Origin: Terriglobales bacterium
GTDB taxonomy: Bacteria > Acidobacteriota > Terriglobia > Terriglobales > Acidobacteriaceae
DNA length: 64,000 nucleotides
Direction: 5' to 3'
Assembly: GCA_035483045.1 (NCBI GenBank)
Contig: DATHQD010000035.1
Span: 35,921-99,920 of the forward strand
Under the pieces are notes generated by a model that was given only the letters and a program-made list of their open reading frames with translations, had not been told where the DNA came from and ran no database searches. Positions within the stretch are counted from its first letter, which is position 1. Every line of letters starts with the position of its first letter. Of the stretch, positions 1 to 64,000 are shown in pieces. Made by a program: the position numbers and the translations under genes.

Positions 1-26
1 TAAGGTGTTGCCGATAATATCCTTAG

Positions 27-1097
27 ATGTCCGTTGCTTCACCCGATTTGAGGTGCTCAACCCAAGTAAAACGATGCAGGTTCCAATCCGCCCAATGGGT
101 TGGCGCGCTATTCATTGCCATTCACCTCTTAATGGCCGCAACCGCCCACGCCCAGGGCGGACCACCCTTCCGCACCGACGACCCCGAAACCCCCGGCAAC
201 AAGCATTGGGAAATCAACTTCGGCTGGATCGGCGACCGCAATCCCGCCGACGGCGCCTATCAGGTCCCCGACTTCGATTTCAACTACGGTCTTGGCGACC
301 GCATTCAGTTGAAGTACGAACTTCCCATCGCCATCGAAGAAACCCGCCCGCAGCCCGCGACCCCACCCGCCCCCGCAGTCCAAGGCCAGGTCATCGGCGG
401 CCTGGGCGAAAGCCTCCTCGGAATCAAGTGGCGTTTCTACGAACATCATCCAAAAGATCCCTGGCTCAAAGATCGCTTCGGCACTGGACTCCCCGCCGTC
501 TTCGGCCATCACGCAGATACAGATAAAGACCAAACCGAGCCCGCCGCGGCCTCCGGCGACTCCCCCGGAGAAGAAGACTCTCCCGAATCCGTAGTCAACT
601 TGAGCGTATCAACCTATCCGCAATTATTTCTCAACAACCCCACGCGTGCCGTCGAGCGCGGCTTAGTAGCCTCCGGCCCCACTTTCTTTCTTCCCCTCGA
701 AGTCAACGGTCGCATCGGCCCTATACGATTGCTAGGCGAGGTCGGCTACAACTTCGGTAACCACTCCGTCCCTCAGAGTTGGGGACGCGGCTTATTGGTT
801 GGCCATGAATTCAGCGATCGCACCGAGGCTTACCTCGAACTCTACGACGTCCAGGACGCGAACCGCATTCCTCCCGGCCTGGGTGTGGGAAATTTCGCCA
901 CCGGTTATCCCAAGCAGCGCGAAACCACAATTGGCCTGGGTGGAAGACAAGCTCTCAACAAAGCGAAAACTCTAAACCTGCTCCTAATGGGAGGCCGCAG
1001 CTTCCAAACCATCACCACCACCAACGGCCAGCCCAGTTGGATCGCCTACGTCGGATTTCAGGTTCTCCTAGGCCCGAAAGAACCAGCCACACCTTAG
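27..1097 (+). CDS. putative outer-membrane beta-barrel protein (MetA-phenol-degradation-like transporter family), signal peptide
   Basis: 356-aa ORF. Hydrophobic N-terminus ends in AHAQG and is followed by GPPFRTDDPETPG. The Gly/aromatic pattern looks beta-strand-like. Family assigned from memory only. Confidence 0.45.
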   Translation: MSVASPDLRCSTQVKRCRFQSAQWVGALFIAIHLLMAATAHAQGGPPFRTDDPETPGNKHWEINFGWIGDRNPADGAYQVPDFDFNYGLGDRIQLKYELPIAIEETRPQPATPPAPAVQGQVIGGLGESLLGIKWRFYEHHPKDPWLKDRFGTGLPAVFGHHADTDKDQTEPAAASGDSPGEEDSPESVVNLSVSTYPQLFLNNPTRAVERGLVASGPTFFLPLEVNGRIGPIRLLGEVGYNFGNHSVPQSWGRGLLVGHEFSDRTEAYLELYDVQDANRIPPGLGVGNFATGYPKQRETTIGLGGRQALNKAKTLNLLLMGGRSFQTITTTNGQPSWIAYVGFQVLLGPKEPATP

Positions 1098-1110
1098 CCT
1101 TTGGAAGGCC

Positions 1111-1157
1111 GGGTGCCCCATCCTTAACGTCGCGCTCTTTGCGACGTTAGGGTGGGG
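1111..1157 (+). repeat. REP-A copy (GGGTGCCCC-first orientation)
   Basis: GGGTGCCCCATCCTTAACGTCGCGCTCTTTGCGACGTTAGGGTGGGG forms an imperfect hairpin. Confidence 0.8.
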
Positions 1158-1243
1158 AATTTGATCTCACATCTAGAAGCGACGGGAATCCAACTGCGCC
1201 TTCGGGCGCTGAGGCCCATTCCGCCGCCGGCAAACTTCCCACC

Positions 1244-2305
1244 CTACTTCCGCCCCACAACAATCACTTCAAAACTATCCGGCAGCACAGTCGGCCGCGG
1301 ATGCGGCATCTGCGCCGTCGCCTCCGGAGCCGGCCCAAACTTCGCCGTCACCAGATAAACGCGATCCTTCGCGTCGTCGTAAGTCATCGTCCGCGCCCCG
1401 CGCGCCGTCGGCAGCTCTTCGATAGCCTTATATCCGTTCGCCGCGTCCACCACCGTCAACGAGCCCGCTCCATTCGAGCTGAACGCCAGCTGATGCTTCG
1501 CGCTGAAATTCGCCGCATCCGGCCCTTCGCCAATATCCGCCGTCGCAATCTGCTTCCCGCTATCCGCATCGACCACCGCCATTTTCTTCCCATCGCAAAC
1601 CGCAAACAGCTTCCGATGCTCGCGATCCATAGCCAGCCCAGACGGCGACTCGCAATTTTCCAGCTTCCACGTGGCGGTTATCTTCCGCGCCTTCGCATCA
1701 AAGCGCACAATCTCATTAGCCGTCTCGATATTGTCGTAAACCGAACCCTTACCATCCGCAACCGCAAACTCCGGCTTCCCCGGAACGTCAATCGTCGCGA
1801 CCACCTGATTCGTCGCCGCATCAATCACCGTGACGTTGCTGCTGCGCCCGTTGAAAGCCCACACGCTCTTGGTCGACGGATCAAACACAATCCCATCCGG
1901 ATTAGTTCCCGCCGCGATCGTAGTAACGGTCTGAAAGGTGTGCCGGTCAAATACCACAACGTTGTTGCTCCCGCCGTCGCTGATGTAACCGAATTTCCCC
2001 TGCTCATCCAGCGCAACCCCGTGCGTCCCCTTCATCCCCATGATCGCTCCGACCGCCTTGCCCGTATCCGTATCGATCACTTCCACCCGCGGCCCGTGCG
2101 TGACATAAACAAGATGATTAGCCGAGTCGGCCAGCAGATAATCCCAACCGCCCGTGCCACCAATTTTCCAGTGATCCAATATCTGATACGGCTGTTGCGC
2201 CGCCGCCGAGGCACCCAACATCCCAACGCACGCAGCGATTGCGCCGACTAACCCTACCCCGACAAGAACAAAGCGGTTGACCATATTCATAGTTTTCCTA
2301 TCCAC
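1244..2305 (-). CDS. YncE-like beta-propeller repeat protein (YVTN-type repeats), secreted
   Basis: 353-aa ORF with a signal peptide and repeated ~40-aa units (YVTHGPRVEVIDTDTGK, VVVFDRHTFQ, VTVIDAATNQVV). Confidence 0.7.
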   Translation of the reverse strand: MDRKTMNMVNRFVLVGVGLVGAIAACVGMLGASAAAQQPYQILDHWKIGGTGGWDYLLADSANHLVYVTHGPRVEVIDTDTGKAVGAIMGMKGTHGVALDEQGKFGYISDGGSNNVVVFDRHTFQTVTTIAAGTNPDGIVFDPSTKSVWAFNGRSSNVTVIDAATNQVVATIDVPGKPEFAVADGKGSVYDNIETANEIVRFDAKARKITATWKLENCESPSGLAMDREHRKLFAVCDGKKMAVVDADSGKQIATADIGEGPDAANFSAKHQLAFSSNGAGSLTVVDAANGYKAIEELPTARGARTMTYDDAKDRVYLVTAKFGPAPEATAQMPHPRPTVLPDSFEVIVVGRK

Positions 2306-2360
2306 CTCAGATGTGTGTACGCCCTACTTTCTACCACGACGACCTTAAAATTTGCTGAAA

Positions 2361-2728
2361 CCGAGGGTGCCCCATCCTTCCCGCGCACTTCGCGGGAGGG
2401 TGGGCCGCGAATTCTTTATTCACCCCACCGTCGACAGCCTCACAATAGTCAGCGTGCCTTAGCGCCCTTCGTGTACACAACCAAACCCGAGGGTGCCCCA
2501 TCCTTCCCGCGCACTTTGCGGGAGGGTGGGCCGCGAAATTCTCTATTCACCCCACCGTCGACAGCCTCACAATAGTCAGCGTGCCTTAGCGCCCTTCGTG
2601 TACACAACCAAACCCGAGGGTGCCCCATCCTTCCCGCGCACTTCGCGGGAGGGTGGGCCGCGAAATTCGCCGAATCACTCCGCTGTCGGCAGCCTCACAA
2701 TAATCAACGTCCCGCGCCCTGCTTCACT
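2361..2728. repeat. tandem repeat, 126-127 bp unit x ~2.9; each unit is a degenerate histidine-kinase 3-prime end plus REP-A
   Basis: Unit starts (CCGAGGGTGCCCC) are at 2361, 2487 and 2614. REP-A hairpins lie at 2365-2405, 2491-2531 and 2618-2658. On the minus strand the unit tails read GTLTIVRLSTVG*, against the real kinase end GTLIIVRLPTAE*. Confidence 0.9.
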
Positions 2729-4084
2729 CTCGACCGCAATGGTCCCGTGCGACCTCTCTACAATCGCCTTGCATATCGCCAATCCCAACCCGGTTCCTCC
2801 GCTTTGCCGGCCGCGCGACCCGTCTGTCCTATAGAAGCGCTCAAAAATATGCGCCTGCGCGCTCTCCGGAATTCCATCCCCCCGGTCCGCCACCCGCATC
2901 TCCGCCGTCCCATTCTGCGCCGTCAAAGAAACCGTAACCTCCGCCCCAGCCGGACTATGCTGCACCGCATTCATCAAAAGATTGGAACTTAAAATCTCGG
3001 CATCGCTAGCCTGGACACTCACAAGGCACGCCCCGTCTCCAATGACGCCGATCTTAACCTGATTAGCCTCCGCCAACGGCTTCAGCCGCTGAGCCAGCAA
3101 TCGCACCGTGATTCCCAGGTCAACCACCTCCGCCGGCTTTTCTCCTTCTTCCTCAATCCGCGCCAGCGCCAGCATCCGTTCCGTCAGTTCCTCCATGCGC
3201 TGTATGTCGATGGTCAGATCCCTCAGTCCCGCTTCATACTCCTCCGCATTCCGCCGCCCCATCGTCAACAATTGCAGACTCGACTTCAGCAGCGTGAGCG
3301 AAGTCTTCAACTCATGCGCCGCATCGCCCGTGAATCGCCGCTGCCGCTCGAACGCTTCCCGCAATCCCCCGAGCAACTGCCGCATCGACAAAATGATCGG
3401 ATTCAACTCGCGCGTCCGCAGCGCATTCTCCGTCGGCGCGAACTCCCACGATGTAACCGATACCCGCGACGCACTCAGCGCCAGCTCCCGCAACGGCGCC
3501 AGCCATCGCCCTAAAAGCCACGCCAGCACTGCTCCCGTAACCGCCAGCAGCAGCACGCTCGTCAGAACATAAAACCGAGCCGCCTCCACCACCTCACGAA
3601 AAAGACGCCGCGTCGGAGCTCCATAAATCAGCGTAACCGGCCGCCGCGTCCCCCCATTCTCCAGCCGGTCAATCACCCGCACGCCTTCCGTACGAAGCAC
3701 CCGATAATGAACTCGCCCCACCTTAATATCGAAATATCCTTCGCTTTGCGATAATCGCTGCGACGCCCCAGGCCCGCGCAGTGCCCGCGCGTCCGCATTC
3801 TCCGACTCCCCCAACAGCCGCCCCGTCGGACTCAACACCTCATAAATATCCTCGTCCGGCAGCACCAGTTCGCTGCGGTCCACTGTCACATTTGCCTCCG
3901 GATCGTCCGCATCCTGCACCGCTCCCAGCAACGAATCCGCGCGCCCCCGCAACATGACGTCGAACGCTCGCCGCCGCACATGCATCTCATGCACAATCGC
4001 TACCACCGCAAATCCAGCCGCGCACAACGACTCCGCCAGCAGCACTGCAACAATCAGCCGTCGCGTCAGCGATCGCATCCTCAT
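2675..4084 (-). CDS. two-component sensor histidine kinase (HAMP/HisKA/HATPase)
   Basis: H-box AAHELKTSLT, N-box NLLMNAVQHS, G1 DRGDGIP and G2 GGTGLGLAI, plus two TM segments. Confidence 0.9.
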   Translation of the reverse strand: MRMRSLTRRLIVAVLLAESLCAAGFAVVAIVHEMHVRRRAFDVMLRGRADSLLGAVQDADDPEANVTVDRSELVLPDEDIYEVLSPTGRLLGESENADARALRGPGASQRLSQSEGYFDIKVGRVHYRVLRTEGVRVIDRLENGGTRRPVTLIYGAPTRRLFREVVEAARFYVLTSVLLLAVTGAVLAWLLGRWLAPLRELALSASRVSVTSWEFAPTENALRTRELNPIILSMRQLLGGLREAFERQRRFTGDAAHELKTSLTLLKSSLQLLTMGRRNAEEYEAGLRDLTIDIQRMEELTERMLALARIEEEGEKPAEVVDLGITVRLLAQRLKPLAEANQVKIGVIGDGACLVSVQASDAEILSSNLLMNAVQHSPAGAEVTVSLTAQNGTAEMRVADRGDGIPESAQAHIFERFYRTDGSRGRQSGGTGLGLAICKAIVERSHGTIAVESEAGRGTLIIVRLPTAE

Positions 4085-4092
4085 AACTTCAG

Positions 4093-4779
4093 CTATAACT
4101 TCGGCTCCGGAGCTTCCAACCTGTAACCGCGCCCCCGCACCGTCTCCACCGTCGCCTCTTCACCCGCCGCCCGCAGCCGCTTTCGCAGGTTCGACACATG
4201 CGCTTCAATCACGTTCGAATGATGTTCCCACGTGTAATCGTAAAGATGCTCCAGCAGCTCCCGCTTCGACACAATCGCCCGCGGACGAAACATCAGATAC
4301 TCCAGAATTCGATACTCCGTCGGCGAAAGATCGATCAACTGCCCGCCGCATCGCACCGTCTGCTCCACCGCATTCATGCTGAGCCGCCCCACCGTCAGCA
4401 AAGAATCCGCCGCACCCTTTCCCCGCCGGATCAGCGCCTTCACCCGGGCAATCAATTCGCCCAGATCAAACGGCTTCGTCAGATAGTCGTCAGCCCCCGC
4501 ATTCAAAAGCGTCACCACATGTCTCCGCTCATCCCGAGCCGTCAGCACCAGAATAGGAGTTCGATCGCCGCGCGCGCGCACCCGCCGCACAATACTCAGC
4601 CCATCAAGCACCGGCAGCATCAAATCCAAAAGCAGCAAATCATAGTGCTCCGATTCCGCCAGCGCCAACCCCTCCCGCCCATCGTGCGCACAATCCACCG
4701 CAACCCCGGCCCCCTGCCGGAGCGCCGCAGCTATATTCGCCGCCAGCCGAACTTCATCCTCAACAATTAAGACCCGCAT
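4093..4779 (-). CDS. OmpR-family response regulator
   Basis: Receiver domain (MRVLIVEDE..DLLLLDLMLP..TKPF) plus a winged-helix C-terminus (GYRL). Lies 8 bp upstream of the kinase. Confidence 0.9.
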   Translation of the reverse strand: MRVLIVEDEVRLAANIAAALRQGAGVAVDCAHDGREGLALAESEHYDLLLLDLMLPVLDGLSIVRRVRARGDRTPILVLTARDERRHVVTLLNAGADDYLTKPFDLGELIARVKALIRRGKGAADSLLTVGRLSMNAVEQTVRCGGQLIDLSPTEYRILEYLMFRPRAIVSKRELLEHLYDYTWEHHSNVIEAHVSNLRKRLRAAGEEATVETVRGRGYRLEAPEPKL

Positions 4780-4818
4780 TCAGCGATCAGAACCCTTTGG
4801 GCCGTACCGGACTCCACT

Positions 4819-6396
4819 TTACTTCCCAATGCAAAACGTCCCGAAAATTAGATTAAGTATGTCGTCGCTAGTAGTCGCCCCAGTAATTTCGTCAAGTGGC
4901 CGCAACGCTCCATACAAATCAAGCAGCAACATTTCATGCGGAACGCGTAATCCCACCGCCCCAATCGCCGCCTCCAGCGCGCCCAGCGCATCACTAACAA
5001 GTTTCTGATGCCGAACGCTGGTAAGAAAACCAGCCTCCGCCTGCCCACCAGGATCCCCACCGAGATGCCCCAAAATGGCCGCCCGCAACTCAGCAATCCC
5101 CGCCCCACTAACCGCCGAAGTAGAAATCCGCACCACCGGCTCACCCGCCAAACCCACATCCAAACATTCACCGTCGCCCGCCACGTGCCCACCGTCGCCC
5201 GCCAAACTCACGTAGGGGCAGACGCCCTCGTCTGCCCGAGCCGGGCGAAGCCCGGCAGCGCTCTCCCCCAATCCGCCAATAAGATCGCTCTTGTTCTCGA
5301 CAACAATCGCCGCTCGACCCGTAACCCGCCTGAGTAACTCCCTATCTTCCTCACTTACCACCTGCGAAGCATCAATAACCACTAGCACTAAGTCCGCGTC
5401 CGCCAGCGCCTCCATCGACTTCTTGATCCCTATACTCTCCGCTTCATCCAGTGCCCGCCGAATCCCAGCCGTGTCCACCAGTTCCACAGGAATTCCACCG
5501 ATCGCCACCGTCTCGCTCACTAGATCTCGCGTAGTCCCCGGCTGCGCCGTCACAATCGCTCGCTCCCGCTCCACCAGCCGATTAAACAAACTCGACTTCC
5601 CCACATTCGGACGCCCCACAATCGCCAGCGTCAGCCCCTCACGCACAATCTGTCCATACGCAAAACTAGCCGCCAGCTCCACCAGCGGCGTCTTCACCTG
5701 CCCGATGCGCTCCACAATCGTAGCGTCCGGAGCCACCGATACATCGTCGTCCGCAAAATCAATCCCCGCCTCCAGCAGCGCAATCAAATCCACCAACTTC
5801 TGCTTAATCGGCTTCAGCCGATTCGAAAGCGCGCCCTCCAGTTGCTGCGCCGCCACCTTAGCCTGAAAAAGCGTCTGCGAATCAATCAAATCCCGGACCG
5901 CCTCCGCCTGCGTCAAATCAATCCGCCCGTTAAGAAACGCGCGCATAGTAAATTCGCCCGGCTCCGCCAGCCGCGCCCCGCCAGCCATCGCCATCTCAAC
6001 AACATGCCGCAAAACCACCGGCGACCCATGCGCCGAAATCTCCACAATATCGTCGGTAGTATAAGAATGAGGCGCAGCAAAAAAAGTAACCACCACCTCA
6101 TCAATCCGCGATTGCGGTTCGATCAATACTCGCGTAGGGGCAGGTGTCCCCACCTGCTCAGCCGAGCGAAGCTCGGCAAAAAGGCCGGCGTCCGTAGAAA
6201 TCCCCGCGTCCGCTAAGCTCGGCCCGCCAGCCTCCACCAGATCACACCGAACCGCCCGTCCCGCTTCCCACTCCCGCCCGAGCCGCAGCATCCGACCCGC
6301 AATACCCCGCGCCTCCGGCCCCGCCAGCCGCACCACGCCAATCCCTCCGCGCCCCGGAGGCGTAGCAATCGCCACAATCGTGTCATCAAGATTCAT
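4819..6396 (-). CDS. mnmE: tRNA modification GTPase MnmE (TrmE), 525 aa with two in-frame REP-B-containing insertions
   Basis: N-terminus [20 protein letters not shown]-domain [12 protein letters not shown] and DTAGIR, C-terminal FCIGK. About 70 aa longer than the E. coli protein as I recall it (454 aa). Confidence 0.95.
5212..5256 (+). repeat. REP-B copy inside mnmE (forward)
   Basis: GTAGGGGCAGACGCCCTCGTCTGCCCGAGCCGGGCGAAGCCCGGC. Translated in the mnmE frame it reads [13 protein letters not shown]. Confidence 0.85.
6134..6177 (+). repeat. REP-B copy inside mnmE (forward)
   Basis: GTAGGGGCAGGTGTCCCCACCTGCTCAGCCGAGCGAAGCTCGGC. Translated in frame it reads [16 protein letters not shown]. Confidence 0.85.
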
Positions 6397-6448
6397 AGCA
6401 ACGATTCACCGAGTATAGCCAGAACTCCCGGCATCCCCATTCTTGAAT

Positions 6449-6480
6449 TGTCATCCTGAGCGCAGCCGAAGGGACCCCCA
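6449..6480 (+). repeat. REP-C short form (forward)
   Basis: TGTCATCCTGAGCGCAGCCGAAGGGACCCC. Confidence 0.7.
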
Positions 6481-6666
6481 CTCAACCTGACTCTCCTCTC
6501 GCCAAACGCTGTTAGTAGACATTCCATACAGTTAGCTTTTCTCGGCGTCCCGGCGGTGAAAACAATCTACAATCACCTCACCCCCGTTTGCCGCATCCGC
6601 CGCCCCTCATTTATACTTACTGTTTGCCATAAGCCATCTGTATCACTCAGGAGCAAGAGACTTTCG

Positions 6667-6822
6667 ATGCCGAAACGTACATTTCAACCTAACAAGCGCA
6701 AGCGCTCCAAGAAGCACGGGTTCCGTACCCGCATGAAGACCAAGAACGGAGCCGCCGTACTCTCGCGCCGCCGCGCCAAAGGCCGCAAGCGTGTTTCCGT
6801 GGCCCCGGGTTTCCGCGACTAA
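6667..6822 (+). CDS. rpmH: 50S ribosomal protein L34
   Basis: [44 protein letters not shown]. Uses the internal ATG at 6667 of track ORF 6556..6822. Confidence 0.95.
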
Positions 6823-6891
6823 TTTTCTCCCGACGGACAGCAAAGGCCGTCATTATCATTAATATCTGTCGTCATAGTCGTAACCAACATT

Positions 6892-7347
6892 GTGCAGGAT
6901 TGTGAGCTGGTGACCGCCGACGCTCCCAACCGGAGTGTAGAGCAGCCCGCGACCATCGTCGCAGCTGGCTTCTCCCGTGTCGCGCGCCTGCTGAAACATT
7001 CCGACTTCGATCGCGTATACAAACAGGGGCGGCGCCATTTTTCATCCCATCTGACCGTCTTTTATTTGCGGCGGGCAGATGCCATTTTGGATGTCGCCTT
7101 AACCAACGACGTAACGCGCGTCGGCTTCACCGTCGGTCGCGCCCTGGGAGGCGCAGTCGATCGCAACCGTATCAAGCGGCGCCTCCGCGAAGCAGTTCGC
7201 CAGCGCCGCACACTGTTGGCGGGCACCAGCCCCGTCGACGTAGTCATCAATCCAAAGAAGTCGGTGCTAACACTCGACTTCTCGATAGTGTTGCAGGAAG
7301 TGAGCCAGGCCTTCGAGGCAGTAGCGAAAAAGCTGGCCAGAAAATAA
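6892..7347 (+). CDS. rnpA: ribonuclease P protein component
   Basis: RLLKHSDFDRVYKQGRR..IKRRLREAV motifs, positioned after rpmH. The GTG start is uncertain. Confidence 0.85.
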   Translation: MQDCELVTADAPNRSVEQPATIVAAGFSRVARLLKHSDFDRVYKQGRRHFSSHLTVFYLRRADAILDVALTNDVTRVGFTVGRALGGAVDRNRIKRRLREAVRQRRTLLAGTSPVDVVINPKKSVLTLDFSIVLQEVSQAFEAVAKKLARK

Positions 7348-7821
7348 ATGCAGAAGTCTGACATCGAAGTAAGAGAAAAGACACGCGTAGAGCCTGCCCT
7401 GAGCTTGTCGAAGGGTGCCCACGCTCGCCCATCTCGCGTAGGGGCAGGTGCCCTCACCTGCCCGGCCGAGCGCAAGCTCGGCCCCCGCCAAGTAGCCCTG
7501 GCCCTCCTCCAACTCTACAAGCGCTGGATTTCCCCAGCCCTGCCACCCTCCTGCCGCTACGTCCCGACCTGCTCCGAATACGCAATGGAAGCAGTCGAAC
7601 GCTATGGCGCACTTCGCGGCGGATTACTAGCACTCTGGCGCTTACTACGCTGCCACCCCTTCGCCAAAGGCGGACTGGATCCCGTAGTTACAAAAACTCT
7701 GTCATCCCGACCGAAGCGGATCATCGCGAAAGCGATGATCTGCGCAGCGGAGGGACCTTGCGTCTCCCCCCGCCTATATCTAGACGTCAACCATTCAACC
7801 AAAGAAATGACGAGCAACTGA
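7348..7821 (+). CDS. yidD: membrane protein insertion efficiency factor YidD with REP-derived N- and C-terminal extensions
   Basis: The core (LYKRWISPALPPSCRYVPTCSEYAMEAV..RCHPFAKGGLDPV) spans about 7486-7686. Upstream of the core the only in-frame starts are ATG 7348 and TTG 7405. Confidence 0.75.
   Translation: MQKSDIEVREKTRVEPALSLSKGAHARPSRVGAGALTCPAERKLGPRQVALALLQLYKRWISPALPPSCRYVPTCSEYAMEAVERYGALRGGLLALWRLLRCHPFAKGGLDPVVTKTLSSRPKRIIAKAMICAAEGPCVSPRLYLDVNHSTKEMTSN
7387..7482 (+). repeat. REP-B long+short composite (forward) inside the yidD 5-prime region
   Basis: GTAGAGCCTGCCCTGAGCTTGTCGAAGGGTGCCC...GTAGGGGCAGGTGCCCTCACCTGCCCGGCCGAGCGCAAGCTCGGC. Confidence 0.85.
7700..7762 (+). repeat. 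REP-C variant (forward) inside the yidD 3-prime region
   Basis: TGTCATCCCGACCGAAGCGGATCATCGCGAAAGCGATGATCTGCGCAGCGGAGGGACCTTGCG. Confidence 0.75.
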
Positions 7822-7822
7822 A

Positions 7823-9643
7823 TTGGCCGAATTTAACAATCCTCAACAAGAACCCGGCATGGAGCGCAGACTCCTCATCGTCTTCGCCCTGACCTTCCTC
7901 GTCATCATGCTCTTCCAGCCGCTAGTGAAAAAGTACGGCCCGCAACCGCCTGCAAAGCAGGAAATCACGCAACCCGCCGCCCAGAATCAAACGCAATCGC
8001 CAGTCACAACTCAGCCGACGCCACAGTCTCCCGCGCCCACCACGGCTGCATCAAAGAAATCCGAAACTCCCGTCCAAGCGACCGCTGAATTCGACACCGT
8101 CATCGAAAACGACGCCTACCGCATCGTCTTCACTAATCGCGGAGCTCGCGTTAAATCCTGGGTTCTGAAAAAATATACCGACGACAAAGGCGGCCAGCTC
8201 GAACTGGTGAACACTGCCGCCTCCGAGAAATACGGCTACCCGCTCACTCTCTGGACCTACGATGAATCTCTGCGCAACAAAATAAATTCAGCCCTCTATG
8301 CAACGGCGCAGACTCAGGCGATAGGGATAGGGGAGTTTTCCGCCACAATCAATGTTGCCGCCAAAGGCGTTGCGCCTGCCAGTAATACTCTTGCTGCTCC
8401 GGTGGAAATTAAATTTGTCTACGACGATGGCGACGTCTCGGTCCAGAAGACCTTCACCTTCGATCGCACCAGCTACGTAATCGGCACCCAGACCACCGTC
8501 TATCAAAAAGGTGCCCAAGTCACCGCCTTCCCCATGTGGCCCGCCGGCTTCGGCGCCGATCTGACCGCCCCGCAATACGCGACCGCCCAGATCATGTATC
8601 AGAACAACGACAAGGTCGAGCGCCTGGCGATCAAGAAGATCAGCGGCAACGGCACCATCCCCGGCCCCTTCCAGTGGGGCGGAGTCTCCGATCAATATTT
8701 CGCCGCCGTATTCCTTCCACAAGATCAGCAGAATGCCGCGCTGGTCACGCTCCGCAACGCCATCGAAATTCCCCACAGCGCATCCGACAAACAACTCGAT
8801 AAGATCGACGTGCTAGGCGCAGCCGTTGGCAGCCTCCGCGGCCCCACCATTGCCCGCCTCTACGTCGGCCCCAAAGCTCTCACCGACCTCGAGTCCGTCT
8901 CCGTCCCCGGCATCACTGGAGCCGAACCCGATCTCCGTGCCATCATCGATTTCGGTTGGCTAGGCATCATCGCCCGCCCACTCTTCCTCTGGCTCAAGTG
9001 GATGCACACCTACGTTCATAACTGGGGCTGGGCAATCCTGCTGCAGACGCTCATCATTAATGCCGCGCTCCTCCCGCTCCGTCTCACCCAGATGAAGTCG
9101 ATGCTCAAAATGCAGCGCGTCGCGCCCCAGATCAAATCCATCCAGGAAAAATACAAAAAATACAGTCTGCGCGATCCCAAGAAAGCCGAGATGAACGAAG
9201 AGATTTCGGCGCTCTATAAGAAGGAAGGCGTCAATCCCGCCGGCGGCTGTCTCCCGCTGCTCATCCAGATGCCCTTCCTCTTCGCCTACTACCGCATGCT
9301 CAACGTAGCCATGGATCTCCGCCACGCCCCCTGGCTCTGGATCCACGACTTGTCTGCCGCCGATCCCTGGCACATTCTGCCCATCGCCATCATCGTCACC
9401 ATGTTCTTCATGCAGCGCATGACGCCCCAGGCCGGCATGGATCCAGCACAACAAAAAATGATGAACCTGATGATGCCCGGCATGCTCGGCTACATGAGTT
9501 GGTATCTCCCCGCCGGTCTAGGCCTATATTGGGCGATGGGCCAAGTCATAGGCATAGTGCAGCAAGCCGCTCTAAACCGCACCTCGCTAGGACGAGAAAT
9601 GCGAGAAATGATGGCCAAACGCGCCAGAAAAAAAGAAAAATAG
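7823..9643 (+). CDS. yidC: membrane protein insertase YidC
   Basis: 606 aa with an N-terminal TM, a large periplasmic domain, and a C-terminal core (KMQRVAPQIKSIQEKYK..GCLPLLIQMPF). The start is either TTG 7823 or ATG 7859. Confidence 0.93.
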   Translation: MAEFNNPQQEPGMERRLLIVFALTFLVIMLFQPLVKKYGPQPPAKQEITQPAAQNQTQSPVTTQPTPQSPAPTTAASKKSETPVQATAEFDTVIENDAYRIVFTNRGARVKSWVLKKYTDDKGGQLELVNTAASEKYGYPLTLWTYDESLRNKINSALYATAQTQAIGIGEFSATINVAAKGVAPASNTLAAPVEIKFVYDDGDVSVQKTFTFDRTSYVIGTQTTVYQKGAQVTAFPMWPAGFGADLTAPQYATAQIMYQNNDKVERLAIKKISGNGTIPGPFQWGGVSDQYFAAVFLPQDQQNAALVTLRNAIEIPHSASDKQLDKIDVLGAAVGSLRGPTIARLYVGPKALTDLESVSVPGITGAEPDLRAIIDFGWLGIIARPLFLWLKWMHTYVHNWGWAILLQTLIINAALLPLRLTQMKSMLKMQRVAPQIKSIQEKYKKYSLRDPKKAEMNEEISALYKKEGVNPAGGCLPLLIQMPFLFAYYRMLNVAMDLRHAPWLWIHDLSAADPWHILPIAIIVTMFFMQRMTPQAGMDPAQQKMMNLMMPGMLGYMSWYLPAGLGLYWAMGQVIGIVQQAALNRTSLGREMREMMAKRARKKEK

Positions 9644-9747
9644 TTGTCAGCTTTCAGTTGTCAGTCGTCAGTTAAACCTTGTGCCGTCCGCCCTAAACGG
9701 AGCTTTGGAGGACTTTACTGACAACTGAGAACTGACAACTGAGAACT
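9642..9747. repeat. long imperfect palindrome of GTCAG/CTGAC words between yidC and jag
   Basis: Left arm AGTTGTCAGCTTTCAGTTGTCAGTCGTCAGT. The reverse complement of the right arm is AGTTCTCAGTTGTCAGTTCTCAGTTGTCAGT. That gives 26 of 31 paired positions and a 44-nt loop. Confidence 0.75.
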
Positions 9748-9752
9748 CATCT

Positions 9753-10292
9753 ATGCCCATCACCGACAAAATCGCCGCCGCCAAACAAATCGGAGAATTC
9801 CTGCAAGCCGTCATTTCCCATGGCGGCTTCAAACTCAAATACCGCATCACCGTCGATCCTCCCATCCCCGACAACCGCGAGTGGGAGCATCCCGAAATCC
9901 TTGTCGAATTCGCCGGCCCCGATTCTTCTCTCCTGCTCGAGCGTAGCGGCGAACTTCTCCGCGCCTTCGAACTCCTCGCCTCCGAAGTCCTGCACCTCCA
10001 GGGCAATGAGCACGAGAAAATCTGGTTCGATTGCAAAAATTTCCGCGCCATGCGCATCGACGAATTGCAACTCGCCGCCCGCGTGGCCGCCGAACAGGTC
10101 CGCCGCACCAGCGAACCTTACCGCTTCGGTCCCATGTCCTCGCGCGAGCGCCGCATCGTTCACCTCGCCTTGCGCGACGAAAAAGATCTCCGCACCGAAA
10201 GCGACGGGGAAGGCGGCCGGCGCTCCGTAGTCGTCTATCCCGCCAGTTACAAATCAACAGCCGCGCCGCGCCGTGAGCGGAGAACCGGATGA
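9753..10292 (+). CDS. jag: Jag/KhpB RNA-binding protein (KH + R3H domains)
   Basis: R3H-type C-terminus (RRIVHLALRDEKDLRTESDGEGGRRSVVVYP), positioned after yidC. Confidence 0.85.
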   Translation: MPITDKIAAAKQIGEFLQAVISHGGFKLKYRITVDPPIPDNREWEHPEILVEFAGPDSSLLLERSGELLRAFELLASEVLHLQGNEHEKIWFDCKNFRAMRIDELQLAARVAAEQVRRTSEPYRFGPMSSRERRIVHLALRDEKDLRTESDGEGGRRSVVVYPASYKSTAAPRRERRTG

Positions 10293-10297
10293 AGTTA

Positions 10298-10375
10298 AGG
10301 TCAGATTGCAGAGGTAAAAGGTCGGAGGTAAAACCGTAAACCGCTTTTGACTTTCACCTCTGCAATCCGACCTCT
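10298..10375. terminator. hairpin downstream of jag (putative terminator)
   Basis: AGGTCAGATTGCAGAGGTAAAAGGTC pairs with GACTTTCACCTCTGCAATCCGACCT. Confidence 0.5.
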
Positions 10376-10697
10376 ATCCTCTGACCTGTTTTCGCAATTG
10401 CACCCATCTCGCGGCAGTTAGTTTCTCGACACTTGACAGCGCTCCAAAATCGCGATTCTATATAGCGCTCACGCATGATTTTTTTTCTTGCAACGCACCG
10501 ACGCGGCGATTTTTTTGTGCTACTATCCCGTTCGTCTCCTATTAATTCTCAACCACAACCCGTACTGCAAAACAGAGACTGCTCTGCAGGAAAACTTAGA
10601 CTCATAATTCAAGACTTGTAAAATTTAAAGACTGTTCCCGGACGTTCTTTACTCCGGCGCTGTCCATAATTTTGTAAAAAGCGATTCCGGTAAATTC

Positions 10698-12122
10698 ATG
10701 TCATCCCTCACTACTTCCGCCGTCATTCCGAATCCGTGGGTGCGCATCCTCGACGCCCTGGAGAAAAAAATCAACCGCCATTCCTACGACACCTGGCTTA
10801 AGCCCACTCGCTACAGCCACGCCAGCAACGGAATTCTCTTCGTCCGTATCCCCACCGCCGAGTTCCGCCACGTCGGCGACAAATACGCCGACCTCATTCA
10901 GGAAGCCGTCGACAATCTCGGCCTCGGCTACCAGGACGTGAAATTCGTCACCGCCGAAGACGATCCTTCCAACACTCCCATCCGCCACAACGGCGGCCTC
11001 TCCGCCCAAGGCTACAGCAGCGGCGCTCCGAGCACCGCCCAAACCGGCCAGCAAGCCGCCACCGGCCTTCATCCCGCGCAGGCCCGCTTCGATTGGGATA
11101 GCGCCGCCCAACTCAATCCGCGCTACACCTTCGACGCCTTCGTCATCGGCAGCGGCAACCAGTTCGCTCACGCCGCCTGCCAGGCCGTAGCCGAGCGCCC
11201 GTCCAAAGCCTATAACCCTCTCTTCCTCTACGGCACCACTGGCATGGGCAAGACCCATCTCATGCAGGCCATCGGCCATGAGATCAAGCGCCGCATGCCG
11301 CAAACCGCCATCTGCTACCTCTCCAGCGAAAAGTTCACCAATGAAATGATCAACTCTCTCCGCTACGAGAAGATGATCAGTTTCCGCGATAAATTCCGCA
11401 ACGTCGACGTCCTCCTTATCGACGACATCCAGTTCCTCGCCCAAAAAGAACGCACCCAGGAAGAGTTCTTCCACACCTTCAACGCCCTTCACGAATCGCT
11501 GAAACAGATCGTGATCGCTAGCGACCGTCCTCCAAAGGAATTGGCCGAATTCGAAGACCGCCTCCGCAGCCGCTTCGAATGGGGCCTCATCGCCGATATT
11601 CAACCGCCCGACCTCGAAACCAAAGTCGCCATCCTGCAAAAGAAAGCCGAGCAGGAGCGCGTCACCCTGCCCACCGACGTCGCCCTCTTCATCGCCTCCA
11701 ACATCCGCTCCAACGTCCGCGAACTAGAAGGCGCTCTGATTCGCCTGGTCGCGCACTCGTCTCTCATCGGAGCCGACATAACGCTCCCCTATACCCAGCA
11801 AGTCCTGAAAAATTTCATCGACTCGCAGGCCCGTAAAGTCACCATCGAATCCATTCAAAAAGCTGTAGCCGAACAATTCGGACTCCGCCTCGTCGAAATC
11901 AAGGCAAAAAATAATTCGCGCTCCATCGTCTATCCCCGGCAGATCGCGATGTACCTGGCCAAGCATTTAACTGAGGCCTCGCTCCCCGAAATCGGCCGTC
12001 AGTTCGGCGGCAAGCATCACACTACCGTCCTCCATTCGGTCGATAAGATCGAAGAGGTTCGCAAGAACGACAAGGATTTAAACAGGCTGCTCAATAAATT
12101 GACCGAGCAGCTAGGCGCGTAG
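10698..12122 (+). CDS. dnaA: chromosomal replication initiator DnaA
   Basis: Walker A GTTGMGKTHLMQAIG, box VII, and C-terminal DNA-binding motifs PRQIAMYLAK and GGKHHTTVLH. Confidence 0.97.
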   Translation: MSSLTTSAVIPNPWVRILDALEKKINRHSYDTWLKPTRYSHASNGILFVRIPTAEFRHVGDKYADLIQEAVDNLGLGYQDVKFVTAEDDPSNTPIRHNGGLSAQGYSSGAPSTAQTGQQAATGLHPAQARFDWDSAAQLNPRYTFDAFVIGSGNQFAHAACQAVAERPSKAYNPLFLYGTTGMGKTHLMQAIGHEIKRRMPQTAICYLSSEKFTNEMINSLRYEKMISFRDKFRNVDVLLIDDIQFLAQKERTQEEFFHTFNALHESLKQIVIASDRPPKELAEFEDRLRSRFEWGLIADIQPPDLETKVAILQKKAEQERVTLPTDVALFIASNIRSNVRELEGALIRLVAHSSLIGADITLPYTQQVLKNFIDSQARKVTIESIQKAVAEQFGLRLVEIKAKNNSRSIVYPRQIAMYLAKHLTEASLPEIGRQFGGKHHTTVLHSVDKIEEVRKNDKDLNRLLNKLTEQLGA

Positions 12123-12129
12123 ACCGCGG

Positions 12130-12331
12130 TTTCCACCGCCTTTTCCACTCATGTGGCCGTTCTTCCAGCCTCCGGTCTGTGAGTCGTTTGTGGAAGTTGT
12201 GCGAGACCAGATCGAAACTTGACGAGGGTCCATTCCATCCATGGTCCTCCGCTAAAGCAAGGTCCGATTCTTCACACGAGGTCTCTACGCTAAAGCAACT
12301 GAACCGCAGGCACCTGGCCCGGTTTTCCACT
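12130..12331. promoter_or_regulatory. cluster of DnaA-box-like TTTCCAC motifs in the dnaA-dnaN spacer
   Basis: GTTTCCACC at 12129-12137, TTTTCCACT at 12141-12149, TGTGGAAGT (reverse complement ACTTCCACA) at 12189-12197, TTTTCCACT at 12323-12331. An AT-rich tract lies at 12361-12400. Confidence 0.5.
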
Positions 12332-12463
12332 TCTCCGACCCGCCTACGGTTACTACTGGTTGAATTGCTTTTGTATTTGATATAAGAAGAGAACAGAAGT
12401 AGAGTCGGGAGACCCAATATGCCGGTGGAAGTCGCCCCTGCCGTTGCCACGACATCAACGACC

Positions 12464-13588
12464 ATGGAAATCACGGTCAGCAAATTTGAGTTGCTTCGCG
12501 AACTGACGGCCACCCAAGGCGTGGTCGAGCGCAAAACGACAATTCCCATTCTCTCGAATTATTTATTCGAGGCCTCCGGCGACAAACTCTCACTTACCGC
12601 CACCGACCTCGATCTCAGCCTGCGCACCTCGTGCCATGCCAAAGTAAAAAAAGAAGGCTCCTGCACCATCCCCGCGCGCAAGCTTCACGACTACGTAAAA
12701 CTTCTCCCCGACGCCGACATCACCATCCGCCTGCTTGAGAATCACTGGGTCAGCATCCGCTGCGGCCGGTCGAATACCAAAATGGTAGGCATGGCGAAAT
12801 CCAATTTCCCCGGCCTTCCCGTCTTCCCCGCCGCCGGAGCCATCAAAATCCCCGCCTCCGTTCTGCGCTCCATGATCGCCAAGACCGGCTTCGCCATCGC
12901 CAGCGAAGAGTCCCGCTACACGCTCAACGGCGCGCTCATGGTCCTCAAGCCCGAATCCATCACCATGGTAGCTACCGACGGTCACCGTCTAGCCCACGTA
13001 GAACGGGCCGGAGAAAAATTCGAAGGCGTCAGCGGCGAAATGAAAACGCTCGTCCCCAAGAAAGCCATGGACGAGCTGAAATCCCTGCTCGACGCCCACA
13101 GCGAAAACGAAGTAGAAACCATCGACTTCGCGAAAGACGAGTCCACGCTCTTCTTCCGCGTAGGCCAGCGCCTCCTGACTTCCCGCCAACTCACCGGCCA
13201 GTTCCCCAACTACGAAGCCGTGCTCCCCAAAGACATCACCAAATCGATCGCCCTCCACGGCGAAGAACTAGGCGCCGCCATAGCCCGAGTAGCCCAATTC
13301 GCTGACGAGCGCTCCCGAGCCGTCCGCATCCGCCTGGAAAAAGGCGAACTAAAAATCTCCGCCTCCTCGACCGAAACCGGAGAATCCGAAGACTCCATCG
13401 AGGTAGCCTACGACGGCGACCCCTTGGCCATAGGCTTCAACGCCCAATACCTGATGGACTTCATCAAAGCCACCGGCAGCGCCGAAGTAAAACTGGAATT
13501 AAAAGACGCCCAATCCGCCGGCCAACTCCGCCCCGCCGAATCCGAAGACTACAAATACCGCTACATAGTAATGCCGATGCGCATCTGA
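12464..13588 (+). CDS. dnaN: DNA polymerase III beta sliding clamp
   Basis: MEITVSKFELLREL.. through a C-terminal MPMRI. I prefer the internal ATG 12464 to the track start 12419. Confidence 0.93.
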   Translation: MEITVSKFELLRELTATQGVVERKTTIPILSNYLFEASGDKLSLTATDLDLSLRTSCHAKVKKEGSCTIPARKLHDYVKLLPDADITIRLLENHWVSIRCGRSNTKMVGMAKSNFPGLPVFPAAGAIKIPASVLRSMIAKTGFAIASEESRYTLNGALMVLKPESITMVATDGHRLAHVERAGEKFEGVSGEMKTLVPKKAMDELKSLLDAHSENEVETIDFAKDESTLFFRVGQRLLTSRQLTGQFPNYEAVLPKDITKSIALHGEELGAAIARVAQFADERSRAVRIRLEKGELKISASSTETGESEDSIEVAYDGDPLAIGFNAQYLMDFIKATGSAEVKLELKDAQSAGQLRPAESEDYKYRYIVMPMRI

Positions 13589-13601
13589 GTTTGCTTTGAA
13601 A

Positions 13602-13626
13602 GGGTGCGGCTTCAGCCGCGCCGCAA
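13602..13626 (+). repeat. REP-E head (forward)
   Basis: CTTTGAAAGGGTGCGGCTTCAGCCGCGCCGCAA. Confidence 0.65.
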
Positions 13627-13686
13627 CCCTCCTTCTGTCTTTTTTTGGGTGCCGCCCGGCTTCAGCGCTGCGATAAGAAAAGGCTT

Positions 13687-13731
13687 ACGATTCGCGAAGC
13701 GAGTCGTTCTGCGGAGTCGAAGGACCCCTAC
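13687..13731 (+). repeat. REP-C partial (forward)
   Basis: ACGATTCGCGAAGCGAGTCGTTCTGCGGAGTCGAAGGACCCCTAC. Confidence 0.75.
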
Positions 13732-13819
13732 CTATCCCAAACTGTTCGAGGGATCGCCCAGCCGCCGCCCCAACCTAAAATATAACCATCCGCATCCAAG
13801 CACCAGGAGACCTGACTCA

Positions 13820-14785
13820 GTGAAACCCCTCGCGCTAGCGGTGCTGCTGGCGCTAACGACAACGAACCTGGCAGCCCAAGCCGTAATCCCGCCCAGTCTC
13901 CCCTGGCCAACAAACCTCCCGGTCTACGACCACATCGTCATCGTTATCGAAGAAAATAAAAATTACGAAGAAATCATCGGCAACAAAAATGCCCCCTACA
14001 TCAACGACGTCCTAAAAAAAGAAGGAGCCAACCTCACCCAGATGTACGCCGAAGAGCACCACAGCGAAGGCAACTACTTCTGGCTCTTCTCCGGCAACAA
14101 CCAGAAAGTCGGCTATCAGGACGACATCCCGCAATCCGCCATCAGGGCAGCCAATCTAGGCTCCGAACTAATCCGCACCGGGCACTCCTTCAAAAGCTAT
14201 TGCGAAGGCCTTCCCACCGTCGGTTCCAGCGTCACCCGACAAGGCCTCTACGCCCGCAAGCACTGCCCCTGGGTAAGTTTCTCGAACCTCCCAAACGGCG
14301 CAACCGCAGCCGATTCTTCCACCCTGCGCTTCCCACAAGATTTCCCCACCGACTTCAACGACCTACCCACCGTATCCTTCGTCATCCCCAATCTCATCGA
14401 CGATATGCACGATGGCAAGCCCGCCCACTCCATCCCCGCTGGAGACCGCTGGCTCCGCCACAACTTGGATGCCTACTACCAGTGGGCCAAGCAGCACAAC
14501 AGTCTGCTGATCCTGACCTTCGATGAGAGCGACGAATTCACCTTCACCGGAGGCACCACCAATCCCGCCGACCCAAATCCCACCAAAAGAAATCGCATCC
14601 CCACCATCCTTGCCGGAGCCCACATCAAGCCCGGCGACTACCCCGAAGACAAAGGCGTCAACCACATAAATCTCCTCCGCACCCTGGAAGCGATGTACAA
14701 GCTAAATAAATCCGGCGCCCAGGAGTGGACCGCCCTGAGAGCCAATATCTCCGACGACTACCTGCTAAAAGACATCTTCGAATAG
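13820..14785 (+). CDS. secreted phosphoesterase-family protein (acid phosphatase / PLC-like)
   Basis: GTG 13820 follows AGGAGA. Signal peptide VKPLALAVLLALTTTNLAAQA. Motifs HIVIVIEENKNYEEIIG and PNLIDDMHDG. The upstream part of the track ORF is REP-derived. Confidence 0.6.
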   Translation: MKPLALAVLLALTTTNLAAQAVIPPSLPWPTNLPVYDHIVIVIEENKNYEEIIGNKNAPYINDVLKKEGANLTQMYAEEHHSEGNYFWLFSGNNQKVGYQDDIPQSAIRAANLGSELIRTGHSFKSYCEGLPTVGSSVTRQGLYARKHCPWVSFSNLPNGATAADSSTLRFPQDFPTDFNDLPTVSFVIPNLIDDMHDGKPAHSIPAGDRWLRHNLDAYYQWAKQHNSLLILTFDESDEFTFTGGTTNPADPNPTKRNRIPTILAGAHIKPGDYPEDKGVNHINLLRTLEAMYKLNKSGAQEWTALRANISDDYLLKDIFE

Positions 14786-14818
14786 CGCCTGCAGAAATCA
14801 CGCCCCCGCGAAAATCAC

Positions 14819-14886
14819 GTAGGGGCAGAGCCTGCCCTGAGCTTGCCGAAGGGTGCCCTCACCTGCCCAGCCGAGCAAAGCTCGGC
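14819..14886 (+). repeat. REP-B long form (forward)
   Basis: GTAGGGGCAGAGCCTGCCCTGAGCTTGCCGAAGGGTGCCCTCACCTGCCCAGCCGAGCAAAGCTCGGC. Confidence 0.85.
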
Positions 14887-14954
14887 AAATCCTTCGAGCC
14901 GCCGAAGTCCCCGCCCCGCTCAACTTTGCGTGCAGCTGAAACATTCCGCACGCC

Positions 14955-14983
14955 TTGACCAAACCCACACCAGCATGTACATT
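14955..14983 (+). promoter_or_regulatory. sigma70-like promoter candidate for mscL
   Basis: TTGACC, 17 nt, TACATT, about 35 nt upstream of a GGAGG-preceded ATG. Confidence 0.3.
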
Positions 14984-15016
14984 TGCGCCGATTCATCTAC
15001 TTAGGAGGGACCCCCA

Positions 15017-15433
15017 ATGCTATCCGGCTTCAAACAATTCATCTTGCGCGGCAACGTAGTCGACATGGCCGTAGGCGTAGTCATCGGTGCCGCCTTCGGA
15101 GGAGTAGTCACCGCCCTCACCAAAGATCTCCTCACCCCGCTCATCGCCGCCCTCGTGGGCAAGCCCGATTTCTCCTACCTCGGCTTCACCATAGGCACCA
15201 CAAAGTTTCCCGTAGGAGATTTCCTCAACGCCTGCGTATCCTTCGTCCTCATCGCCGCCGCCATCTACTTCTTCGTGGTGACCCCGGTCAACGCCTTAGT
15301 AGCCCGCATGAACAGAAACGCCGTCCCTGCCGACCCCACCACCAAGAAATGCCCCGAATGCCTAAGCGAAATCCCCATAGACGCCCGCCGCTGCAGCCAT
15401 TGTGCCGAGCCCGTATTAGGCAAAGCCGCCTGA
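15017..15433 (+). CDS. mscL: large-conductance mechanosensitive channel MscL with a C-terminal CxxC..CxxC tail
   Basis: MLSGFKQFILRGNVVDMAVGVVIGAAFG. The tail reads KKCPECLSEIPIDARRCSHC. Confidence 0.9.
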   Translation: MLSGFKQFILRGNVVDMAVGVVIGAAFGGVVTALTKDLLTPLIAALVGKPDFSYLGFTIGTTKFPVGDFLNACVSFVLIAAAIYFFVVTPVNALVARMNRNAVPADPTTKKCPECLSEIPIDARRCSHCAEPVLGKAA

Positions 15434-15483
15434 GAGCCGGATCATGCGCTAACTCTGCCCGATGACCTTCGCACCACAAAATC

Positions 15484-15545
15484 TGTCATCCCGACCGGAG
15501 CAGATCATCGCGAAGCGATCACCTGCGGAGTGGAGGGACCTTGCG
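15484..15545 (+). repeat. REP-C variant (forward)
   Basis: TGTCATCCCGACCGGAGCAGATCATCGCGAAGCGATCACCTGCGGAGTGGAGGGACCTTGCG. Confidence 0.75.
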
Positions 15546-15635
15546 TTTCCTCCAGTCTGGCCAAATCCCGCAAATTCCTATAAAATGAAAGTTCAGCAGC
15601 ACCCTCGGCATCAGCCTGGAAGGAACCAAAGAGTT

Positions 15636-15824
15636 ATGGCACGAGTATGTGATATCTGCGGCAAGGGGCCGCAGTTCGGAAGCACCATCAGCCACGCCCA
15701 CAACGTCAGCAAGCGCCGCTGGAACGTCAATCTCCGCCCCGTTCACGCCAAAGTAGGAGCCGCGACCAAACACATCCGAGTCTGCACCTCCTGCCTAAGA
15801 AGCGGCAAAGTAGTCAAAGCCTAA
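15636..15824 (+). CDS. rpmB: 50S ribosomal protein L28
   Basis: MARVCDICGKGPQFGSTISHAHNVSKRRWNVNLRP. Uses the internal ATG of track ORF 15462..15824. Confidence 0.93.
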   Translation: MARVCDICGKGPQFGSTISHAHNVSKRRWNVNLRPVHAKVGAATKHIRVCTSCLRSGKVVKA

Positions 15825-15839
15825 GACCGCTAAACGCAC

Positions 15840-15883
15840 GTAGGGGCAGGTGCCTTCACCTGCCCAGCCGAGCGAAGCTCGGC
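15840..15883 (+). repeat. REP-B (forward)
   Basis: GTAGGGGCAGGTGCCTTCACCTGCCCAGCCGAGCGAAGCTCGGC. Confidence 0.85.
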
Positions 15884-15908
15884 AAAATCTCCAAACCGCG
15901 GAAAATCC

Positions 15909-16373
15909 CTACTTCGCATCCACCAACTGCACATCAAATATCAAAGTAGAATTCGGCGGAATCACCGAAGAATACCCCTTCTCCCCATAAGCCAGCCCCG
16001 GAGGAATCCGCAACTGCCGCTTCCCCCCAACCTTCATCCCCGCAATCCCCTCATCCCACCCCTTAATCACCTGTCCCCCGCCCAGCAGAAAATCAAACGG
16101 ACGCCCCGTCCCGACCGAACTGTCAAACTTCTTTCCATTCGTCAGCCACCCCGTGTAATCCACCTTAACCTTCATCCCCGCGTTAGCCACCGCGCCCGTC
16201 CCCACCTTAATGTCCCAATACTCCAACCCGCTAGCCGTCTTCGTAGGCTCGCCCGTAACCTTAGTAGGCCCGATAGGCACCGCCGGCGCTCTCTTAGCCG
16301 GAGCCGTCTGCGCCCCCGCCCACCAAGCAATCCCAATCAGCGCCACCAAAAAAATAGCCACAAAAGTCTTCAT
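15909..16373 (-). CDS. FKBP-type peptidyl-prolyl cis-trans isomerase, secreted
   Basis: YTGWLTNGKKFDSS..GGGQVIKGWDEG..LIFDVQLV. I place the start at MKTFVAIF, because the upstream part of the track ORF is REP-C-derived. Confidence 0.9.
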   Translation of the reverse strand: MKTFVAIFLVALIGIAWWAGAQTAPAKRAPAVPIGPTKVTGEPTKTASGLEYWDIKVGTGAVANAGMKVKVDYTGWLTNGKKFDSSVGTGRPFDFLLGGGQVIKGWDEGIAGMKVGGKRQLRIPPGLAYGEKGYSSVIPPNSTLIFDVQLVDAK

Positions 16374-16391
16374 AATTTCCCCTTTTCCAGA

Positions 16392-16456
16392 TGTCATCCT
16401 GAGCGCCGCAGAACGATTCGCGAAGCAATCGCTCTGCTGAGTCGAAGGACCCCTAC
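16392..16456 (+). repeat. REP-C full (forward)
   Basis: TGTCATCCTGAGCGCCGCAGAACGATTCGCGAAGCAATCGCTCTGCTGAGTCGAAGGACCCCTAC. Confidence 0.85.
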
Positions 16457-16468
16457 CGTCACCATCCC

Positions 16469-16849
16469 TCACGCCACCGCAATCGCATCAATCTCCACCA
16501 GCACATCCTTGGGAAGCCGCGCCACCTCCACCGTCGACCGCGATGGCGGAGCGTCCTTGAAATACTTTCCATAAACTTCATTCATAGCCGCAAAATCTCC
16601 CATGTTCTTCAGGAACACCGTGCACCGCACCACCTTCCCCAAAGAACTCCCCGCAGCCGCCAAAATCGCCGCGAGATTGCGCAGTACGCGATCCGTTTGC
16701 GCCGCAACATCCCCCGCCACCACCTGCTGTGTAGCCGGATCAATCGCCACCTGCCCCGAAGTAAATATCAACCCCGCCGCCCGAATCGCCTGCGAATAAG
16801 GCCCAATAGCCGCCGGAGCCTCCGAAGTAGCAATCACCTCACGCATCAT
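16469..16849 (-). CDS. ridA: RidA/YjgF family reactive-intermediate deaminase
   Basis: APAAIGPYSQAI..TVFLKNMGDFAAMNEVY..RSTVEVARLP. I place the start at MMREVI, because the upstream part is REP-B-derived. Confidence 0.88.
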   Translation of the reverse strand: MMREVIATSEAPAAIGPYSQAIRAAGLIFTSGQVAIDPATQQVVAGDVAAQTDRVLRNLAAILAAAGSSLGKVVRCTVFLKNMGDFAAMNEVYGKYFKDAPPSRSTVEVARLPKDVLVEIDAIAVA

Positions 16850-16870
16850 CCCCTCCAAAACCAAACTCAA

Positions 16871-16914
16871 GTAGGGGCAGGTGCCCTCACCTGCCCAGCC
16901 GAGCGAAGCTCGGC
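16871..16914 (+). repeat. REP-B (forward)
   Basis: GTAGGGGCAGGTGCCCTCACCTGCCCAGCCGAGCGAAGCTCGGC. Confidence 0.85.
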
Positions 16915-16954
16915 AACCGTCTCGCGCCACCACAATCTAAATCCAATAGAACGC

Positions 16955-17001
16955 GGGTGCCCCATCCTAGACGTCGCGCCCTGTGCGACGTCAGAGTGGG
17001 C
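16955..17001 (+). repeat. REP-A (forward)
   Basis: GGGTGCCCCATCCTAGACGTCGCGCCCTGTGCGACGTCAGAGTGGGCC. Confidence 0.8.
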
Positions 17002-17025
17002 CCGTAAATTTCGAAACACCGACTC

Positions 17026-18081
17026 TCAAAACAACGAACTCTGCCGCCGATTCGGCACGATCCCAAAATGTTCGTAAGCCAACTGCGTAGCCACTCTCCC
17101 CCGCGGAGTCCGATTCAAAAATCCAATCTGAATCAAGAACGGCTCATAAATTTCTTCAATCGCATCCGGCTCCTCCGCCAGCGCCGCCCCCAAAGTATTC
17201 AGTCCCACCGGACCACCCTGGTACTTCTCAATAATCGTCAGCAACAACTTCCGATCCACTTCATCAAACCCATACCGATCCACTTCCAGCATGCTAAGCG
17301 CCGACTGCGCCACCGCCAGATCAATCCTTCCCGCCGCCCGCACCTGCGCATAATCCCGAACCCGCCGCAACAGCCGATTAGCAATCCGCGGAGTCCCGCG
17401 CGACCGCGAAGCGATCTCCGTAGCCCCCTCCCGATCAATTCCCACTCCCAAAATCTCCGCCGATCGTTCCACAATCACGCGCAAATCCTCATGCGTATAA
17501 AACTCCAGCCGCAACAGCAATCCAAACCGCGATCGCAGCGGAGCCGACAACAACCCCGCCCGCGTAGTCGCCCCAATAAAAGTAAACGGCTTTACATCCA
17601 TCGTGTGTGTCCGCGCCGACGGCCCTTGCCCAATCATGATGTCCAGCTTGTAATCCTCGAGCGCCGAATAAAGTATCTCCTCCAGCGCCGGCTGCAGCCG
17701 ATGCACTTCATCAATAAACAAAACTTGCCGGTCGCGCAAATTCGTAAGGATCGCCGTCAGGTCCCCCTTGATCTGCAAAGTAGGCCCCGACGTCTGCTGA
17801 AACGCCGCGCCCAACTCATTAGCAATAATATTGGCGAGAGTAGTCTTGCCTAACCCCGGAGGCCCATAAAGCAGCACATGATCAAGCGCCTCGCCGCGAT
17901 TGCGCGCCGCCTCAATCGCCACCGAAAGATTCTCTTTAACCTTGTTCTGCCCAATAAACTCCGCCAGCCGCTGCGGCCGCAGCTTCAACTCAAAAGAAGA
18001 ATCGTCCTCCACCGGAGCAGCCGAAACCACCCGATCCTTCAAATTTAAATTCAAATGAGAATTGTCCTTAGCGGCCGCCAC
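17026..18081 (-). CDS. ruvB: Holliday junction branch migration helicase RuvB
   Basis: [12 protein letters not shown], Walker [38 protein letters not shown]. Confidence 0.97.
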
Positions 18082-18132
18082 AGGAAAAGATGTTAGCAGT
18101 TCTCAGTTCTACGTTCTAGCAACCTCAGTCGC

Positions 18133-18176
18133 GTAGGGGCAGGTGCCCCCACCTGCCCAGCCGAGCAAAGCTCGCC
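18133..18176 (+). repeat. REP-B (forward)
   Basis: GTAGGGGCAGGTGCCCCCACCTGCCCAGCCGAGCAAAGCTCGCC. Confidence 0.85.
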
Positions 18177-18210
18177 ACGCAACCACCAAGATTATGTAGG
18201 AAGAGACACC

Positions 18211-18257
18211 GGGTGCCCCATCCTTAACGTCGCGTTCTGTGCGACGTTAGGGTGGGG
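18211..18257 (+). repeat. REP-A (forward)
   Basis: GGGTGCCCCATCCTTAACGTCGCGTTCTGTGCGACGTTAGGGTGGGG. Confidence 0.8.
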
Positions 18258-18303
18258 ATTTTGATCTCGATGGTACCGCCAGTCTCCAGGGGCACAGCCT
18301 AAC

Positions 18304-19245
18304 TCACTGTCCAATCACTCCCACCCGCACCCCCTTCAACTTCCCTCCATCAAACCACCCCACCTTCTGTCCAAACCAAGTCTTACCCCCCGACAACCTA
18401 TACTTCTTAGCCGCCGCCGCAAATTCACTACTCCCCAACAAATACGCCACCGGAGTTTCCCCATACTTCCCCAGCCAATCGCCCAACCACCGCGCATTCG
18501 CCGGAGCCGCCAATATCACCGGCTCTCCCGGAAAATACGCCAGCTTCCCAAACTCTTTCTCCGTCTCAATCAGCGGCTCCGACCACCCATAAGCCTTCCG
18601 AAACAACGCCACCGAAGCATCCAGATTATTCACCGCAATCACCACATTCTCCACGCCCGTCACCGGCGCCCCATGCACACTCTCCGATATCTGCACCCGC
18701 CAGGCCCGCGGCGTCTGATCCTCGATAATAAAAGGCAGCACCGACCCGCGCGTCCCATTCCCCACTCCCGCCGTGGTCCACTCAATCGACATCCCATCCG
18801 GCCGCTTCCGACTCCCCGGCTCCGGAGCCGTCACCGCAATTCCCGCCTTCTTCAGCCGATCCACTTCCTGCAGCAACACATTTGTCCCCACCGCCCAGGC
18901 GCAACTAACCGCATCCTCCGACATGTACTTCGCCCACTCCGACCCTGTCGTCACCCCCGCCTTAATCGGAGCAATCAATTCAATGTAAGTCCCATCGTCA
19001 AATCCCACATACGCCATCTGTGTAACGCCATTCCCATGCGGCCCGCCCAAGTCCGGAGTCATCCCCACATCCGTAAACGCCTGCCGCAGCGTGTCCAGAT
19101 TCGATCCGCAAACCGACACGTGGTCCAACTCCAAAACCACGCTTTTCTTGTCCTCAGCCATAGCCGGATACGTCATCACCACCACCAAAAGAAAAACGCC
19201 AGCGAACGAAACTCCGCAGCCGAAAGGGGAAGTCGGCCTAGCCAT
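18304..19245 (-). CDS. secreted VOC / glyoxalase-like domain protein
   Basis: Signal peptide, then LELDHVSVCGSNLDTLRQAFTDVGMTPDLGGPHGNGVTQMAYVGFDDGTYIELIAP. Glyoxalase_3-like by memory. Confidence 0.5.
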   Translation of the reverse strand: MARPTSPFGCGVSFAGVFLLVVVMTYPAMAEDKKSVVLELDHVSVCGSNLDTLRQAFTDVGMTPDLGGPHGNGVTQMAYVGFDDGTYIELIAPIKAGVTTGSEWAKYMSEDAVSCAWAVGTNVLLQEVDRLKKAGIAVTAPEPGSRKRPDGMSIEWTTAGVGNGTRGSVLPFIIEDQTPRAWRVQISESVHGAPVTGVENVVIAVNNLDASVALFRKAYGWSEPLIETEKEFGKLAYFPGEPVILAAPANARWLGDWLGKYGETPVAYLLGSSEFAAAAKKYRLSGGKTWFGQKVGWFDGGKLKGVRVGVIGQ

Positions 19246-19343
19246 GGATCCCTCCTGGGCACCCTAGAACAAGAAAAAAGAATAGTACGCCAGAACCAGC
19301 CAGGAGCGAACCTGTTTTTAGGGATCTAGCACCACAAGAAAAC

Positions 19344-19382
19344 GGGTGCCCCACCCTTCCGCGCACTTTGCGGAGGGTGGGC
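19344..19382 (+). repeat. REP-A (forward)
   Basis: GGGTGCCCCACCCTTCCGCGCACTTTGCGGAGGGTGGGCC. Confidence 0.8.
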
Positions 19383-19487
19383 CGCCGGAGGTGTTCACAA
19401 CGACCAATTCCGAGTACTGAATCAGGTCGAGGGAGTTCGTCGTCGCGCTAACAACCTCATCAAGGAGGCCCCATTCGTTCGCGTGCG

Positions 19488-19515
19488 TTGCGGGTGGGCG
19501 GGCCTCGCCTATAAT
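19488..19515 (+). promoter_or_regulatory. promoter candidate ending 6 nt before the ATG (possible leaderless mRNA)
   Basis: TTGCGG, 16 nt, TATAAT (19510-19515), CTCCCC, then ATG at 19522. Confidence 0.35.
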
Positions 19516-19521
19516 CTCCCC

Positions 19522-21072
19522 ATGAAGCTCGAAGAAAAAATCGCCGAACTGAAAAAGCGCGACCACCTCGCCCAAGAAGGCGGAGGTGCGAAACGCCGCG
19601 AGCGCCAGCACAAAGAAGGCAAAATGTCCGCCCGCGAGCGCGTCGAATTTCTTCTCGACGAAGGCACCTTCGAAGAAACTGACAAGCTAGTCACCCACCG
19701 CTGCCACGACTTCGGCATGGAGCAGCAAAAATTCTTCGGCGACGGTTTCATCACCGGCTACGGCCGCATCGAAGGACGCCTCGTCTACGTCTTCGCGCAA
19801 GACTTCACCGTCTTCGGAGGCTCACTCTCCGAAGCCAACGCGCAAAAAATTGTCAAGATCATGGACCTCGCCGCCAAGATGGGCGCGCCCGTCATCGGCC
19901 TCAACGATTCCGGCGGCGCCCGCATTCAAGAAGGAGTCATGTCGCTGGCCGGCTACGCCGACATCTTTCTCCGCAACACTCTCTACAGCGGAGTCGTCCC
20001 GCAAATCTCCGCCATCATGGGCCCCTGCGCCGGCGGAGCCGTCTACTCTCCCGCCATCACCGATTTCATTCTCATGGTCGACCAAACGAGTTACATGTTC
20101 ATCACCGGCCCCGACGTGATCAAAACCGTCACCCACGAAGAGGTCACCAAAGATCAGCTCGGCGGAGCCCACACCCATAACGAAACCTCCGGCGTAGCCC
20201 ACTTCATGTGCCGCGACGATGCCGAATGTCTCTCCATGGTCCGCGAGCTGCTGAGTTTCATTCCGTCAAATAATCTCGAAGACCCGCCGCGCAAGCCGTG
20301 TAACGATCCGATTGATCGCTTAGACGAAAAACTAGACACGCTGATCCCCGATCAGTCGAACATGCCCTACGACATCAAAGATGTGATCCACACCGTAGTC
20401 GATGACAGCTATTTTTTCGAAGTCCACGAGCACTACGCCAAAAACATCGTAGTAGGATTCGCCCGCTTCAACGGCAAGCCCGTGGGCATCGTCGCCAATC
20501 AGCCCGCCATGCTGGCCGGTACGCTAGACATCAACGCCAGCGTAAAAGGAGCGCGCTTCGTCCGCTTCTGCGACTGCTTCAACATCCCCCTAGTCACCTT
20601 CGAAGACGTCCCCGGCTTCCTCCCCGGCACCCAGCAAGAGTACGGAGGCATAATCCGCCACGGCGCCAAGCTTCTCTACGCCTTCGCCGAAGCCACAGTC
20701 CCGAAAGTGACAGTCATCACCCGCAAAGCCTACGGAGGAGCATATTGCGTCATGGCCTCCAAACACATCCGCACCGACGTAAACTACGCCTGGCCGAGCG
20801 CCGAAATCGCCGTGATGGGCCCCGAAGGCGCAGTCGATATCGTCTACAAACGCGAACTAGATCAAGCCGAAAACCGCGAAGAAGTCCGCCAACAAAAAAT
20901 CGAAGAATTCCGCGACCGACTGGCCAACCCTTACGTTGCTGCTGACCGAGGCTTCGTAGACGCAGTAATCCAACCCAGAGAAACCCGCAAGAAACTGATT
21001 CAAGCGCTAGAGATGCTAGAGACGAAGCGAGATAAGAACCCGCCTAAGAAGCATGGGAATATTCCGCTGTAG
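19522..21072 (+). CDS. acyl-CoA carboxylase carboxyltransferase beta subunit (propionyl-CoA carboxylase beta / methylmalonyl-CoA carboxyltransferase 12S type)
   Basis: [48 protein letters not shown]. Confidence 0.9.
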
Positions 21073-21160
21073 AGTTTCAGTGGCTATGTGGTTGTGTGGC
21101 GCTGGGCGCCCCCGCCCGCGAAAAGTTGAGATAACGATTGGGCCGTCTTCTTCTAATCAA

Positions 21161-21472
21161 TCACAGCGGCAGCATCGACCCATGCCGAACGTGCAAGATA
21201 TAAACCGATTTCTCTTCCTCGAACACGACAAAAAGAAAGCGGTATGTACCGCGATTGCCGGAGCCGAAGAGCAGTTCGCGTATAGGTTGATCGAATGATC
21301 CACTCTCAGGAGCCATCGGGCAACGCTCGGGGTGGCGCGTAAGACTCTTCAAGGTCTGCCGTGCGCGTCGGATCCAATCACTCGCCGCGCGAGGTGCTTG
21401 GGTGCGGATAAAGCGATAAGCTGCCCTGAGTTCACTCTCCGCCGCTGGAGTCACAACGACGCGATAGTTCAT
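21161..21472 (-). CDS. ParE/RelE-family toxin
   Basis: 103 aa. AESELRAAYRFI..RHPERCP..YRFLFVVFEEEKSVYILHVRHG. Abuts the upstream antitoxin gene. Confidence 0.8.
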   Translation of the reverse strand: MNYRVVVTPAAESELRAAYRFIRTQAPRAASDWIRRARQTLKSLTRHPERCPMAPESGSFDQPIRELLFGSGNRGTYRFLFVVFEEEKSVYILHVRHGSMLPL

Positions 21473-21751
21473 CTATCGCTTCGCATCTTCGCGTTCCAAA
21501 TCGTCAAACACTTCGTCCGCCGGTCGCCCCATGCCTTTGCGGGCCTGCGCGAGTCCACGCCGAATGCTCGCCACGGCATCAAGCTGACTGGCCACTTCCC
21601 GATAAACCGCGGCATCAATAACCACCGCCTCAGCTTTGCCCTTCACCGTAAGCACCAGCGGACGCCCAGTCTTCTTCATGTGCTTCATTAAGTCAGAAGA
21701 CTTGCGCTTAAATGTGGTTAGGGAATGAATGTCTTGTGTCACATCGATCAT
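21473..21751 (-). CDS. Phd/YefM-family antitoxin
   Basis: MIDVTQDIHSLTTFKRKSSDLMKHMKKTGRPLVLTVKGKAEAVVIDAAVY. Its stop codon is directly adjacent to the toxin ATG. Confidence 0.8.
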   Translation of the reverse strand: MIDVTQDIHSLTTFKRKSSDLMKHMKKTGRPLVLTVKGKAEAVVIDAAVYREVASQLDAVASIRRGLAQARKGMGRPADEVFDDLEREDAKR

Positions 21752-21899
21752 GATGCGATTATAGCATCCGATCTGATGCTTTCTTCGCACCGCTAAAACT
21801 AGTCGGGATGCAAGCGTCTTTTCCTGTTTGACCCCGTTCCCCCACTCCCCCTACAATCCCAATGCTCCACCATCCACATTCTTTTTCGGAGTCCCGTTC

Positions 21900-23210
21900 A
21901 TGCGCCTTCTGCTGAAAAAAATCAGAGCGCTCGGCAGCGCCTACCTGACACTCCTCCTGCTAGCCGCATTCACCCCATCAGCCCTAGCCCAAGCTCAAAC
22001 CGCCGCGCACAACGTCCTAATCAAGAACGCCACCGTGATGACCGTTACCCACGGCAACATCCAAAACGGCTCCATCTACATCAAGGATGGCAAAATCGCC
22101 GCCATAGGCGCCACCGTCAACGCCCCCGCCGACGCCACCGTCATCGATGCCGGAGGCAAATACCTCACTCCGGGCATCGTCGACGCCCACTCGCACATCG
22201 CGCTCGACGATGACGTCAACGAGGCCACCAGCCCCATCACGCCGCACATGATGATGAAGGATGCCTTCGATTATCAGGACAAGGCTATCTACCGCGCCCT
22301 CGCCGGAGGCGTCACCACTTCGCTTCTTTTGCACGGTTCGGCCAACATGATCGGTGGCCAGGCCATCGTCATCAAGCACAAGTTCGGAGCCACGCGCGAC
22401 GAACTCCTCTTCCCCAACGCGCCCCGCTCCATCAAATTCGCCAGCGGAGAAAATCCCAAGCGCGTCTACGGCAGCCGCGATCAGCTCCCCTCAACTCGCA
22501 TGGGCAATTTCGAAGTCCAGCGCCAAGCTCTAGTCGACGCGCAGGAATACATCCGCGAGTGGGATACCTACAACGACAAAGTGAAGCGTGGCGACAAAGA
22601 CGCCACTCCTCCCAAACGCGACCTCAAACTCGACGCTCTCGCCGACGTCCTTCGCGGCAAACTGATGGTGCAGATCCATTGCTACCGCGCCGACGAAATG
22701 CTCACCGAGATCGCCATGGCGAAAGAGTTCGGCTACAACCTCCGCGCGTTTCATCACGCCGTCGAAGCCTACAAAGTTGCCGATCAATTAGCCGCCAACA
22801 ACGTCGGCATCGCCACATGGGCCGACTGGTGGGGCTTTAAGCAGGAGGCCTGGGATGCAATCCCATGGAACGCCGTCATCTCCATGCGCAAAGGTGTCCG
22901 CGTAGCCATCAAGAGCGACTCCGAAGATTACACGCGCCGCCTCAACCAGGAAGCCGGCAAGATTATGCGCTACGGCGGAGCCACCGAAGAAGAAGCCCTG
23001 AAGATGATCACTCTCAACGCCGCATGGATCGTAGGCGTCGACGATAAAGTTGGCTCCATCGATGTAGGCAAAGATGCCGACCTCGTCATCTGGGACGGCT
23101 ATCCTCTCTCCAGCACAGGCGTCCCCGAAAAAGTTCTAATCGACGGCGACATCTACTTCGACCGCACCCAACCAGGCCTGGGCGCCACGCATTACAAGGA
23201 GGGAGAGTAA
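21900..23210 (+). CDS. secreted amidohydrolase-family metallohydrolase
   Basis: Signal peptide MRLLLKKIRALG..ALAQA. HxH motif TPGIVDAHSHIALDDD. C-terminal GSIDVGKDADLVIWD. Confidence 0.85.
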   Translation: MRLLLKKIRALGSAYLTLLLLAAFTPSALAQAQTAAHNVLIKNATVMTVTHGNIQNGSIYIKDGKIAAIGATVNAPADATVIDAGGKYLTPGIVDAHSHIALDDDVNEATSPITPHMMMKDAFDYQDKAIYRALAGGVTTSLLLHGSANMIGGQAIVIKHKFGATRDELLFPNAPRSIKFASGENPKRVYGSRDQLPSTRMGNFEVQRQALVDAQEYIREWDTYNDKVKRGDKDATPPKRDLKLDALADVLRGKLMVQIHCYRADEMLTEIAMAKEFGYNLRAFHHAVEAYKVADQLAANNVGIATWADWWGFKQEAWDAIPWNAVISMRKGVRVAIKSDSEDYTRRLNQEAGKIMRYGGATEEEALKMITLNAAWIVGVDDKVGSIDVGKDADLVIWDGYPLSSTGVPEKVLIDGDIYFDRTQPGLGATHYKEGE

Positions 23211-23230
23211 ATGCCTCTCACTAAAAGTCA

Positions 23231-23294
23231 TGTCATCCTGAGCGGAGTGGCCGCTGCGCAAAGCGCAGCAGCCGCGCAGTCGAAGGACCCCTAC
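23231..23294 (+). repeat. REP-C full (forward)
   Basis: TGTCATCCTGAGCGGAGTGGCCGCTGCGCAAAGCGCAGCAGCCGCGCAGTCGAAGGACCCCTAC. Confidence 0.85.
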
Positions 23295-23309
23295 TCCCGC
23301 CAAAATCAC

Positions 23310-23353
23310 GTAGGGGCAGGTGCCCCCACCTGCCCAGCCGAGCAAAGCTCGGC
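23310..23353 (+). repeat. REP-B (forward)
   Basis: GTAGGGGCAGGTGCCCCCACCTGCCCAGCCGAGCAAAGCTCGGC. Together with the preceding REP-C end it forms an inverted GTAGGGG pair 15 nt apart. Confidence 0.85.
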
Positions 23354-23369
23354 CCCCGCCAACTCCGCC

Positions 23370-24752
23370 ATGAGTGTGTGGAGCGGACACTCCCGTCCGC
23401 TCCCGTTGCTCTTGCTTTTGCTCCTGCTCTTGACCGTCCCCAAGCCCGCCCAAACCCAAGACCATCCCATAGCCCTAAAAGGCGGCAAGCTCCTAACCAT
23501 CACCCACGGAACAATCGAAAACGGCACCGTCCTAATGCAGGGAGGAAAAATTACCGCCGTAGGCGCAGCTAGCTCAGTCAACATCCCAAGCGCGGCCCAA
23601 GTAATCGACGCCACCGGAATGACCATCTACCCCGGCCTAATCGACTCCGAAACTCACCTCGGCCTAACCGAAATCGAAGCCGAAGCCATGACCAACGATC
23701 TAGTCGAACCAAGCGACGAGATCATGCCCCACATGCACACCGCCGAGGCCTTCCACGCCGAATCTGCCCTCATCCCCGTGGCCCGCGTCAACGGAATCAC
23801 CAACGCCATCGTCGCTCCCGAAAACACCGACACGCTTCCCGGCCAGGATTCCTTCATTCAACTCGCCGGATCCAACGCCACCGAGATGCTCCTCATCCGC
23901 GATATCGCCATGCCCCTAAACTTCACCGGCGATCAGCGCCGCAATAAAGGAGGATTCGAAAAGCACAAATTCCCCTCCACGCGAATGGGTCTAGCCGCGC
24001 AGCTCCGCCAAGCCTTCATCGATGCCCAGGATTACCAGACCAAGTGGGCCGACTACGAACGCAAAAAAACCGAAGCCGCAAAGAGCTCTCCCGAAAAAGA
24101 AAAGAAGCCCGGCGACAAAACCGCGCAAGCCAGTAAAGACAAAAAATCCGAGCCCACCCCTCCCAAGCGCGACCTAAAACTCGAAGCGCTGATCCCTTAT
24201 CTCGAAGGCAAAAAGACCATCGTCTTGGCCGCCGAAAGTTCCAGCGACCTGCAAACCGCCGTCAGCCTCGCCAACGAATTCAAACTCAAATTCGTCCTCA
24301 ACCACATCGCCCACTCGCAGCGCGTTCTCGACTACGTCGCGAGCCTCAAAGTTCCCGTCATCGTCGGCCCCATCTATGAAACGCCCAAAGAAGACGAGCG
24401 TTACGACGCCGTCTACAGCCTTCCCGCACAACTCTACAAGCGCGGAGTCAAAATCATCTTCGCCTCCTACAACGCCCACAACGTCCGCAATCTCCCCGAC
24501 CAGGCCGGATTCGCCACCGCCTTCGGCCTCCCCTACGAGGAAGCCTTAAAAGCCATCACCCTAAACCCCGCCGAAATCTGGGGAGTAGACAATCAACTAG
24601 GCTCCCTAGACGTAGGCAAAACCGCCAACGTAGTAGTAGCCAACGGCGATCCATTAGATGTAAAGACCGACGTCAAGCAGGTCTACATCCAGGGCCGTCC
24701 AATTCCCATGACCAACCGTCAAACGCGCCTCAGGGACGAGTATTCGAAATAA
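23370..24752 (+). CDS. secreted amidohydrolase-family protein, paralog-like neighbour of 21900..23210
   Basis: The mature part (KGGKLLTITHGTIENGTVLMQGGKITAVGA..PGLIDSETHLGL) parallels the upstream gene. The chosen start ATG 23370 gives MSVWSGHSRPLPLLLLLLLLLTVPKPAQTQ. Earlier parts of the track ORF are REP-C/REP-B-derived. Confidence 0.75.
   Translation: MSVWSGHSRPLPLLLLLLLLLTVPKPAQTQDHPIALKGGKLLTITHGTIENGTVLMQGGKITAVGAASSVNIPSAAQVIDATGMTIYPGLIDSETHLGLTEIEAEAMTNDLVEPSDEIMPHMHTAEAFHAESALIPVARVNGITNAIVAPENTDTLPGQDSFIQLAGSNATEMLLIRDIAMPLNFTGDQRRNKGGFEKHKFPSTRMGLAAQLRQAFIDAQDYQTKWADYERKKTEAAKSSPEKEKKPGDKTAQASKDKKSEPTPPKRDLKLEALIPYLEGKKTIVLAAESSSDLQTAVSLANEFKLKFVLNHIAHSQRVLDYVASLKVPVIVGPIYETPKEDERYDAVYSLPAQLYKRGVKIIFASYNAHNVRNLPDQAGFATAFGLPYEEALKAITLNPAEIWGVDNQLGSLDVGKTANVVVANGDPLDVKTDVKQVYIQGRPIPMTNRQTRLRDEYSK
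23378..23401 (+). repeat. REP-D (forward)
   Basis: GTGGAGCGGACACTCCCGTCCGCT hairpin. Confidence 0.7.
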
Positions 24753-24783
24753 ATAATTCGTGCGCCGAACACCATCCATGATT

Positions 24784-24847
24784 TGTCATCCTGAGCGAAG
24801 TGGCCGCTACGCGAAGCGCAGCGGCCACGCAGTCGAAGGACCCCTAC
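24784..24847 (+). repeat. REP-C full (forward)
   Basis: TGTCATCCTGAGCGAAGTGGCCGCTACGCGAAGCGCAGCGGCCACGCAGTCGAAGGACCCCTAC. Confidence 0.85.
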
Positions 24848-25204
24848 CCCCGCCATATATTTTCGGGACGACTAGGGCTGTGTCGCTTAGTGCAGGATGA
24901 CAAACGGAGGGTCATGTTTGACCCCGCTCCCCGCCGCCAGTTAGGATTTCGCAGTGATCCCCATAGTCGTAGAAAAGGCTTTGCCCAGCATTTGGGGTTC
25001 TCCGTGCCTCCGTGTCTCCGTGGTAAAAAGCGAATTCTCCCAACTCGCCTTTGCATACTTTCCCAATCCCTTTTAGACTACTGGTTTCGACCTCATACAC
25101 AACCATGAGCAACAGGCAGTCGTAAATTCCGGCAGTCGCAATCAGCAAACGCCGGTCCGCACTTCGGACCCGCGATTCCACAGATTCAGAAACGAGGAGA
25201 AACA

Positions 25205-25450
25205 ATGGCAGCCGTTGATGAGAAAGTGAAACAGATTATCGTCGAGCAATTAGGTGTGGATGAGGGCGAAGTCACGCCCAGCGCTTCGTTCGTAGACGAC
25301 CTGGGCGCTGATTCGCTCGATACCGTCGAGCTCGTGATGGCCTTCGAAGAGGCCTTCGATATCGAAATCCCCGACGAGGACGCGGAGAAAATTCGTACCG
25401 TCTCCGACGCCGTCGACTACATCGGCAAGCACGCGAAAGCCGGCAAATAA
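25205..25450 (+). CDS. acpP: acyl carrier protein
   Basis: [32 protein letters not shown] lies upstream of the ATG. Confidence 0.96.
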
Positions 25451-25502
25451 ATTTGGCTGGCTCGCCCTTCAGACAATGGTTTTGAAAAGGCGCGCTTTGA
25501 AA

Positions 25503-25563
25503 GGGCACGGCTTCAGCCGTGCCGCAACAAGCCAACAACAACCAGGGCTTTAGCCCCTGAGGG
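25503..25563 (+). repeat. REP-E full (forward)
   Basis: GGGCACGGCTTCAGCCGTGCCGCAA...CAGGGCTTTAGCCCCTGAGG. Confidence 0.75.
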
Positions 25564-25615
25564 AGCCAGCGCCTCACTCTCTCGGCCCATCGACGAGAGC
25601 AATTCGGAGAACACT

Positions 25616-26863
25616 CTGCCCCTTAACCAACAAAGACGCGTCGTAATCACCGGCATCGGCCTGATCTGTTCCGTCGGCAACTCGACCGACGCGGTCTGGC
25701 AATCTCTGCTCGCCGGCAAGAGCGGCATTGATCGCATCACCGCGTTCGACGTCTCTGCCTATGCCTGCCAAATCGCCGGCGAGGTCCGCAACTTCGATCC
25801 CTTCCAGTTCATCGAGAAAAAAGAAGTGAAGAAGATGGGCCGCTTCATTCACTTCGCCATCGCCGCCGCCGACGAGGCGATGAAGATGTCGCAACTAAAG
25901 ATCACTCCAGAAAACGCCGAGATGGTCGGCGTTCACATCGGCTCCGGCATCGGAGGATTCGACGTCATCGAGCGCGAACACACTGCCCTCATGGAAGGCG
26001 GCCCGCGCAAAATCTCGCCCTTCTTTATTCCCGCCGCCATCGTCAACCTCGCCGCCGGACATGTCTCCATGCGCTTCGGCGCCAAGGGCCCCAACGAAGC
26101 GACCGCCACCGCCTGCACCACCAGCGCTCACTCCATCGGCGACTCCATGCGCATCATCCAGCACGGCGATGCCGACGTAATGATCGCCGGAGGCTCGGAA
26201 GCCGCCATCACTCCCATGGGAGTCGGAGGATTCGCCGCCATGCGCGCCCTCTCCACCCGCAACGACGATCCCGCCCGCGCCAGCCGTCCCTGGGATAAAG
26301 ATCGCGATGGCTTCGTCATGGGCGAAGGCGCTGGCATTCTAGTGCTGGAAGAACTGGAACACGCGAAACGCCGCGGCGCTCCCATCATCGCCGAGTTGAT
26401 CGGCTATGGCATGTCCGCCGACGCCTACCACATGACCCAACCCGCGCCCGAACACGAAGGCGGCTTCCGAGTAATGCGCAACGCCCTGCGCGACGCGAAG
26501 CTAGAGCCCAGCGTAGTAGGCTACGTAAACGCCCACGGCACCTCGACCCCTCTAGGCGACACGCTGGAAGCCCACGCGATAAGAAATCTATTCGGAAAAA
26601 AGATTCCAGTAAGCTCGACCAAATCAATGACCGGTCATCTCCTGGGCGGAGCCGGCGGCCTGGAAGCCGGAGTAACAGTGTTAGCGCTGCGCGATCAAAT
26701 CCTGCCGCCGACGATCAACCTGGAAAATCAGGATCCCGATACCGACGGCATGGATTTCGTCCCCAACCAAGCAAGAAAAGTAGAGTTCGATTACGCGATG
26801 TCGAACTCCTTCGGCTTCGGAGGCACCAACGGCGCCCTACTCTTCCGCCGCTGGAAAGAATAG
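25616..26863 (+). CDS. fabF: 3-oxoacyl-ACP synthase II (KAS II); proposed CTG start
   Basis: The frame is open from 25451 and encodes QRRVVITGIGLICSVGN upstream of the track start 25826. There is no in-frame ATG, GTG or TTG before that motif. GGAGA (25606-25610) lies 5 nt before CTG 25616. The rest is canonical KAS II (active-site Cys in ATACTTSAHSIG, HGTSTPLGD, GHLLGGAG). Confidence 0.85.
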   Translation: MPLNQQRRVVITGIGLICSVGNSTDAVWQSLLAGKSGIDRITAFDVSAYACQIAGEVRNFDPFQFIEKKEVKKMGRFIHFAIAAADEAMKMSQLKITPENAEMVGVHIGSGIGGFDVIEREHTALMEGGPRKISPFFIPAAIVNLAAGHVSMRFGAKGPNEATATACTTSAHSIGDSMRIIQHGDADVMIAGGSEAAITPMGVGGFAAMRALSTRNDDPARASRPWDKDRDGFVMGEGAGILVLEELEHAKRRGAPIIAELIGYGMSADAYHMTQPAPEHEGGFRVMRNALRDAKLEPSVVGYVNAHGTSTPLGDTLEAHAIRNLFGKKIPVSSTKSMTGHLLGGAGGLEAGVTVLALRDQILPPTINLENQDPDTDGMDFVPNQARKVEFDYAMSNSFGFGGTNGALLFRRWKE

Positions 26864-26916
26864 GCACTTAACATTGAAGAGGTCAGCGGTCAGATTGCAG
26901 AGGTTAAACCACACTC

Positions 26917-26982
26917 TGTCATCCTGAGCGGAGCAGCCGCTTCGCGGAACGCGAAGCAGCCGCAGAGTCGAAGGACCCCTAC
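26917..26982 (+). repeat. REP-C full (forward)
   Basis: TGTCATCCTGAGCGGAGCAGCCGCTTCGCGGAACGCGAAGCAGCCGCAGAGTCGAAGGACCCCTAC. Confidence 0.85.
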
Positions 26983-27008
26983 GACGCCCAAATATTCCAA
27001 CCCACCCG

Positions 27009-27629
27009 CTAATCCTTTTTCATTGCATCGATCGTAGCGTACAACTGCCCCGGGTCCGTAACCTCAACATAAGGTTTCCCCGTCCTCTTGCTACTAACAA
27101 TCCAAATCGTAGGCGTGTGATCGATATGCAAACTCAATCCCACATCCTTATCCGCCCTAATCAGCCCAGCCAGCTTCCCATCCGGATCAACCACAAACGG
27201 CAGCCCAATCTTATGTTCCGCCGCAAACTTCTCCGCAAACGCTCTTAAGTTCTGCGGATTAATCTCCAGCTGATGCGCAAACACATCCGCCCGAAACTCA
27301 TTGCCCAAATCTTTCGAATGCGTATCGAAGTACCGCGCAAACACTGCCGCATCAAACGACCAGTTATGCATCGGCAGCGGAAAATCATGCTGCACCAGCG
27401 GAATCTTATAAGTCTTCGAAGCCTGCGCCAGCAAAGGAGCAACCCGCCCACACTGCGGACACTGCAAATCCTCAAACACCACCAGCGCCAGCGTCGCCCC
27501 CTTAGGCGGACGCAAAGCCTCCGGCGCATCCTGAGCAAGAGCCGTCAGGCAAAGCAAAGACAGGCCAGCAAACACGAGTAGCGATGAAAAAAACACACAC
27601 ACGAAACGCGGCAGCCGTTCAATTGTCAT
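27009..27629 (-). CDS. DsbA-like thioredoxin-fold thiol:disulfide oxidoreductase, secreted
   Basis: Signal peptide plus the CPQC active site (FEDLQCPQCGRV). Confidence 0.75.
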   Translation of the reverse strand: MTIERLPRFVCVFFSSLLVFAGLSLLCLTALAQDAPEALRPPKGATLALVVFEDLQCPQCGRVAPLLAQASKTYKIPLVQHDFPLPMHNWSFDAAVFARYFDTHSKDLGNEFRADVFAHQLEINPQNLRAFAEKFAAEHKIGLPFVVDPDGKLAGLIRADKDVGLSLHIDHTPTIWIVSSKRTGKPYVEVTDPGQLYATIDAMKKD

Positions 27630-27701
27630 AATTTATTTTGGATGCAACCAGACCATTCTATCGCAGCGAATTCCCGATAATCATGATAGACCGATAATCG
27701 C

Positions 27702-27745
27702 GTAGGGACAGACGCCCTCGTCTGTCCAGCCGAGCAAAGCTCGGC
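27702..27745 (+). repeat. REP-B (forward)
   Basis: GTAGGGACAGACGCCCTCGTCTGTCCAGCCGAGCAAAGCTCGGC. Confidence 0.85.
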
Positions 27746-27804
27746 AATCTGCCGACACCCATAATAAACTCGATTGATACGAAGACGTTCAGCCACACCG
27801 CGAC

Positions 27805-28983
27805 TTACTTCAAATCGGGGCTAGGCTCCAGATTGTAAAAATAATAAAACCGCAGCCCCAGCAGCTTTCCCGGAAACTCCTTAGGCAGCGGCGGAAAGGG
27901 AGTCGAAGCCGTGATGCTAGCCATCGCCGCCCGGTCCAGCGCCACATCGCCCGACGTCGTGTCGCGAACCAGCCCCTGCACCGAGCCATCCTTCATAATC
28001 ACAAATTCCAGCGCCAGCTTGCCCTGCTTAAACGTCGGCGGATACACCGACGGCGGCATCAGCGTATACCAATTCTGTTTCACAATCTGCACGATCCGCG
28101 TCATGTAAGGACCAAAGTCCACGCCCATCGTGTCCGTAAGAATTTCCGCCGGGGCCATCGCCTTGTATCCGCCCCGCCCCTGGCTCAGCCCATAGTCGCC
28201 CGCCACTCCTCCGCCGCTCCGCCCGCGGTTCTCCGCCGCCGCGCGTTCCGCCTGCTGAATCGCCGACCCCGGCGTCAACGGCGTATTAAAATTCACCGTC
28301 GGCCGCGTCTGCGGAGGCGTCTGGAGGCGCGGTGTCTGATCGTTCGTCGGCGCTGTGAATCCCGAGTTCTGCTGCGGCTGCGGCGCCGGAGGTTGCGGAG
28401 TCGGCTGATTCTGCGCTACCTGTGGAGGCGCACTCTGCGCCGGCGGCATCGGCACATTCGCCCCCGGCTGCCCCGGATGCTGGCTCTCCAGCAACTTCTT
28501 CAACTCCTTGCGATCGATCTGCGGTGCTTTGCTCGTCGCGATCCGGTCCTTATCCGAAATCACCTTCGCATCCGGACGCTTCGTCAGCTTCTGCGCATCC
28601 GGAGGCAACTCCAGAAACGTCGCATCTTTCGATTTGTCGTTCGCGGTGATCGCGAGATCGACTTTCTGATGCGGCAACAAATCCATCAACTTCGGCAAAT
28701 TCCACAGCAGAATCACCACGAACAAATGGAGAATCACCGACAACCACAGCGCCTCGCGCTTGCGCGCCCGCGAAAGATCGTCCTGCAACTGTATCAGCAG
28801 ATGCGGAACATCGTCCGGATCGAAGCCGCGGTAAGCCGACTCCCAGTGCATCGCCTCAAACAGATCGCGCTGCTCCGGCGAACCCGCGGACGGCGGTGAT
28901 GGAGGAGGCACGGCACTGCCCGGCGTGCCAGGCAACGCTTCGCGAGACTGTGGATCGCGGGACGGAATTTGGGTAACCGGCAT
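27805..28983 (-). CDS. TonB-family energy transducer-like protein
   Basis: One TM (ALWLSVILHLFVVILLW), a Pro/Gln-rich linker, and a TonB C-terminal-like domain (GKLALEFVIMKDGSVQGLVRDTTSGDVALDRAAMASI). Confidence 0.7.
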   Translation of the reverse strand: MPVTQIPSRDPQSREALPGTPGSAVPPPSPPSAGSPEQRDLFEAMHWESAYRGFDPDDVPHLLIQLQDDLSRARKREALWLSVILHLFVVILLWNLPKLMDLLPHQKVDLAITANDKSKDATFLELPPDAQKLTKRPDAKVISDKDRIATSKAPQIDRKELKKLLESQHPGQPGANVPMPPAQSAPPQVAQNQPTPQPPAPQPQQNSGFTAPTNDQTPRLQTPPQTRPTVNFNTPLTPGSAIQQAERAAAENRGRSGGGVAGDYGLSQGRGGYKAMAPAEILTDTMGVDFGPYMTRIVQIVKQNWYTLMPPSVYPPTFKQGKLALEFVIMKDGSVQGLVRDTTSGDVALDRAAMASITASTPFPPLPKEFPGKLLGLRFYYFYNLEPSPDLK

Positions 28984-29287
28984 CAGGACAAAACTACAAG
29001 CTTAGAGACACGCGCAGACCCCGTGGTTGCGTAACTTACAAAGAAGTTATCGCCAAACTTCCTTGGGCGACCTTCTCGCAACGACTTTCCCGCGAGCCTA
29101 TCGCACAAATTCTCTTCGCCGCGAAGCCATTGCACAACTTAGTCGCGCCAACTTCCTTCGTAAAGTTACGTAAATTATAGAGTCGCAATCACGATTCCCT
29201 ATTGTCGCATTTTTTTCGCTCACCAAGTGAGTACCTGAGTAATAGCCGCCCACGAAAAGGCGCGCCCCGCCCACACAACCAAGCGCA

Positions 29288-29381
29288 CGCCACAATCGCG
29301 CACGCCACAATCATGCCCACGCGGCACCAAGCGCCCGCCACAATCATGCTCTCGTGACGATGACGCCGTCGCGCCACAATC
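29288..29381. repeat. four CGCCACAATC iterons abutting REP-B
   Basis: Copies at 29288, 29303, 29336 and 29372. The last runs into ...AATCACGTAGGGG. Confidence 0.7.
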
Positions 29382-29383
29382 AC

Positions 29384-29427
29384 GTAGGGGCAGACGCCCC
29401 CGTCTGCCCAGCCGAGCGAAGCTCGGC
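29384..29427 (+). repeat. REP-B (forward)
   Basis: GTAGGGGCAGACGCCCCCGTCTGCCCAGCCGAGCGAAGCTCGGC. Confidence 0.85.
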
Positions 29428-29485
29428 ACCTGCCCGCAGCGGAAAAAACTCCGCCTTCCCTTATAATGTCCGAAGACCCTCGGTT

Positions 29486-30928
29486 ATGTTCCGCCAAAAA
29501 AATCCTCTTCGTAAACACGCCGCCGCCGACTCTTGCCTGGCGCTTCAAGCGGCAATTCTGCCCGCGCCCCTGGCAGCACTGCTAATCGCCATAACCCTCC
29601 TACCCACTCCAACCCAAGCCCAGCGCGGCGGCGGAGCCCACGCCAACCAGTCCGTCATCTGCGTCCACGATTGCCCCAGTCTCGAAACGCTCAATACCGA
29701 AGATACGCTCAAAGATTTCCGCCGCTCCATGGCTCTGCAAGCGACCGCCGACCAGCGCGCCGCCTTTGCCAAAATTTCGCAATACGCCGAATCTGCCCAC
29801 GATCAGCTCCAGTCCTTTCGCAAATCGCTTCTACCCCTCGCAGACCGTGCCGCCGTTCTCGATCAATCCATAGAAAAAGCGCGCGTCAGCAACCAGAATT
29901 TCCTCACCGCTCTTTCCGCCGCGCAAAAAACCGGCCTGCAAGACCTCATCAAGAGACTGAACAAAGCCGATAACGATCTCGACCGCCAAATCAAAGCCCT
30001 CGATCAAGTCCTGCCCGCCGCGAAACCAGACAGCGAACCGCTAGCCAGCGCCGCCGCACTCGATAAGGCCCTCGCCAGCTTCGAAAGCGTGCAGCGAGCG
30101 CTCGCCCGCGAGATGAGCATCTTCTTCGACGCCGACGAAGCGGGCGTCGCCTTCACTCTTCCTTCCGTTTCCAATTCCATCACCATCAACGGAGAAGACA
30201 TCGCCATCCCCACCTCCGGCGCCGTTCTCCGAAAGTCGTCCGCAACATCTGCCTCAACGCCCACATCCAATTCCGCCGCAACTCCCGCCGAAAACGTCCC
30301 AAACATTTTCAGCCTCAAATTCGTCGCCGATCTCTCCGACGTGCAGCAAAATATCACTGCCATTCTGCGCGCCGCCCTCAACCGGGCTCCCCGCTGCGGC
30401 GAGCGCATCAATATTCAGCAAGCCTCGCTCACTCCGCTCGCGCCCGCCTCGAGCCTCGTCGTCGTCGACTTGCATTTCGAGCGCTGGGTCTGCCCGGCCG
30501 CTCAAACTCGCGCCAGCCTCGGCGCTCCCAGCCCGACCGAAATCGCCGACGGCAACGCCTCCTTCGAAGTCAAACTCACTCCATCCCTCGAAGCCGCGCA
30601 GCTGAACCTCGCCTCCGAAATTACGCGCGTCGATGCCACCGGCATGCTCCGCAACGAACTTCGCTCCGGCGATCTCGGAACCACCCTGCGCGACAAAATC
30701 GCCGCCGCACTATTCACCGCGCTGCAGAAATCGGCCGACGTCAAAAGCACGCTCCCGCCCGTAGCCCAAACCTCTGCCACCTTGCAGAAAGCCGAATTTC
30801 AAGATGCCGGAGCCGATCAACTCAATCTAGTCCTCGACGGCCAGCTCCAATTCTCCGAAGAACAATCCAAACAATTCGCCGCCCAGCTAAAACAGCGCCT
30901 CTCCGCCCAAGGAACGACCGCCCCCTAG
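29486..30928 (+). CDS. hypothetical secreted protein
   Basis: I place the start at MFRQKNPLRKH. It has a signal-like hydrophobic segment. The N-terminal half looks helical and the C-terminal half mixed. No family recognised. Confidence 0.5.
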   Translation: MFRQKNPLRKHAAADSCLALQAAILPAPLAALLIAITLLPTPTQAQRGGGAHANQSVICVHDCPSLETLNTEDTLKDFRRSMALQATADQRAAFAKISQYAESAHDQLQSFRKSLLPLADRAAVLDQSIEKARVSNQNFLTALSAAQKTGLQDLIKRLNKADNDLDRQIKALDQVLPAAKPDSEPLASAAALDKALASFESVQRALAREMSIFFDADEAGVAFTLPSVSNSITINGEDIAIPTSGAVLRKSSATSASTPTSNSAATPAENVPNIFSLKFVADLSDVQQNITAILRAALNRAPRCGERINIQQASLTPLAPASSLVVVDLHFERWVCPAAQTRASLGAPSPTEIADGNASFEVKLTPSLEAAQLNLASEITRVDATGMLRNELRSGDLGTTLRDKIAAALFTALQKSADVKSTLPPVAQTSATLQKAEFQDAGADQLNLVLDGQLQFSEEQSKQFAAQLKQRLSAQGTTAP

Positions 30929-30987
30929 CCACGCACCCCATAAAATCGCAGCATAAATTCCCGTTAAATCGGAGCATAAATTCCCGT

Positions 30988-31053
30988 TGTCATCCTGAGC
31001 GCAGCGACGCCATACGCGAAGCGGATGACGTAGCGAAGTCGAAGGACCCCTAC
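30988..31053 (+). repeat. REP-C full (forward)
   Basis: TGTCATCCTGAGCGCAGCGACGCCATACGCGAAGCGGATGACGTAGCGAAGTCGAAGGACCCCTAC. Confidence 0.85.
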
Positions 31054-31262
31054 CCTAACCGGAAAATCCGAGAATGCTATCGCTCTTGGTCGCTCCGTAT
31101 TTGGGGGATGCACATTTGCGGATGCAAGAAATTGCGGGCACGCAATAGAACTCGAAAACAATTCACCAAACCTTCATCCCCCCGGTTTGTCTTTTCAATA
31201 TCGAGAGCGTATAGTCGTAAATGTACTGTTGTGTCGTAGTGCGAGGAGTGTCGGAGCACACC

Positions 31263-31285
31263 AGTGGGCGCAAGCCCACTTTTTA
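31263..31285 (+). terminator. GNRA-loop hairpin plus T-run in the rimP-nusA-infB leader
   Basis: AGTGGGC GCAA GCCCACT TTTT, 48 nt upstream of the rimP ATG. Confidence 0.4.
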
Positions 31286-31332
31286 CTTGGTGCTAACTCC
31301 GCTCCACGCGCTGGACGCAAATTGCTGAAAAC

Positions 31333-31857
31333 ATGGCGTTTGATTTCGACAAGATCCGGCAGATTGCCGAGCGCGTAGCAAGCTCGAGTGGGCTGGAAGT
31401 AGTCGATGTCGAGGTCGCTGGAGCAGGCAAGCATCGCACGTTGCGCGTCTTCATCGATCGTCCCGGAGCGGCACCCACGCCCGGCCGACCCGATGGAGTC
31501 ACGCACGAAGATTGCTCGCAGTTCAGTCGCGAGTTCGGCACCATCGTCGACGTGGAAGACGTTTTGCCCGGCGGATCGTACCTGCTGGAAGTCTCATCTC
31601 CAGGCCTCGATCGCAAGTTGACGAAGGCGTCCGATTTCGAACGCTTTCGCGGGCAGCGCGTGAAGTTAACCACACGCGAGCCGGTGAACAATAACCGGCA
31701 TTTTGAAGGCAAGCTGGAGAATTTTGAAAACGCCAGGCTGCTGCTCGACCTAAGCGCGGCGCGCAAGAAGAAAATGCGCCCGAAAGAAGGCGAGTCGCAA
31801 AAAGTGGAAATCGAACTGAAGAATATAGAGAAGGCGAATTTAGTACCAGAAATTTAA
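31333..31857 (+). CDS. rimP: ribosome maturation factor RimP
   Basis: GLEVVDVEVAGAGKHRTLRVFIDRPG..LEVSSPGLDRKL..GQRVKL, positioned before nusA. Confidence 0.9.
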   Translation: MAFDFDKIRQIAERVASSSGLEVVDVEVAGAGKHRTLRVFIDRPGAAPTPGRPDGVTHEDCSQFSREFGTIVDVEDVLPGGSYLLEVSSPGLDRKLTKASDFERFRGQRVKLTTREPVNNNRHFEGKLENFENARLLLDLSAARKKKMRPKEGESQKVEIELKNIEKANLVPEI

Positions 31858-31870
31858 AAGGCAAGGTCAC

Positions 31871-31928
31871 AGGTCCTAGGTGACAGGTCCCAGGAAAACC
31901 AAAACCTGTGACCTGTCACCTAAGACTT
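31871..31928. repeat. palindromic GTGAC/GTCAC word hairpin between rimP and nusA
   Basis: AGGTCCTAGGTGACAGGTCCCAGG pairs with CCTGTGACCTGTCACCTAAGACTT. Confidence 0.65.
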
Positions 31929-31969
31929 GGACAAGACGGACGAGGCCATCAGGCGCTGGGTCTTCAGGG

Positions 31970-32030
31970 TTAGCTTTTCCTGGCTTTAGCTTTTCCAGGT
32001 TTTGCTTTTCCCGTTTCTAAGTTTTTCCTG
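31970..32030 (-). repeat. REP-F low-complexity array (CTTTTCC orientation on the + strand)
   Basis: TAGCTTTTCCTGGCTTTAGCTTTTCCAGGTTTTGCTTTTCCCG.. Confidence 0.6.
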
Positions 32031-32066
32031 CGACCTGTGACCTAAGTCCTGTCACCTGGATTTTCT

Positions 32067-33662
32067 ATGGCAAGTGAGCTTTACAACATCATCGAAGGGG
32101 TCAGCCGCGAAAAGGGAATCGACCCGCAAATTGTAGTTACCGCCGTTGAAGACGCCATCGTCGTCGCCACGCGCAAATACTACAAGACGCAGGAAAACCT
32201 GCGCGCCGTGCTCGATAAAGACAGCGGCAAGATCAACGCCTATGCGGTGAAGTCGATCGTCGAAAATCCCGAGCAGGTCGAAGATCCGAATCTCCAGGTC
32301 ACCGTCGACCAGGCCCGCAAACTCGATCCGAGCGCCGAAGCGGGCGGAGAACTGCTCATCCCTAAAGCTACCGAAGGCATACTCGGCCGCATCGCCGCGC
32401 AACTTGCCAAGCAAGTCATCTTTCAAAAAGTGCGCGAGGCCGAGCGCGACACTGTCTATAACGAATACATCGGACACGTAAACGAAATCGTAAACGCGTC
32501 CGTGAAGCGCCTCGAAGGCCCCGACGTCATTCTCGATATCGGCAAAGCCGAAGCCCGCATGGGACGCAAAGAACAATCGCGCCTCGAGTCCTTCGCCGTA
32601 GGCGAACGCATCCGTGTCGTAATCGTGCGCGTAGAAAAAGCAACCAAGGGTCCCGGCGTGATCGCCTCGCGCTCCGCGCCCGAGTTAGTTCAGCATCTCT
32701 TCCAAACCGAAGTACCGGAAATTTACGACGGCACCGTCGTGATCCGTGCCATCGCCCGCGAAGCCGGAGAGCGCACCAAGATCGCCGTCATGTCAAAAGA
32801 CAAAGACGTCGACGCCGTCGGCGCCTGCGTTGGTATGAAGGGCATGCGTGTGCAGTCGATCATCCGCGAACTCCGCGGAGAAAAAATCGACATCATCGAG
32901 TATCACGAGGATCCCGTCTCCTTCGCCGAAAAAGCGCTCCAGCCGGCGAAGGTCAGCCGCGTAACCGTAGTCGATGCCGCCGACAAGCATCTCGAAGTCG
33001 TCGTCGACGACACACAGCTTTCGCTAGCCATCGGCAAGAAGGGCCAGAACGTCCGTCTGGCGGCCAAACTCCTCGGCTGGAAGATCGACATCAAGAGCGA
33101 GGAAGAAAAGCGTCAGGAAGTCGAGCAGCAGATGTCCGCTCTCGTCACCCAAACTGTCACTCCGCTCGAAATCGTTACCGGACTCGGCGAAGGCCTAGTC
33201 GAGAAACTGAAAGCGGCCGGCGTCAACACCGTCGAGTCGTTAGCCGACATGACGCCCGAGCAGCTCGAGGCCATCGAAGGCATCGGCCCGAAGACGGTGG
33301 AAAAAATCAGCATCGCGGTCAATAATTACTTTGCCACTCTCGATGGCGGAGAAGCCGTAGCCACCGAGGAAGGCGCAGCCGAAGCCGGAATCGCCGAAGC
33401 TGGTATAGCTGAAGAGCCGTTGCCTGAGAACGAAGCGCTGCCGGAAAATACGGCTGAAGAAAGCACAGCCGAAGCAGCTCCGGTTGATGAGGCCCGGGTC
33501 GACGAGGCAACAATCGAAGAAGGCACCTTCGAAGCCGACGCGTTATCCGGCGAAACCGAAGCAGGCGGCGATGCCGCATCCGAAGATATCGCCGGGCATC
33601 AAACATCTGCGGCCGAAGAACAAGCCGCCACAGAAGAAGTTCCGGAAGACAAGCAGAACTAG
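32067..33662 (+). CDS. nusA: transcription termination/antitermination factor NusA with an acidic C-terminal tail
   Basis: S1 and two KH domains (GACVGMKGMRVQSIIRELRGEKIDII; AIGKKGQNVRLAAKLLGWKIDI) plus HhH repeats. Confidence 0.97.
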   Translation: MASELYNIIEGVSREKGIDPQIVVTAVEDAIVVATRKYYKTQENLRAVLDKDSGKINAYAVKSIVENPEQVEDPNLQVTVDQARKLDPSAEAGGELLIPKATEGILGRIAAQLAKQVIFQKVREAERDTVYNEYIGHVNEIVNASVKRLEGPDVILDIGKAEARMGRKEQSRLESFAVGERIRVVIVRVEKATKGPGVIASRSAPELVQHLFQTEVPEIYDGTVVIRAIAREAGERTKIAVMSKDKDVDAVGACVGMKGMRVQSIIRELRGEKIDIIEYHEDPVSFAEKALQPAKVSRVTVVDAADKHLEVVVDDTQLSLAIGKKGQNVRLAAKLLGWKIDIKSEEEKRQEVEQQMSALVTQTVTPLEIVTGLGEGLVEKLKAAGVNTVESLADMTPEQLEAIEGIGPKTVEKISIAVNNYFATLDGGEAVATEEGAAEAGIAEAGIAEEPLPENEALPENTAEESTAEAAPVDEARVDEATIEEGTFEADALSGETEAGGDAASEDIAGHQTSAAEEQAATEEVPEDKQN

Positions 33663-33753
33663 AGCCAGAGCATGGCGAGTTCGGAGGTCATTCCGAACCG
33701 AGCCCGCGAGGTTCGCCATCCGGAACCCTGATTGAGTAAGATTGTTTCGGGTA

Positions 33754-33811
33754 GGGCACGGCTTCAGCCGTGCCGCAAAGGCCAATAAAAACAGGGGCTT
33801 TACCCCTGAGG
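33754..33811 (+). repeat. REP-E full (forward)
   Basis: GGGCACGGCTTCAGCCGTGCCGCAAAG..ACAGGGGCTTTACCCCTGAGG. Confidence 0.75.
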
Positions 33812-33891
33812 CAGTGTCGGAAGCACCACGAGGGTTAGACATGCGAACCTAGGCACGCAACATAAGCAACAAGAAGAGGAAACGAGAGCGG

Positions 33892-36870
33892 ATGAGTAAG
33901 ATTCGAATTAACGATCTGGCCCGTGAGTTGGAAGTCAAGAGCAGGGAAATTCTTGACGTCCTCACCACGGTGGGCGTCACCGAGAAAAAAACCCACTCCA
34001 GTTCTCTGGAAGATTTCGAAGCCGACCTGGTGCGCAAGCATCTTCGTGGACGCTCCGATTCCTCCGCCAGCTCCTCGCGCTCTTCCTCGCGCGCCAGTCA
34101 GGGCGGAGACGACGAGATCAAAACCAAGATCGACCTCTCCCACATCTCTCAGCCCGGAGACGTCCTCCGCGCCATCCAGCAACGCAAGGCCGCCGCGGAA
34201 ACTCCCGCCGCCCGCCCCGTAGCCAAGCCGCCAGCATTCGAAACCAGAACTGAATCGCCCGCCGCCACGGCGCCCCCCGCCGCGCCTTCAGCGCCAAAAG
34301 CAGTTCCGCCAAAGCCGCCGGCAGAATCCGCCACACCCGCGACTCCGCAATCCCCATCAACGCCAAGACTAGTCACTCCGGCCTCCGTAGCCGCAACCTA
34401 TCGTCCGCCATCGGTAGTAGTAATTCCGCCGAAGACTCCACCGCCCGCCGCCACCGCCCCGACTAGCGCCGCGCCGCCGATCGCTGTTCCGCCGCGAGCC
34501 ACGCCGCCACCTGCAACCACCACTGCGCCCGCAGCGCCGCCCAGCGTCTCGATCCATGCCCCGAGTACCGCAAGCAGTCTCCCCAGCAACGTGACCCAGA
34601 TGCCCGCCGCGCCGCCCCGGCCATCCGCGCCCGTCGCTCCGCCGCCCCGCATGATCATGCCCCAGACCGGCCCGCGTCCCGTCTACAAAGCGCCCGCGCC
34701 ACCGCCCAGTGCCGCAGCCCCCGGAGCAACTTCGCGCCCCGCTCCCGGACGCCCCGTCCCCGGCCAGCCAATTTTTCAGCGTACCCCGCGTCCCCCAGTT
34801 TCCGGCGCCGGTCCAGGCACCCCGCGCCCGCCGCTTCGTCCCGGTGAACGTCGTCCCATGCATCCCACGCGCGTCGCGCCCGCAGGTTCGCGTCCCCTCG
34901 GCGTAGGCCCCGGAGCAGGCGCAATGCCCCCGCCCGGCCCATCGCGCCCCGGAGCTCGTCCCGGCGGCCCGTCGCGCCGCCCCGGCCAACGCTACGTTCC
35001 GCGAGGTGTGAAGGAAGGCCCGATGAAGGGCTACACTCCGCCGCCGCGCATGATCGTCAGCAACGAGCCCGCGCCCATCACGCGCAACATCACCATCACC
35101 GAAGGGATCTCGGTGAAAGATCTAGCCGAAAAACTCGGCCTTCGCGCCAAAGATTTAATCGCGCGCCTCGTAGTCCGTGGCGTCTTCGCCACCATCAATC
35201 AAACTCTCGACGCCGAACTCGCCAGCGAAATGGCCCGCTTCTTCGGAGCCGATACCGAAGTCATCACCTTCGAAGAGCAAGCCGCCAAAGACACGACCGA
35301 AGCCACCGAGAGCAGCGAAGAAGGAGCCGAAGCCATTCCGCGTCCGCCCGTAGTCACCATCATGGGCCACGTCGATCACGGCAAAACCACGCTCCTCGAT
35401 TCCATCCGCTCCACCAACGTCGCCGGCGGCGAAGCCGGCGGCATCACGCAACACATCGGCGCCTACAAAGTTCGCATCACCGACACCGCGTCTCCCGCCT
35501 ACGGCCGCGAGATCGTCTTCCTCGATACGCCCGGTCACGAAGCCTTCACCCGAATGCGTTCTCGCGGCGCGAAAGCCACCGACATCGTCGTCCTCGTCAC
35601 CGCCGCCGATGACGGCGTCATGCCGCAGACCGTAGAAGCCATCGACCACGCTCACGCCGCCGAAGTTCCCATCATCGTCGCCGTCAACAAAATCGATAAG
35701 CCCGGAGCGCTCCCCGAGCGCGTCAAAAAACAGCTCGCTGATCGCGGCCTAGTCCCTGAAGAATGGGGAGGCAAAACCGTATTCGTCGATGTCTCCGCCA
35801 AGCAGAAAACCAACCTCAATCTGCTGATGGAAATGATCCTGCTCACCGCCGACATCCAGGAATTGAAAGCCACTCCCGGCCGCGCCGCCAGCGGCCTCGT
35901 CCTCGAAGCCAAGCTCGATCGCGGTCGCGGTCCCGTCGGCACCATCCTCGTGCAGAACGGCACCCTCCGAGCCGGCGACAACTTTGTAGTCGGCAACGTT
36001 TACGGAAAAGTTCGCGCTATGTTCGACGATCGCGGCAAAGCCCTGAAAGAAGCGCCGCCCTCAACCCCCGTAGAAATCATCGGCCTCGAAGGCCTGCCGC
36101 AAGCCGGAGATCAATTCGTCGTAGTCACCGACCGCGAAAAAGCCCGCGACATCTCCGAATACCGCGAACAGAAAGCTCGAGAAGCCACGCTAGCCAAGAG
36201 CTCGCGTGTCTCGCTCGAAGGCCTGGCCGAACAATTAAAAACCGCAGGCATGAAAGAGCTGAACGTCATTCTGAAAGCCGATGTCCAAGGCTCCGTCGAA
36301 GTGCTGGGCGATCTACTAGGCCGCCTATCAAACGAAAAAGTTCGCCTCAAACTCCTCCGCTCCGGCATCGGAGCCATCACCGAGACCGACGTTCTCCTCG
36401 CTTCCGCCTCGAACGCCATCATCATCGGCTTCAACGTGCGTCCCGAGCGCAAAGCGCAAGAACTCGCCGACCAGGAAAAAGTCGACATCCGCCTGCACTC
36501 GATCATTTACGAGCTGCAAGACGAGATCAAGCGCGCCATGACCGGCCTGCTCGAACCGACCATCAAAGAGGTCTACCAGGGACGCGCCGAAGTTCTCGAA
36601 ACCTTCCGCATCCCCAAAGTCGGAACCATCGCCGGGTGCCGCGTAAGCGACGGCCTCATCAAGCGCGACTCCGAGGTCCGCCTGCTGCGCGACGACGTAG
36701 TAGTCTTCAAAGGCAAAGTAGCCTCTCTGCGCCGCTTCAAAGACGACGCCAGCCAGGTCACCAGCGGCATGGAGTGCGGTATCTCCATCCAAAACTACGG
36801 CGACATCAAAACCGGCGACGTAATCGAAGCCTTCGTAACCGAAAGAATAGCCGCCGAAGCCATCAAATAA
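33892..36870 (+). CDS. infB: translation initiation factor IF-2
   Basis: 992 aa. Pro/Ala-rich N-terminus, G-domain [26 protein letters not shown], and conserved C-terminal domains. Confidence 0.97.
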
Positions 36871-36905
36871 AAAGCGCAACGAAATAAAAGGATCGCAATG
36901 CTCGC

Positions 36906-36974
36906 GTAGGGGCAGAGCCTGCCCTGAGCTTGCCGAAGGGTGCCCTCACCTGCCCAGCCGAGCGCCAGCTCGGC
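36906..36974 (+). repeat. REP-B long form (forward)
   Basis: GTAGGGGCAGAGCCTGCCCTGAGCTTGCCGAAGGGTGCCCTCACCTGCCCAGCCGAGCGCCAGCTCGGC. Confidence 0.85.
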
Positions 36975-37034
36975 CGCACTCCGCGAGCTATCGCAAAAGC
37001 GCTAGATCGAATTTCGATTTACAAGCGAGCGCGC

Positions 37035-37068
37035 GCTTTGAAAAGTACACCGCTTCAGCCGCTATAAT
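37035..37068 (+). promoter_or_regulatory. degenerate REP-E head supplying TTGAAA ... TATAAT, 8 nt before the ATG (leaderless candidate)
   Basis: GCTTTGAAAAGTACACCGCTTCAGCCGCTATAAT, with TATAAT at 37063-37068 and ATG at 37077. The 19-nt spacer is long. Confidence 0.3.
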
Positions 37069-37076
37069 CCAACCCA

Positions 37077-37853
37077 ATGCGACAATTCTTCCGCATGCTC
37101 CTCCTCGCCCTGGTCCTCATGACGGTCGCCCTCGTAGCCGCCCTCACCGCTATGCAGCTAGCCATCCACGGCCGCGAAGTCGCCATCCCCAAACTCATCG
37201 GCCTCACTCCGCTCGAAGCCGAACGCACCGGAGCCGCCTCCGGTCTCCAGGTCATCGTCGAGCGCCAGTTCTACAGTCCCACCATCCCGGAAGGAAAAAT
37301 CATGACCCAGATGCCGCTCCCCGGCACCAAGGTCCGCCGCGGCTGGTCCGTCCGCGTCGCCCAAAGTCTCGGCCCGCTCCGCGTCGCCATCCCCGACATC
37401 ACCGGAGGCAGCGAGCGCATCGCCGATCTAAACATCCGCCGTCGCAGCCTGACCATCGGCTCCGTCGCTCACATCAATCTCCCCGACGCGCCCGTAGACC
37501 GGGTAATCTCGCAAAACCCTCCCGCAAATGCCGCCGGGGTATCCGCCCCAAAGATCAATCTCCTGATCAGCGACGGCCCCGACCCCTTAACCTACGTAAT
37601 GCCGAACCTCACCGGCCAACCTCTAGGCAGCGCCACCCTGGCCCTGCAAGACGCCGGAATGAAAGTAGGCAAAGTAACTTTCCAACCCCCGCCTCAACCA
37701 CAACCCGATCAGCAGTCCGCGCAACCATCCGCTCCGCCCGCCGCTACATCCCTGGCATCCGAACCAAGCGCCGCCAGCATGATAGTCACCCAATCCCCCG
37801 CCCCCGGCCAGAAAGTAGCCGCCGGCACCGCCGTAAACTTCGAAGTCCGCTAA
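37077..37853 (+). CDS. membrane-anchored stand-alone PASTA-repeat protein
   Basis: N-terminal TM, then three PASTA-like units (IPKLIGLTPLEAE.., IPDITGGSERIAD.., MPNLTGQPLGSAT..) and a Pro/Gln-rich tail. No kinase or PBP domain. Confidence 0.7.
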   Translation: MRQFFRMLLLALVLMTVALVAALTAMQLAIHGREVAIPKLIGLTPLEAERTGAASGLQVIVERQFYSPTIPEGKIMTQMPLPGTKVRRGWSVRVAQSLGPLRVAIPDITGGSERIADLNIRRRSLTIGSVAHINLPDAPVDRVISQNPPANAAGVSAPKINLLISDGPDPLTYVMPNLTGQPLGSATLALQDAGMKVGKVTFQPPPQPQPDQQSAQPSAPPAATSLASEPSAASMIVTQSPAPGQKVAAGTAVNFEVR

Positions 37854-37895
37854 CTTTGGGTGGCGCTGACTCTCAGCGTCGCACGCCGAAATCAC

Positions 37896-37939
37896 GTAGG
37901 GGCAGGTGCCCTCACCTGCCCAGCCGAGCAAAGCTCGGC
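37896..37939 (+). repeat. REP-B (forward)
   Basis: GTAGGGGCAGGTGCCCTCACCTGCCCAGCCGAGCAAAGCTCGGC. Confidence 0.85.
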
Positions 37940-37972
37940 ACCTGCTGGCGCTCACTCAAACTCTAGAGCGCC

Positions 37973-39319
37973 TCACCGCCGCCCAATCACCGCCGCAAAA
38001 AATCCATCGCACCCATGCACCCCAGGAATCGTCCGCAAATAACCTGAATCGACCAGCGACCCTACCTCCACCCCACCAGCAATCTCCCCCGCCGCGCCCA
38101 GCAACTCCAACTCCCCGCGACAATCCACCCCCTCAAAACCCGCGCCCAGTGCCGCCTCCACCACCGCCTCGTTCTCCTCCCGCTCCAGCGAACAAGTCGA
38201 ATAAACTAATCGCCCTCCCACCGCCAACTGCTCCAGTGCCGACTTTAAAATAGCAATCTGCCTTGCCTGCAAATCCTGCAAATCCTCTTCCCGCAACCGC
38301 CACCTAATCTCCGGATTCCGTCCCAAAGTCCCTGTCCCCGAACAAGGCACATCCGCCAACACCCGATCAAACCCCCCAGAATTAAACGGCAAAGCCCGGG
38401 CATCCGCCGCCACCACAAAAACATTCTCCGCGCGGCAAAGCGCCCGCAGCAACCGCGCTCGATGCGGATGCACTTCCGTAGCCACCACACGCGCCGCAGG
38501 ATTCCGCCGCGCCATCAACCCAGTCTTGCTCCCCGGAGCCGCGCAGCAATCCAGAATCGCCCCATCAACGTTCGCAGCCGCCAGCAGCGCCACCAACTGC
38601 GATCCCTCATCCTGAATCCCCACCCGCCCTTCGCGATAAGCCCGCGTCTCAGTCACATCACCCGAAACCACAAGCCGCGCCCGCGTCAGCAATCGCCCCG
38701 GAGCCAGCTCCACACCAGCTACATCTTCCTGACATCGACTATCAATGTGAATCGCCGTCTCCGGCACTCGCTGGTCATAACCACAAATTCCCCGCGCCGT
38801 CTCCAGCCCATGTCGCCCAACCCATCGTTCTACCAGCCACCGAGGATGTGCGGCGGCCAGCGCCAAACCATCTGCATCTGTTGCACTCTCAATCTCCCCG
38901 AAAAAATCGCCAGCTCCCGCAACACCAACCTTCCGCAGCACCGCATTCACCAGCGGAGCCGCCGACCGCTTCCGCGCCGCCTTCACCAACTCCACACTCT
39001 CAAAAATTGCCGCGCGCGCCGGCACTCGCGACAGAAACAACAACTGATAAGCGCCCAGCCGTAGCGCCGTCAAAACTTCGATATCCATCCGCTCGATCTT
39101 CAGCGACGACGAAGCCGCCACCCGCCGGTCAAGCAAAGCGCGCCAGCGCAGCACTCCCATCACCAGCTCAGTTGTCAGTCCATGATCTCTTGCAGAAAGA
39201 TTGCGCGCAGAAACTTTCCGGAGCGCCGCCGAATGCAGCAACTCCGCAGCGTAAGAGTCCTCACGCTCCACCCGTAGAAGAATTTCAAATGCAGTAGCGC
39301 GAGCAGCAGAAACGGCCAC
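37973..39319 (-). CDS. rsmB: 16S rRNA (cytosine967-C5)-methyltransferase RsmB/Sun
   Basis: NusB-like N-terminus and a SAM methyltransferase core (ILDCCAAPGSKT..DRVLADVPCSGTGT..LVYSTCSL). Lies downstream of fmt. Confidence 0.9.
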   Translation of the reverse strand: MAVSAARATAFEILLRVEREDSYAAELLHSAALRKVSARNLSARDHGLTTELVMGVLRWRALLDRRVAASSSLKIERMDIEVLTALRLGAYQLLFLSRVPARAAIFESVELVKAARKRSAAPLVNAVLRKVGVAGAGDFFGEIESATDADGLALAAAHPRWLVERWVGRHGLETARGICGYDQRVPETAIHIDSRCQEDVAGVELAPGRLLTRARLVVSGDVTETRAYREGRVGIQDEGSQLVALLAAANVDGAILDCCAAPGSKTGLMARRNPAARVVATEVHPHRARLLRALCRAENVFVVAADARALPFNSGGFDRVLADVPCSGTGTLGRNPEIRWRLREEDLQDLQARQIAILKSALEQLAVGGRLVYSTCSLEREENEAVVEAALGAGFEGVDCRGELELLGAAGEIAGGVEVGSLVDSGYLRTIPGVHGCDGFFAAVIGRR

Positions 39320-39374
39320 GCGCTATTGTCCCACGCCTCTGCTGCGCAGCTCCCTAAGGCATCAAAAATCTACG

Positions 39375-39439
39375 TGTCATCCTGAGCGCAGCAGAACGAT
39401 TCGCGAAGCGATCGTTCTGCGGAGTCGAAGGACCCCTAC
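39375..39439 (+). repeat. REP-C full (forward)
   Basis: TGTCATCCTGAGCGCAGCAGAACGATTCGCGAAGCGATCGTTCTGCGGAGTCGAAGGACCCCTAC. Confidence 0.85.
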
Positions 39440-39534
39440 CTAACCACAAACCCCGCGCTGCAACTTTTCAAAGGGACGGGTGTATCTCGTTTGCACATTG
39501 ACGCAATTCCAGCGGGTGATTACAGGCAGCGCCA

Positions 39535-40464
39535 CTACTCAACCCGCTCGCCCGATCGCGGCCGATATCCATTAATAAATTCCTGCGCCGTCATCCGCCG
39601 CTTTCCCTCCATCTGTACCTCAAGCAACTCCAGCGCCGCCGTGCCATCTCCGCAACCAACCATCAGCCGCGATCCCTCAACCAAAATTTCGCCCGAAGCA
39701 ACCCGCGCATCCACCACCCGCGCCCGATGCACGCTCAAAGTCTTCCCCTTAAAAGCCGTAAACGCCCCCGGCCAGGGCTGAAACCCGCGCAGCCGATCCA
39801 ATAAATTCCGCGCCGCCCGCGAAAAATCCATCCGCCCATCCTCCTTTCGCAAAATGGGCGCCAGCGTAGCCCGCGCATCATCCTGCGCCACCGCCCGCAC
39901 TGCGCCACTCTCCAGCCCGCGCAGCGTCTCGACCATCAACGCCGCGCCCATCGAAGCCAGCCGAGGCCCCAGCGTCTCCCCCGTATCCTCCGCATCAATC
40001 GCCATCTCGCGCTGCAGCAAAATGTCGCCCGTATCCAGCCCCGCATCAATCCGCATCGTAGTCGCGCCCGTCACCGTTTCCCCATTCGCAATCGCCCATT
40101 GAATCGGAGCCGCCCCGCGATACTTCGGCAACAACGACCCATGCAGATTCAAATTCCCCAGCCGAGGCAACTCAATCATCCACTGCGGAATAATCCGCCC
40201 ATACCCCACCACAACAATCGCGTCCGCCCGAATCCCCTCCAGCCGCGCCCGAAACTCCAAATTGTTTTTGATCGCCGCCGGCTGCGCCACCTCAATCCCC
40301 AACCGCAAAGCCGCATCCTTCACCGGAGAAAAGCTGACGTCCATTCCCCGCCCGCGGCCTCGATCCGGTTGCGTGACAACGAGAGGAAGCGAATGCCCAG
40401 CCAGAACCAGAGCATCCAACGTAGGAACCGCAAAAGAAGGAGTCCCGCAAAAAACCAGAATCAT
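39535..40464 (-). CDS. fmt: methionyl-tRNA formyltransferase
   Basis: MILVFCGTPSFAVPTL..NLHGSLLPKYRGAAPIQWAI. The first 17 codons of the track ORF lie in the REP-F palindrome and are excluded. Confidence 0.92.
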   Translation of the reverse strand: MILVFCGTPSFAVPTLDALVLAGHSLPLVVTQPDRGRGRGMDVSFSPVKDAALRLGIEVAQPAAIKNNLEFRARLEGIRADAIVVVGYGRIIPQWMIELPRLGNLNLHGSLLPKYRGAAPIQWAIANGETVTGATTMRIDAGLDTGDILLQREMAIDAEDTGETLGPRLASMGAALMVETLRGLESGAVRAVAQDDARATLAPILRKEDGRMDFSRAARNLLDRLRGFQPWPGAFTAFKGKTLSVHRARVVDARVASGEILVEGSRLMVGCGDGTAALELLEVQMEGKRRMTAQEFINGYRPRSGERVE

Positions 40465-40471
40465 AAGAAAA

Positions 40472-40633
40472 CAGGAAAAGCGAGGAACAGGAAAAGCAAG
40501 AACCAGGAAAAGCAAGAAACGGGAAAAGCTGGAAACAGGAAAAGCCTTTCCTGTCTTTTGCTTTTCCTGGGTTTTGCTTTTCCTGCTTTTTGCCTTTCCT
40601 GGTTCTTGCCTTTCCTGTTCCTCGCTTTTCCTG
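40472..40633. repeat. ~160-nt REP-F palindrome filling the def-fmt spacer
   Basis: The left arm is CAGGAAAAGCGAGGAACAGGAAAAGCAAGAACCAGGAAAAGC... The reverse complement of the right arm is CAGGAAAAGCGAGGAACAGGAAAGGCAAGAACCAGGAAAGGC... Confidence 0.85.
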
Positions 40634-40642
40634 CTTCCCGCC

Positions 40643-41152
40643 CTACCATTCCCCCGCCTTCACCATCTTCTTAATCTTCCTCTTAATCAAGTCCCGCTTC
40701 AGCGCGCTGATATGCGAAATATAAAGCTTCCCATTCAAATGATCCGTCTCATGCAAAAAAGCGCGCGCCAGCAAGTCTTCCCCCGTGTGCTCAAAAAACT
40801 TCCCATCCGCATCCTGCGCCCGCACCGTAACCGTCTTCGACCGCGTAACATCCTCGCGAAATTCCGGAATACTCAAACACCCCTCGCTGCTCCTCTGCCG
40901 CCCTTCCTTCTTAACAATCACCGGATTAATCAGCACCAGCTTCGCCTCCGGATCCTCCTTAAACGTCACATCCACCACCGCAATCCGCCGCGAAATCCCA
41001 ATCTGCGGAGCCGCCAGCCCCACTCCCCGAGCCGCATACATCGACTCAAACATATCCTCCAGCAGCTTCTTCAGCTCCTCATCAAACACACTAACCTCAG
41101 CCGCAGGCTTCTCCAGCACCGGATCGCCAAATTTCACAATGGGATAAATCAT
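40643..41152 (-). CDS. def: peptide deformylase
   Basis: GVGLAAPQIG, EGCLSIPE, HETDHLNG. Confidence 0.96.
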   Translation of the reverse strand: MIYPIVKFGDPVLEKPAAEVSVFDEELKKLLEDMFESMYAARGVGLAAPQIGISRRIAVVDVTFKEDPEAKLVLINPVIVKKEGRQRSSEGCLSIPEFREDVTRSKTVTVRAQDADGKFFEHTGEDLLARAFLHETDHLNGKLYISHISALKRDLIKRKIKKMVKAGEW

Positions 41153-41169
41153 CTTCTTAGTTAACGTCT

Positions 41170-41234
41170 TGTCATCCTGAGCGCAGCCTCGCCAAGAGCG
41201 AAGCGAATGGCGTAGCGGAGTCGAAGGACCCTAC
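41170..41234 (+). repeat. REP-C full (forward)
   Basis: TGTCATCCTGAGCGCAGCCTCGCCAAGAGCGAAGCGAATGGCGTAGCGGAGTCGAAGGACCCTAC. Confidence 0.8.
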
Positions 41235-41320
41235 CCTACCCACAAAGCCCACGCCGCTTCACCGCGTGCCCACACAACAAAACTTTCGCCATCAATCCGA
41301 ATTTGTAATCAATCTAAATT

Positions 41321-41347
41321 TGTCATCCTGAGCAAAGCGAAGGACCT
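41321..41347 (+). repeat. REP-C short form (forward)
   Basis: TGTCATCCTGAGCAAAGCGAAGGACCT. Confidence 0.65.
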
Positions 41348-41389
41348 GTGCATTTGCGCCCGCCGCAATGCGTGAGCTCGCGCCTCCGC

Positions 41390-42565
41390 TCAATACGCCC
41401 GCAGCTGCTCCAAATACCCCAAAAAATTCCGCCGAGTCTCCTTCATCGAATCCCCGCCAAACTTCTCCAGTGCACACTTCGCCAGCGTCAACGCCACCAT
41501 CGCCTCCGCCGCCACTCCCGCCGCCGGAACCACGCACACATCCGACCGCTCATAAGCCGCCTTCACCGGCTCCCGCGTCTCAAAATCCACCGACTTCAGC
41601 GGACGCCGCAACGTCGAAATCGGTTTCAAATACCCGCGCACCCGAATCTCCTGCCCATTCGAAACGCCGCCCTCCAACCCGCCCGCATTATTCCGCGTCC
41701 GCGTAAATCCAGCGAACCCCACCTCGCTCTCATACCCAATCTCATCATGCACCGCAGACCCCGGAGAACCCGCCGCCAAAATTCCGCTCCCAATCTCCAC
41801 CGCCTTCACCGCCTGCAACGACATCACCGCCGCCGCCAACAGCCCGTCCAGCCGCTCATCCCACTGCACATAACTCCCCAGCCCCGGAGGCACGCCATGC
41901 GCCACCACCTCAAAAACTCCGCCGACCGAATCACCCGTGCGCAAAACTTTATCAACCTCGCCCTTCATCTGCTGCTCCGCATCGGCGTCCGCGCAAGACA
42001 GCAGCACCTCATCTTTCTTCGCCAGCGGCTCAATCTGCTCCCACGGAATCTCCCGCTCCGCAATCGACACCGCCCCCACCGCAATCACATGACTCAAAAC
42101 TTCCACGCCCAGTTCGCGCAATAACAATTTCGCCAGCGCCCCAATCGCTACCCGAGCCGCCGATTCCCGCGCCGAAGCTCGCTCCAGCACATATCGCGCC
42201 TCGGTGAAATCGTACTTCAACGCTCCCGCCAGATCCGCGTGCCCCGGCCGCGGCGAAGCCACCCGCTTGTGTTTTGCCGGATCCCCCGTCCCGACCGGCA
42301 GCGCCTCTTGCCAATTCTGCCAGTCGCGATTCTCCAGCATCACCGCGATCGGAGACCCAATCGTTTTTCCATGATGTACACCAGAAAGAAAATGCGCGCG
42401 ATCGGTTTCAATCTTCATCCGCCCGCCGCGCCCAAATCCCTGCTGCCGCCGCCACAATTCGCGATCGACAAATTCCTGATCCACCGCCAGCCCCGCCGGC
42501 AGCCCGGAAAGAAACGCAACCAGCGCCTCCCCATGCGATTCCCCGGAAGTAAAGTAGCGCAGCAT
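41390..42565 (-). CDS. aroC: chorismate synthase
   Basis: MLRYFTSGESHGEALV..GGRMKIETD..RPGHADL..ERASARE. Confidence 0.95.
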   Translation of the reverse strand: MLRYFTSGESHGEALVAFLSGLPAGLAVDQEFVDRELWRRQQGFGRGGRMKIETDRAHFLSGVHHGKTIGSPIAVMLENRDWQNWQEALPVGTGDPAKHKRVASPRPGHADLAGALKYDFTEARYVLERASARESAARVAIGALAKLLLRELGVEVLSHVIAVGAVSIAEREIPWEQIEPLAKKDEVLLSCADADAEQQMKGEVDKVLRTGDSVGGVFEVVAHGVPPGLGSYVQWDERLDGLLAAAVMSLQAVKAVEIGSGILAAGSPGSAVHDEIGYESEVGFAGFTRTRNNAGGLEGGVSNGQEIRVRGYLKPISTLRRPLKSVDFETREPVKAAYERSDVCVVPAAGVAAEAMVALTLAKCALEKFGGDSMKETRRNFLGYLEQLRAY

Positions 42566-42651
42566 GTTTGAACACGCATTGTAAATGAAAAGAAAATTTC
42601 GCCAGCGCCCTAGATTGATTGTCGTGAAGAATATTGTTGTTAATAAAGATT

Positions 42652-42683
42652 TGTCATCCTGAGCGCAGTCGAAGGACCCCTAC
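42652..42683 (+). repeat. REP-C short form (forward; lacks the central hairpin)
   Basis: TGTCATCCTGAGCGCAGTCGAAGGACCCCTAC. Confidence 0.8.
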
Positions 42684-42878
42684 CCCAACCACAAAGCCCG
42701 CTTCCGCGCTTTGGGTTTTCCGAAAGAACCTCGGCGCCCTCCGCGTCTCGGCCGTGAAAGATTTTGCACCGACACCACGAAAATCTCGGTACAATACCTC
42801 AACGCAGTATTCCAGGCCGCCGAATTCGGGCTCCGTCTCATCGCGCCATTTCGTCAGAATAAGCAGGATAATGAGTCT

Positions 42879-43604
42879 ATGTTGACAACCACCCCAGGCC
42901 CGTTTCACGCCCCTGGCGAAAATACCGCGCGCATTCGCTGCGTGATCGCCGACGATCACGAAATGCTGCGCTACGGTGTCCGCCGCCTGCTCCAGGACGC
43001 TCCCGACTTCGAAGTAGTCGGCGAAGCCCGCGACGCCGCCGAGGCCCTCAAACTGGTCATCGAACATCATCCCGACCTCGTGCTTCTCGACATCAGCATG
43101 CCCGGCATGTCGTCTTTCGAAGTCGGGCGCTTGGTCGACGAACATTGTGCCTCCACGCGCATCGTCTACCTGACCATGCATGAAGATCAGGAATATATTC
43201 AGCAAGCCCTCCGCTCCGGAGCCAGCGGTTATCTGCTCAAAGACACTCCAGCCCCGCAGTTACTCGAAGCGCTCCGTGAAGTCCATCGCGGCCTCCGCTC
43301 CCTCAGTCCTCAAGTCCAAAAAAAGATTCAGATCAACGCAAACAGCACCAACGACGCAACCTCGCGCTTGACAACTCGCGTTCCCATGCGCAGAAATTCC
43401 CTAACCATCCGCGAGCGCGAAGTAATGAAGCTGCTGGCCGAAGGCAACACCGTAAAGCAAGCCGCCGCCGTCCTTGGCGTCAGCTTGAAAACAGTAGAAG
43501 CGCACAAATTCAACCTGATGCGCAAGCTGGATATCCACAACAAAGCCCAGCTAGTAACCGTAGCCATCCAGAAAAAAATCCTCCCCCTCCCCATCGCCAC
43601 CTAG
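42879..43604 (+). CDS. orphan NarL/FixJ (LuxR-type HTH) response regulator
   Basis: Receiver domain (IRCVIADDHEMLR..DLVLLDISMPG) and LuxR HTH (LTIREREVMKLLAEGNTVKQAAAVLGVSLKTVEAHKFNLMRKL). GATAAT lies 6 nt before the ATG. Confidence 0.85.
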   Translation: MLTTTPGPFHAPGENTARIRCVIADDHEMLRYGVRRLLQDAPDFEVVGEARDAAEALKLVIEHHPDLVLLDISMPGMSSFEVGRLVDEHCASTRIVYLTMHEDQEYIQQALRSGASGYLLKDTPAPQLLEALREVHRGLRSLSPQVQKKIQINANSTNDATSRLTTRVPMRRNSLTIREREVMKLLAEGNTVKQAAAVLGVSLKTVEAHKFNLMRKLDIHNKAQLVTVAIQKKILPLPIAT

Positions 43605-43664
43605 CCAGATACAACCCAACTCGCGCCGGGGACGGCCGCCCTCGGCCGTCAAAGCGAGGCTCAC

Positions 43665-43732
43665 GTAGGGGCAGAGCCTGCCCTGAGCTTGTCGAAGGGT
43701 GCCCTCGCCTGCCCAGCCGAGCAAAGCTCGAC
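43665..43732 (+). repeat. REP-B long form (forward)
   Basis: GTAGGGGCAGAGCCTGCCCTGAGCTTGTCGAAGGGTGCCCTCGCCTGCCCAGCCGAGCAAAGCTCGA. Confidence 0.85.
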
Positions 43733-43772
43733 TCCAGTTGTCACCGGCAAGATTTCAAACTCCTTTTTCCGC

Positions 43773-43837
43773 TGTCATCCTGAGCGCAGCAGAACGATTC
43801 GCGAAGCGATCGTTCAGCGGAGTCGAAGGACCCCTAC
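43773..43837 (+). repeat. REP-C full (forward)
   Basis: TGTCATCCTGAGCGCAGCAGAACGATTCGCGAAGCGATCGTTCAGCGGAGTCGAAGGACCCCTAC. Confidence 0.85.
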
Positions 43838-43869
43838 CTTCACCCTCCCGACCAACGCAACCTGCCTCT

Positions 43870-43900
43870 GCTTTGGGTGCGCGGCGCTTCAGCGCTACGC
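43870..43900 (+). repeat. REP-E-like degenerate head (forward)
   Basis: GCTTTGGGTGCGCGGCGCTTCAGCGCTACGC. Confidence 0.45.
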
Positions 43901-43925
43901 TAATCCATCCGCGAGAAATGCAGCT

Positions 43926-44621
43926 TCAGCCGCTGAAGGCAGCCGCCGCCAACCCAGCTAAATCCGCAACCTCGAAATCCGCTCGCCCCTCCGCCGCCCG
44001 CACCGCCCCAATCCCCGGACGCGCCGACCTCCGATTCACCCACACCGTAGAAATCCCCAGCGCTCGCGCCGGCACTACATCGTGATATACACTCTGCCCC
44101 GCATGCAGCCACTGTTCCGCGCCAATCCCCACCCTCTCCAACGCCATTCGAAAATTATTCAGCGAAGGCTTATAGCTCCCAGCCTGCTGCGCCGTAATCA
44201 CCTCCGCAAACTCCACTCCCAACCGCCGTCGCGTCGCCTTAAATAGATCATCATCAATATTTGAAATCACCACCAACTTATATCTCTCCTGCAACGCGCG
44301 CAGCGCCGCCACCGTATCCGCAAACGCCGGCCACTCCCCAACCGACTCACCCAGCGATCGAATCTCGTCCGTGCTGGCCGCAAAATCAAACCGCGCTGCA
44401 AATCCCCTTACCACCGATTCGAGCACCTTCCGATAACTCTGATAAGTCCCACTCTCCGCCGCCGCTTCCAGCTCTCCATACAACTCAAGAATCGCCGGGT
44501 CGCTCATCTTGATCCCATGATTCCGCAACACCGCCCGCAGCGCCGGCAAAATCCCGGCCTCCCAATCAATCAGAGTCCCATAGCAATCAAAGCTGAGCGC
44601 AGTAAACCGAGAGAAGTCCAT
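43926..44621 (-). CDS. HAD-superfamily hydrolase, haloacid dehalogenase type II-like
   Basis: FDCYGTLIDWE (DxYGT motif I), ISN motif II, KP..F and AGQSVYHD motifs. Confidence 0.8.
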   Translation of the reverse strand: MDFSRFTALSFDCYGTLIDWEAGILPALRAVLRNHGIKMSDPAILELYGELEAAAESGTYQSYRKVLESVVRGFAARFDFAASTDEIRSLGESVGEWPAFADTVAALRALQERYKLVVISNIDDDLFKATRRRLGVEFAEVITAQQAGSYKPSLNNFRMALERVGIGAEQWLHAGQSVYHDVVPARALGISTVWVNRRSARPGIGAVRAAEGRADFEVADLAGLAAAAFSG

Positions 44622-44674
44622 CGAAAGAGGAAATCAGGAAAGGAAGCGTTTGCCAAGAAGAAAACTGCTTTAAA

Positions 44675-44739
44675 TGTCATCCTGAGCGAAGCAGAACGAT
44701 TCGCGAAGCGAGCGTTCTGCGAAGTCGAAGGACCCCTAC
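44675..44739 (+). repeat. REP-C full (forward)
   Basis: TGTCATCCTGAGCGAAGCAGAACGATTCGCGAAGCGAGCGTTCTGCGAAGTCGAAGGACCCCTAC. Confidence 0.85.
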
Positions 44740-45033
44740 TTAACCCACCGTGCGATTCGTCCACAACACGGCTCAAGAGGCTGCGAAAAAATTCAAATTT
44801 CGTTGCAACGGCATCGCTTTAGCAACGCCGCCTGTCTTCGTGAGAAGACGCTCCCTCGCGGAGAGCACGCCACCGTCATCCGCCTTCTTCCGCAGCCTCT
44901 TCAACCGTGCTGCCAATCCCCGCTTGCGGCCAATAAAGATGCGCCCAACCCGCCAACGGTTTACTCGTCACTCTCATTCTTAAACTTATTTATTCCCCCT
45001 TAACTCATTTATTCCTCGCGAATATTTCTGACT

Positions 45034-45098
45034 TGTCATCCTGAGCGCAGCAGAACGATTCGCGAAGCGATCGTTCCGCAAAGTCGAAGGACCCCTAT
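45034..45098 (+). repeat. REP-C full (forward)
   Basis: TGTCATCCTGAGCGCAGCAGAACGATTCGCGAAGCGATCGTTCCGCAAAGTCGAAGGACCCCTAT. Confidence 0.85.
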
Positions 45099-45128
45099 CC
45101 TCCGATGCGAGCCGAACAACCAAAAACT

Positions 45129-45150
45129 TGTCATCCAGAGCGAAGCACCT
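45129..45150 (+). repeat. REP-C degenerate head (forward)
   Basis: TGTCATCCAGAGCGAAGCACCT. Confidence 0.5.
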
Positions 45151-45157
45151 GCTCGTA

Positions 45158-45220
45158 GCCTTTCCCGCTCCAGCTTTTCCCTCGCTTTTCCCGCCCTTGT
45201 CTTTCCCGCCCCTACTTCCC
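45158..45220 (-). repeat. REP-F low-complexity array (CTTTCCC orientation on the + strand)
   Basis: AGCCTTTCCCGCTCCAGCTTTTCCCTCGCTTTTCCCGCCCTTGTCTTTCCCGCC. Confidence 0.55.
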
Positions 45221-45994
45221 CGCCAAAGCCGCCCCCACCACCGCCCCACCATCTCCCGTCTGCACAAAAGCAATCACCCGCAAATCCCCCAACCCCTCCG
45301 TCCCCTTCAGCTTCACCGTTACATCGCCATCAAACTTCTTCCCTCGCTCCACCCGCCCCACCTTTGTAATACTCTCCGCCACCGCCACATGCTGTATGTC
45401 CTTACCCTTGTTCTCCCCCGCCAACACATGCGACGACGCCCGATTCAGCGCTACCGCCACCATGACATCCGCCTTCTTCGCCTTCAAATTCTCCGGCAGC
45501 CCATCCACCGCCAAATGCAACTTCAGCGTCCGCCCATCCAGCCCCACCCCCGAAATCTGCACCGGAACCTTCACATCCCCGCGCGCCTTCTCCACCGCCG
45601 CCAATACCGCCCGACCGTCGCTCCCATTCAACTCCGCCACTCCATCCACCACCATCTGCGGCGTATAAGCCTCCTTCGTGCCCAGCCGCTGCACATAACC
45701 CTTCTGCCGGTCGGTATAGAAACTCGACGAATAAGCATCCTTCCACCCATCGTGATTCCAATAATCCACGTGCTCGCTAAGCACAATCGCCTGCGCCCCT
45801 GCCACCGGCTGCAACCCATCCAGCTTTCCCAACAGCGAATCCGCCGGAGGACAACTAGAACACCCCTCCGAAGTAAACAACTCCACCAAAACTGGAGCCG
45901 CCGCAGAAGAAGCCGCATCCCCCGCCCAGGCAACAGCACCCGCAGAACAAATCAAAGAACCAACCAACCAAAGCCGTAAGCCAGCCAAAGTCAT
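45212..45994 (-). CDS. DUF1223-family thioredoxin-like secreted protein
   Basis: VLVELFTSEGCSSCPPAD..LSEHVDYWNHDGWKD. I place the start at MTLAGLRLWLV, which begins a signal peptide. Confidence 0.7.
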   Translation of the reverse strand: MTLAGLRLWLVGSLICSAGAVAWAGDAASSAAAPVLVELFTSEGCSSCPPADSLLGKLDGLQPVAGAQAIVLSEHVDYWNHDGWKDAYSSSFYTDRQKGYVQRLGTKEAYTPQMVVDGVAELNGSDGRAVLAAVEKARGDVKVPVQISGVGLDGRTLKLHLAVDGLPENLKAKKADVMVAVALNRASSHVLAGENKGKDIQHVAVAESITKVGRVERGKKFDGDVTVKLKGTEGLGDLRVIAFVQTGDGGAVVGAALAGK

Positions 45995-46053
45995 ATCTCC
46001 CTCCAATCCATATGTGATGCGGACAACCATCCACGCCACCAATTCTAGCTCGT

Positions 46054-46077
46054 GTGGAGCGGAAACTCCTGTCCGCT
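46054..46077 (+). repeat. REP-D (forward)
   Basis: GTGGAGCGGAAACTCCTGTCCGCT. Confidence 0.7.
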
Positions 46078-46100
46078 AACGCCGACACAACCTGCCTCGC

Positions 46101-46145
46101 GTAGGGGCAGGTGCCCTCACCTGCCCAGCCGAGCGCCAGCTCGGT
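46101..46145 (+). repeat. REP-B (forward); last REP-B before the polarity switch
   Basis: GTAGGGGCAGGTGCCCTCACCTGCCCAGCCGAGCGCCAGCTCGG. Confidence 0.85.
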
Positions 46146-46217
46146 CCCCCAAAATCTCGAATTCGCCTTAACCCCACGCTCCGCTAAAATCATGCGAACG
46201 ACAAACGACCGCCCTCC

Positions 46218-47090
46218 ATGCAAACCGCCCGCATCTCCGCCCTACTAGAACCCTTCCTAATCCATCCGCTCTCCGAACAGCAGCTAAATCAAATATCGAT
46301 ATACATCGATCTATTGCAACGCTGGAACGCCCGCATCAACCTGACCGCCATCCGCACCGAAGAAGAAATAGTAACCCGCCACTTCGGCGAATCCCTATTC
46401 CTGGCCCGCCACGTATTTCCAAATGTGGAGCGGACACTCCTGTCCGCTGAAGCCAACTCCGCCGACATTCCGGCCCGGCCAATCTCCCGAAATCAATGTC
46501 ATCCTGAGCGGAGCCAGGGCATGCGCGAAGCCGATGCCACGGCGGAGTCGAAGGACCCCTACTCGACCAATCAAGCAACGCGCGCTATAGAAAAAGCAAG
46601 CCCGCCCGAGAGCGTAAAGGACACCCGAGATCTAAGCGGTTCAACTGGGTACTGGGTACCGGCTACTAGGTACTGTAAGGTCCTGGATATAGGCTCCGGA
46701 GCCGGATTCCCCGCTCTACCCCTAAAAATCTGGGCCCCTGAGATCCACCTCACCCTGATCGAATCCAACCACAAAAAATCCGCCTTCCTTAAAGAGGCAT
46801 CCCGAGCCCTTACATTCACTAACGTCAATATAATGGCCGAACGAACCGAAGCCCTCCTGGCACGCCCCGACCACCCCCAAGCCGAAGTAGTAACCCTAAG
46901 AGCAGTCGAACATTTCGAAGCCGTCCTCCCCCAGTCCGTCAGTTTCCTGGCCGCAAAAGCCACTCTAGCCCTTCTCATAGGAACGTCTCAACTCCGCTCC
47001 CTAACCATTCAAACCTCCATGAATTGGCAATCACCGATCCCCATACCCAGCTCAAATACCAGAGTGCTAATTATCGGACGAGCGAATTAG
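46218..47090 (+). CDS. rsmG: 16S rRNA (guanine527-N7)-methyltransferase RsmG (GidB), 290 aa with a ~85-aa in-frame repeat-derived insertion
   Basis: The N-terminal region (LLQRWNARINLTAIRTEEEIVTRHFGESL) and the SAM motif (KVLDIGSGAGFPALPLKI..LIESNHKK..VTLRAV) are separated by REP-D/REP-C-encoded sequence. Confidence 0.85.
   Translation: MQTARISALLEPFLIHPLSEQQLNQISIYIDLLQRWNARINLTAIRTEEEIVTRHFGESLFLARHVFPNVERTLLSAEANSADIPARPISRNQCHPERSQGMREADATAESKDPYSTNQATRAIEKASPPESVKDTRDLSGSTGYWVPATRYCKVLDIGSGAGFPALPLKIWAPEIHLTLIESNHKKSAFLKEASRALTFTNVNIMAERTEALLARPDHPQAEVVTLRAVEHFEAVLPQSVSFLAAKATLALLIGTSQLRSLTIQTSMNWQSPIPIPSSNTRVLIIGRAN
46425..46448 (+). repeat. REP-D inside rsmG (forward)
   Basis: GTGGAGCGGACACTCCTGTCCGCT, read in frame as VERTLLSA. 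Confidence 0.75.
46497..46562 (+). repeat. REP-C full inside rsmG (forward); last forward REP in the window
   Basis: TGTCATCCTGAGCGGAGCCAGGGCATGCGCGAAGCCGATGCCACGGCGGAGTCGAAGGACCCCTAC, read in frame as CHPERSQGMREADATAESKDPY. Confidence 0.85.
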
Positions 47091-47238
47091 TGGATAAATT
47101 GCCATTGCACAAACATAGAAGTGGAAAACGAGGCCAATTGTAGCGCAATAATGACATTATAAGTGGCGGATAAACGGGTAATGCACCTTGAGGCGCAACG
47201 CAGGTCGCACCATGAACTAGGCGAACATGAAGCGAAAA

Positions 47239-47254
47239 TGTTCCACGTGGAACA
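47239..47254. promoter_or_regulatory. parS: parS site 1 (perfect palindrome)
   Basis: TGTTCCACGTGGAACA, against the canonical TGTTNCACGTGAAACA. Confidence 0.85.
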
Positions 47255-47290
47255 TTCTTCCCGTCCTGAAGCAAAGCTAGTGCTCTTGTA

Positions 47291-47306
47291 TGTTCCATAT
47301 GGAACG
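47291..47306. promoter_or_regulatory. parS: parS site 2 (variant)
   Basis: TGTTCCATATGGAACG. Confidence 0.7.
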
Positions 47307-47347
47307 TATTGGTGGCCACCTACCGGGGGTTACTGATCAAGAAGTAG

Positions 47348-47363
47348 TGTTCCACATGGAACA
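47348..47363. promoter_or_regulatory. parS: parS site 3 (variant)
   Basis: TGTTCCACATGGAACA. Confidence 0.8.
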
Positions 47364-47447
47364 TTCATCGACTTGCATCATAATCCGGCATTGCTTTCGC
47401 CGGATCTTTCTAATATTCTGGCGCGCAATAGACAGAAAGAAACAATC

Positions 47448-48233
47448 ATGGGACGTGTCATTGCTGTTGCCAACCAGAAGGGTGGCGTTGGGAAGACTAC
47501 GACTGCCATCAACCTTGCAGCATCTTTAGCCGCCGCCGAAGTCAATACGTTGCTGGTTGACTGCGATCCGCAGTCCAACTCTACCAGTGGTCTTGGGTTG
47601 GTGAAGGATCCGGAACGGATCAGCATCTACGATGTTTTGATGGGGGCGGCTTCGGCTGAGGAGGCGCTTCAGCTTACCGAGCTCGAGCAACTTTGGCTGA
47701 TCCCTTCCCATAAGAACCTTATCGGGGCGAACCTCGAGCTGGTCTCGGCGGAGCGGAGGGAGTACCGTCTGCGCGATGCGCTCGCTCCGTTGCTTGATCG
47801 ATTTCAGTTCCTCGTGCTGGATTGTCCTCCGGCATTGGACCTTCTGACTTTGAATTCGCTGGTGGCGGCGGATGGAGTTTTGATCCCTATGCAGGCGGAG
47901 TACTTTGCTTTGGAGGGAGTGTCGGAGCTGCTCGATACTATAGAGAGGATACGGGTCGAGTTGAATCCTGGACTGGCCATCGAAGGCGTGGTGCTGACTA
48001 TGTTTGATGAGCGGACTAATCTAGCTCAGCAGGTGGCGGAGGAGTTGAAAAAATATTTTGGGGATAAGTTGTGCACCACTACGATCCCGCGGAACATACG
48101 GCTGGCGGAGGCTCCCAGTCATGGGCTGCCGGCGCTGGTGTATGACGTTCGGTCGAGGGGGGCGGAGAGTTATATACGGCTGGCTAAAGAGATTTTGGAT
48201 CGACAGGCGGGGGCAGCTCAGGGAGCCGCTTAG
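47448..48233 (+). CDS. parA: chromosome partitioning ATPase ParA/Soj
   Basis: MGRVIAVANQKGGVGKTTTAINLAASLA (deviant Walker A). Uses the internal ATG of track ORF 47373..48233. Confidence 0.95.
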   Translation: MGRVIAVANQKGGVGKTTTAINLAASLAAAEVNTLLVDCDPQSNSTSGLGLVKDPERISIYDVLMGAASAEEALQLTELEQLWLIPSHKNLIGANLELVSAERREYRLRDALAPLLDRFQFLVLDCPPALDLLTLNSLVAADGVLIPMQAEYFALEGVSELLDTIERIRVELNPGLAIEGVVLTMFDERTNLAQQVAEELKKYFGDKLCTTTIPRNIRLAEAPSHGLPALVYDVRSRGAESYIRLAKEILDRQAGAAQGAA

Positions 48234-48310
48234 ATTGATGATGCTAAATATTTATGTACATCGATATAAACTATAGGCTTGGACGGGTGTTCCGGTCGTG
48301 GCCGACAGTT

Positions 48311-48349
48311 CCCGCCCTTCCGCAAAGTGCGCGGAAGGATGGGGCACCC
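48311..48349 (-). repeat. REP-A (reverse); first reversed REP
   Basis: CCCGCCCTTCCGCAAAGTGCGCGGAAGGATGGGGCACCC. Confidence 0.8.
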
Positions 48350-48396
48350 ACTTTTAATTCAGCGAGAATGCGGCCGCCGCAGAAATTATGGCGGAG

Positions 48397-48462
48397 GTAG
48401 GGGTCCTTCGACTGCGCCACGGCATCCGCTTTGCGGATGATGTGGCTTCGCTCAGGATGACA
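48397..48462 (-). repeat. REP-C full (reverse)
   Basis: GTAGGGGTCCTTCGACTGCGCCACGGCATCCGCTTTGCGGATGATGTGGCTTCGCTCAGGATGACA. Confidence 0.85.
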
Positions 48463-48476
48463 GTTTTACGAGGGGA

Positions 48477-49577
48477 GTGATGATCACTATGGCGAATGTG
48501 GCGGCTGATTCGAAGAATTCGGAGAAGGTGGCGGAGAAGCGGCGGGCTTTGGGGCGAGGGTTGGAATCGCTTTTGCCTGGGCCGCGGGTTGTGATTGCTC
48601 CGCCCACCCTTCCGCAAAGTGCGCGGAAGGATGGGGCACCCGCGGAGAACAGTTCTCAGCTGTCAGTCGTCAGTTCTGAGGCTGCGAGTGCTGGTTCTCA
48701 GGCAGTCGTCGAACCTCCCGCGGGTGCGGTTGCTGGAACGGTGGCGCAGATACAGGCGGCGGCTTCGGGGCAGAGTGCTGACATGGGCGTGCAGTTATTG
48801 GCGATTGATTTGATTGAGCGGAATCCTTATCAGACGCGGTACGAATTTAAGAAAGAGGCGTTGGAGGAACTGAGCAGATCGATCAAGGCGCAGGGAGTGT
48901 TGCAGCCGATTGTGGTGCGTCCGGGGGCGGAGGGAAAGTTCGTACTGATTCTGGGCGAGCGGCGGTTGCGGGCTTCGATCCTGGCGGAGATGGCGACGAT
49001 CCCGGCGTTTGTGAGGCGGGTGTCGGAGCAACAAGCGGCGGAGATGACGCTGGTTGAGAACCTGCAGCGGCAGGATCTGAACTGCATAGAGCAAGCGGAG
49101 GCGTTCGCGACCTTGAGCACGCAATTCAAGATGACGCAGGAGGAGATTTCCGCGCGGGCTGGGATCTCGCGAGAGACGGTGACGAATTACATGCGGCTGC
49201 TGAACCTGCCGCACAGCGTGATTGGAGCGCTGCAGACGGGGAAGCTTTCGTATAGCCACGCGCGCGTGCTGTTGCAACTGCGGGACGATGCGGAGATCTG
49301 GAAACTGGCGGAGAAGGTGATGGAAGAGAAGCTGTCGGTGGGGAAACTTGAGGAGTTGGTGGTGGGGAGCGGGTTGCCGAGGCCGGGGTCGGTGCACAAG
49401 TCGGGCGGGGCGCGGTGGGTGGATCCGAATGTGAAGGCGGCGCAGAGGTCGCTTGAGGAAGTTTTGGGGATGCGGGTGCGGATTGCTGACCGTAGAGGTA
49501 GAGGGAAGATTTCGATTGAGTATGCGACGCTAGAGGATTTTGATCGGGTGGTGGGGATGCTTAAGGGGAAGGGGTAG
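48477..49577 (+). CDS. parB: chromosome partitioning protein ParB/Spo0J with an expanded, partly REP-encoded N-terminal linker
   Basis: RRALGRGLESLL .. LIERNPYQTRYEFKKEALEELSRSIKAQGVLQPIVVR..GERRLRA .. HTH. The start is one of GTG 48477, ATG 48480 or ATG 48489. Confidence 0.93.
   Translation: MMITMANVAADSKNSEKVAEKRRALGRGLESLLPGPRVVIAPPTLPQSARKDGAPAENSSQLSVVSSEAASAGSQAVVEPPAGAVAGTVAQIQAAASGQSADMGVQLLAIDLIERNPYQTRYEFKKEALEELSRSIKAQGVLQPIVVRPGAEGKFVLILGERRLRASILAEMATIPAFVRRVSEQQAAEMTLVENLQRQDLNCIEQAEAFATLSTQFKMTQEEISARAGISRETVTNYMRLLNLPHSVIGALQTGKLSYSHARVLLQLRDDAEIWKLAEKVMEEKLSVGKLEELVVGSGLPRPGSVHKSGGARWVDPNVKAAQRSLEEVLGMRVRIADRRGRGKISIEYATLEDFDRVVGMLKGKG
48602..48641 (-). repeat. REP-A inside parB (reverse)
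   Basis: GCCCACCCTTCCGCAAAGTGCGCGGAAGGATGGGGCACCC, read in frame as PPTLPQSARKDGAP. Confidence 0.85.
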
Positions 49578-49598
49578 GTCGCGGGGGGAAATGCAGAG

Positions 49599-49670
49599 GA
49601 CAGGAAAGGCAAAGACCAGGAAAGGCAAAGACCAGGAAAGGCTAGAGTCGGCAAAGGCAGGAGCGGCAGG
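49599..49670 (+). repeat. REP-F low-complexity array (GGAAAGG orientation)
   Basis: GACAGGAAAGGCAAAGACCAGGAAAGGCAAAGACCAGGAAAGGC.. Confidence 0.6.
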
Positions 49671-49757
49671 GGGTTGGGTGTGAGGACGGACGTCCTAATT
49701 GGGAAAAATGGCCTTCGCGATTTGATTCTTGCGGATTCCTTGGAGTGGATGGATGGA

Positions 49758-49848
49758 GTAGGGGTCCCTTCGGCTTCGCTCAGGGCAGGCTCTTCGATTG
49801 CGCCGGGCCATTCGCTTCGCTCTTGGCTCGGGCTCCGCTCAGGATGAG
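49758..49848 (-). repeat. REP-C long variant (reverse)
   Basis: GTAGGGGTCCCTTCGGCTTCGCTCAGGGCAGGCTCTTCGATTGCGCC...GCTCCGCTCAGGATGAG. Confidence 0.7.
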
Positions 49849-49990
49849 ATCGGAAATCTTGAATCTCTCACCACTCGTCGATGCGAAACCTGCTGGTTGA
49901 ATAATTTCTTCCCAGTCTGACGAGTTAGTTGTTCCACTTGTTACTCTTTTGGTTCTGTCTGCAGAACCGCGTTGAGATTATGGCGCCTGC

Positions 49991-50031
49991 GCCCACCCTT
50001 CCGCAAAGTGCGCGGATAGGGTGGGGCACCC
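49991..50031 (-). repeat. REP-A (reverse)
   Basis: GCCCACCCTTCCGCAAAGTGCGCGGATAGGGTGGGGCACCC. Confidence 0.8.
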
Positions 50032-50218
50032 ACTTCTAATGTATGTATCGCGGTCAGGAACGCCACATCGAGGATTTGGTCTTTTATCGCAGCGGTGAAC
50101 CGCTGCGCTGACCAAAAACCTGGTGCTAGAGCCACATTTTTCTTGGCGGGCTAGGGGGCTGTCCCACTTTTTACTCTGTTGGTTCTTCCTTTGATTTCGC
50201 GGGCTGAGGCTTAGTGGG

Positions 50219-50286
50219 GCCGAGCTTACGCTCGGCTGGGCAGGTGGGGGCGCCCTTTGACAAGCTCAGGCAGGCTCTGCCTCTAC
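50219..50286 (-). repeat. REP-B long form (reverse)
   Basis: GCCGAGCTTACGCTCGGCTGGGCAGGTGGGGGCGCCCTTTGACAAGCTCAGGCAGGCTCTGCCTCTAC. Confidence 0.85.
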
Positions 50287-50318
50287 GCGAGTTTGGCGGA
50301 GAGCCCGGGAGATCAAAA

Positions 50319-50366
50319 CCCCCACCCTAACGTCGCATAGAACGCGACGTTAAGGGTGGGGCACCC
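50319..50366 (-). repeat. REP-A (reverse)
   Basis: CCCCCACCCTAACGTCGCATAGAACGCGACGTTAAGGGTGGGGCACCC. Confidence 0.8.
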
Positions 50367-50406
50367 GCTTCCTACTCTTTGCGCCTGGTATTTTCAGACG
50401 CGGGCG

Positions 50407-50970
50407 TTAGCTGGCTTTGGGCATGGGGCGGTCGGATTTGGAGAAGTCGGCTTTGGATTCTCCGGTGCTGGCTATGTCCTGGGCTCCGGTTTGCTCGAGA
50501 ATTATTTTGGCTCGCTTGGTCCAGTCGGAGCTATCGGAGTGAACGCTTAGGAGGATGCCGCCTTCTTTGATGCGGCCTTCGTAGCGCTTGGCTTCGTACT
50601 CGGGGATGCCCATGCCGATCAGGGCTCCGGCGATGCCGCCGATGGCGCCACCTACGCCCACTCCGGCTAGAGCGGCCATGATGGGACCGGCGGCGATGAA
50701 GGGACCGAGGCCGGGAATGGCCAGGGCGCCGATGCCGGCCAGCCAACCTAGGCCGCCGCCTACTACGGCTCCGGTGGTGACGCCGGTGGCGGTGCCTTCG
50801 GGGGCCTTGGTGCCTTTCTTGACGGCGAAATCTTTGGTGCCTACATTTTCAGGGAAAAGCACGGAGATGTCGGTGTTGCGAAAGCCGGCTGCCTGGAAGG
50901 CATCGACGGCTGCTTCGACGCTGGAGTAAGTGGAGTAGAGTCCGAACACTGCTGTATTTTTTCCCGCCAT
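50407..50970 (-). CDS. putative general-stress-type membrane protein (YflT/GSP17M-like N-domain plus glycine-zipper segment)
   Basis: AVFGLYSTYSSVEAAVDAFQAAGFRNTDISVL, then a Gly/Ala-rich hydrophobic core, then EYEAKRYEGRIKEGGILLSVH. Family recalled from memory. Confidence 0.4.
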   Translation of the reverse strand: MAGKNTAVFGLYSTYSSVEAAVDAFQAAGFRNTDISVLFPENVGTKDFAVKKGTKAPEGTATGVTTGAVVGGGLGWLAGIGALAIPGLGPFIAAGPIMAALAGVGVGGAIGGIAGALIGMGIPEYEAKRYEGRIKEGGILLSVHSDSSDWTKRAKIILEQTGAQDIASTGESKADFSKSDRPMPKAS

Positions 50971-51257
50971 GGTGAGTTCTCCTTTGATTAGTTATCTGGT
51001 TATTGTTGTGGTTTGATTTCCAACTTAATTTCTTACGATCAGCGGCCGTCCGGACGAAGTGGCGGTGGTGCTTATTTTGGTAGGCCGGCGGCGACAAAGA
51101 ATCGCCGCGTTTGATTGAGTTGGCTGAGGGCAATCTCCATAATTATTTTCACTGTCTCTATATAAGAGGAGCGGGCGGACTGGAGACATCGGGTGGAGTA
51201 TGTATTTTGGGCGCATTATCCCGCAGGGGGATAGACGTCACGCGGAAGTAAGAGCTT

Positions 51258-51323
51258 GCGGGCTTCGCTCGCTGGGCAGGTGAGGGCACCCTTCGACAAG
51301 CTCAGGGCAGGCTCTGCCCCTAC
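51258..51323 (-). repeat. REP-B long form (reverse)
   Basis: GCGGGCTTCGCTCGCTGGGCAGGTGAGGGCACCCTTCGACAAGCTCAGGGCAGGCTCTGCCCCTAC. Confidence 0.85.
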
Positions 51324-51463
51324 GCGAGTGTGGCGGGGGATCTCGCACTCAAAAATAAATGACAGATGAAATTTGGTGGGCGGCGACGAGGGCGATTCAC
51401 TAACTGATACTTTGAGGGGTTGAGTTTTGGTATTGTCGCTGGACTGAAGATTTGTGAGGCGAT

Positions 51464-53320
51464 ATGGGACTTGTGAATGCGTTGTTTGGGCGGCCGCTGG
51501 CTTCTTCGGAGGATGAGGGGGAGCGGATTAGTCCGTTGCAGGGGATTCCTACGTTTGGGCTCGATGCTTTGAGCTCGGCGGCGTACGGGCCGGAGGCGGC
51601 GCTGACGATTTTGCTGCCTTTGGGATTGCTGGGCGTGAAGTATATTGTGCCGCTTACTTTCGCGATTATTGGGTTGCTGATCATTGTTTATTTCAGTTAC
51701 CGGCAGACGATTGCAGCTTATCCGAATGGCGGGGGATCGTACACGGTTGCTAAGGAGAATCTGGGCGAAGGCGCGGGGCTGGTGGCGGGCGCGGCGTTGA
51801 TGATCGATTACCTGCTGAATGTGGCGGTGGGAATTTCGGCGGGGATTGGGGCGCTGGTTTCGGCGGTGCCATCGTTGTTGCCGCACACTTTGGGGCTTTG
51901 CTTATTGGTGCTGGTGATATTGACGGTGGTGAATCTTCGCGGGATCAAGGAGGCGGGGACGGCGTTTGTGGCACCTACATATTTTTTTGTGGGGACACTG
52001 GCGATCGTGATTCTGGTGGGATTTTATAAGGTGATTGTTTCGGGAGGGCATCCGGCGGCAGTGGCTTCTTTGGCGTCGCCGGTCGCGCCTTCCGGGACGG
52101 TCGAGATGGTGGGAGCGTGGATTCTGGTGAAGGCGTTTGCCTCGGGATGCACGGCGCTGACTGGCGTGGAGGCGGTGAGCAATGGAGTGCAGGCGTTTCG
52201 GAAGCCGGTGGTGGATGGGGCGCGAGTTACTTTGACGGCGATTATTGCGATCCTGATTGTGCTGCTGGGGGGAATTGCCGTACTGGTACGTTACTACGGA
52301 ATTGTAGCTACGGACCCGGGAGCTCCGGGGTATCAGAGCGTGTTGTCGTTGCTGACGGCGGCGGTCGCGGGGAAAGGGATTTTTTACGATGTAACGATGT
52401 TCTCGGTGCTGGTGGTGTTGTGTTTGTCGGCGAACACATCGTTTGCGGATTTTCCGCGGCTGTGCCGGATGATTGCGCGGGACGATTATTTGCCGCATTC
52501 GCTGACGACGCGAGGACGGCGGCTGGTGTTTTCGCAGGGGATATGGGGGCTGGCGATATTGGCGGCGCTGCTGCTGATTTTATTTGGCGGGGTGACGGAC
52601 CGGTTGATTCCGCTGTTTGCGGTGGGAGCGTTTATGGCGTTCACGCTGTCGCAGGCGGGGATGGTGGGACATTGGCGGAAGACGAAGGGATTTTGCGGGG
52701 CGATGGTGGTGAACGGATTTGGAGCGCTGGCCACGGGGCTGACGGTGATGGTGATTCTGGCAGCGAAATTTTTGGAGGGGGCGTGGGTGGTGGTGCTGTT
52801 GTTGCCGGCGTTGCTGATTTTCATGGGCAGGATTAAGCGTCATTATGAGGAGGCGAATGAAGAGGTGGCGCTGAAGGGTGGAGTGGAGTTGACGGCGGAG
52901 AATGCGGCGCCTCCGATTGTGCTAGTGCCGGTGGACCGGTGGAATGCGGCGACGGAGAAGGCGTTGCAGTTTGCGCTGACGCTGTCTCCGGATGTGGAGG
53001 CGGTGCATGTGACGTGCGATGCGGACGATGACAAGGCGCCGTGGTCGGAGAAGCCTCCGGCGGGGCAGCGGGTGCCGAAGCTGGTGACGTTGGAGTCGCC
53101 GTATCGGCTGGTGGTGCATCCGATAGTGGATTATGTGTTGAAGGTGGAGAAGGAGAATCCGGCGCGGACGGTGGCGGTGGTGATTGCTTCGATGGTGGAG
53201 CGGCATTGGTATCACTATTTTCTGCACAATCAGAGAGGGCAGCTGTTGACGGCGCAGCTGCTGCTGCGCGGGGATGAGCGGATTAATATTGTGAATGTGC
53301 CCTGGTATTTGAAGGCGTAG
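51464..53320 (+). CDS. APC-superfamily permease with a C-terminal cytosolic domain, KimA-like (K+/H+ symporter family)
   Basis: 618 aa. N-terminus FGRPLASSEDEGERISPLQGIPTFGLDALSSAAYGPEAAL resembles the KimA GKPL..LSSDALSSVAYGTE motif. About 12 TM segments plus a ~170-aa soluble tail. Confidence 0.7.
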   Translation: MGLVNALFGRPLASSEDEGERISPLQGIPTFGLDALSSAAYGPEAALTILLPLGLLGVKYIVPLTFAIIGLLIIVYFSYRQTIAAYPNGGGSYTVAKENLGEGAGLVAGAALMIDYLLNVAVGISAGIGALVSAVPSLLPHTLGLCLLVLVILTVVNLRGIKEAGTAFVAPTYFFVGTLAIVILVGFYKVIVSGGHPAAVASLASPVAPSGTVEMVGAWILVKAFASGCTALTGVEAVSNGVQAFRKPVVDGARVTLTAIIAILIVLLGGIAVLVRYYGIVATDPGAPGYQSVLSLLTAAVAGKGIFYDVTMFSVLVVLCLSANTSFADFPRLCRMIARDDYLPHSLTTRGRRLVFSQGIWGLAILAALLLILFGGVTDRLIPLFAVGAFMAFTLSQAGMVGHWRKTKGFCGAMVVNGFGALATGLTVMVILAAKFLEGAWVVVLLLPALLIFMGRIKRHYEEANEEVALKGGVELTAENAAPPIVLVPVDRWNAATEKALQFALTLSPDVEAVHVTCDADDDKAPWSEKPPAGQRVPKLVTLESPYRLVVHPIVDYVLKVEKENPARTVAVVIASMVERHWYHYFLHNQRGQLLTAQLLLRGDERINIVNVPWYLKA

Positions 53321-53380
53321 GAAAGGCATGGGCAGGAAAAGAAAGGGGCAGGAAAAGCAAAGGGCAGGAAAAGCAAGAGC
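53320..53380 (+). repeat. REP-F low-complexity array (GGAAAAG orientation)
   Basis: GGAAAGGCATGGGCAGGAAAAGAAAGGGGCAGGAAAAGCAAAGGGCAGGAAAAGC. Confidence 0.6.
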
Positions 53381-53521
53381 GGGTGACGAGTGAGAATGGA
53401 GATCCCGTCGAGTTTCTCCGGTTCGATGCGAAGTGATGCGTTCGTCCATTGGATTCATCGTCGCGCTTCCGCTAATTTCGCTTTGAACAGTGACTTGCTC
53501 TGACTTCGGAAGGAGTACCGA

Positions 53522-53917
53522 ATGGACGGCACAGATGGACTGAAAGAGACCACGCGCGCGACCGCGCCGGTCGCGTCGAACACGCCTGAGTCGAACAAAC
53601 TTAGTGTGAACGTTTTTACGGCCCCGGGAAAAACGATGTACGTCGGCGACACCACCCCTGAGAGCCGAAAAAATTGGATCGCGGCGCTGGACCGATTAGC
53701 GGCGCTCAATCCGAGGATGATTGTTGCCGGTCATAAGAAGCCGGGCGCGCCCGACTCTCCCTCGACCATTCAAGACACCAAGCGTTACCTGCAGGACTTC
53801 GATCGGCTGCAGAAAACCGCGGCGTCCGACCGGGAGCTGTTCGATCAGATGACGGAGCTATACCCGCATTGGGTAGCCAATCAGTCGTGGTTGATGTTTG
53901 GATTCCCGGGGGCATAA
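53522..53917 (+). pseudogene. C-terminal half of an MBL-fold metallo-hydrolase (N-terminal HxHxDH half absent); possible gene remnant
   Basis: VGDTTPESRKNWIAALDRLAALNPRMIVAGHKKPG..YLQDF resembles the distal His region of MBL-fold enzymes. There is no room for the N-terminal half upstream. AAGGAG precedes the ATG, so it may still be expressed. Confidence 0.4.
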
Positions 53918-53956
53918 GCTACATTTCAAACTTCGATTTCGAAAAGGAGAAGCAAA

Positions 53957-54769
53957 ATGACAACAAAAGGAAAAGTCCTGGTGCTAGTCTCGAGCGGTCG
54001 CGGGTTGCCCTTGAAAGATGGCAAGGTTTATAAGGGCGCTGGCTACTATCTCAACGAGCTGACGGTTCCGGTCCGCGCCCTCATGCAGGAGGGCTACGAA
54101 ATCACTTTCGCCAACCCCAAAGGCAACGCGCCCCAAGTGGATGTGCATTCAGAGGTCGCCGATTTCTTCGGCGGGGACGCGGCCAGGCTCCAGGACTATA
54201 TGCTATTCCGCGACGGCCTAGCTGGGCTCAGAGATCCAAAGCGCATCGCGGATGTCGTCGCATCGGGCCTGGATCAATATGACGCTGTTTTCGTCCCCGG
54301 CGGCCACGGGCCGATGATGGATCTTCTCGATGATCCCGACGCTGGTACTGTGATGAGACACTTTCATAAAACATCCAAGCCTACGGCAGTGCTCTGCCAT
54401 GGCCCGATTTCACTACTGTCGGCTCTTCCGAATTCGACGGAGGTGGTCGCCGCGCTGGCGGCGGGCGATGCCGCTGGAGCGCGGGCAAAGGCTAAGGGTT
54501 GGATCTACGCTGGATATAAGATGACTATCTTTTCGACGGCGGAAGAGCAGCAGCGGGAACCGCTTGAGATAGGTGGCAAGGTGCTGTTTTATCCGGACTT
54601 CGCCTTGCGTACGGCGGGCGGTGAAGTAAGTGTGCTCGCTCCATGGACGAGCTACGCCCTGCAAGATCGCGAGTTGATCTCGGGTCAGAACCCGTTCTCT
54701 GATCAAGCGCTTCTGAAACTTCTTCTACCGGCACTCAATCGGAGGAAGGAGTCGGTTTCAGCGGCATAA
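53957..54769 (+). CDS. DJ-1/PfpI (class I glutamine amidotransferase-like) family protein
   Basis: YDAVFVPGGHGPMMDL..PTAVLCHGPISLL (nucleophile-elbow Cys). AAGGAGAAG precedes the ATG. Confidence 0.8.
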   Translation: MTTKGKVLVLVSSGRGLPLKDGKVYKGAGYYLNELTVPVRALMQEGYEITFANPKGNAPQVDVHSEVADFFGGDAARLQDYMLFRDGLAGLRDPKRIADVVASGLDQYDAVFVPGGHGPMMDLLDDPDAGTVMRHFHKTSKPTAVLCHGPISLLSALPNSTEVVAALAAGDAAGARAKAKGWIYAGYKMTIFSTAEEQQREPLEIGGKVLFYPDFALRTAGGEVSVLAPWTSYALQDRELISGQNPFSDQALLKLLLPALNRRKESVSAA

Positions 54770-55307
54770 GAGGACCGCGAGGAGATTTGGGGTTATTCTC
54801 GTCCCCGGATATTCTGGTTGAAAAGGCGCCGGGTGGCCCACATCTCGTGTTCGCGAAGTATCCCCACTTCTCGCAAAGGACGCGAGAAATGGGGCACCCG
54901 GCCGTGTGGAGTAATAAACAAACAGGCCCGCAAACATAGCTTGAACCCTTCGCGAGAAGCGCAGGACGGACCACCTCAACCTCAGCATACGCCAGCGAAA
55001 AACCCCACTTCTCGCAAAGGACGCGAGAAATGGGGCACCCGGCGAGAAATGGGGCACCCGGCCGTGTCGACCGGTGATGCGAATGCTTCCTGGCGCAGGG
55101 TGGAGGGTTGTCCCTGGTTGAAAAGGTGCCAGGTGGCGCACATCTACCATTCGCGAAGTATCCCCACTTCTCGCAAAGAGCGCGAGAAATGGGGCACCCG
55201 GCCTATTTATTTAAGGGCTTTTGATTTGAACTCATGATGAGTCCGATCTCGTAGCAATGTTCATCCGTCACAGACATGACCTTGCATTGATGCGTAGGAT
55301 TTTATTC

Positions 55308-55946
55308 ATGCCTTGGGGCTTGAAGCGTTATTACGGCACCGGAAGCCTCCATTTCATCACCTGGAGCTGCTATCGACGCAGCCCACTGCTAGGCAGCCCC
55401 GCGCGACGCGACCTGGTACTTACTGCCCTCGAACTGATGCGCGTTCGCTATCGCTACGCCGTGATCGGATACGTGGTCATGCCCGAACACGTACATCTAT
55501 TGATTTCCGAACCTTTGATAGGCGATCCCTCGAAGATAATTCAGGCTGTGAAGCTGAGCGTCTCCCGGCGGCTGGCCATTGCGGGCGAATTCTCTGGCCG
55601 GTTCTGGCAGAGTCGCTTCTATGATTTCAATCTGTGGGGCCACCAGAAAGAGATTGAGAAACTGAAGTACATGCATCGCAATCCGGTGGTGCGCGGACTG
55701 GTGGCAAGCCCGGAGGATTGGCGGTGGAGCAGCTACCGATCCTATGCATACGGAGAAGCAGGATTAGTTCGGATCAACGACTGGACTTGGGGGAGGAGAA
55801 AATTCGATGGAGCGCTGGCTGAGGGTTGGTTGGTGTCGGCGAAAAGCCCCACTTCTCGCAAAGGACGCGAGAAATGGGGCACCCGGCTAGTCCGGAGGAT
55901 GGCTGTAGTAGCTACCGATTCTATGCTTACGGAGAGGCGGGATTAG
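55308..55946 (+). CDS. REP-associated tyrosine transposase (RAYT; IS200/IS605 TnpA-like Y1 HUH enzyme)
   Basis: HFITWSCYRR.., HUH motif PEHVHLLIS, catalytic-Tyr motif KYMHRNPVVRGLVASPEDWRWSSY. The ORF reads through a REP-A2 copy at its 3-prime end. Confidence 0.85.
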   Translation: MPWGLKRYYGTGSLHFITWSCYRRSPLLGSPARRDLVLTALELMRVRYRYAVIGYVVMPEHVHLLISEPLIGDPSKIIQAVKLSVSRRLAIAGEFSGRFWQSRFYDFNLWGHQKEIEKLKYMHRNPVVRGLVASPEDWRWSSYRSYAYGEAGLVRINDWTWGRRKFDGALAEGWLVSAKSPTSRKGREKWGTRLVRRMAVVATDSMLTERRD

Positions 55947-56073
55947 TTCGGATCAACGACTGGACTTGGTGGGAGGAGAAAATTCGATGGAGCGCTGGCT
56001 GAGGGGTGGATGGTGTCGGCGAAAAGCCCCACTTCTCGCAAAGGACGCGAGAAATGGGGCACCCGGCTAGTCC
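55711..56073. repeat. tandem duplication (~182 bp x 2) of the RAYT 3-prime end plus REP-A2
   Basis: Copy A is 55711-55893 and copy B is 55894-56073. Both contain GATTAGTTCGGATCAACGACTGGACTTGG..GAGAAAATTCGATGGAGCGCTGGCTGAGGG..REP-A2..GGCTAGTCC. Confidence 0.9.
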
Positions 56074-56190
56074 CCGATACCTTGGTCCAATTGTTTTCTC
56101 TTCTCTTGTCGGGGTTAATCGGTGGCAGGTATGAATACGAAAGAAATAGAATCAGCGGATGAGTGCTGGTTATCGGAATTGGAGGCGGCA

Positions 56191-56637
56191 ATGAGCAGCG
56201 TACAAATCGAACAGAAGAGTTATGAGATGCCCCCGAAAGAGGGGATCAGCGTCGCGTGTTTTCTCACCGTCGCCGACCTTGAGCGATCGGCTCGCTACTA
56301 CGAAAAGGTCTTCGGCGCTCGCATTCTGACCATGGGTGACGGCAACGCGCCTCCATACCTTCAGTTGGCGAATATCTGGATGATTCTGAACGTTGGAGGC
56401 GGGCCGACTCCGGATAAGCCGACGGTAACGCTCAGCGTTCCCGACCCGAATCACATCAACAGCTTTATGAATTTCCGGGTTGCGGATATTCAAGCGTGCT
56501 ATCAATTATGGAAAAGTCGAGGGGCGGAGTTCATCACGCCACCGATACCCAAGTACGGCGAGATACGTTGCTACATCCGCGATCCTGACGGCTATATCAT
56601 CGAAGTCGGACAGAGCACTGACCTTACGTACGGTTAA
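56191..56637 (+). CDS. VOC (glyoxalase/bleomycin-resistance/dioxygenase) family protein
   Basis: FLTVADLERSARYYEKVFGA..CYIRDPDGYIIEVGQ. GGAGG lies 5 nt before ATG 56191. Longer starts at 56122 or 56131 are possible. Confidence 0.7.
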   Translation: MSSVQIEQKSYEMPPKEGISVACFLTVADLERSARYYEKVFGARILTMGDGNAPPYLQLANIWMILNVGGGPTPDKPTVTLSVPDPNHINSFMNFRVADIQACYQLWKSRGAEFITPPIPKYGEIRCYIRDPDGYIIEVGQSTDLTYG

Positions 56638-56713
56638 CGCGTTCCTCCTTTTGCGTGACGTACAAGAAAAGCCGGCCGACGCTGGGCGGCTATTCTGAAG
56701 TAAGTCTTGGCGG

Positions 56714-58297
56714 TTACTGCTGCACCACCTGAATTACTACAGGCGAGGTGCTACCGCTGAGGATCTGGTCACCGCCGTACACTGCCTTGATATGTGGAGT
56801 GCCCACGCGCAAGGTCGAGGTGGTGAAGGGCGCAGAGCCGCCACTCAATATCCCGGTTCCGAGTACGGTCGTGCCATGCTGAAAGGTCACCGTTTCTCCA
56901 TCTGGGGGCTTGGGAGTGACTACGGCGGTAAAGGTCACCGCTTGTCCGACAGTGGATGGATTCGGTGAAGAACTGATAGCGATCGTTGTCGCTCGAGCCA
57001 ATGGATTCAGTTCTAAGGCCACGCCGCAACCACCGGCGCCGGGACAGTAGCTGGATGTTCCACCACCGTAGGTGGTTCCGTAAAGATTGCCGCGGTCGAA
57101 AATCAAGGTGTCAGTCGGGTTACCGCCGTTGGTGAAATTGAAAGGCCAGAGAAGCATCCAATCGTAGCCGGAACCGTTGACCGCCAGCTCGAAGACACTG
57201 CCGCATCCGTCGTAGCACGGCGAGTCTTCCCGCGTGGGAGGCTTCAAAACACCGAATGTTGTCGTGGCGTAGATATTCCCGGAGGAGTCGAGCACGATCG
57301 CTGCTTTAGGATTGGCGCCATCGTTCCAAATGGAGGAACGAAGAATCTCCTCGGTATAGGCTCCGGCTGAAGGAGTCAACTTCCAAACCGTTCCCAGACC
57401 TTTGTTAACGCCGCCAATAACGGTGGTGCCATAGATATTTCCGGCGCTGTCGAGCACTGGAGTTCCTTCAGGATCAGCCCCGTCGTTTGGGCCGCCTGCG
57501 AAGGAGTGAAGAATGGTTGCATTCCAGCCTCCGCTTCCGTTTGGTGACAACTTGAAAACATGGCCAGCTTTCAGGTCGTCGGCGCCGTAAAGGTTGCCGG
57601 AGCCATCCATAGTTAACCCAGGATAGCCGCCGCGATCGTAGATAACCTGCTCATTCCAGCCGCCCCTGCCGTTCGGGGACAACTCGTAAACCGTTCCGGC
57701 TCCGGTGCCTCCGCCAAAAGTTGTGCCGTAGAGGTTGCCGGTCGCGTCCAAAGTGAGACCAGCGAATGGGAAAGCACCGTCGGGGGTTGACATGAAGCTG
57801 TAAAGGACGGTTTCGCACCAGCCATGGCCGCTGTTGCTGCCGCCTGGGCAACCACCGCCGGGCGCGGGGCTGAGCTCAAACACGAGGCCATATCCGGAAT
57901 AAGCGCCAAATGCGAAAGATCCGCCGTAGTAAGTGGTGCCGTAGAGATTGCCGTGGCCGTCGAAGGTGACATTGGAGTCGGGAGACGACCCGTCTGTGCA
58001 GTACAGCAGGGAACAAAAGCTGTACAAGACACTTTCGTTGTAGCCGCCGGCGCCGTTGGGAGAAAGCTCATAGACAGTGCCATACATGTTCGCGCCGCCC
58101 AGTTGGGTGGTTCCGTAGAAATTGCCTGCGCCATCGGGCGTGAGGCTCGCCACGGGGTTCTCACCGTCTACACAGTTCGGCTGGGAGCAAAAGTTGTAGA
58201 GGACGGTCTCGGGTTGAGCGTGCGCTAGTGGCAGAGCGACCAGCAGCAGGGTGGAAAATACAACTGAAAATGTAACCAACGACGGAACGCCTCGCAT
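56714..58297 (-). CDS. secreted 7-repeat (GN[LFI]YGTT...GTV[FY]EL) beta-propeller-like protein with a C-terminal Ig-like domain; resembles the 'Gloeo_Verruco/GloVer' repeat family
   Basis: Signal peptide, seven GNxYGTT/GAD/ATT units, CxxxxC and GCP..WC motifs, and a C-terminal SSSPNPSTVGQAVTFTAVV Ig-like segment. Confidence 0.65.
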   Translation of the reverse strand: MRGVPSLVTFSVVFSTLLLVALPLAHAQPETVLYNFCSQPNCVDGENPVASLTPDGAGNFYGTTQLGGANMYGTVYELSPNGAGGYNESVLYSFCSLLYCTDGSSPDSNVTFDGHGNLYGTTYYGGSFAFGAYSGYGLVFELSPAPGGGCPGGSNSGHGWCETVLYSFMSTPDGAFPFAGLTLDATGNLYGTTFGGGTGAGTVYELSPNGRGGWNEQVIYDRGGYPGLTMDGSGNLYGADDLKAGHVFKLSPNGSGGWNATILHSFAGGPNDGADPEGTPVLDSAGNIYGTTVIGGVNKGLGTVWKLTPSAGAYTEEILRSSIWNDGANPKAAIVLDSSGNIYATTTFGVLKPPTREDSPCYDGCGSVFELAVNGSGYDWMLLWPFNFTNGGNPTDTLIFDRGNLYGTTYGGGTSSYCPGAGGCGVALELNPLARATTIAISSSPNPSTVGQAVTFTAVVTPKPPDGETVTFQHGTTVLGTGILSGGSAPFTTSTLRVGTPHIKAVYGGDQILSGSTSPVVIQVVQQ

Positions 58298-58354
58298 ATC
58301 CCTCTCCTCATCTCCTGGAAAAATGTGGCGGTTGTTCTTCGTAACCTTGCGAAG

Positions 58355-59833
58355 CTACGGAGTGAACTCGAAGGCAACTCCGCAGCCTTCCTGAGACTGG
58401 CAATATTCGCCGACGCCACCGTTGGAGGTGGTTCCGTAGAGATTGCCGCCGTTCATGATCAGGCTGCTGACGGGATGAGCGCCATCCGCCAAACTGAAAA
58501 TCCAAAGGAACTCATTCACCAGGTAGTCGGTTCTGTTGAGGCGCTTTGTGAGTTCGAAGAGCGCGCCACAACCTTCCAGATTGGCCTCCGCCCCTTTTTC
58601 TATGCAGTAGGTGGAACTGCCGCCGTAGGCTGTCATGCCATAGATGTCTCCGGATGAGTCGAGCACCAGCCCGGCCCAGGGGTTGTCGGGCAGTCGGAGC
58701 GAGAAGCAGCATCCCACGATGATGGGTCCGGAATGGAAGTTAATAAGAATCTTCTCCGTGTATGCTCCATGGGAAAGAGTCATCTTCCAAACCGTGCCGC
58801 AGCCGAGGTCAGCGTCGCAATTTCCTCCGCCGCCATAAACGGTGGTGCCATAGATGTTTCCGGCGCTATCGAGCACCGGAGTGCCAGAAGGGTAGTTGCC
58901 GTCCTTAGGGTGTCCGGCGAAGGTGTGAAGGATGGCCTCGCACCAACCATTACCGGTAAAGTTGCCCGTTGGGCACCCGCCAGCGGGTTGGGGAGTCAGT
59001 CCGACCACAGTGCCAGCGCCGTAAGCGCCGCCACTTTCGGTGGTCGCGTAGAGGGTTCCATTAGCGGCTTGCACCTGCCCGCCGGGGTAGGCGCCGTCAG
59101 CGCAGTTCGGCTGAGCGCAAAAGCTGTAGAGCATAGACTCACTCCAGCCGCCACCGGCGTTCGGGGACAACTGGTAAACCGTTCCCATCCCGGCGCCTCC
59201 GGCATAAGTTGTGCCATAGAGGTTGCCGGACTCGTCCCAGGTGAGCCCGGAGAATGGAGAGGAACCCTCGGGGGATGACATGAAGCTGTGCAGAACGGTT
59301 TCGCACCAGCCATTACCGCGGTTGCTGCCGCTTGGGCAACCAGAGCCCGGCTCGGGGCTTAGTTCGAAGACGACGCCGTATCCGTTAGCACCATCGCCGC
59401 AGGCTGAGGCGACGGCTTGTCCGTTAGCGCCGCCGGAGCAGGCTGTGCCGTAGAGATTCCCGGCGCCGTCAAAGATCAGGTTAGAAGTCGGCTCATTACC
59501 ATCGGAGCAGTTCACCAGCGAACAAAAGCTGTATAAGACAGTCTCGTTGTAGCCGCCGATCCCGTTGGGAGAAAGCTCAAAGACAGTGCCGCGCATGTTA
59601 GCGCCACCCAGTTGGGTGGTCCCGTAGAAGTTGCCTGCGCTGTCCTGCGCGAGGCTAGATGACGGGTTCTCACCGTCAGCACAGTTCGGCTGAGAACAGA
59701 AGCTGTGCATCACGATTTCGGTTTGAGCGTGCGCTGGACGAGCGGCAATCAACAGCAGCACGGAAAACACGGCTAGCGTCAGGGGAACACGGATAGCAGT
59801 CACACAGAACCTCCTTTGGGAGTTTCGCCTCAA
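58355..59833 (-). CDS. secreted 7-repeat beta-propeller-like protein, tandem paralog of 56714..58297
   Basis: The N-terminal ~100 aa is near-colinear with its neighbour (FCSQPNCADGENP..GNFYGTTQLGGANM.GTV.ELSPNG.GGYNE.VLYSFCSL). It has seven repeat units. Confidence 0.65.
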   Translation of the reverse strand: MRRNSQRRFCVTAIRVPLTLAVFSVLLLIAARPAHAQTEIVMHSFCSQPNCADGENPSSSLAQDSAGNFYGTTQLGGANMRGTVFELSPNGIGGYNETVLYSFCSLVNCSDGNEPTSNLIFDGAGNLYGTACSGGANGQAVASACGDGANGYGVVFELSPEPGSGCPSGSNRGNGWCETVLHSFMSSPEGSSPFSGLTWDESGNLYGTTYAGGAGMGTVYQLSPNAGGGWSESMLYSFCAQPNCADGAYPGGQVQAANGTLYATTESGGAYGAGTVVGLTPQPAGGCPTGNFTGNGWCEAILHTFAGHPKDGNYPSGTPVLDSAGNIYGTTVYGGGGNCDADLGCGTVWKMTLSHGAYTEKILINFHSGPIIVGCCFSLRLPDNPWAGLVLDSSGDIYGMTAYGGSSTYCIEKGAEANLEGCGALFELTKRLNRTDYLVNEFLWIFSLADGAHPVSSLIMNGGNLYGTTSNGGVGEYCQSQEGCGVAFEFTP

Positions 59834-60034
59834 GGGGGGAATTACGGCTCAACGAGCGGAACCTGCTCCTTGGCGAGGCGCGGGGAATGTTATAAGAAAG
59901 ACCAGTGCCCGGTCAATACCTAACCGCACATTTCGATGTGCGCGATCGCCAATAGACACAATGCAAAGCTTTGCACAGGCCCTACATGACGGGCCTGGAT
60001 TGGCGAGAAACATGATCGAAGTCTTCTTCTACAT

Positions 60035-60712
60035 TTACATTAGAACGAGGGTAAAGTTGTCGAAGTAGTCAGGCGCATAAATTGCGTTTATGCTGCCGAA
60101 AAAGAAGACGCTGCCCAGCGCGGTCTGCTTCGCTCCTGTTGGTGCGGGCGAGCGGATGGTGACCTCTCCGGGCTGAAGGCTGTCGTTGTAGGTGATCGTG
60201 ACTGTCGCTGAGAAGTCTGAGTTCAGGCGGCCTGTCACCATTGCCTTTGCAGTATAGTCACGCTGCCCATCGGCTAGACTGGCGCACTGAGTAACTGGCC
60301 CGCTCGACGTTTGAAACTCAACACATAGCTGCCGAGATCCTGAAGATTGGTAGAGTACGACTTCAGATGTGTCGTTGTCAGGGTCAAACCCCGCACCAGC
60401 AGCATTAAACCCGATCACCCAGCCTCCGTTAGAAGGAGAAGTGGTGCTGAAGTCGAAGGAGAATCGCAGGGGAAAGGAAACGTCGAGATTGCGTTGTATC
60501 CCGCCGCCGAAGTCGACTTTGCCAAAGGTTTTGAGTTGGTCTCCGCTAATTTGTGCTCCATTGCCAAAGGTTGACCATCCCAGACCGACAGGGCCATCGG
60601 GACGGTTGAAATTGTCGGTCACTTTGAACTGAGCGGCGCACGCCGGGGCCAGCAAGGCGAGAGCTAGCAGGGTATAGAACAGGTTAGGAGATGGTAAGTG
60701 GAAGCGAGACAC
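60035..60712 (-). CDS. hypothetical secreted beta-rich protein
   Basis: Signal peptide LLALALLAPACAAQ. No family recognised. Confidence 0.5.
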   Translation of the reverse strand: MSRFHLPSPNLFYTLLALALLAPACAAQFKVTDNFNRPDGPVGLGWSTFGNGAQISGDQLKTFGKVDFGGGIQRNLDVSFPLRFSFDFSTTSPSNGGWVIGFNAAGAGFDPDNDTSEVVLYQSSGSRQLCVEFQTSSGPVTQCASLADGQRDYTAKAMVTGRLNSDFSATVTITYNDSLQPGEVTIRSPAPTGAKQTALGSVFFFGSINAIYAPDYFDNFTLVLM

Positions 60713-60876
60713 GGGCAGTCCCTCTCTTTAGCTGAGATTAGGAATCGTGAAGGAGGGTAGGTTAGAGGCGTCATGGCGAAGCGGGCAACTGTCAAGACTT
60801 ACAGTGGCTACTGGTTGTAGCCGGAGAGGACAGGACTTAGCACTATCGATTTTGCAGCTGTTTTAATGCGGGCCAA

Positions 60877-62100
60877 CTAATTTGTCGCGCCGAGGCCGTG
60901 TTTTGTGCGGCACTGCTTGCAGTAGGTAGGAGGCTCGGTGTTATCGACGTGATGGCAGACCGGCTTCAGGGTGCGGAGGTAGGCAAAGATGGCTTTCAGA
61001 TCATCATCGGTGAGGTTGCGAAAGAACGCCCAGGGCATGATGTTGGAGAGTGGGCGGGCGTTGAAGCCTCCATTGCGGATGACGTCGATAAACATGGTTT
61101 CGCTGAAATAGGAGATGCCAGAGGGATCCGGTGTGAGGTTGAGGGCGTTGACGGTTTTGAGTTTCTTTCCGCCCTCCCAGTTCCCGACCAGGGGCGCGCC
61201 GCCGCCAAGATACATTCCGGGATAGGGGTTGCCTTTTTCGTCGGTGGGCGTGTGGCAAGCGTCGCAGTGTCCTGCGTTGACCAGGTATTCGCCGTACTTT
61301 ATTCGGTCGGAACGGTCGGGTTCGGCAACATGGGCGAGCGGCGGCAAGGACTGGAATGTTTTTTTGAGTTCCTCGGTCAGGCGTGTCTTCGGACGCTTGA
61401 TGTGGACGGGTGGAACCGACCTCACATAGACGATCACGGAGGCGAGGTCTTCATCGGAGAGGTTGCGAAAGTAGGAATAGGGCATCAAGGGAAAGAGGGT
61501 GCGGCCATCGTGCCCGATCCCTTGGCGTAGGACGCGCACAAAATCAGCGTCCTTCCAGGTACCGGCGCCGAATTCGAGATCGGGTGAAATGTTTGGGGCG
61601 ACGACTCGGTTGGGCTTGGGCAAGTCGAGTTCTACGTTGGGGAAGACGAAGCCTCCGAGCTTCTTGCCGGGAGAGATTTCGAATGGACGCTTGGAAAGAT
61701 CACTTTCGGAATGGCACGCTGGGCACTGCAGCAGACCTTCTACCAGATATTGGCCGCGCGCCAGACGCTGCGGGGTGCGGGGGATTGGTTCCATGTCGAG
61801 GACTGATGCGTAGGTTGTCGCCGGCTTTGTCTCGGGCTGCGATGTGGTCGAGGATTTCATCCCAAGTAATGTCAGGGCCACGGCGGCTACTGCTATTGTT
61901 GTGCAATTTCTAAATATCAGTTGTCGATTCACTCTGGCCTTTGTTGATCGAGATTTCACTTTTCGTGACGAGACACGACGGCGGACAATTGCCGGAAGTG
62001 TCGTTTTACTTTCTGACAGTAGAACTAGCGCTTTGAAGGGACAACGAACCCAAAACGCAAAGCAGTTCCGGTGCGGCTCGCACGCAATACTTAATGTCAA
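60877..62100 (-). CDS. membrane-anchored dihaem c-type cytochrome
   Basis: Two CxxCH motifs (CPACH, CDACH) in duplicated domains (FRNLSDEDLASVIVYVRS / FRNLTDDDLKAIFAYLRT). The start codon is uncertain. Confidence 0.75.
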   Translation of the reverse strand: MTLSIACEPHRNCFAFWVRCPFKALVLLSESKTTLPAIVRRRVSSRKVKSRSTKARVNRQLIFRNCTTIAVAAVALTLLGMKSSTTSQPETKPATTYASVLDMEPIPRTPQRLARGQYLVEGLLQCPACHSESDLSKRPFEISPGKKLGGFVFPNVELDLPKPNRVVAPNISPDLEFGAGTWKDADFVRVLRQGIGHDGRTLFPLMPYSYFRNLSDEDLASVIVYVRSVPPVHIKRPKTRLTEELKKTFQSLPPLAHVAEPDRSDRIKYGEYLVNAGHCDACHTPTDEKGNPYPGMYLGGGAPLVGNWEGGKKLKTVNALNLTPDPSGISYFSETMFIDVIRNGGFNARPLSNIMPWAFFRNLTDDDLKAIFAYLRTLKPVCHHVDNTEPPTYCKQCRTKHGLGATN

Positions 62101-62251
62101 GTAATTCGCGGCATCGCGTGCCGCGCGGGGGAAGGTGAGTCATCTTACGTTAAGTCTGGTGTCACGCCAAGCACGGAATGAAGCACTTCGGCTGGGAAGG
62201 CAGATTTTTAGTGAGAATCGACAGTTGTTGCGTGGGGAGATCTTGGGTAGG

Positions 62252-62317
62252 GTAGGGGTCCTTCGACTCCGCGGAACGATTCGCTTCGCGAATCGTTCTG
62301 CTGCGCTCAGGATGACA
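62252..62317 (-). repeat. REP-C full (reverse)
   Basis: GTAGGGGTCCTTCGACTCCGCGGAACGATTCGCTTCGCGAATCGTTCTGCTGCGCTCAGGATGACA. Confidence 0.85.
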
Positions 62318-62356
62318 GCGTCGGTGGTGTGCTGATGACAGCGTCGGTGCTGTGCT
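62311..62356. repeat. 23-bp tandem duplication at the REP-C terminus
   Basis: GATGACAGCGTCGGTGGTGTGCT then GATGACAGCGTCGGTGCTGTGCT, followed by GATGACC. Confidence 0.8.
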
Positions 62357-62488
62357 GATGACCATCGTGGATGGGTTGCTGACCGGTGGGCGATGGGTGT
62401 GGTAGCATCGGGAGTTTCGCAGGTGGGGTGGGGGTGGGCTTTGGCCTGTTCTCATTGATTTGCGTCCGGTTGAGGCGGGAGGAAAGCA

Positions 62489-62514
62489 GGTCCTTCGCTC
62501 CGCTCAGGATGACA
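62489..62514 (-). repeat. REP-C short form (reverse)
   Basis: GGTCCTTCGCTCCGCTCAGGATGACA. Confidence 0.7.
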
Positions 62515-62581
62515 AATTTTAATTAAGATATTCTGCGCTCTCGCCCTTCCTGTGTTTGCCTGCGGAAGGAGAAAACAATCC

Positions 62582-64000
62582 GTGAAAGCTTATGAAGGAA
62601 GTAATCTCCGCAACCTTGCCCTGATCGGACACGGGCATGCGGGGAAGACCACGCTGGTGTCCGCCATGCTCTATACGTCTGGGGGCGCGCCTCGACTGGG
62701 GCGGGTCGATGATGGGTCGGCTCCTACGGATTATGACGAGGAAGAGATTGCGCGGAAGATGTCGATCTCGACCGGGCTCGCGTTTGTGGAATGGGGGAAG
62801 CCGGAGGCGCGGGTGAAGATCAATCTGCTGGATACTCCGGGCTTCAATATGTTTGTGCACGAGGCGAAGATGGTGCTGCCGGTGGTGGATGCGGCGCTGG
62901 TGGTGGTCGATGGCGTGGCGGGTGTGGAGGTGGTGACGCAGCGGGTTTGGGGATACTGCGAGGAGATCAATCTTCCGCGGATGATTGTGGTTAGCAGGAT
63001 GGATCGCGAGCGGGCGGATGCTACGCGGGTGCTGGAATCGCTGACGAATGCTTTTGGGAGGGCGGTGACTCCGCTGCAACTGCCGATTGGGAGCGAGAAG
63101 AGCCTGAGCGGGATTGTCGATCTGGTGCGGATGAAGGCTTACACGTATGAGATGGGCGGGAATGGCAAGGGGAAGGAAGGGCCGATTCCGGCTAGCGTGG
63201 CGGATGCGGCTAAGGAGGCGCACGAGAAGCTAGTGGAGTTGGTGGCGGAGGGGAAAGATGAGTTGATGGAGGAATTTTTTGAGACGGGGACGATTCCGGA
63301 GGAGCATCTGGTTCCGGCGCTGCATGAGGCGATTCGAGAGGACAAACTTTTTCCGGTGCTGTTTACTTCGGGGCTGGGAAATATCGGCGTGGATGAGCTG
63401 ATGGATTTTATTGTCGACTACACGCCGGCGGCTACGGAGCATCATGCGATTACAGGATGGACGGCCGATGGAAAGGAGCACTCGGAGCGCAAGGGGACGG
63501 ACAACGAGCCGGCTTCGGTTTATGTGTTCAAGACGGTGTCGGATGCGTTTGCGGGACGGATTTCTTATTTCAAAGTTTTTTCTGGCGTGCTGAAGAACGA
63601 CGCTTCTTTGCAGAACTACAATCGGAACACGCTGGAGAAGTTTGCGCATATTTCTTTGGTGCAGGGCAAGCAGACGGTGCCGATTGCGGAGATTCATGCG
63701 GGGGATATTGGGGCGGTGGCGAAATTGCGGGAGACGCTTACGGGAGACACGCTGGGAGATAAGACTTCGCCGATACGGTATGAGGCGGTGAAGCTGCCGG
63801 AACCGGCGATCACGTTTGCGATTGAGCCTAAGAGCCGGGCGGATGAAGACAAGCTGGGAGTGGGGCTGCACAAGCTGATGGAAGAAGATGCGATGCTGCG
63901 ATTTTTTAGGGATCCGCAGACTAAGGAATTTTTGATTGCGGGGACGGGGCAGCAGCACATTGAAGTTGTCGTCTCGAAGATGCGGAAGCGGTATCACGCG
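62582..64000 (+). CDS. elongation factor G-like translational GTPase (EF-G2-type), 5-prime partial in window
   Basis: Not in the ORF track because there is no stop before the window end. GTG 62582 gives MKAYEGSNLRNLALIGHGHAGKTTLVSAML..DTPGF..SRMDRE.., and the frame stays open to 64000. The two long minus-strand track ORFs here are shadows. Confidence 0.88.
   Translation, partial: MKAYEGSNLRNLALIGHGHAGKTTLVSAMLYTSGGAPRLGRVDDGSAPTDYDEEEIARKMSISTGLAFVEWGKPEARVKINLLDTPGFNMFVHEAKMVLPVVDAALVVVDGVAGVEVVTQRVWGYCEEINLPRMIVVSRMDRERADATRVLESLTNAFGRAVTPLQLPIGSEKSLSGIVDLVRMKAYTYEMGGNGKGKEGPIPASVADAAKEAHEKLVELVAEGKDELMEEFFETGTIPEEHLVPALHEAIREDKLFPVLFTSGLGNIGVDELMDFIVDYTPAATEHHAITGWTADGKEHSERKGTDNEPASVYVFKTVSDAFAGRISYFKVFSGVLKNDASLQNYNRNTLEKFAHISLVQGKQTVPIAEIHAGDIGAVAKLRETLTGDTLGDKTSPIRYEAVKLPEPAITFAIEPKSRADEDKLGVGLHKLMEEDAMLRFFRDPQTKEFLIAGTGQQHIEVVVSKMRKRYHA

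Follow-up and report, generated by a model that had tools for sequence, protein, structure and literature searches.

The 64-kb stretch of DNA from a soil Terriglobales bacterium analyzed here (the window) includes mnmE, which codes for the tRNA modification GTPase MnmE (also known as TrmE) and occupies positions 4819-6396 of the minus strand as an open reading frame of 525 uninterrupted codons. The 525-aa product is built in three parts, an N-terminal TrmE_N domain and a helical domain that is itself interrupted by the G domain. It gives full-length Pfam matches to TrmE_N (1-117 of 117), MMR_HSR1 (2-113 of 113), and MnmE_helical (1-211 of 211), and its best structural matches are MnmE structures (1xzp, 3geh, 9hip, and 3gee). 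The G1 (GRPNVGKS), G2 (GTTRD), G3 (DTAG), and G4 (NKSD) motifs are retained, as is the C-terminal FCIGK, a C(I/V)GK motif, and across 120 relatives nearly all of these motif positions show no variation or a conservation of at least 90%. MnmE is highly conserved, although E. coli K-12 does not as a rule strictly require it. Comparisons with five relatives give dN/dS values of 0.10-0.15, by which measure mnmE is under purifying selection, and no second mnmE was found within the 64-kb window. Because dN/dS is low, the GTPase motifs and CIGK are intact, and the window has no second copy, mnmE does not appear to be a pseudogene; the gene still looks functional, and catalysis together with MnmG to form (c)mnm5U34 is predicted. 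An earlier note on this DNA had described the reading frame as intact and had named a decayed gene backed by a second intact mnmE as the alternative to guard against; the first description stands, and neither sign of the alternative is seen in the window.

The N-terminal domain carries an in-frame insertion of 114 nt, or 38 codons, at 6114-6227 (minus strand), located in the turn between two beta-strands, of which the first is CDLVE, and occupying residues ~57-95 (the N-site). Its limits come from DNA alignment to the empty sites of relatives L001 (the same as P0007) and L003, which have a 3-aa turn here and differ from the filled site by exactly 114 nt. The earlier note had placed an insertion of about 35 residues at 6109-6225; the in-frame insertion is real, although its bounds and length required this correction, and the translations that it gave for 6109-6225 and for the core peptide at 6130-6177 (both minus strand) were reproduced exactly. 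It had also described E. coli MnmE as short at this position, as proves to be so: residues 37-96 of the window protein align with residues 37-57 of the E. coli chain (9hip_A), with 58 residues versus 19, and the MnmE proteins of T. maritima, Nostoc, and Chlorobium likewise have only a short turn. At 38 aa the insert is too short for intein- or intron-like removal, and nothing in it suggests an intein or a self-splicing intron.

Within the insertion is an intact unit of a palindromic repeat, REP-B, at 6134-6177 on the plus strand and thus antisense to mnmE. It begins with a GTAG tag (6134-6137), followed by a 9-bp hairpin that includes one G-T pair (6138-6146 and 6151-6159, with the loop at 6147-6150) and a 7-bp hairpin (6161-6167 and 6171-6177, with the loop at 6168-6170). 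The unit has a folding energy of -16.6 kcal/mol (z = -4.9) and a covariance-model score of 77.6 bits, and the earlier identification of this segment as a REP-B double hairpin read on the opposite strand by mnmE is well founded. The core provides only 16 of the 38 inserted residues, and the remainder consists of a decayed second unit and flanking sequence. This second unit, at 6194-6223 on the plus strand and in the same orientation, has its own GTAG (6194-6197), has lost hairpin 1, and has a hairpin-2 remnant at 6208-6223, which on the gene strand reads GCCGAGCTTAGCGGAC and matches hairpin 2 at 13 of 17 positions; we infer from the 9-mer GCCGAGCTT together with the GTAG that 6194-6223 is a REP remnant. 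In relatives L081 and L082 the remnant is retained and encodes SLADAGIS. Overall, sequence comparison supports a REP origin for the N-site insert.

REP-B is a dispersed, structured repeat family. A pattern search finds eight copies in the window and none in 100 shuffles, and a covariance model finds 16 copies in the 64 kb, of which 11 are strong (71-84 bits) and five are weaker. The 9-bp and 7-bp hairpins have folding z-scores of -4.0 to -4.9, and the GTAG is invariant in all nine aligned window copies. Across 84 copies, 96.7% of stem positions are paired and there are 135 double-sided compensatory changes, a level of covariation reached by none of 500 shuffles and above that of all slid controls. 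Thirteen of the 16 window copies are intergenic, at gene boundaries, and three are inside genes; the copies are singletons or same-orientation tandems, and no inverted pairs of the BIME/REPIN kind are seen in the window. Four of the six reading frames through the unit are free of stop codons. No Rfam family matches anywhere in the window at gathering thresholds. The absence of terminal inverted repeats, in place of which there are two internal hairpins, and of any direct repeat flanking the 114-nt insert argues against a MITE. Intrinsic terminators within mnmE were also considered and rejected, there being no terminator-like site on the sense strand at either REP and only chance-level matches elsewhere. 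Beyond MnmE, REP-B is borne by the window's YidD and, in related loci, by YidC; a wider peptide search for host proteins, using the four open frames concatenated, returned six candidates, none of them informative.

A second REP-B copy, missed by the earlier note, lies in the G domain of the same gene. The loop that connects the NKSD of G4 with the ISTSA strand of G5 (the G-site; residues 373-423, 5128-5280, minus strand), delimited by alignment to relatives and structures, is 51 aa long in the window gene versus 19 aa in L001, and the alignment of MnmE to solved structures is interrupted at 379-424. The REP-B unit at 5212-5256 (plus strand) belongs to a variant subfamily with compensatory stem changes and is likewise read antisense to mnmE; it has GTAG at 5212-5215, hairpin 1 at 5216-5224 and 5229-5237, and hairpin 2 at 5240-5246 and 5250-5256, with a folding energy of -21.3 kcal/mol and a covariance-model score of 75.3 bits. 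Its 5' flank contains window-specific tandem duplications at 5140-5207 (plus strand), in which CCCGCCAAAC and CACCGTCGCCCGCCA are repeated; these add ~19 in-frame codons and form a segment missing from L001, L002, L003, L081, and L082. At the G-site of L001 and L081 the sole trace of a REP is the remnant PYVSLAG.

Both inserts are predicted to be unstructured loops between conserved strands. AlphaFold modeling with 30 close relatives gave a mean pLDDT of 50 and was unusable, and with 120 relatives the mean was 58, a moderate quality that is enough for placing the inserts and matching the N-domain and too poor for interfaces. Residues 57-96 are modeled as coil (pLDDT 24-30) between strands 48-54 and 97-106, as is the G-site loop (pLDDT 24-28), so that the modeled inserts have values of about 25 versus 76-80 for the flanking strands. 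The model N-domain superimposes on that of T. maritima TrmE (1xzq_B) with a TM score of 0.84 at 2.6 Å and ~36 extra alignment columns.

REP-derived sequence usually lengthens both loops of related Terriglobales, and it occurs in either orientation and in each of the four frames that lack stop codons. Tandem duplications, losses of in-frame segments, and replacements of one hairpin subfamily by another are seen as well. For the 120 closest protein clusters the N-site ranges from 3 to 58 aa (median 38) and the G-site from 14 to 62 aa (median 30); the N-site is at least 25 aa in 81 of 103 relatives and only 3-10 aa in several Terriglobales. The comparison of orthologs with and without the element, which the earlier note had proposed, bears out its reading, with empty sites in L001 and L003 and REP hairpins in L081, L082, and other insert-bearing relatives. 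The N-site insert is at the identical position and in the identical frame in independent assemblies, namely L081 (JGI), L082 (ENA), P0002, P0005, P0006, and P0008, and is old enough to be common to the window gene, L081, and L082; it has apparently been lost again in L001 and L002. Divergence of the REP core is discordant with that of the gene: between the window gene and L082 the core is 6% divergent versus 16% gene-wide (dS 0.54), and between the window gene and L081 it is 22% divergent, with a compensatory stem swap, versus 8.6% gene-wide. In 80 ortholog loci, ~61 of 87 covariance-model matches are inside mnmE, which makes up about a fifth of each locus, in a set that is biased because one search pattern was REP-derived and the scoring favors shared inserts, and in which many matches are orthologous rather than independent.

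REP-B orientation follows the strand asymmetry of the DNA. The GC skew of the window switches at ~47.5 kb, adjoining rsmG-parA-parB, and left of this switch all 13 REP-B copies are on the plus strand, while right of it the copies are on the minus strand. In the ortholog loci the local skew is negative at all 50 plus-strand matches; of the 21 minus-strand matches, 14 are in positive skew and the other seven in weakly negative skew. In L010 and L011 the REP orientation flips exactly at the skew flip. At third codon positions the sense-strand skew is +0.62 for mnmE (minus strand) and -0.35 for yidC (plus strand). Both genes thus show the same strand-wise skew, and the possibility that the skew merely tracks gene orientation was rejected. 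Atypically, the C-rich strand carries most of the genes left of the switch. Single-stranded DNA is the substrate of Y1/RAYT enzymes, and their use of the lagging-strand template has been proposed (PMC3333891, PMC6006769); the REP-B polarity fits single-strand, replication-coupled mobilization. The sole Y1_Tnp/RAYT-like ORF in the window (~55310-55800) has five copies of a different palindrome around it, one that lacks the GTAG. As these repeats are another family, the ORF was rejected as evidence of a REP-B transposase, and no transposase tied to REP-B was found in the 64-kb window; a RAYT gene flanked by REP-B may lie elsewhere in the genome.

We conclude, with a probability of about 0.85, that the N-site segment arose when a mobile REP-type element with a GTAG tag, REP-B, inserted in frame into a permissive beta-hairpin turn of MnmE, and that a second copy occupies the G4-G5 loop. 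Because REP-B orientation follows strand asymmetry and flips where the GC skew flips, we infer that the units may have arrived through single-stranded DNA during replication, in the manner of RAYT/Y1 transposases. Selection would then retain only those insertions that are in frame, free of stop codons, and in loops tolerant of extra residues, and sites once seeded could evolve further by REP insertion beside existing units, conversion to other REP subfamilies, duplication by slippage, and loss of in-frame segments. The encoded loop is in all likelihood a neutral passenger rather than a functional module. The earlier note's proposal of a selfish repeat inside MnmE that leaves the frame unbroken is sustained in that the insert is REP-derived and in frame, but not as a unique event, as the same gene has a second copy and the phenomenon is documented elsewhere (PMC3733652). 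Several observations count against our interpretation: no transposase in the window can be tied to REP-B; REP-B units are same-orientation singletons, unlike the inverted doublets (BIME/REPIN) typical of RAYT-mobilized REPs; most genes left of the skew switch are, atypically, on the C-rich strand; seven minus-strand matches are in weakly negative skew; the structural models are only moderate; and such frequent filling of both loops throughout the clade may stem from a target preference or from function instead of tolerance.

That last observation leads to the possibility that the mnmE-loop REPs are kept for use, as mRNA hairpins tuning translation or stability, as near-origin DNA structures, or as functional protein loops, with mnmE a preferred landing pad. 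The expanded loops in most relatives, the concentration of covariance-model matches in mnmE, the mnmE hairpins being as intact as the intergenic ones (75-78 bits), a core divergence between the window gene and L082 that is far below that of synonymous sites, and the independent targeting of both loops in both orientations all speak for such exaptation. However, the peptides are wholly different between lineages – using four frames, two orientations, and several repeat families – which argues against a conserved protein-level function, and L001 has purged both inserts with the rest of its gene conserved. Conversion from other genomic copies, as exemplified by the L081 stem swap, explains the core conservation equally, and the match counts are subject to the bias and non-independence of the locus set. 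We therefore regard retention for use as unlikely.

If the segment were an ancestral, lineage-specific loop of Terriglobales MnmE, with its REP likeness secondary or the genomic REPs derived from the gene, then its presence in the window gene, L081, and L082 (dS up to 0.54), predating the closest species splits, and its probable secondary loss from L001 and L002 would be expected. But near-identical units are present in at least 13 intergenic places in the window, related genomes have the opposite orientation, other frames, and other registers at the same loop, several Terriglobales and the four more distant MnmE proteins have only short turns, and the orthologs sharing the segment carry recognizable REP hairpins, not the REP-free loop that the earlier note had set against its own proposal; an ancestral loop is thus largely refuted and very improbable. 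An artefact – mis-assembly across a repeat, or a decaying gene with another copy working – could be imagined, since the assembly behind the window is probably of a metagenome type, repeats are a common source of assembly error, and the search for a second mnmE covers 64 kb of the genome. Yet the same insertion recurs at one position and frame in the independent assemblies named above, and the uninterrupted codons, the low dN/dS, and the single mnmE in the 64 kb speak against decay, making this barely credible.

A bolder extension of the REP-insertion interpretation, which we offer tentatively and consider doubtful as yet, is that, across Terriglobales, a replication-polarized REP family preferentially lands in the MnmE loops, the YidC linker following TM1, and the YidD N-terminus, which would then be more than tolerant sites. 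There, REP units would undergo ongoing insertion, subfamily conversion, duplication, and in-frame trimming. Were this so, conserved near-origin housekeeping proteins would systematically owe new loops and N-termini to REPs, and the strict polarity of singleton REPs would be direct genomic evidence for fork-coupled single-strand mobilization. The insertions themselves illustrate that a conserved GTPase gene can carry ~70 extra repeat-derived residues in two loops while still under purifying selection, and the dozens of related genomes with full, empty, remnant, duplicated, and subfamily-swapped sites form a natural time series of REP entry, evolution, and exit in coding DNA. The agreement of REP orientation with strand asymmetry, including the flips at skew switches, makes REP spread through single strands at the replication fork directly testable in this lineage. 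REP-encoded predicted peptides also inflate and diversify Acidobacteriota protein lengths and can mislead annotation and alignment.

Palindromic repeats within genes have precedents in other bacteria. The Rickettsia palindromic elements (RPE-1 and its relatives) were reportedly described by Ogata et al. in 2000, in work that PMC3733652 cites, as selfish repeats inserted in frame in conserved functional genes. RPE inserts are thought to occupy surface-exposed, fold-compatible segments, and RPE-1 is ~100-150 bp long and found in reduced, obligate intracellular genomes; we know of no report of a GTAG tag or replication-strand polarity for RPE-1. RPE-1 and REP-B are both palindromic insertions that maintain the frame of a gene, although RPE-1 is longer and the sequences are unrelated.

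REP-B shares with the REP/BIME and REPIN elements associated with RAYT (TnpA_REP) proteins a 5' GTAG beside a GC-rich stem-loop, many copies, and a mainly extragenic distribution (PMC3333891, PMC3116915, PMC8266576), but differs from RAYT-mobilized REPs in its lack of inverted pairs and in that the RAYT-like gene of the window is flanked by another repeat. A term search of PMC3733652, PMC3116915, PMC3333891, and PMC8266576 found no mention of strict REP orientation relative to strand asymmetry. Such polarity is a feature of the IS200/IS605 family, in which element orientation correlates with replication direction, as expected for ssDNA insertion at the fork (PMC6006769); the polarity of REP-B is alike, albeit as an observed correlation with GC skew rather than as a demonstrated mechanism, and REP-B has neither its own transposase gene nor the IS left-end and right-end structures.

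A close parallel is with the intragenic GTAG/CGTC REPs of 'REP-decorated' proteins (Di Nocera, De Gregorio and Rocco 2013, PMC3733652). GTAG REPs are mostly intergenic, with some units wholly inside known genes and in frame, where they encode, singly or in groups, ~20-80 aa, sometimes at two sites per gene; in the case of Xanthomonas recB, orthologs have different REPs at nearly the same position, and the inserts are proposed to be neutral from their location in flexible loops (PMC3733652). That survey also lists REPs as single units, such that inverted pairing is common and not obligatory. REP-B in mnmE resembles these elements in its 5' GTAG tag, in-frame insertion in a gene, and use of two sites in one gene, and differs in being a two-hairpin module of same-orientation singletons, in contrast to the head-to-head dimers among the REPs of PMC3733652. 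Neither Acidobacteriota nor mnmE appears in the text or supplement of that survey, and a limited literature search found no earlier report of a REP within mnmE or within coding genes of Acidobacteriota. The mnmE case is thus a clear new example of a phenomenon known in other bacteria through intragenic GTAG REPs and Rickettsia RPEs, and it has an unusually rich comparative record that, unlike that of the PMC3733652 survey, includes recurrent occupancy of two loops across many species, turnover, and strand polarity.

The mnmE gene (4819-6396, minus strand) comprises an ORF of 525 aa whose product matches Pfam TrmE_N, MMR_HSR1 and MnmE_helical over their full length, and the G1-G4 motifs and C-terminal FCIGK are intact and conserved; the closest solved structures are MnmE/TrmE 1xzp, 3geh, 9hip and 3gee. 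Aligned at the DNA level with its closest relatives, the gene has a surplus of 114 nt (38 codons) at 6114-6227, within a loop of the N-terminal domain (the N-site) that has no insert in the related Terriglobales loci L001 and L003; this protein has 58 residues there, versus 19 in E. coli MnmE. The earlier note, made from the sequence only, had proposed an in-frame REP-B insertion here of about 35 extra residues in an intact ORF; the insertion and the frame stand, but the count is 38, of which the REP core provides only 16, the remainder including a decayed second unit. Its translation of 6109-6225 (minus strand) matches ours exactly, and its 16-residue antisense reading of the core is reproduced from 6130-6177 (minus strand).

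The intact unit (6134-6177, plus strand) consists of the GTAG tag (6134-6137), a 9-bp hairpin with a single G-T pair (GGGCAGGTG / TCCC / CACCTGCTC), one spacer base, and a 7-bp hairpin (GCCGAGC / GAA / GCTCGGC). The double hairpin claimed for this segment is borne out by a two-hairpin fold (-16.6 kcal/mol, z = -4.9) and by a covariance-model score of 77.6 bits, as high as those of intergenic copies. The putative decayed unit has the same orientation and lies upstream of the intact one in the gene sense, with GTAG at 6194-6197 and a hairpin-2 remnant at 6208-6223 that has the 9-mer GCCGAGCTT in common with the intact hairpin; the remnant's peptide, SLADAGIS, is kept in related loci L081 and L082.

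A second REP-B unit in mnmE (5212-5256, plus strand; -21.3 kcal/mol, 75.3 bits) encodes 15 residues of the G-domain loop running from the G4 motif NKSD to the next strand (the G-site). Both stems are altered in a compensatory manner (GGGCAGACG/CGTCTGCCC and GCCGGGC/GCCCGGC), and the large hairpin is read in a different frame from the N-site copy, the spacer being one base longer. This loop has 51 aa, versus 19 in L001, because tandem duplications of the REP 5' flank (~5140-5207), which are the window's own, adjoin the unit. Shallow alignments held two AlphaFold models to a mean pLDDT of 50 and 58; the better one predicts coil (pLDDT 24-30) for residues 57-96 and 375-419, with the inserts lying between strands 48-54 and 97-106 and between 363-368 and 422-425, respectively, all of which have pLDDT of ~75-80. 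The modelled N-domain superimposes on that of T. maritima TrmE (1xzq_B; TM 0.84, 2.6 A), and with 153 alignment columns for a 117-residue target the N-site insert is an unaligned excursion.

REP-B behaves as a structured repeat family. A degenerate pattern finds eight copies in the window versus none in 100 shuffles, and a covariance model built from nine copies finds 11 strong matches (71-84 bits) plus five that are weaker or composite, with 13 of these 16 at gene boundaries. Every one of the nine aligned window copies has the GTAG unchanged, and Rfam has no match for REP-B. When the window copies are pooled with those of related loci (84 in all), 96.7% of stem positions are paired, and there are 135 double-sided compensatory changes, a number approached by none of 500 shuffles and by no slid control. 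Four of the six reading frames are stop-free. In composite units (14811-14891, 36898-36979, 43657-43737, 50214-50294, 51253-51331 and 7390-7420) a second module (~GAGCCTGCCCTGAGCTTGTCGAAGGGTGCCC; peptide PALSLSKGA or PFDKLRAG) is nested in or beside hairpin 1, which suggests modular recombination between repeat families.

Both mnmE loops vary widely over the 120 protein clusters closest to this one (Terriglobales metagenome bins, 70-93% identity), in which MnmE ranges from 439 to 536 aa and the 457-aa forms are without either insert. The N-site loop is 3-58 aa long (median 38; at least 25 aa in 81 of 103), and the G-site loop 14-62 aa (median 30; at least 30 aa in 74 of 114). Covariance-model matches in 80 genome loci fall ~34 times at the N-site and ~27 times at the G-site, running either with or against the gene, and orthologs use all four stop-free frames (AELRSAGQVGAPAPTR; (E/D)EG.(R/C)PY; HVGTAAPGCPAERSSA; GDGRLARPSRAEPG), as well as peptides of other repeat families, such as GAGAPARET. 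In a neighbour-joining tree of conserved codons the window sequence clusters with L001, L081 and L002; L082 branches outside this group, and L003 outside that. Orthologs with and without the element, whose alignment the earlier note had proposed as a check, are at hand, and since the window, L081 and L082 have the N-site insert in common with the same flanks, it predates these splits, and L001 and L002 probably lost it secondarily. In L001 and L081 nothing but PYVSLAG (the REP foot and 5' flank) is left at the G-site, an in-frame deletion having removed the hairpins; L082 and L003 have an extra module nested between the two hairpins there.

Divergence of the REP core is out of step with that of the gene: the window and L082 differ by 6% in the core and 16% gene-wide (dS 0.54), and the window and L081 by 22% and 8.6% (dS 0.26), with the stem of hairpin 1 wholly swapped in a compensatory manner. 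We would read this as other REP copies having replaced or converted the core, rather than as drift by point mutation. Decay of mnmE into a pseudogene, backed by a second intact copy, was one of the readings that the earlier note set against its own; dN/dS is 0.10-0.15 versus L001, L002, L081, L082 and L003 (Nei-Gojobori, 441 ungapped codons), there is no second mnmE within the 64-kb window, no terminator-like site on the sense strand coincides with either mnmE REP, and the gene looks functional. An assembly artefact is ruled out, because the same insert is present in independent JGI and ENA assemblies. The observation of the earlier note holds, its interpretation is supported, and we consider it highly probable (about 85%) that a mobile REP-type palindrome was accommodated in frame in two permissive loops of a functional mnmE and subsequently turned over in place.

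REP-B also occurs in other genes. The yidD gene (7348-7821) contains a copy at 7438-7482 (plus strand), and its ORF starts with an ATG right after the rnpA stop (7348); YidD in most relatives starts MKSLALGLL..., a Met lost in the window and L001. A nested repeat module (EPALSLSKGA) and REP-B (SRVGAGALTCPAERKLG) precede the Pfam YidD domain (residues 48-113) in frame, and this N-terminal extension appears to be REP-encoded. Six relatives have in-frame REP-B in yidC (L011:1637-1693, L012:1667-1714, L033:1607-1660, L061:1205-1261, L065:1162-1218 and L014:1738-1794), in the linker that follows transmembrane helix 1 (PQPPAK.ES-AAE.RSAGQPGAAVPTQ), so in-frame REP-B is not confined to mnmE in this lineage; this linker has no REP-B insert in the window yidC (7823-9643).

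The orientation of REP-B follows strand composition. GC skew of the plus strand is -0.16 to -0.30 over 1-~47 kb and mostly positive beyond, with a very strong magnitude (|0.2-0.45| per kb); its sign switches at ~47000-48000, at rsmG-parA-parB (46188-49577), probably the replication origin; this switch and rpmH-rnpA-yidD-yidC-mnmE mark an origin-proximal region. The mnmE sense strand has a third-position skew of +0.62 and that of yidC one of -0.35, showing that skew is strand-wise and not gene-wise. Between ~6400 and 37000 most genes, including rpmH, rnpA, yidD and yidC, are on the C-rich strand, which is conventionally taken as the lagging strand and is atypical for genes of this type. To the left of the switch the plus strand carries all 13 REP-B matches, and those to its right (50214, 51253 and the weak 56267) are all on the minus strand. 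In related loci 64 of 71 matches obey the same rule (plus matches in negative local skew, 50/50; minus matches in positive skew, 14/21), and the seven exceptions each have |skew| <=0.10. In L010 and L011 a sign change of skew immediately past the end of mnmE (~4500) is accompanied by a flip in REP orientation, with four and three reversed copies, respectively, within 3 kb after it; the strand of mnmE and its position relative to the presumed origin thus vary by lineage. The REP consensus has equal counts of G and C, so its own composition does not drive the match, and the GTAG strand lies on the C-rich strand regardless of host-gene orientation. We infer a mobilisation mechanism in which insertion would be single-stranded and replication-coupled, as proposed for Y1/RAYT enzymes (PMC3333891, PMC6006769) and as the polarity fits. 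The only Y1_Tnp ORF in the window, RAYT-like (~55310-55800, within 54862-56064; Pfam E = 2.4e-9, motifs HVH and YMHRNP), has a palindrome other than REP-B on either side, with five same-strand copies of CCCCACTTCTCGCAAAG..CGCGAGAAATGGGGCACCC (three upstream, two downstream) in a REPtron-like arrangement. Its 3' end is tandemly duplicated (~55715-55830 and 55895-56010), and REKWGT, a peptide of the flanking repeat, recurs at the G-site of MnmE in L056.

The classic in-frame palindromic gene inserts are the Rickettsia RPEs, which PMC3733652 also cites. Di Nocera et al. 2013 defined GTAG- and CGTC-tagged REP superfamilies and described REPs wholly inside known genes, in frame, adding 20-82 aa and sometimes at two sites per gene; different REPs occupy about one common site in Xanthomonas recB, and tolerance of intragenic REPs was argued from their flexible-loop location (PMC3733652). 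As in that set, mnmE has in-frame GTAG REPs at two sites of one gene, and the finding is a genuine, well-supported member of an already described class; neither mnmE nor Acidobacteriota is in the intragenic list of PMC3733652 or the other literature searched. Specialists would recognise the class and could use the comparative series and the polarity, and it is the way in which the same two loops are repeatedly occupied and turned over across the lineage, together with the strict strand polarity of singleton REP units, that extends beyond the published descriptions searched.

What the first reader, a model, noticed from the sequence alone, without database searches (positions are those of the whole stretch)
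5143..5286. Second in-frame REP-B insertion, in the MnmE G-domain
Between NKSDL and [14 protein letters not shown] the protein has about 48 residues ([48 protein letters not shown]), where E. coli has about 14. Nucleotides 5212-5256 are a REP-B copy translated as [13 protein letters not shown]. The two insertions together account for essentially all of the ~70-aa excess length (525 aa against 454).
Basis: partly seen in the sequence, partly recalled or inferred. Interest (0 to 1): 0.65.

Follow-up and report, generated by a model that had tools for sequence, protein, structure and literature searches.

The report
In-frame REP repeat inside mnmE
A short palindromic repeat that normally sits between genes is inserted, in frame, in a surface loop of the GTPase domain of the tRNA-modifying enzyme MnmE; this kind of event is known, but related soil Acidobacteria carry such repeats in the same two MnmE loops many times over.

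Summary
mnmE (4819-6396, minus strand, 525 aa) has 49 residues between the G4 motif NKSD and the strand before G5 (TSA), where E. coli has about 15.

Bases 5212-5256 are a perfect two-hairpin copy of a GTAG-headed REP family with 16 copies in the window. With its conserved 5' flank the copy spans 5201-5257, which is 19 codons. It is read antisense as [15 protein letters not shown].

The other 18 extra residues are not REP core. They come from a window-specific 54-nt duplication of the REP's 5' flank.

In 160+ Terriglobales orthologues this loop and the N-domain loop both vary greatly in length. They carry this REP in both orientations and at least three reading frames, and other repeat families as well. 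Outgroups keep a 15-16 aa loop.

The G-loop copy is old. It is shared by the window's clade and has since been deleted, duplicated or nested into in different lineages. It is independent of the N-loop copy.

Best reading: a tolerated in-frame passenger in a permissive loop, so a new member of a known kind (Rickettsia RPEs, intragenic GTAG REPs).

Unexplained: the retained copies keep their hairpins and stay more similar than the gene's synonymous sites.

The parts
4819..6396 (-). mnmE coding sequence, 525 aa, intact. G1 GRPNVGKS, G3 DTAG, G4 NKSD, G5 TSA and the C-terminal FCIGK are all present.
   Evidence: Codon-position identity to orthologues is 0.94/0.98/0.83 for positions 1/2/3, which shows purifying selection.
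5284..5295 (-). G4 motif NKSD (residues 368-371), at the end of strand beta5
   Evidence: The AF2 model has a strand at 363-369.
5257..5283 (-). Loop segment LIGGLGESA (residues 372-380) between G4 and the REP. The part next to the REP (AGCGCTC) is shared with orthologous copies.
5212..5256 (+). REP core with its GTAG strand on the + strand. It is read antisense by mnmE as [15 protein letters not shown] (residues 381-395).
5216..5237 (+). Hairpin 1: 9-bp perfect stem GGGCAGACG / CGTCTGCCC with loop CCCT
   Evidence: DNA fold -21.3 kcal/mol for the element, z = -4.97. Covariation.
5240..5256 (+). Hairpin 2: 7-bp perfect stem GCCGGGC / GCCCGGC with loop GAA. This G-C variant is the only one in the window; the other copies have GCCGAGC/GCTCGGC.
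5200..5211 (+). Conserved 5' flank of the REP (CGCCAAACTCAC; 11 of 12 bases match the copy at 23298). It encodes VSLA (residues 396-399).
   Evidence: family D1; the profile match starts at 5201
5144..5207 (.). Zone of the window-specific 54-nt (18-codon) expansion. Direct repeats CCCGCCAAAC lie at 5144-5153 and 5198-5207. A nested 15-nt repeat CACCGTCGCCCGCCA lies at 5169-5183 and 5190-5204. The zone encodes most of [19 protein letters not shown]. The expansion is absent from L001, which otherwise has the same flank.
5113..5121 (-). G5 motif TSA (residues 426-428), after strand beta6
6123..6180 (+). The other REP copy in mnmE, in the N-domain loop. It has the same orientation but a different reading frame ([16 protein letters not shown]) and was acquired independently.

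Best explanation
A GTAG-headed, two-hairpin REP element was inserted into the variable surface loop between G4 (NKSD) and G5 (TSA) of the MnmE G domain. This happened in an ancestor of the window's clade.

The element is normally extragenic. It has 16 copies in this 64-kb window.

The copy survives for three reasons. Its length keeps the reading frame: 57 nt including the conserved flank, helped by one extra base between the hairpins. The antisense frame used has no stop codon. The loop tolerates extra residues.

The REP is therefore translated as a passenger peptide of 15-19 residues in a working enzyme.

The site then went on changing by in-frame indels. The window's lineage gained 54 nt by duplicating the REP's 5' flank. 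Sister lineages deleted the hairpins or received nested repeat insertions.

Shown here: family membership, in-frame reading, intactness of the gene and selection on it, the distribution among orthologues, and independence from the N-loop copy.

Inferred: selective neutrality of the peptide, and mobilisation by a single-strand (Y1/HUH, RAYT-like) transposase.
For: REP identity:
- The head and hairpin pattern occurs 11 times against 0.09 expected.
- The 13-copy family D1 includes this copy.
- A leave-one-out profile hits 5201-5257 at E = 1.5e-11.
- The element folds into two perfect hairpins, z = -4.97.

The host gene is functional:
- It is a single 525-aa ORF with full MnmE architecture.
- All G motifs and the CIGK motif are invariant in 57 relatives.
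- Identity to orthologues is 0.94/0.98/0.83 at codon positions 1/2/3.

It is an insertion, not ancestral sequence:
- The outgroup Terriglobales loop is 15-16 aa (LRSSQFSVLGSQLPRV), as in E. coli. None of the outgroup loci checked has a REP-B hit in its flanks.
- 53 = 16 + 19 (REP) + 18 (duplication).

The copy is shared and old. The same orientation, the same junction (GCCCGGC-AGCGCTC) and the same G-C variant of hairpin 2 are found in WIN, L002, L081, L162 and L165. L164 has the same orientation and hairpin-2 variant.

Later changes at the site:
- Deletions in L001, L161 (microhomology CCGCC), L167 and L082.
- Nested inserts in L003, L163 and L166.
- A 54-nt duplication in WIN.

The loop is permissive and the peptide is not constrained:
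- The loop is 11-84 aa long across 155 orthologues.
- REP-B occurs in both orientations, 36 '+' and 8 '-', and in at least three frames.
- Other repeat families sit in the same loop.
- The AF2 model shows coil with pLDDT below 50 between beta5 and beta6.
- The published MnmE-MnmG interfaces do not involve the G domain (PMC12397908).

Precedent: in-frame intragenic GTAG/CGTC REPs and Rickettsia RPEs (PMC3733652; PMC3184786).
Against: - Copies that keep the REP are better conserved than neutrality predicts. REP-core identity is about 0.8-0.9 where third-codon-position identity of mnmE is 0.41-0.48. Both stems stay 98% paired, with six pairs changed on both sides. This points to nucleotide-level constraint, gene conversion or re-insertion. 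There is an ascertainment caveat: decayed copies were excluded from these comparisons.
- mnmE holds 83 of 123 REP-B profile hits in loci with a called gene, on about 25% of the sequence. None of the 40 flanking hits looks to be inside a real gene, judged by eye from the translations without homology searches. Mere tolerance may not be the whole story.
- Translation of the insert, and the activity of this MnmE, were not tested.
- No transposase was identified.
- The AF2 model is poor overall (mean pLDDT 53).
Confidence: 0.8

Rival explanations
1. The in-gene REP is not just a passenger. Its hairpins or its sequence are kept by selection as a DNA or RNA element. Possible roles are a protein-binding or replication-related site near the origin, an mRNA stabiliser, or a translational pause between G4 and G5. 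Alternatively, it is kept uniform by gene conversion from, or replacement by, other REP copies.
For: - REP-core identity stays at about 0.8-0.9, at third codon positions too (13 of 15 for L165), where the gene's third positions are 41-48% identical.
- Stems are 98.3% paired, with 59 cells changed on both sides, and 0 of 500 shuffles reach this.
- Orthologous copies differ by compensatory pairs, for example G-C to A-T at alignment columns 7 and 24 between WIN and L002.
- The G-C variant of hairpin 2 is found almost only inside mnmE: 27 of 29 cases.
- mnmE is about 6-fold enriched for REP-B hits compared with its flanks.
Against: - About half of the lineages descended from the same insertion have deleted or degraded the hairpins and still keep an intact mnmE: L001, L161, L167, L082, L020 and L026.
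- Only copies that are still recognisable were compared, so there is ascertainment bias.
- The covariation may predate insertion, because stem variants exist as REP subfamilies (PMC3733652).
- Both orientations occur, so no single RNA structure or strand is required.
- The 144-nt mRNA segment folds no better than shuffled sequence, z = +0.67.
- There is no terminator-like tail and no Rfam match.
Confidence: 0.15
2. The inserted peptide has been recruited for a protein-level function in MnmE, such as a new interaction surface or regulation of G-domain dimerisation.
For: The insert has persisted across a clade with 76-83% protein identity. The hairpin-2-encoded AGLRPA is invariant in the closest copies.
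Against: - That invariance is at the nucleotide level, not specific to amino acids.
- Loop length and sequence vary greatly.
- The REP is read in at least three frames and both orientations in other lineages.
- Sister lineages lost it.
- The segment is predicted to be disordered.
Confidence: 0.04
3. The feature is an artefact (misassembly across a repeat), or the gene is a decaying pseudogene.
For: Short-read soil assemblies break at the REP, and no contig from runs X1-X4 spans it.
Against: - Orthologous in-frame REP copies with the same junctions occur in many independent assemblies, some on contigs of megabase length.
- The ORF is intact, with all catalytic motifs and a purifying-selection pattern.
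Confidence: 0.01

Closest known systems
Rickettsia palindromic elements (RPE; Ogata et al. 2000, Science 290:347; cited in PMC3733652 and PMC3184786)
   Same: Short palindromic repeats inserted in frame into conserved protein genes. They leave the ORF open and the protein presumably functional. They sit in loops, and orthologues lacking the insert exist.
   Different: - The sequence is unrelated. RPEs are 105-146 bp (PMC3184786); Di Nocera's CGTC families match RPE-4 and RPE-6. This element is a 45-57 nt GTAG-headed double hairpin.
- The host is a free-living soil Acidobacterium, not a reduced intracellular genome.
- Here the same two loops of one gene were colonised repeatedly, in both orientations and by several repeat families.
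Intragenic GTAG-tagged REPs (Di Nocera, De Gregorio and Rocco 2013, PMC3733652)
   Same: An unpaired GTAG head followed by a G+C-rich stem-loop. Many dispersed, mostly extragenic copies. Stem variants with complementary changes. Occasional in-frame copies encoding about 20-30 aa in known proteins. The authors also suggest that inserts lie in flexible loops.
   Different: - That survey lists GTAG REPs in Proteobacteria, Cyanobacteria, Chloroflexi and the PVC group. For Acidobacteria it reports only TIR-flanked tyrosine transposases.
- MnmE/TrmE does not appear in its supplementary files.
- This element has two different hairpins in tandem plus a conserved 12-nt 5' flank.
REP/REPIN-RAYT systems (Nunvar 2010; Bertels and Rainey 2011; Ton-Hoang 2012; reviewed in PMC6006769)
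   Same: A GTAG-headed palindrome family. Copy orientation follows GC-skew polarity in the window. That is the pattern expected for single-strand transposition at replication forks.
   Different: - Copies are singletons, not inverted doublets.
- No RAYT gene was found in the window.
- The Y1 transposases described for Acidobacteria (class 3, 'CnGA' foot) do not obviously match a GTAG head.
BRE repeats of Bordetella, and RUP/SPRITE fusions to ORFs (reviewed by Delihas 2011, PMC3184786)
   Same: Small repeats found inside protein-coding sequences or fused to their ends.
   Different: These are different element types and sizes. No recurrent use of one loop across an order has been reported for them.

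Membership tests
GTAG-tagged REP (repetitive extragenic palindrome) | Short G+C-rich imperfect palindrome able to form a stem-loop | tested here: met
   9-bp and 7-bp perfect stems; DNA fold -21.3 kcal/mol, z = -4.97. The element is a double hairpin of 45 nt, slightly longer than the classical 20-40 bp.
GTAG-tagged REP (repetitive extragenic palindrome) | Unpaired GTAG tetranucleotide at one end | tested here: met
   GTAG lies at 5212-5215, directly 5' of hairpin 1, and is conserved in the window copies. 13 of 33 intragenic copies in relatives have GTGG or GCGG instead.
GTAG-tagged REP (repetitive extragenic palindrome) | Many dispersed copies, mostly between genes | tested here: met
   16 profile hits in 64 kb. 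14 lie outside long ORFs or at their ends; only the two mnmE copies are deep inside a gene. Word depth at the REP reaches 1000-5600 in soil metagenomes.
GTAG-tagged REP (repetitive extragenic palindrome) | Associated RAYT (Y1/HUH) transposase gene flanked by the REPs (a REPtron) | tested here: inconclusive
   The ORFs between the two inverted copies (50.2-51.3 kb) show no transposase-like product by eye. The other window ORFs were not scanned systematically, and a 64-kb window cannot exclude a REPtron elsewhere.
REPIN (inverted REP doublet) | Two REPs in inverted orientation a short distance apart, forming one long hairpin | tested here: not met
   Window copies are singletons 0.9-8.5 kb apart. 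All share one orientation on each side of 47 kb.
In-frame palindromic insertion of the RPE type (works like) | The repeat lies inside a conserved ORF, keeps the frame, has no stop codon, and orthologues without it exist | tested here: met
In-frame palindromic insertion of the RPE type (works like) | Sequence homology to Rickettsia RPE families | tested here: not met
   The head is GTAG, not CGTC, and the length and architecture differ from the description in PMC3733652 and PMC3184786. No direct alignment to RPE sequences was run.
MnmE/TrmE tRNA-modification GTPase (host gene) | TrmE_N domain, helical domain, inserted G domain with G1-G5, and C-terminal C(I/V/L)GK | tested here: met
   Pfam PF10396, PF12631 and PF01926. 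PDB matches 1xzp, 3geh and 9hip. Invariant motifs.

The most novel reading that the evidence does not exclude
The two MnmE loops are preferred, recurrent landing sites for several repeat families in origin-proximal DNA of Terriglobales, not merely tolerant ones.

On this reading, the retained in-gene REP is kept at the nucleotide level. The cause would be either selection for a DNA or RNA role, or ongoing exchange with the genomic REP pool.

This fits the perfect match between REP orientation and GC-skew polarity around a putative oriC. Together they would make this a natural system for studying replication-coupled single-strand transposition into a conserved housekeeping gene.
Probability: 0.2. 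Interest if true: 0.7.

Novelty: new member of a known kind. Interest (0 to 1): 0.45.

Why it matters
In-frame REP insertions show how selfish DNA can lengthen conserved proteins without breaking them. This case adds a phylum, Acidobacteriota, and a host gene, mnmE, that the main survey does not list.

Over 150 orthologues give an unusually rich natural series at one loop: insertions in both orientations and three frames, nested insertions, deletions and duplications. The series maps where MnmE tolerates extra sequence. It also explains the 439-536 aa length spread of Terriglobales MnmE.

There is a practical warning for annotation and phylogenetics. These loops are repeat-derived and should be masked.

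If the nucleotide-level conservation and the hot-spot behaviour are real, the locus could help test how REPs choose targets and whether intragenic hairpins have a function.

Tried and rejected
- Laying soil-metagenome contigs (runs X1-X4) on mnmE to look for insert-free variants or excision. Coverage was 2-5x and fragmentary, every assembly breaks at the REPs, and the apparent 'joints' between 5227 and 6158 are cross-matches between the two REP copies. Uninformative.
- AlphaFold2 with a 57-sequence alignment gave a poor model (mean pLDDT 53). I used it only for the positions of strands and coil, and ran no fold search.
- A protein-database search with the 47-aa loop peptide found no candidate sharing words with it. 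It could not show whether other protein families carry this REP.
- Tandem Repeats Finder found nothing at 5100-5300. The duplication was defined by exact 9-mers and by alignment to L001 instead.
- Rfam at E <= 1 gave no match. The promoter and terminator scan found nothing at the REP.
- RNA folding of the whole 144-nt insert is no more stable than shuffles (z = +0.67), so there is no evidence for a larger mRNA structure.
- Local synteny does not explain the two orientation classes. rnpA lies upstream and divergent in both classes.
- 12 long open frames around flanking REP hits looked like candidates for further intragenic copies. By eye, one is the 5' leader of mnmE itself and the rest are R/P/H-rich frames that do not look like real proteins. 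I ran no homology search on them.
- The ORFs between the two inverted REP copies show no transposase-like product.
- DnaA-box counts in the window are at chance level.

Full report
**1. What is at 5143-5286**

The region lies inside one 525-codon ORF on the minus strand, 4819-6396. Its product is a complete MnmE/TrmE.
- Pfam finds TrmE_N, MnmE_helical and MMR_HSR1.
- The best solved-structure matches are MnmE of T. maritima, Nostoc, E. coli and Chlorobium.

In those alignments two query segments have no counterpart. One is residues about 41-95 in the N domain. The other is residues about 376-416/423 in the G domain.
- E. coli residues 343-349 face query residues 376-416.
- T. maritima has 12 residues where the query has 44.

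The G4 motif NKSD is residues 368-371 (5284-5295). The G5 motif TSA is residues 426-428 (5113-5121).

**2. The REP**

The window holds a repeat family with this consensus: CGCCAAAATCAC-GTAGGGGCAGGTGCCCYCACCTGCCC-AGCCGAGCRAAGCTCGGC.
- The head and first-hairpin pattern occurs 11 times, against 0.09 expected by chance.
- The repeat finder lists 13 copies (family D1).
- A profile built from ten copies, leaving out the one under study, finds 16 copies. One of them is 5201-5257, at E = 1.5e-11.

The copy has this structure:
- The GTAG head lies at 5212-5215.
- Hairpin 1 has a perfect 9-bp stem (GGGCAGACG/CGTCTGCCC, 5216-5237).
- Hairpin 2 has a perfect 7-bp stem (GCCGGGC/GCCCGGC, 5240-5256).
- Folded as DNA the element gives -21.3 kcal/mol, z = -4.97.

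Read on the mnmE strand, 5212-5256 is [15 protein letters not shown] (residues 381-395). The conserved 5' flank CGCCAAACTCAC (5200-5211) gives VSLA.

One extra base between the hairpins (CCC-G-AGCC) shifts the reading from the 'AELRSA...' frame to the '...EGxCPY' frame. The N-loop copy at 6123-6180 has the same orientation but stays in the first frame throughout ([16 protein letters not shown]).

**3. The rest of the excess is a local duplication**

The closest orthologue with the same flank is L001. It reads CCGCACCACCGACTCACCCGCCAAACTCAC-GTAGGG. The window has 54 more bases at this point.

These bases are bounded by direct repeats CCCGCCAAAC (5144-5153 and 5198-5207). They contain a second repeat, CACCGTCGCCCGCCA, at 5169 and 5190.

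The 53-residue interval used (residues 372-424) therefore breaks down as follows:
- 16 residues, as in outgroup orthologues;
- 19 residues from the REP with its flank;
- 18 residues from a window-specific duplication of the REP's 5' flank.

**4. Orthologues**

The 120 nearest proteins are Terriglobales/Acidobacteriaceae sequences with 70-83% identity. They range from 439 to 536 aa. An alignment shows that nearly all length variation lies in the same two loops.

I fetched 167 loci from genomes and metagenomes. The G loop ranges from 11 to 84 aa.

A more distant clade keeps a 15-16 aa loop (LRSSQFSVLGSQLPRV). None of the clade's loci that I checked (11 loci, about 77 kb) has a REP-B hit in its flanks.

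Elsewhere the loop holds REP-B in both orientations:
- The '-' orientation (AGLRPAWTAEGGRPYV) is found in the window's clade and a few others.
- The '+' orientation is read in two frames: HVGTAALGRPAERSSA, and CGDGRLARPSRAEPGR / RRDSRPRLSSRAEPGR.
- Some loops hold two copies in tandem.
- The profile finds 36 '+' and 8 '-' copies in the G loop, and 40 '+' and 17 '-' in the N loop, among 155 genes.

Other repeat families that are multi-copy in the window's own DNA also occur in this loop in single lineages. Examples are VILS...ESKDP in L039, SRKEREKWGT in L056 and GH(D/G)FSRA in L150/L156.

Across loci with a called gene, 83 of 123 REP-B hits lie inside mnmE, which makes up 25% of that sequence. 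40 lie in the flanks. 12 of those sit in long open frames. By eye, one is the mnmE 5' leader and the others are R/P/H-rich frames that do not look like real proteins. These counts are not phylogenetically independent.

**5. History of this copy**

WIN, L002, L081/L108, L162 and L165 share four features: the orientation, the right junction GCCCGGC-AGCGCTC, the extra base between the hairpins, and the G-C variant of hairpin 2. L164 shares the orientation and the hairpin-2 variant. That variant occurs nowhere else in the window.

Other descendants of the same insertion have changed:
- L003 and L163 carry a nested element between the hairpins.
- L166 has one inside the loop of hairpin 2.
- L001, L161 (P0003), L167 (P0008) and L082 have lost the hairpins but keep remnants such as PYVSLAG, RPHVSLA or ERGRPRV.
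- The L161 deletion joins at a CCGCC microhomology.

So the insertion predates a clade whose MnmE proteins are 76-83% identical. It has since been reshaped by in-frame indels.

The N-loop REP is present only in WIN and in L081 (two copies there). L001, L002 and L003 have an empty N-loop site (CDLVEGGSRI). The two inserts are therefore independent events.

**6. Is the gene functional?**

All G motifs and the C-terminal FCIGK are invariant among 57 relatives.

Identity to orthologues at codon positions 1/2/3 is 0.94/0.98/0.83 for L002. It is 0.88/0.91/0.41 for L165. This is the pattern of purifying selection.

The AF2 model is poor overall (mean pLDDT 53). It does place both inserts as low-confidence coil, and the G-loop insert lies between strands 363-369 and 422-427.

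The published MnmE-MnmG interfaces involve the N-terminal and helical domains, not the G domain (PMC12397908).

**7. An unexplained feature**

Among 33 distinct intragenic copies, 98.3% of stem cells are paired. Six pairs show changes on both sides, and 0 of 500 shuffles reach the observed score.

Orthologous copies differ by compensatory pairs. For example, alignment columns 7 and 24 are G-C in WIN and A-T in L002.

Where the gene's third codon positions are only 41-48% identical (L164-L166), the REP core is still 80-100% identical at each codon position. The same holds over 282 pairs.

Three caveats apply:
- Only copies that are still recognisable were compared.
- Stem variants exist as REP subfamilies.
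- About half of the descendant lineages lost the hairpins.

The data therefore allow constraint, gene conversion or re-insertion, and cannot tell them apart. The whole insert as mRNA folds no better than shuffles. There is no terminator-like tail and no Rfam match.

**8. Comparison with what is known**

In-frame palindromic repeats in protein genes were described for Rickettsia (RPEs). They were later described for GTAG- and CGTC-tagged REPs in several phyla, with the suggestion that they sit in flexible loops (PMC3733652; PMC3184786).

That survey does not list GTAG REPs for Acidobacteria, and does not list MnmE as a host.

The element meets the structural definition of a GTAG REP. It is not a REPIN doublet. 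Its transposase is unknown: class 3 Y1 transposases are reported in Acidobacteria, but with a different 'foot' sequence (PMC6006769).

**9. Verdict**

This is a new member of a known kind. Three points go beyond the known pattern:
- the same two loops are colonised repeatedly, by several repeat families and in both orientations;
- mnmE is enriched for REP-B hits compared with its flanks;
- the retained copies are conserved at the nucleotide level.

Noticed in passing
window 46200-49600, switch at about 47100-47400: GC skew of the + strand flips sharply from about -0.3 to +0.3 between rsmG/gidB (46218-47090) and parA (47373-48233), with parB at 48477-49577. The AT-rich spacer holds three parS-like palindromes (TGTTCCACGTGGAACA and variants, near 47240, 47291 and 47347). 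This looks like an origin-proximal region and possibly oriC, although DnaA-box counts are at chance level. rpmH-rnpA-yidD-yidC (6.5-9.6 kb) point towards this site, which would put about 40 kb of + strand genes head-on to replication.
   Followed up: partly
window, all 16 REP-B copies (5201 ... 51334): REP orientation follows the skew switch exactly. All 14 copies left of 47 kb have the GTAG strand on +. Both copies to the right (50217-50297 and 51259-51334) have it on -. This is the pattern expected for single-strand (Y1/HUH-type) transposition coupled to replication. It was not tested beyond this window.
   Followed up: partly
window about 6178-6232 (next to the N-loop REP at 6123-6180): The 114-nt N-domain insertion holds one intact REP. 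Next to it is what looks like a second, decayed copy in the same orientation (GTAG at 6194-6197, ending ...AAGCTCGGC). L081 has two clear copies at this site. The empty site is visible in L001, L002 and L003.
   Followed up: partly
window 14809-14889, 36896-36975, 43657-43735, 50217-50297(-), 51259-51334(-): Composite REP-B copies carry about 20-25 nt of extra sequence (GAGCCTGCCCTGAGCTTGYCGAAGGGTGCCC) inside hairpin 1. A related composite form is the one read in frame in mnmE of L003 and L163 (…LRSGQAPEG…).
   Followed up: no
loci L001-L167, hairpin 2 of REP-B: The stronger G-C variant of hairpin 2 (GCCGGGC/GCCCGGC) accounts for 27 of 63 copies inside mnmE but only 2 of 22 copies outside it. 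It occurs in both orientation classes.
   Followed up: partly
window, e.g. 16381-16468, 39364-39451, 43762-43849, 44664-44751, 45023-45110, 30987-31049: A second abundant repeat family (TGTCATCCTGAGCG...GAGTCGAAGGACCCCTAC) has at least 12 copies. Its translation VILS...ESKDP appears in frame in the MnmE G loop of L039.
   Followed up: no
window 54814-56073 and 2358-2664: Two further repeat sets. One has four to five copies of about 90 nt ending CCCCACTTCTCGCAAAGGACGCGAGAAATGGGGCACCCGG; its translation (SRKGREKWGT, SRKEREKWGT in one copy) occurs in frame in the L056 MnmE loop as SRKEREKWGT. The other is a 127-nt unit repeated three times in tandem at 2358-2664.
   Followed up: no
window 40445-40640, 49590-49658, 53322-53390, 31967-32031: Arrays of a 16-nt unit (about AGGAAAAGCNAGRAMC) are present. 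At 40.4-40.6 kb they form 77-nt inverted arms that are 86% complementary. One array sits just after parB. Function unknown.
   Followed up: no
runs X1-X3 laid on window 5190-5242 and 6144-6196: Assembler word depth at the two REPs is 36-5600 (about 1070-5600 at the G-loop copy, 36-260 at the N-loop copy), against 2-5 for the rest of mnmE. The REP family is therefore extremely abundant in these soil metagenomes, and it breaks short-read assemblies.
   Followed up: no
outgroup loci, G loop (e.g. L054, L060, L158): The REP-free loop LRSSQFSVLGSQL also expands in some lineages, by tandem repetition of an SQF/SQL-coding unit. This loop is indel-prone even without REPs.
   Followed up: no

What the first reader, a model, noticed from the sequence alone, without database searches (positions are those of the whole stretch)
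46416..46676. ~85-aa repeat-derived insertion (REP-D + REP-C + GGTAC-word tract) splitting RsmG just before its SAM-binding motif
RsmG is normally about 205-215 aa, and this ORF is 290 aa. The conserved ..IVTRHFGESLFLARHV and KVLDIGSGAGFPALPLKI are separated by FPNVERTLLSAEANSADIPARPISRNQCHPERSQGMREADATAESKDPYSTNQATRAIEKASPPESVKDTRDLSGSTGYWVPATRYC. Within it, 46425-46448 is REP-D and 46497-46562 is a full REP-C. A GGGTACTGGGTACCGGCTACTAGGTACTG low-complexity tract follows. The frame and downstream motifs are intact. This is the last gene before the polarity switch.
Basis: partly seen in the sequence, partly recalled or inferred. Interest (0 to 1): 0.65.

Follow-up and report, generated by a model that had tools for sequence, protein, structure and literature searches.

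The report
Repeat elements embedded in-frame in RsmG
A soil acidobacterium's 16S rRNA methyltransferase gene (rsmG) carries about 80 extra codons built from mobile palindromic repeats, sitting in a floppy surface loop; the gene still looks functional, and the same loop holds different repeat mixtures in all 80 related species checked, so this is a new example of a known phenomenon.

Summary
ORF 46218-47090 (+, 290 aa) is RsmG/GidB. An 87-codon insert (46416-46676) sits between the N-terminal helices and strand beta1 with SAM motif I.

The insert contains three repeat-derived parts:
- REP-D (46425-46448): a canonical GTGG-headed REP hairpin.
- REP-C (46497-46562): one of 17 full copies in the window.
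- A degenerate heptanucleotide array (46644-46675).

The gene looks functional, not decaying:
- The core is under purifying selection (pN/pS 0.30). The insert evolves almost neutrally (0.83), and only its frame is kept.
- AlphaFold predicts an RsmG fold with the insert disordered.
- The identical protein is encoded in three independent assemblies.

The same loop is expanded by 11-94 aa in all 80 Terriglobales/Acidobacteriota orthologues, always open. The repeat modules are gained, lost, nested and swapped between lineages.

Context in the window:
- mnmE and parB also carry in-frame REPs.
- A REP-associated tyrosine transposase (RAYT) gene lies at 55257-55946.
- REP orientation flips exactly at the GC-skew switch and parS cluster just downstream of rsmG.

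Verdict: tolerated selfish-DNA insertions in a permissive loop, working like Rickettsia RPEs and intragenic REPs. New member of a known kind; moderate interest.

The parts
46218..47090 (+). rsmG (gidB) ORF, 290 aa, 16S rRNA m7G527 methyltransferase homologue
   Evidence: ORF list. Pfam GidB 1.1e-36 and TIGR00138 124 bits > 99.5. The AF2 model matches 1xdz, 3g8b and 1jsx with TM 0.72-0.74 normalised to the target.
46218..46415 (+). N-terminal helical part of RsmG (aa 1-66), highly conserved
   Evidence: Many invariant columns in alignment A1. pLDDT about 73-94, mostly 86 or higher, with helices 3-13, 20-40 and 48-66. Aligns to 1xdz residues 18-69.
46416..46676 (+). 87-codon insert (aa 67-153) in the loop between the last N-terminal helix and strand beta1
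   Evidence: Split HMM match. pLDDT < 50 for residues 77-150. pN/pS 0.83 against 0.30 in the core.
46425..46448 (+). REP-D: GTGG head, then 8-bp stem AGCGGACA/TGTCCGCT with loop CTCC. The conserved tail runs to about 46457. Encodes VERTLLSA.
   Evidence: Three copies in the window, 0 expected. Hairpin -13.6 kcal/mol, z -2.5. Orthologue copies carry compensatory stem variants and GTAG or GTGG heads.
46449..46496 (+). Spacer 1, origin unknown
   Evidence: No dispersed copies. The only matches are at the orthologous rsmG position in L001 and L002.
46497..46562 (+). REP-C copy, 66 nt, encoding CHPERSQGMREADATAESKDPY. Conserved arms TGTCATCCTGAGCG and GAGTCGAAGGACCCCTAC flank a variable hairpin, here decayed to 10 of 14 pairs.
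   Evidence: nhmmer finds 17 full and 6 partial copies. Copy alignment. Hairpin energies: -14.7 kcal/mol here against -29.8 in L002. Outer and inner stem covariation.
46563..46643 (+). Spacer 2. The first ~20 nt resemble the 3' extension of some REP-C copies; the rest is of unknown origin.
46644..46675 (+). Degenerate heptanucleotide tandem array (ACTGGGT x 4.6), encoding TGYWVPATRY. It corresponds to the NWQLATG / YWVLGTG peptides of orthologues.
   Evidence: TRF: period 7, 76% matches. Orthologue peptides. Related arrays lie outside rsmG in other genomes.
46677..46730 (+). Strand beta1 plus SAM-binding motif I (KVLDIGSGAGFPALPLKI)
   Evidence: Invariant D157, G159, G161, A162, G163, F164, P165 in A1. 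Aligns to ICDVGAGAGFPSLPIKI of 1xdz.
46054..46144 (+). REP cluster in the DUF1223-rsmG intergenic region: a second REP-D copy (46054-46077) and a GTAGGGGCAGGTGCCC-type REP (46096-46144)
47239..47363 (.). Three parS-like palindromes (TGTTCCACGTGGAACA and variants) at the GC-skew switch and GC minimum. This is the point where REP orientation flips.
   Evidence: 3 sites, 0.13 expected. (skew). (orientation flip, conserved in the orthologous loci).
55257..55946 (+). REP-associated tyrosine transposase (RAYT) gene flanked by hairpin repeats; the candidate mobilising enzyme class
   Evidence: NCBIfam NF047646 93.7 bits > cut-off 80. Pfam Y1_Tnp 2.2e-9. Flanking repeats read directly.
5198..5257 (-). 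In-frame REP (GTAGGGGCAG family) inside mnmE, about aa 380
6128..6179 (-). Second in-frame REP of the same family inside mnmE, about aa 73, in the TrmE_N domain
   Evidence: The 117 TrmE_N profile positions span 153 residues..
48594..48680 (+). In-frame REP of the family that flanks the RAYT, followed by a heptamer array, inside the parB N-terminal linker

Best explanation
The insert is selfish DNA tolerated in a permissive protein loop.

How it got there (inferred). Small palindromic REP-type elements (REP-D, REP-C) and a slippage-prone heptamer array landed in the codons for the surface loop joining RsmG's N-terminal helices to strand beta1. They were probably moved by Y1/HUH tyrosine transposases (RAYTs) acting on single-stranded DNA at the replication fork.

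Why it persists. The elements are stop-free in the frame used, and the total length is a multiple of three. They are therefore translated as an ~80-aa disordered excursion, and the methyltransferase fold and SAM site are left intact. Selection now acts only on keeping the frame open. The amino-acid sequence of the insert drifts, and its REP-C hairpin is decaying.

Wider pattern. Across Terriglobales the same loop keeps gaining, losing, nesting and swapping such modules.

Shown versus inferred.
- Shown: the repeat identity, the position in the fold, the intact and selected core, the near-neutral insert, and the turnover between species.
- Inferred: the mobilisation mechanism, and retained m7G527 activity.
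For: Repeat identity.

Canonical REP anatomy of REP-D. It has a GTGG head 0 nt from an 8-bp stem with a 4-nt loop. This fits the definition quoted in PMC6006769. It also resembles the P. putida REP TGTGGGAGCGGGCgTGCCCGCGAA in PMC2817692.

Fold and disorder. AF2 gives a core pLDDT of about 90 and pLDDT < 50 for residues 77-150. The top Foldseek hits are RsmG structures.

Selection.
- WIN against L001: core pN/pS 0.30 with codon-position differences [35,14,67]; insert 0.83 with [18,18,23]; Fisher p = 0.002. Other pairs behave similarly.
- All 81 inserts are open in frame 0, where about 88 stops would be expected from the off-frame stop density.

Turnover.
- Loop length ranges from 11 to 94 aa, with different module sets.
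- A clean 24-nt nested insertion separates L014 from L009. A clean 33-nt hairpin deletion separates L046 from L042. L006, L007, L012 and L013 show incompatible character groupings.

Mobilisation.
- A RAYT gene lies in the window.
- REP-C orientation is strictly tied to the replichore: 19 '+' on the left and 4 '-' on the right in the window, and 7/0 and 0/17 in the orthologous loci.

Not unique to rsmG: mnmE and parB carry in-frame REPs too.

Reality of the sequence.
Against: - No transcript, proteomic or enzymatic data exist. No RNA runs were found, so expression and activity are inferred.
- The RAYT in the window is flanked by a different REP family. No cognate enzyme for REP-C or REP-D was shown.
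- REP-C is not a canonical REP. Its GTAG lies on the opposite strand, about 16 nt from the inner hairpin.
- Every orthologue reads REP-C in the same frame, although a second forward frame is open in 13 of 16 copies. Random independent insertion alone does not explain this.
- Synonymous divergence is lower in the insert than in the core, 0.32 against 0.56. This hints at some DNA-level constraint or at conversion between copies.
Confidence: 0.8

Rival explanations
1. DNA-level function. The REP hairpins inside rsmG are kept because they act as DNA or RNA elements next to the replication origin and parS cluster, for example as sites for topology, segregation or replication factors. On this view the protein merely has to tolerate them.
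For: - rsmG is the last gene before the skew switch and parS cluster in 71 of 71 testable loci, and REP orientation flips there.
- Many orthologues keep near-perfect REP-C stems of different sequence inside the coding region.
- Insert dS is lower than core dS.
Against: - The hairpin in this window is decayed to 10 of 14 pairs, at a rate compatible with neutral loss.
- Some orthologues lack REP-C or REP-D altogether (L066, L074, P0051), or have the hairpin cleanly deleted (L046).
- Perfect palindromes can also be restored by copy swapping or template switching, without selection.
Confidence: 0.08
2. Exaptation. The repeat-encoded peptide has become a functional disordered region of RsmG, for example modulating access to 30S assembly intermediates or binding a partner.
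For: An expanded loop is present in all 80 orthologues. The CHPERS and ESKDPY peptide ends are widely conserved.
Against: - The conserved peptide ends coincide with the conserved DNA arms of extragenic REP-C copies.
- Insert pN/pS is about 0.8, with flat codon-position differences.
- Module content and length vary freely, from 11 to 94 aa.
- The region is predicted to be disordered.
Confidence: 0.06
3. Decaying pseudogene. The insertion inactivated rsmG, and another copy does the work.
For: An ~80-aa insertion directly before motif I could be expected to disturb the SAM site. The rest of the genome could not be searched.
Against: - Core pN/pS is 0.30.
- There are no stops or frameshifts in 81 of 81 genes.
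- The catalytic motifs are invariant.
- The rsmG-parA-parB synteny is conserved.
- Only one locus per species was among the 80 kept.
Confidence: 0.03
4. The insert is removed after transcription or translation (intron or intein), or it is an assembly chimera.
For: None positive. This was considered only because of the size and position of the insert.
Against: - No Rfam family hit, including introns.
- No intein or other Pfam domain in the insert.
- The insert is a mosaic of dispersed repeats whose length varies between species.
- Identical sequence occurs in independent assemblies.
Confidence: 0.02

Closest known systems
Rickettsia palindromic elements (RPEs) inserted in-frame in protein-coding genes (Ogata et al. 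2000, as summarised in PMC10969869 and PMC3733652)
   Same: Dispersed palindromic repeats sit in-frame inside conserved housekeeping genes. They are translated as extra peptide segments compatible with the protein fold. Several genes are affected per genome; here these are rsmG, mnmE and parB.
   Different: - A different phylum, with no sequence relationship tested or expected.
- The elements here are shorter (24-66 nt against about 150 bp) and come from several families stacked in one loop.
- The same loop is a hotspot across a whole order, with visible gain, loss and swapping.
GTAG/GTGG-headed REPs mobilised by RAYTs, including intragenic REPs (Nunvar 2010 PMC2817692; Di Nocera 2013 PMC3733652; Quentin 2018 PMC6006769)
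   Same: - REP-D has the canonical head plus hairpin.
- A RAYT gene flanked by hairpin repeats is in the window.
- Intragenic, frame-preserving REPs in loops and linkers have been described for other bacteria.
   Different: - REP-C is atypical: conserved arms around a variable hairpin, with the GTAG distant and on the other strand.
- Copies are singletons with strict replichore-specific orientation, not inverted REPIN/BIME pairs.
- Acidobacterial REP families of this kind are not listed in those surveys, as far as was checked.
RsmG/GidB 16S rRNA m7G527 methyltransferase (PDB 1jsx, 1xdz, 3g88)
   Same: The same family by HMM score, fold, motif I and the conserved RH, E-S and R-A-V positions. 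The same rsmG-parA-parB neighbourhood.
   Different: The loop before beta1 is 86 aa instead of 7-8 aa. Activity was not tested.
IS200/IS605 single-strand transposition coupled to the lagging-strand template (background in PMC6006769)
   Same: Element orientation is tied to the direction of replication, as seen here for REP-C and two other REP families.
   Different: These elements encode no transposase. The link to a specific enzyme, and the strand on which it acts, are inferred only.

Membership tests
RsmG/GidB | Scores above the curated family cut-offs | tested here: met
   TIGR00138 124 bits against a cut-off of 99.5. Pfam PF02527 126 bits against 27. The match falls in two stretches because of the insert.
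RsmG/GidB | Class I Rossmann methyltransferase fold with the N-terminal helical extension seen in solved RsmGs | tested here: met
   AF2 core pLDDT about 90. The best Foldseek hits are 1xdz, 3g8b and 1jsx, with TM 0.72-0.74 normalised to the target.
RsmG/GidB | SAM motif I (D-x-G-x-G-x-G-F/L-P) and conserved downstream acidic and R-A motifs | tested here: met
   D157, G159, G161, A162, G163, F164, P165, E182, R228, A229 and V230 are invariant in 32 sequences. They align with 1xdz and 3g88.
RsmG/GidB | N7 methylation of G527 of 16S rRNA; loss gives low-level streptomycin resistance | not testable with these tools
   Needs a modification assay or complementation experiment.
Canonical REP (RAYT-type) | GTAG or GTGG tetranucleotide 0-2 nt 5' of a hairpin with a 7-20 bp stem and a 2-5 nt loop (definition in PMC6006769) | tested here: met
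   REP-D is GTGG, then an 8-bp stem, then a 4-nt loop. Orthologue copies have GTGG or GTAG heads and compensatory stems.
Canonical REP (RAYT-type) | The same head-plus-hairpin rule applied to REP-C | tested here: not met
   GTAGGGG is present only on the opposite strand, about 16 nt from the inner hairpin. REP-C is REP-like or MITE-like, not canonical.
Canonical REP (RAYT-type) | Many dispersed, mostly extragenic copies | tested here: met
   REP-C has 17 full and 6 partial copies in 64 kb, and 16 of the 17 full copies lie outside conserved genes. REP-D has only 3 copies in the window.
Canonical REP (RAYT-type) | A cognate RAYT gene flanked by the same REP family (REPtron) | tested here: inconclusive
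   A RAYT is present (NF047646, 93.7 bits > 80). It is flanked by a different hairpin family, the one found in parB. The rest of the genome was not available.
REPIN/BIME | REPs arranged as inverted pairs | tested here: not met
   All REP-C copies on one replichore share a single orientation.
RPE-like coding palindromes (functional analogy) | A dispersed palindromic repeat in-frame inside a conserved gene, with the ORF intact and the insert in an exposed region | tested here: met
   Exposure is a prediction only. Sequence relatedness to the Rickettsia RPE families was not tested.
Intein / self-splicing intron | Intein splicing domains, or group I/II intron RNA structure | tested here: not met
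   No Pfam domain in the insert. No Rfam hit.
Phase-variable contingency repeat | A long, near-perfect tandem tract whose unit length is not a multiple of three | tested here: not met
   The unit is 7 nt, but there are only 4.6 copies at 76% identity. The tract is too short and degenerate for efficient slippage.

The most novel reading that the evidence does not exclude
The RsmG loop may be more than a passive dumping ground. It could be a targeted landing pad next to the replication origin.

On this reading, REP elements of fixed replichore orientation are repeatedly inserted or exchanged there by a site- and strand-specific single-strand mechanism. Their hairpins are then maintained for a DNA-level role near oriC and parS.

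This would make rsmG a coding sequence shaped by origin-proximal chromosome architecture. The strict replichore polarity of three REP families would also be a new genome-wide polar signal.
Probability: 0.12. Interest if true: 0.65.

Novelty: new member of a known kind. Interest (0 to 1): 0.4.

Why it matters
- **Protein tolerance.** An essential-pathway enzyme can absorb about 40% extra length of mobile-element sequence directly in front of its cofactor motif. The site stays a hotspot across an entire bacterial order. This gives a natural series of 11-94 aa loop variants for studying protein tolerance to insertions and how REP-type elements are born, decay and swap.
- **Annotation.** Long RsmG, MnmE and ParB proteins in Acidobacteriota are not errors or pseudogenes.
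- **Transposition model.** The side observation that REP orientation follows the replichore bears on the single-strand transposition model for RAYT-type elements. So does the finding that it flips exactly at the skew switch and parS cluster.

Tried and rejected
- **Rfam.** The whole window at gathering thresholds and 45900-47500 at E <= 5 gave no relevant family. REP-C is therefore not a described RNA family, ribozyme or intron.
- **Peptide search for REP-C in other proteins.** Only short 'hypothetical' ORFs came back. These are spurious calls on intergenic copies, and only 365 candidates were scored, so the search says nothing about long proteins.
- **RNA evidence.** No RNA runs hold the gene.
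- **RNAalifold on the REP-C copies.** Run on a MAFFT alignment, it gave only a weak consensus, because the variable stems are misaligned. Stem integrity was judged copy by copy instead.
- **A contig 'joint' in run X1.** It skips 355 nt (46393 to 46749) but has only 20 nt on one side and is not a multiple of three. It was treated as a related organism or an alignment edge, not as an insert-free allele.
- **Hypotheses considered and rejected.** Pseudogene, intein or intron, assembly chimera and phase-variation switch; the reasons are under the rival explanations and membership tests.
- **Stop codons as the cause of frame use.** The idea that stops alone force REP-C into one frame was rejected. 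Forward frame 1 is open in 13 of 16 copies and one reverse frame in 11 of 16.

Full report
**1. The observation**

It is RsmG/GidB: Pfam PF02527 scores 1.1e-36, and TIGR00138 scores 124 bits against a cut-off of 99.5. Each match falls in two stretches because something interrupts the domain.

Against solved structures, residues 18-69 align with residues 18-69 of B. subtilis GidB (1xdz), and residues 145-236 align with residues 64-156. About 80 residues are therefore extra, in a loop that is 7-8 aa in 1xdz, 3g88 and 1jsx. The interruption sits directly before KVLDIGSGAGFP, which is strand beta1 plus SAM motif I.

**2. What the insert is made of**

- **REP-D (46425-46448).** It is GTGG followed by a perfect 8-bp stem (AGCGGACA/TGTCCGCT) with loop CTCC. 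It folds at -13.6 kcal/mol, z = -2.5. Two more copies lie in the window, where none is expected by chance; one is 370 nt upstream in the rsmG promoter region. This matches the published definition of a canonical REP: GTAG or GTGG 0-2 nt from a 7-20 bp stem with a 2-5 nt loop (PMC6006769). It closely resembles Pseudomonas REPs such as TGTGGGAGCGGGCgTGCCCGCGAA (PMC2817692).
- **REP-C (46497-46562).** It is one of 17 full and 6 partial copies in the 64-kb window. Its anatomy is a conserved 5' arm TGTCATCCTGAGCG, a 12-14 bp hairpin, and a conserved 3' arm GAGTCGAAGGACCCCTAC. The hairpin sequence differs between copies but stays paired. A short outer helix (TCCT/AGGA) is compensated to TCCC/GGGA in a divergent subfamily. 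It is REP-like rather than canonical, because the GTAG lies on the other strand and far from the hairpin.
- **The 'GGTAC-word tract' (46644-46675).** It is a period-7 tandem array with 4.6 copies at 76% matches. The NWQLATG and YWVLGTG peptides of orthologues are the same kind of heptamer (AACTGGC, TACTGGG) read through all three frames.
- **The two spacers (46449-46496 and 46563-46643).** They have no dispersed copies. They match only the orthologous position in the two closest relatives, and their origin stays unexplained.

**3. Is the sequence real and the gene alive?**

The sequence is real. A 455-nt contig from an independent assembly of a soil-metagenome run covers 46371-46825 with no differences, and two further runs cover parts of the insert identically. 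The identical 290-aa protein is encoded on contigs from three assemblies.

The fold is intact. AlphaFold2 with a 32-sequence alignment gives a confident core (pLDDT about 90) and pLDDT below 50 for residues 77-150. The REP-D-encoded residues are predicted to prolong the preceding helix. The best structural matches are the RsmG structures 1xdz, 3g8b and 1jsx, with TM 0.72-0.74 normalised to the target. Motif I and the other conserved positions are invariant among 32 relatives.

Selection separates core from insert. Between this gene and its closest relative (L001):
- The core shows pN/pS 0.30, with differences concentrated at third codon positions [35,14,67].
- The gaplessly aligned insert shows pN/pS 0.83 with a flat pattern [18,18,23] (Fisher p = 0.002).
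- Other species pairs behave alike.

The core is therefore under purifying selection. In the insert, only the reading frame is protected.

**4. The wider picture**

A scan of one genome per species returned rsmG loci from 80 Terriglobales and other Acidobacteriota, all metagenome-assembled, with a best identity of 74%. In every one the segment between RHFGES and LDIGSGAGFP is open, but the loop ranges from 11 to 94 aa.

From the stop density in the other two frames, about 88 stops would be expected in the used frame across the 81 inserts. None is observed.

The loops are mosaics of recognisable repeat peptides. These include VARTLLSANA (REP-D), CHPERS...ESKDPY (REP-C), a hairpin-less short form CHPERSEGP, NWQLATG heptamers, APSKLRLGG, HDFSRA...SAPEG and CPERSRR.

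Within the closest clade the states are:
- REP-D + REP-C + heptamer in this window, L001 and L002.
- REP-C + heptamer in L003 and L004.
- Heptamer only in L066.

Sister pairs show clean events:
- A 24-nt nested insertion in L014 compared with L009.
- A 33-nt excision of just the hairpin, between GCGGAG direct repeats, in L046 compared with L042.
- In L006, L007, L012 and L013, the hairpin type, the presence of REP-D and the 3' spacer give three incompatible groupings. This means swapping or recurrent events.

Within the closest clade the REP-C hairpin is one homologous sequence, perfect in L002 (14 of 14 pairs, -29.8 kcal/mol). It is most decayed here (10 of 14 pairs, -14.7 kcal/mol), which is compatible with neutral erosion after one inherited insertion.

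**5. Context in the window**

Of 44 repeated segments, only four lie inside domain-validated genes:
- One is in rsmG.
- Two are in mnmE. Both belong to a GTAGGGGCAG-type REP family that also sits just upstream of rsmG.
- One is in the parB linker, and it is followed by another heptamer array.

The other 16 full REP-C copies are extragenic.

ORF 55257-55946 is a REP-associated tyrosine transposase: NCBIfam NF047646 scores 93.7 bits against a cut-off of 80, and Pfam Y1_Tnp scores 2.2e-9. It is flanked by at least five copies of a hairpin repeat of the family found in parB.

GC skew flips from about -0.3 to +0.25 at 47.1-47.3 kb. This is the rsmG-parA spacer, which is also the GC minimum and holds three parS-like palindromes. 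All 19 REP-C matches to the left are on the + strand, and all 4 to the right are on the - strand, whatever the direction of neighbouring genes.

The same pattern holds in the orthologous loci:
- Skew is negative before and positive after rsmG in 71 of 71 loci with enough flanking sequence.
- parS-like sites lie within 600 nt downstream of rsmG in 72 of 80 loci.
- REP-C copies are 7 '+' and 0 '-' upstream, and 0 '+' and 17 '-' downstream.

**6. Mechanism**

Shown:
- The insert is made of dispersed repeat elements.
- It lies in a loop predicted to be disordered.
- The core is under selection.
- The insert's peptide sequence is nearly unconstrained.
- The loop turns over quickly between species, always in multiples of three.

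Inferred:
- The elements are moved by RAYT-type HUH enzymes on single-stranded DNA at the fork. This rests on the REP anatomy, a RAYT in the window, and the strict replichore polarity, which parallels what is known for IS200/IS605 (PMC6006769).
- Deletions and nested insertions arise by slippage or template switching at hairpins and short direct repeats.
- RsmG keeps its activity.

Unexplained:
- All orthologues read REP-C in the same frame, although another forward frame is usually open.
- Synonymous divergence is lower in the insert than in the core, 0.32 against 0.56.

Both points could reflect one old insertion followed by conversion of the hairpin from other copies, or a site-specific mechanism.

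**7. Comparison with what is known, and novelty**

In-frame palindromic repeats in housekeeping genes are known from Rickettsia (RPEs; PMC10969869). They are also known from GTAG/CGTC REPs in Opitutus, Thauera and others, with the same 'tolerated in loops or linkers' reading (PMC3733652; PMC6006769).

This case works like those. It adds a new lineage and host protein, stacked elements of several families, and an order-wide hotspot with visible dynamics. It is a new member of a known kind. The gene itself is an ordinary RsmG by every testable criterion.

**8. Verdict**

- Observation: confirmed.
- Best explanation (tolerated selfish-DNA insertions in a permissive loop of a functional RsmG): confidence about 0.8.
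- Interest: moderate, 0.4. It comes mainly from the hotspot and turnover series and from the replichore-polarised REPs, not from RsmG biology.

Noticed in passing
window 55257-55946 (+), flanks 54860-55200 and 55840-56070: A REP-associated tyrosine transposase gene (NF047646, 93.7 bits > 80). It is flanked by at least 5 copies of the hairpin repeat CCCCACTTCTCGCAAAGGACGCGAGAAATGGGGCACCCGG, giving a REPtron-like unit. A 180-nt direct duplication (55703-56073) repeats the 3' end of the gene.
   Followed up: partly
window 4819-6396 (-), REPs at 5198-5257 and 6128-6179: mnmE is 525 aa and carries two in-frame copies of a GTAGGGGCAG-type REP. One lies in the TrmE_N domain (117 profile positions spread over 153 residues). 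The other lies between the NKSD motif and the end of the G domain.
   Followed up: partly
window 48594-48680 within parB (48477-49577, +): The parB linker lies between the N-terminal KRRALGRGLESLL peptide and the ParB_N domain. It contains an in-frame REP of the RAYT-flanking family, followed by a heptamer array related to those at 9642-9747.
   Followed up: partly
window 1-64000; switch at about 47100-47300: GC skew is unusually strong: about -0.2 to -0.35 on the left and +0.2 on the right in 4-kb windows, and up to -0.59 locally. It flips in the rsmG-parA spacer, at the GC minimum (0.457) and three parS-like palindromes. The flip is conserved in 71 of 71 orthologous loci.
   Followed up: yes
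window-wide; loci L001-L080: REP-C copies have strictly replichore-specific orientation: 19 '+' on the left and 4 '-' on the right in the window, and 7/0 and 0/17 in the loci. This is independent of the direction of neighbouring genes. The GTAGGGGCAG REP and the RAYT-flanking REP show the same flip. Such polarity is typical of IS200/IS605 and is not generally described for REPs.
   Followed up: partly
window 6892-13588: rnpA, yidC, dnaA (10698-12122) and dnaN (12419-13588) lie about 35 kb left of the skew switch, on the + strand. They would be transcribed head-on to replication if the origin is at about 47.2 kb. nusA and infB (32067-36870, +) are in the same situation.
   Followed up: no
window 9642-9673 and 9717-9747; 31864-31894; 46644-46675: Short heptanucleotide arrays of about 4.5 units recur. 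The pair at 9.6-9.7 kb forms an inverted pair (AGTTGTC / ACTGACA). Related arrays lie outside rsmG in other genomes, at L020, L037 and L076.
   Followed up: partly
window 40469-40636; 49601-49642; 53312-53377: Tandem 16-mers (AAACAGGAAAAGCAAG x 4.8) are directly followed by their approximate reverse complement (x 5.4), at or overlapping the fmt start. Related 16-mer arrays lie downstream of parB and at 53.3 kb.
   Followed up: no
window 2361-2710: A 127-nt unit is repeated 2.8 times at 93% identity. Each unit contains one copy of the RAYT-flanking/parB-type hairpin, in the opposite orientation to the copies right of the skew switch.
   Followed up: no
rsmG insert against core, window 46416-46676 and L001/L002: Synonymous divergence is lower in the insert (dS about 0.32) than in the core (about 0.56), although amino-acid change is faster there. 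Possible causes are conversion from other REP copies or a DNA-level constraint.
   Followed up: partly
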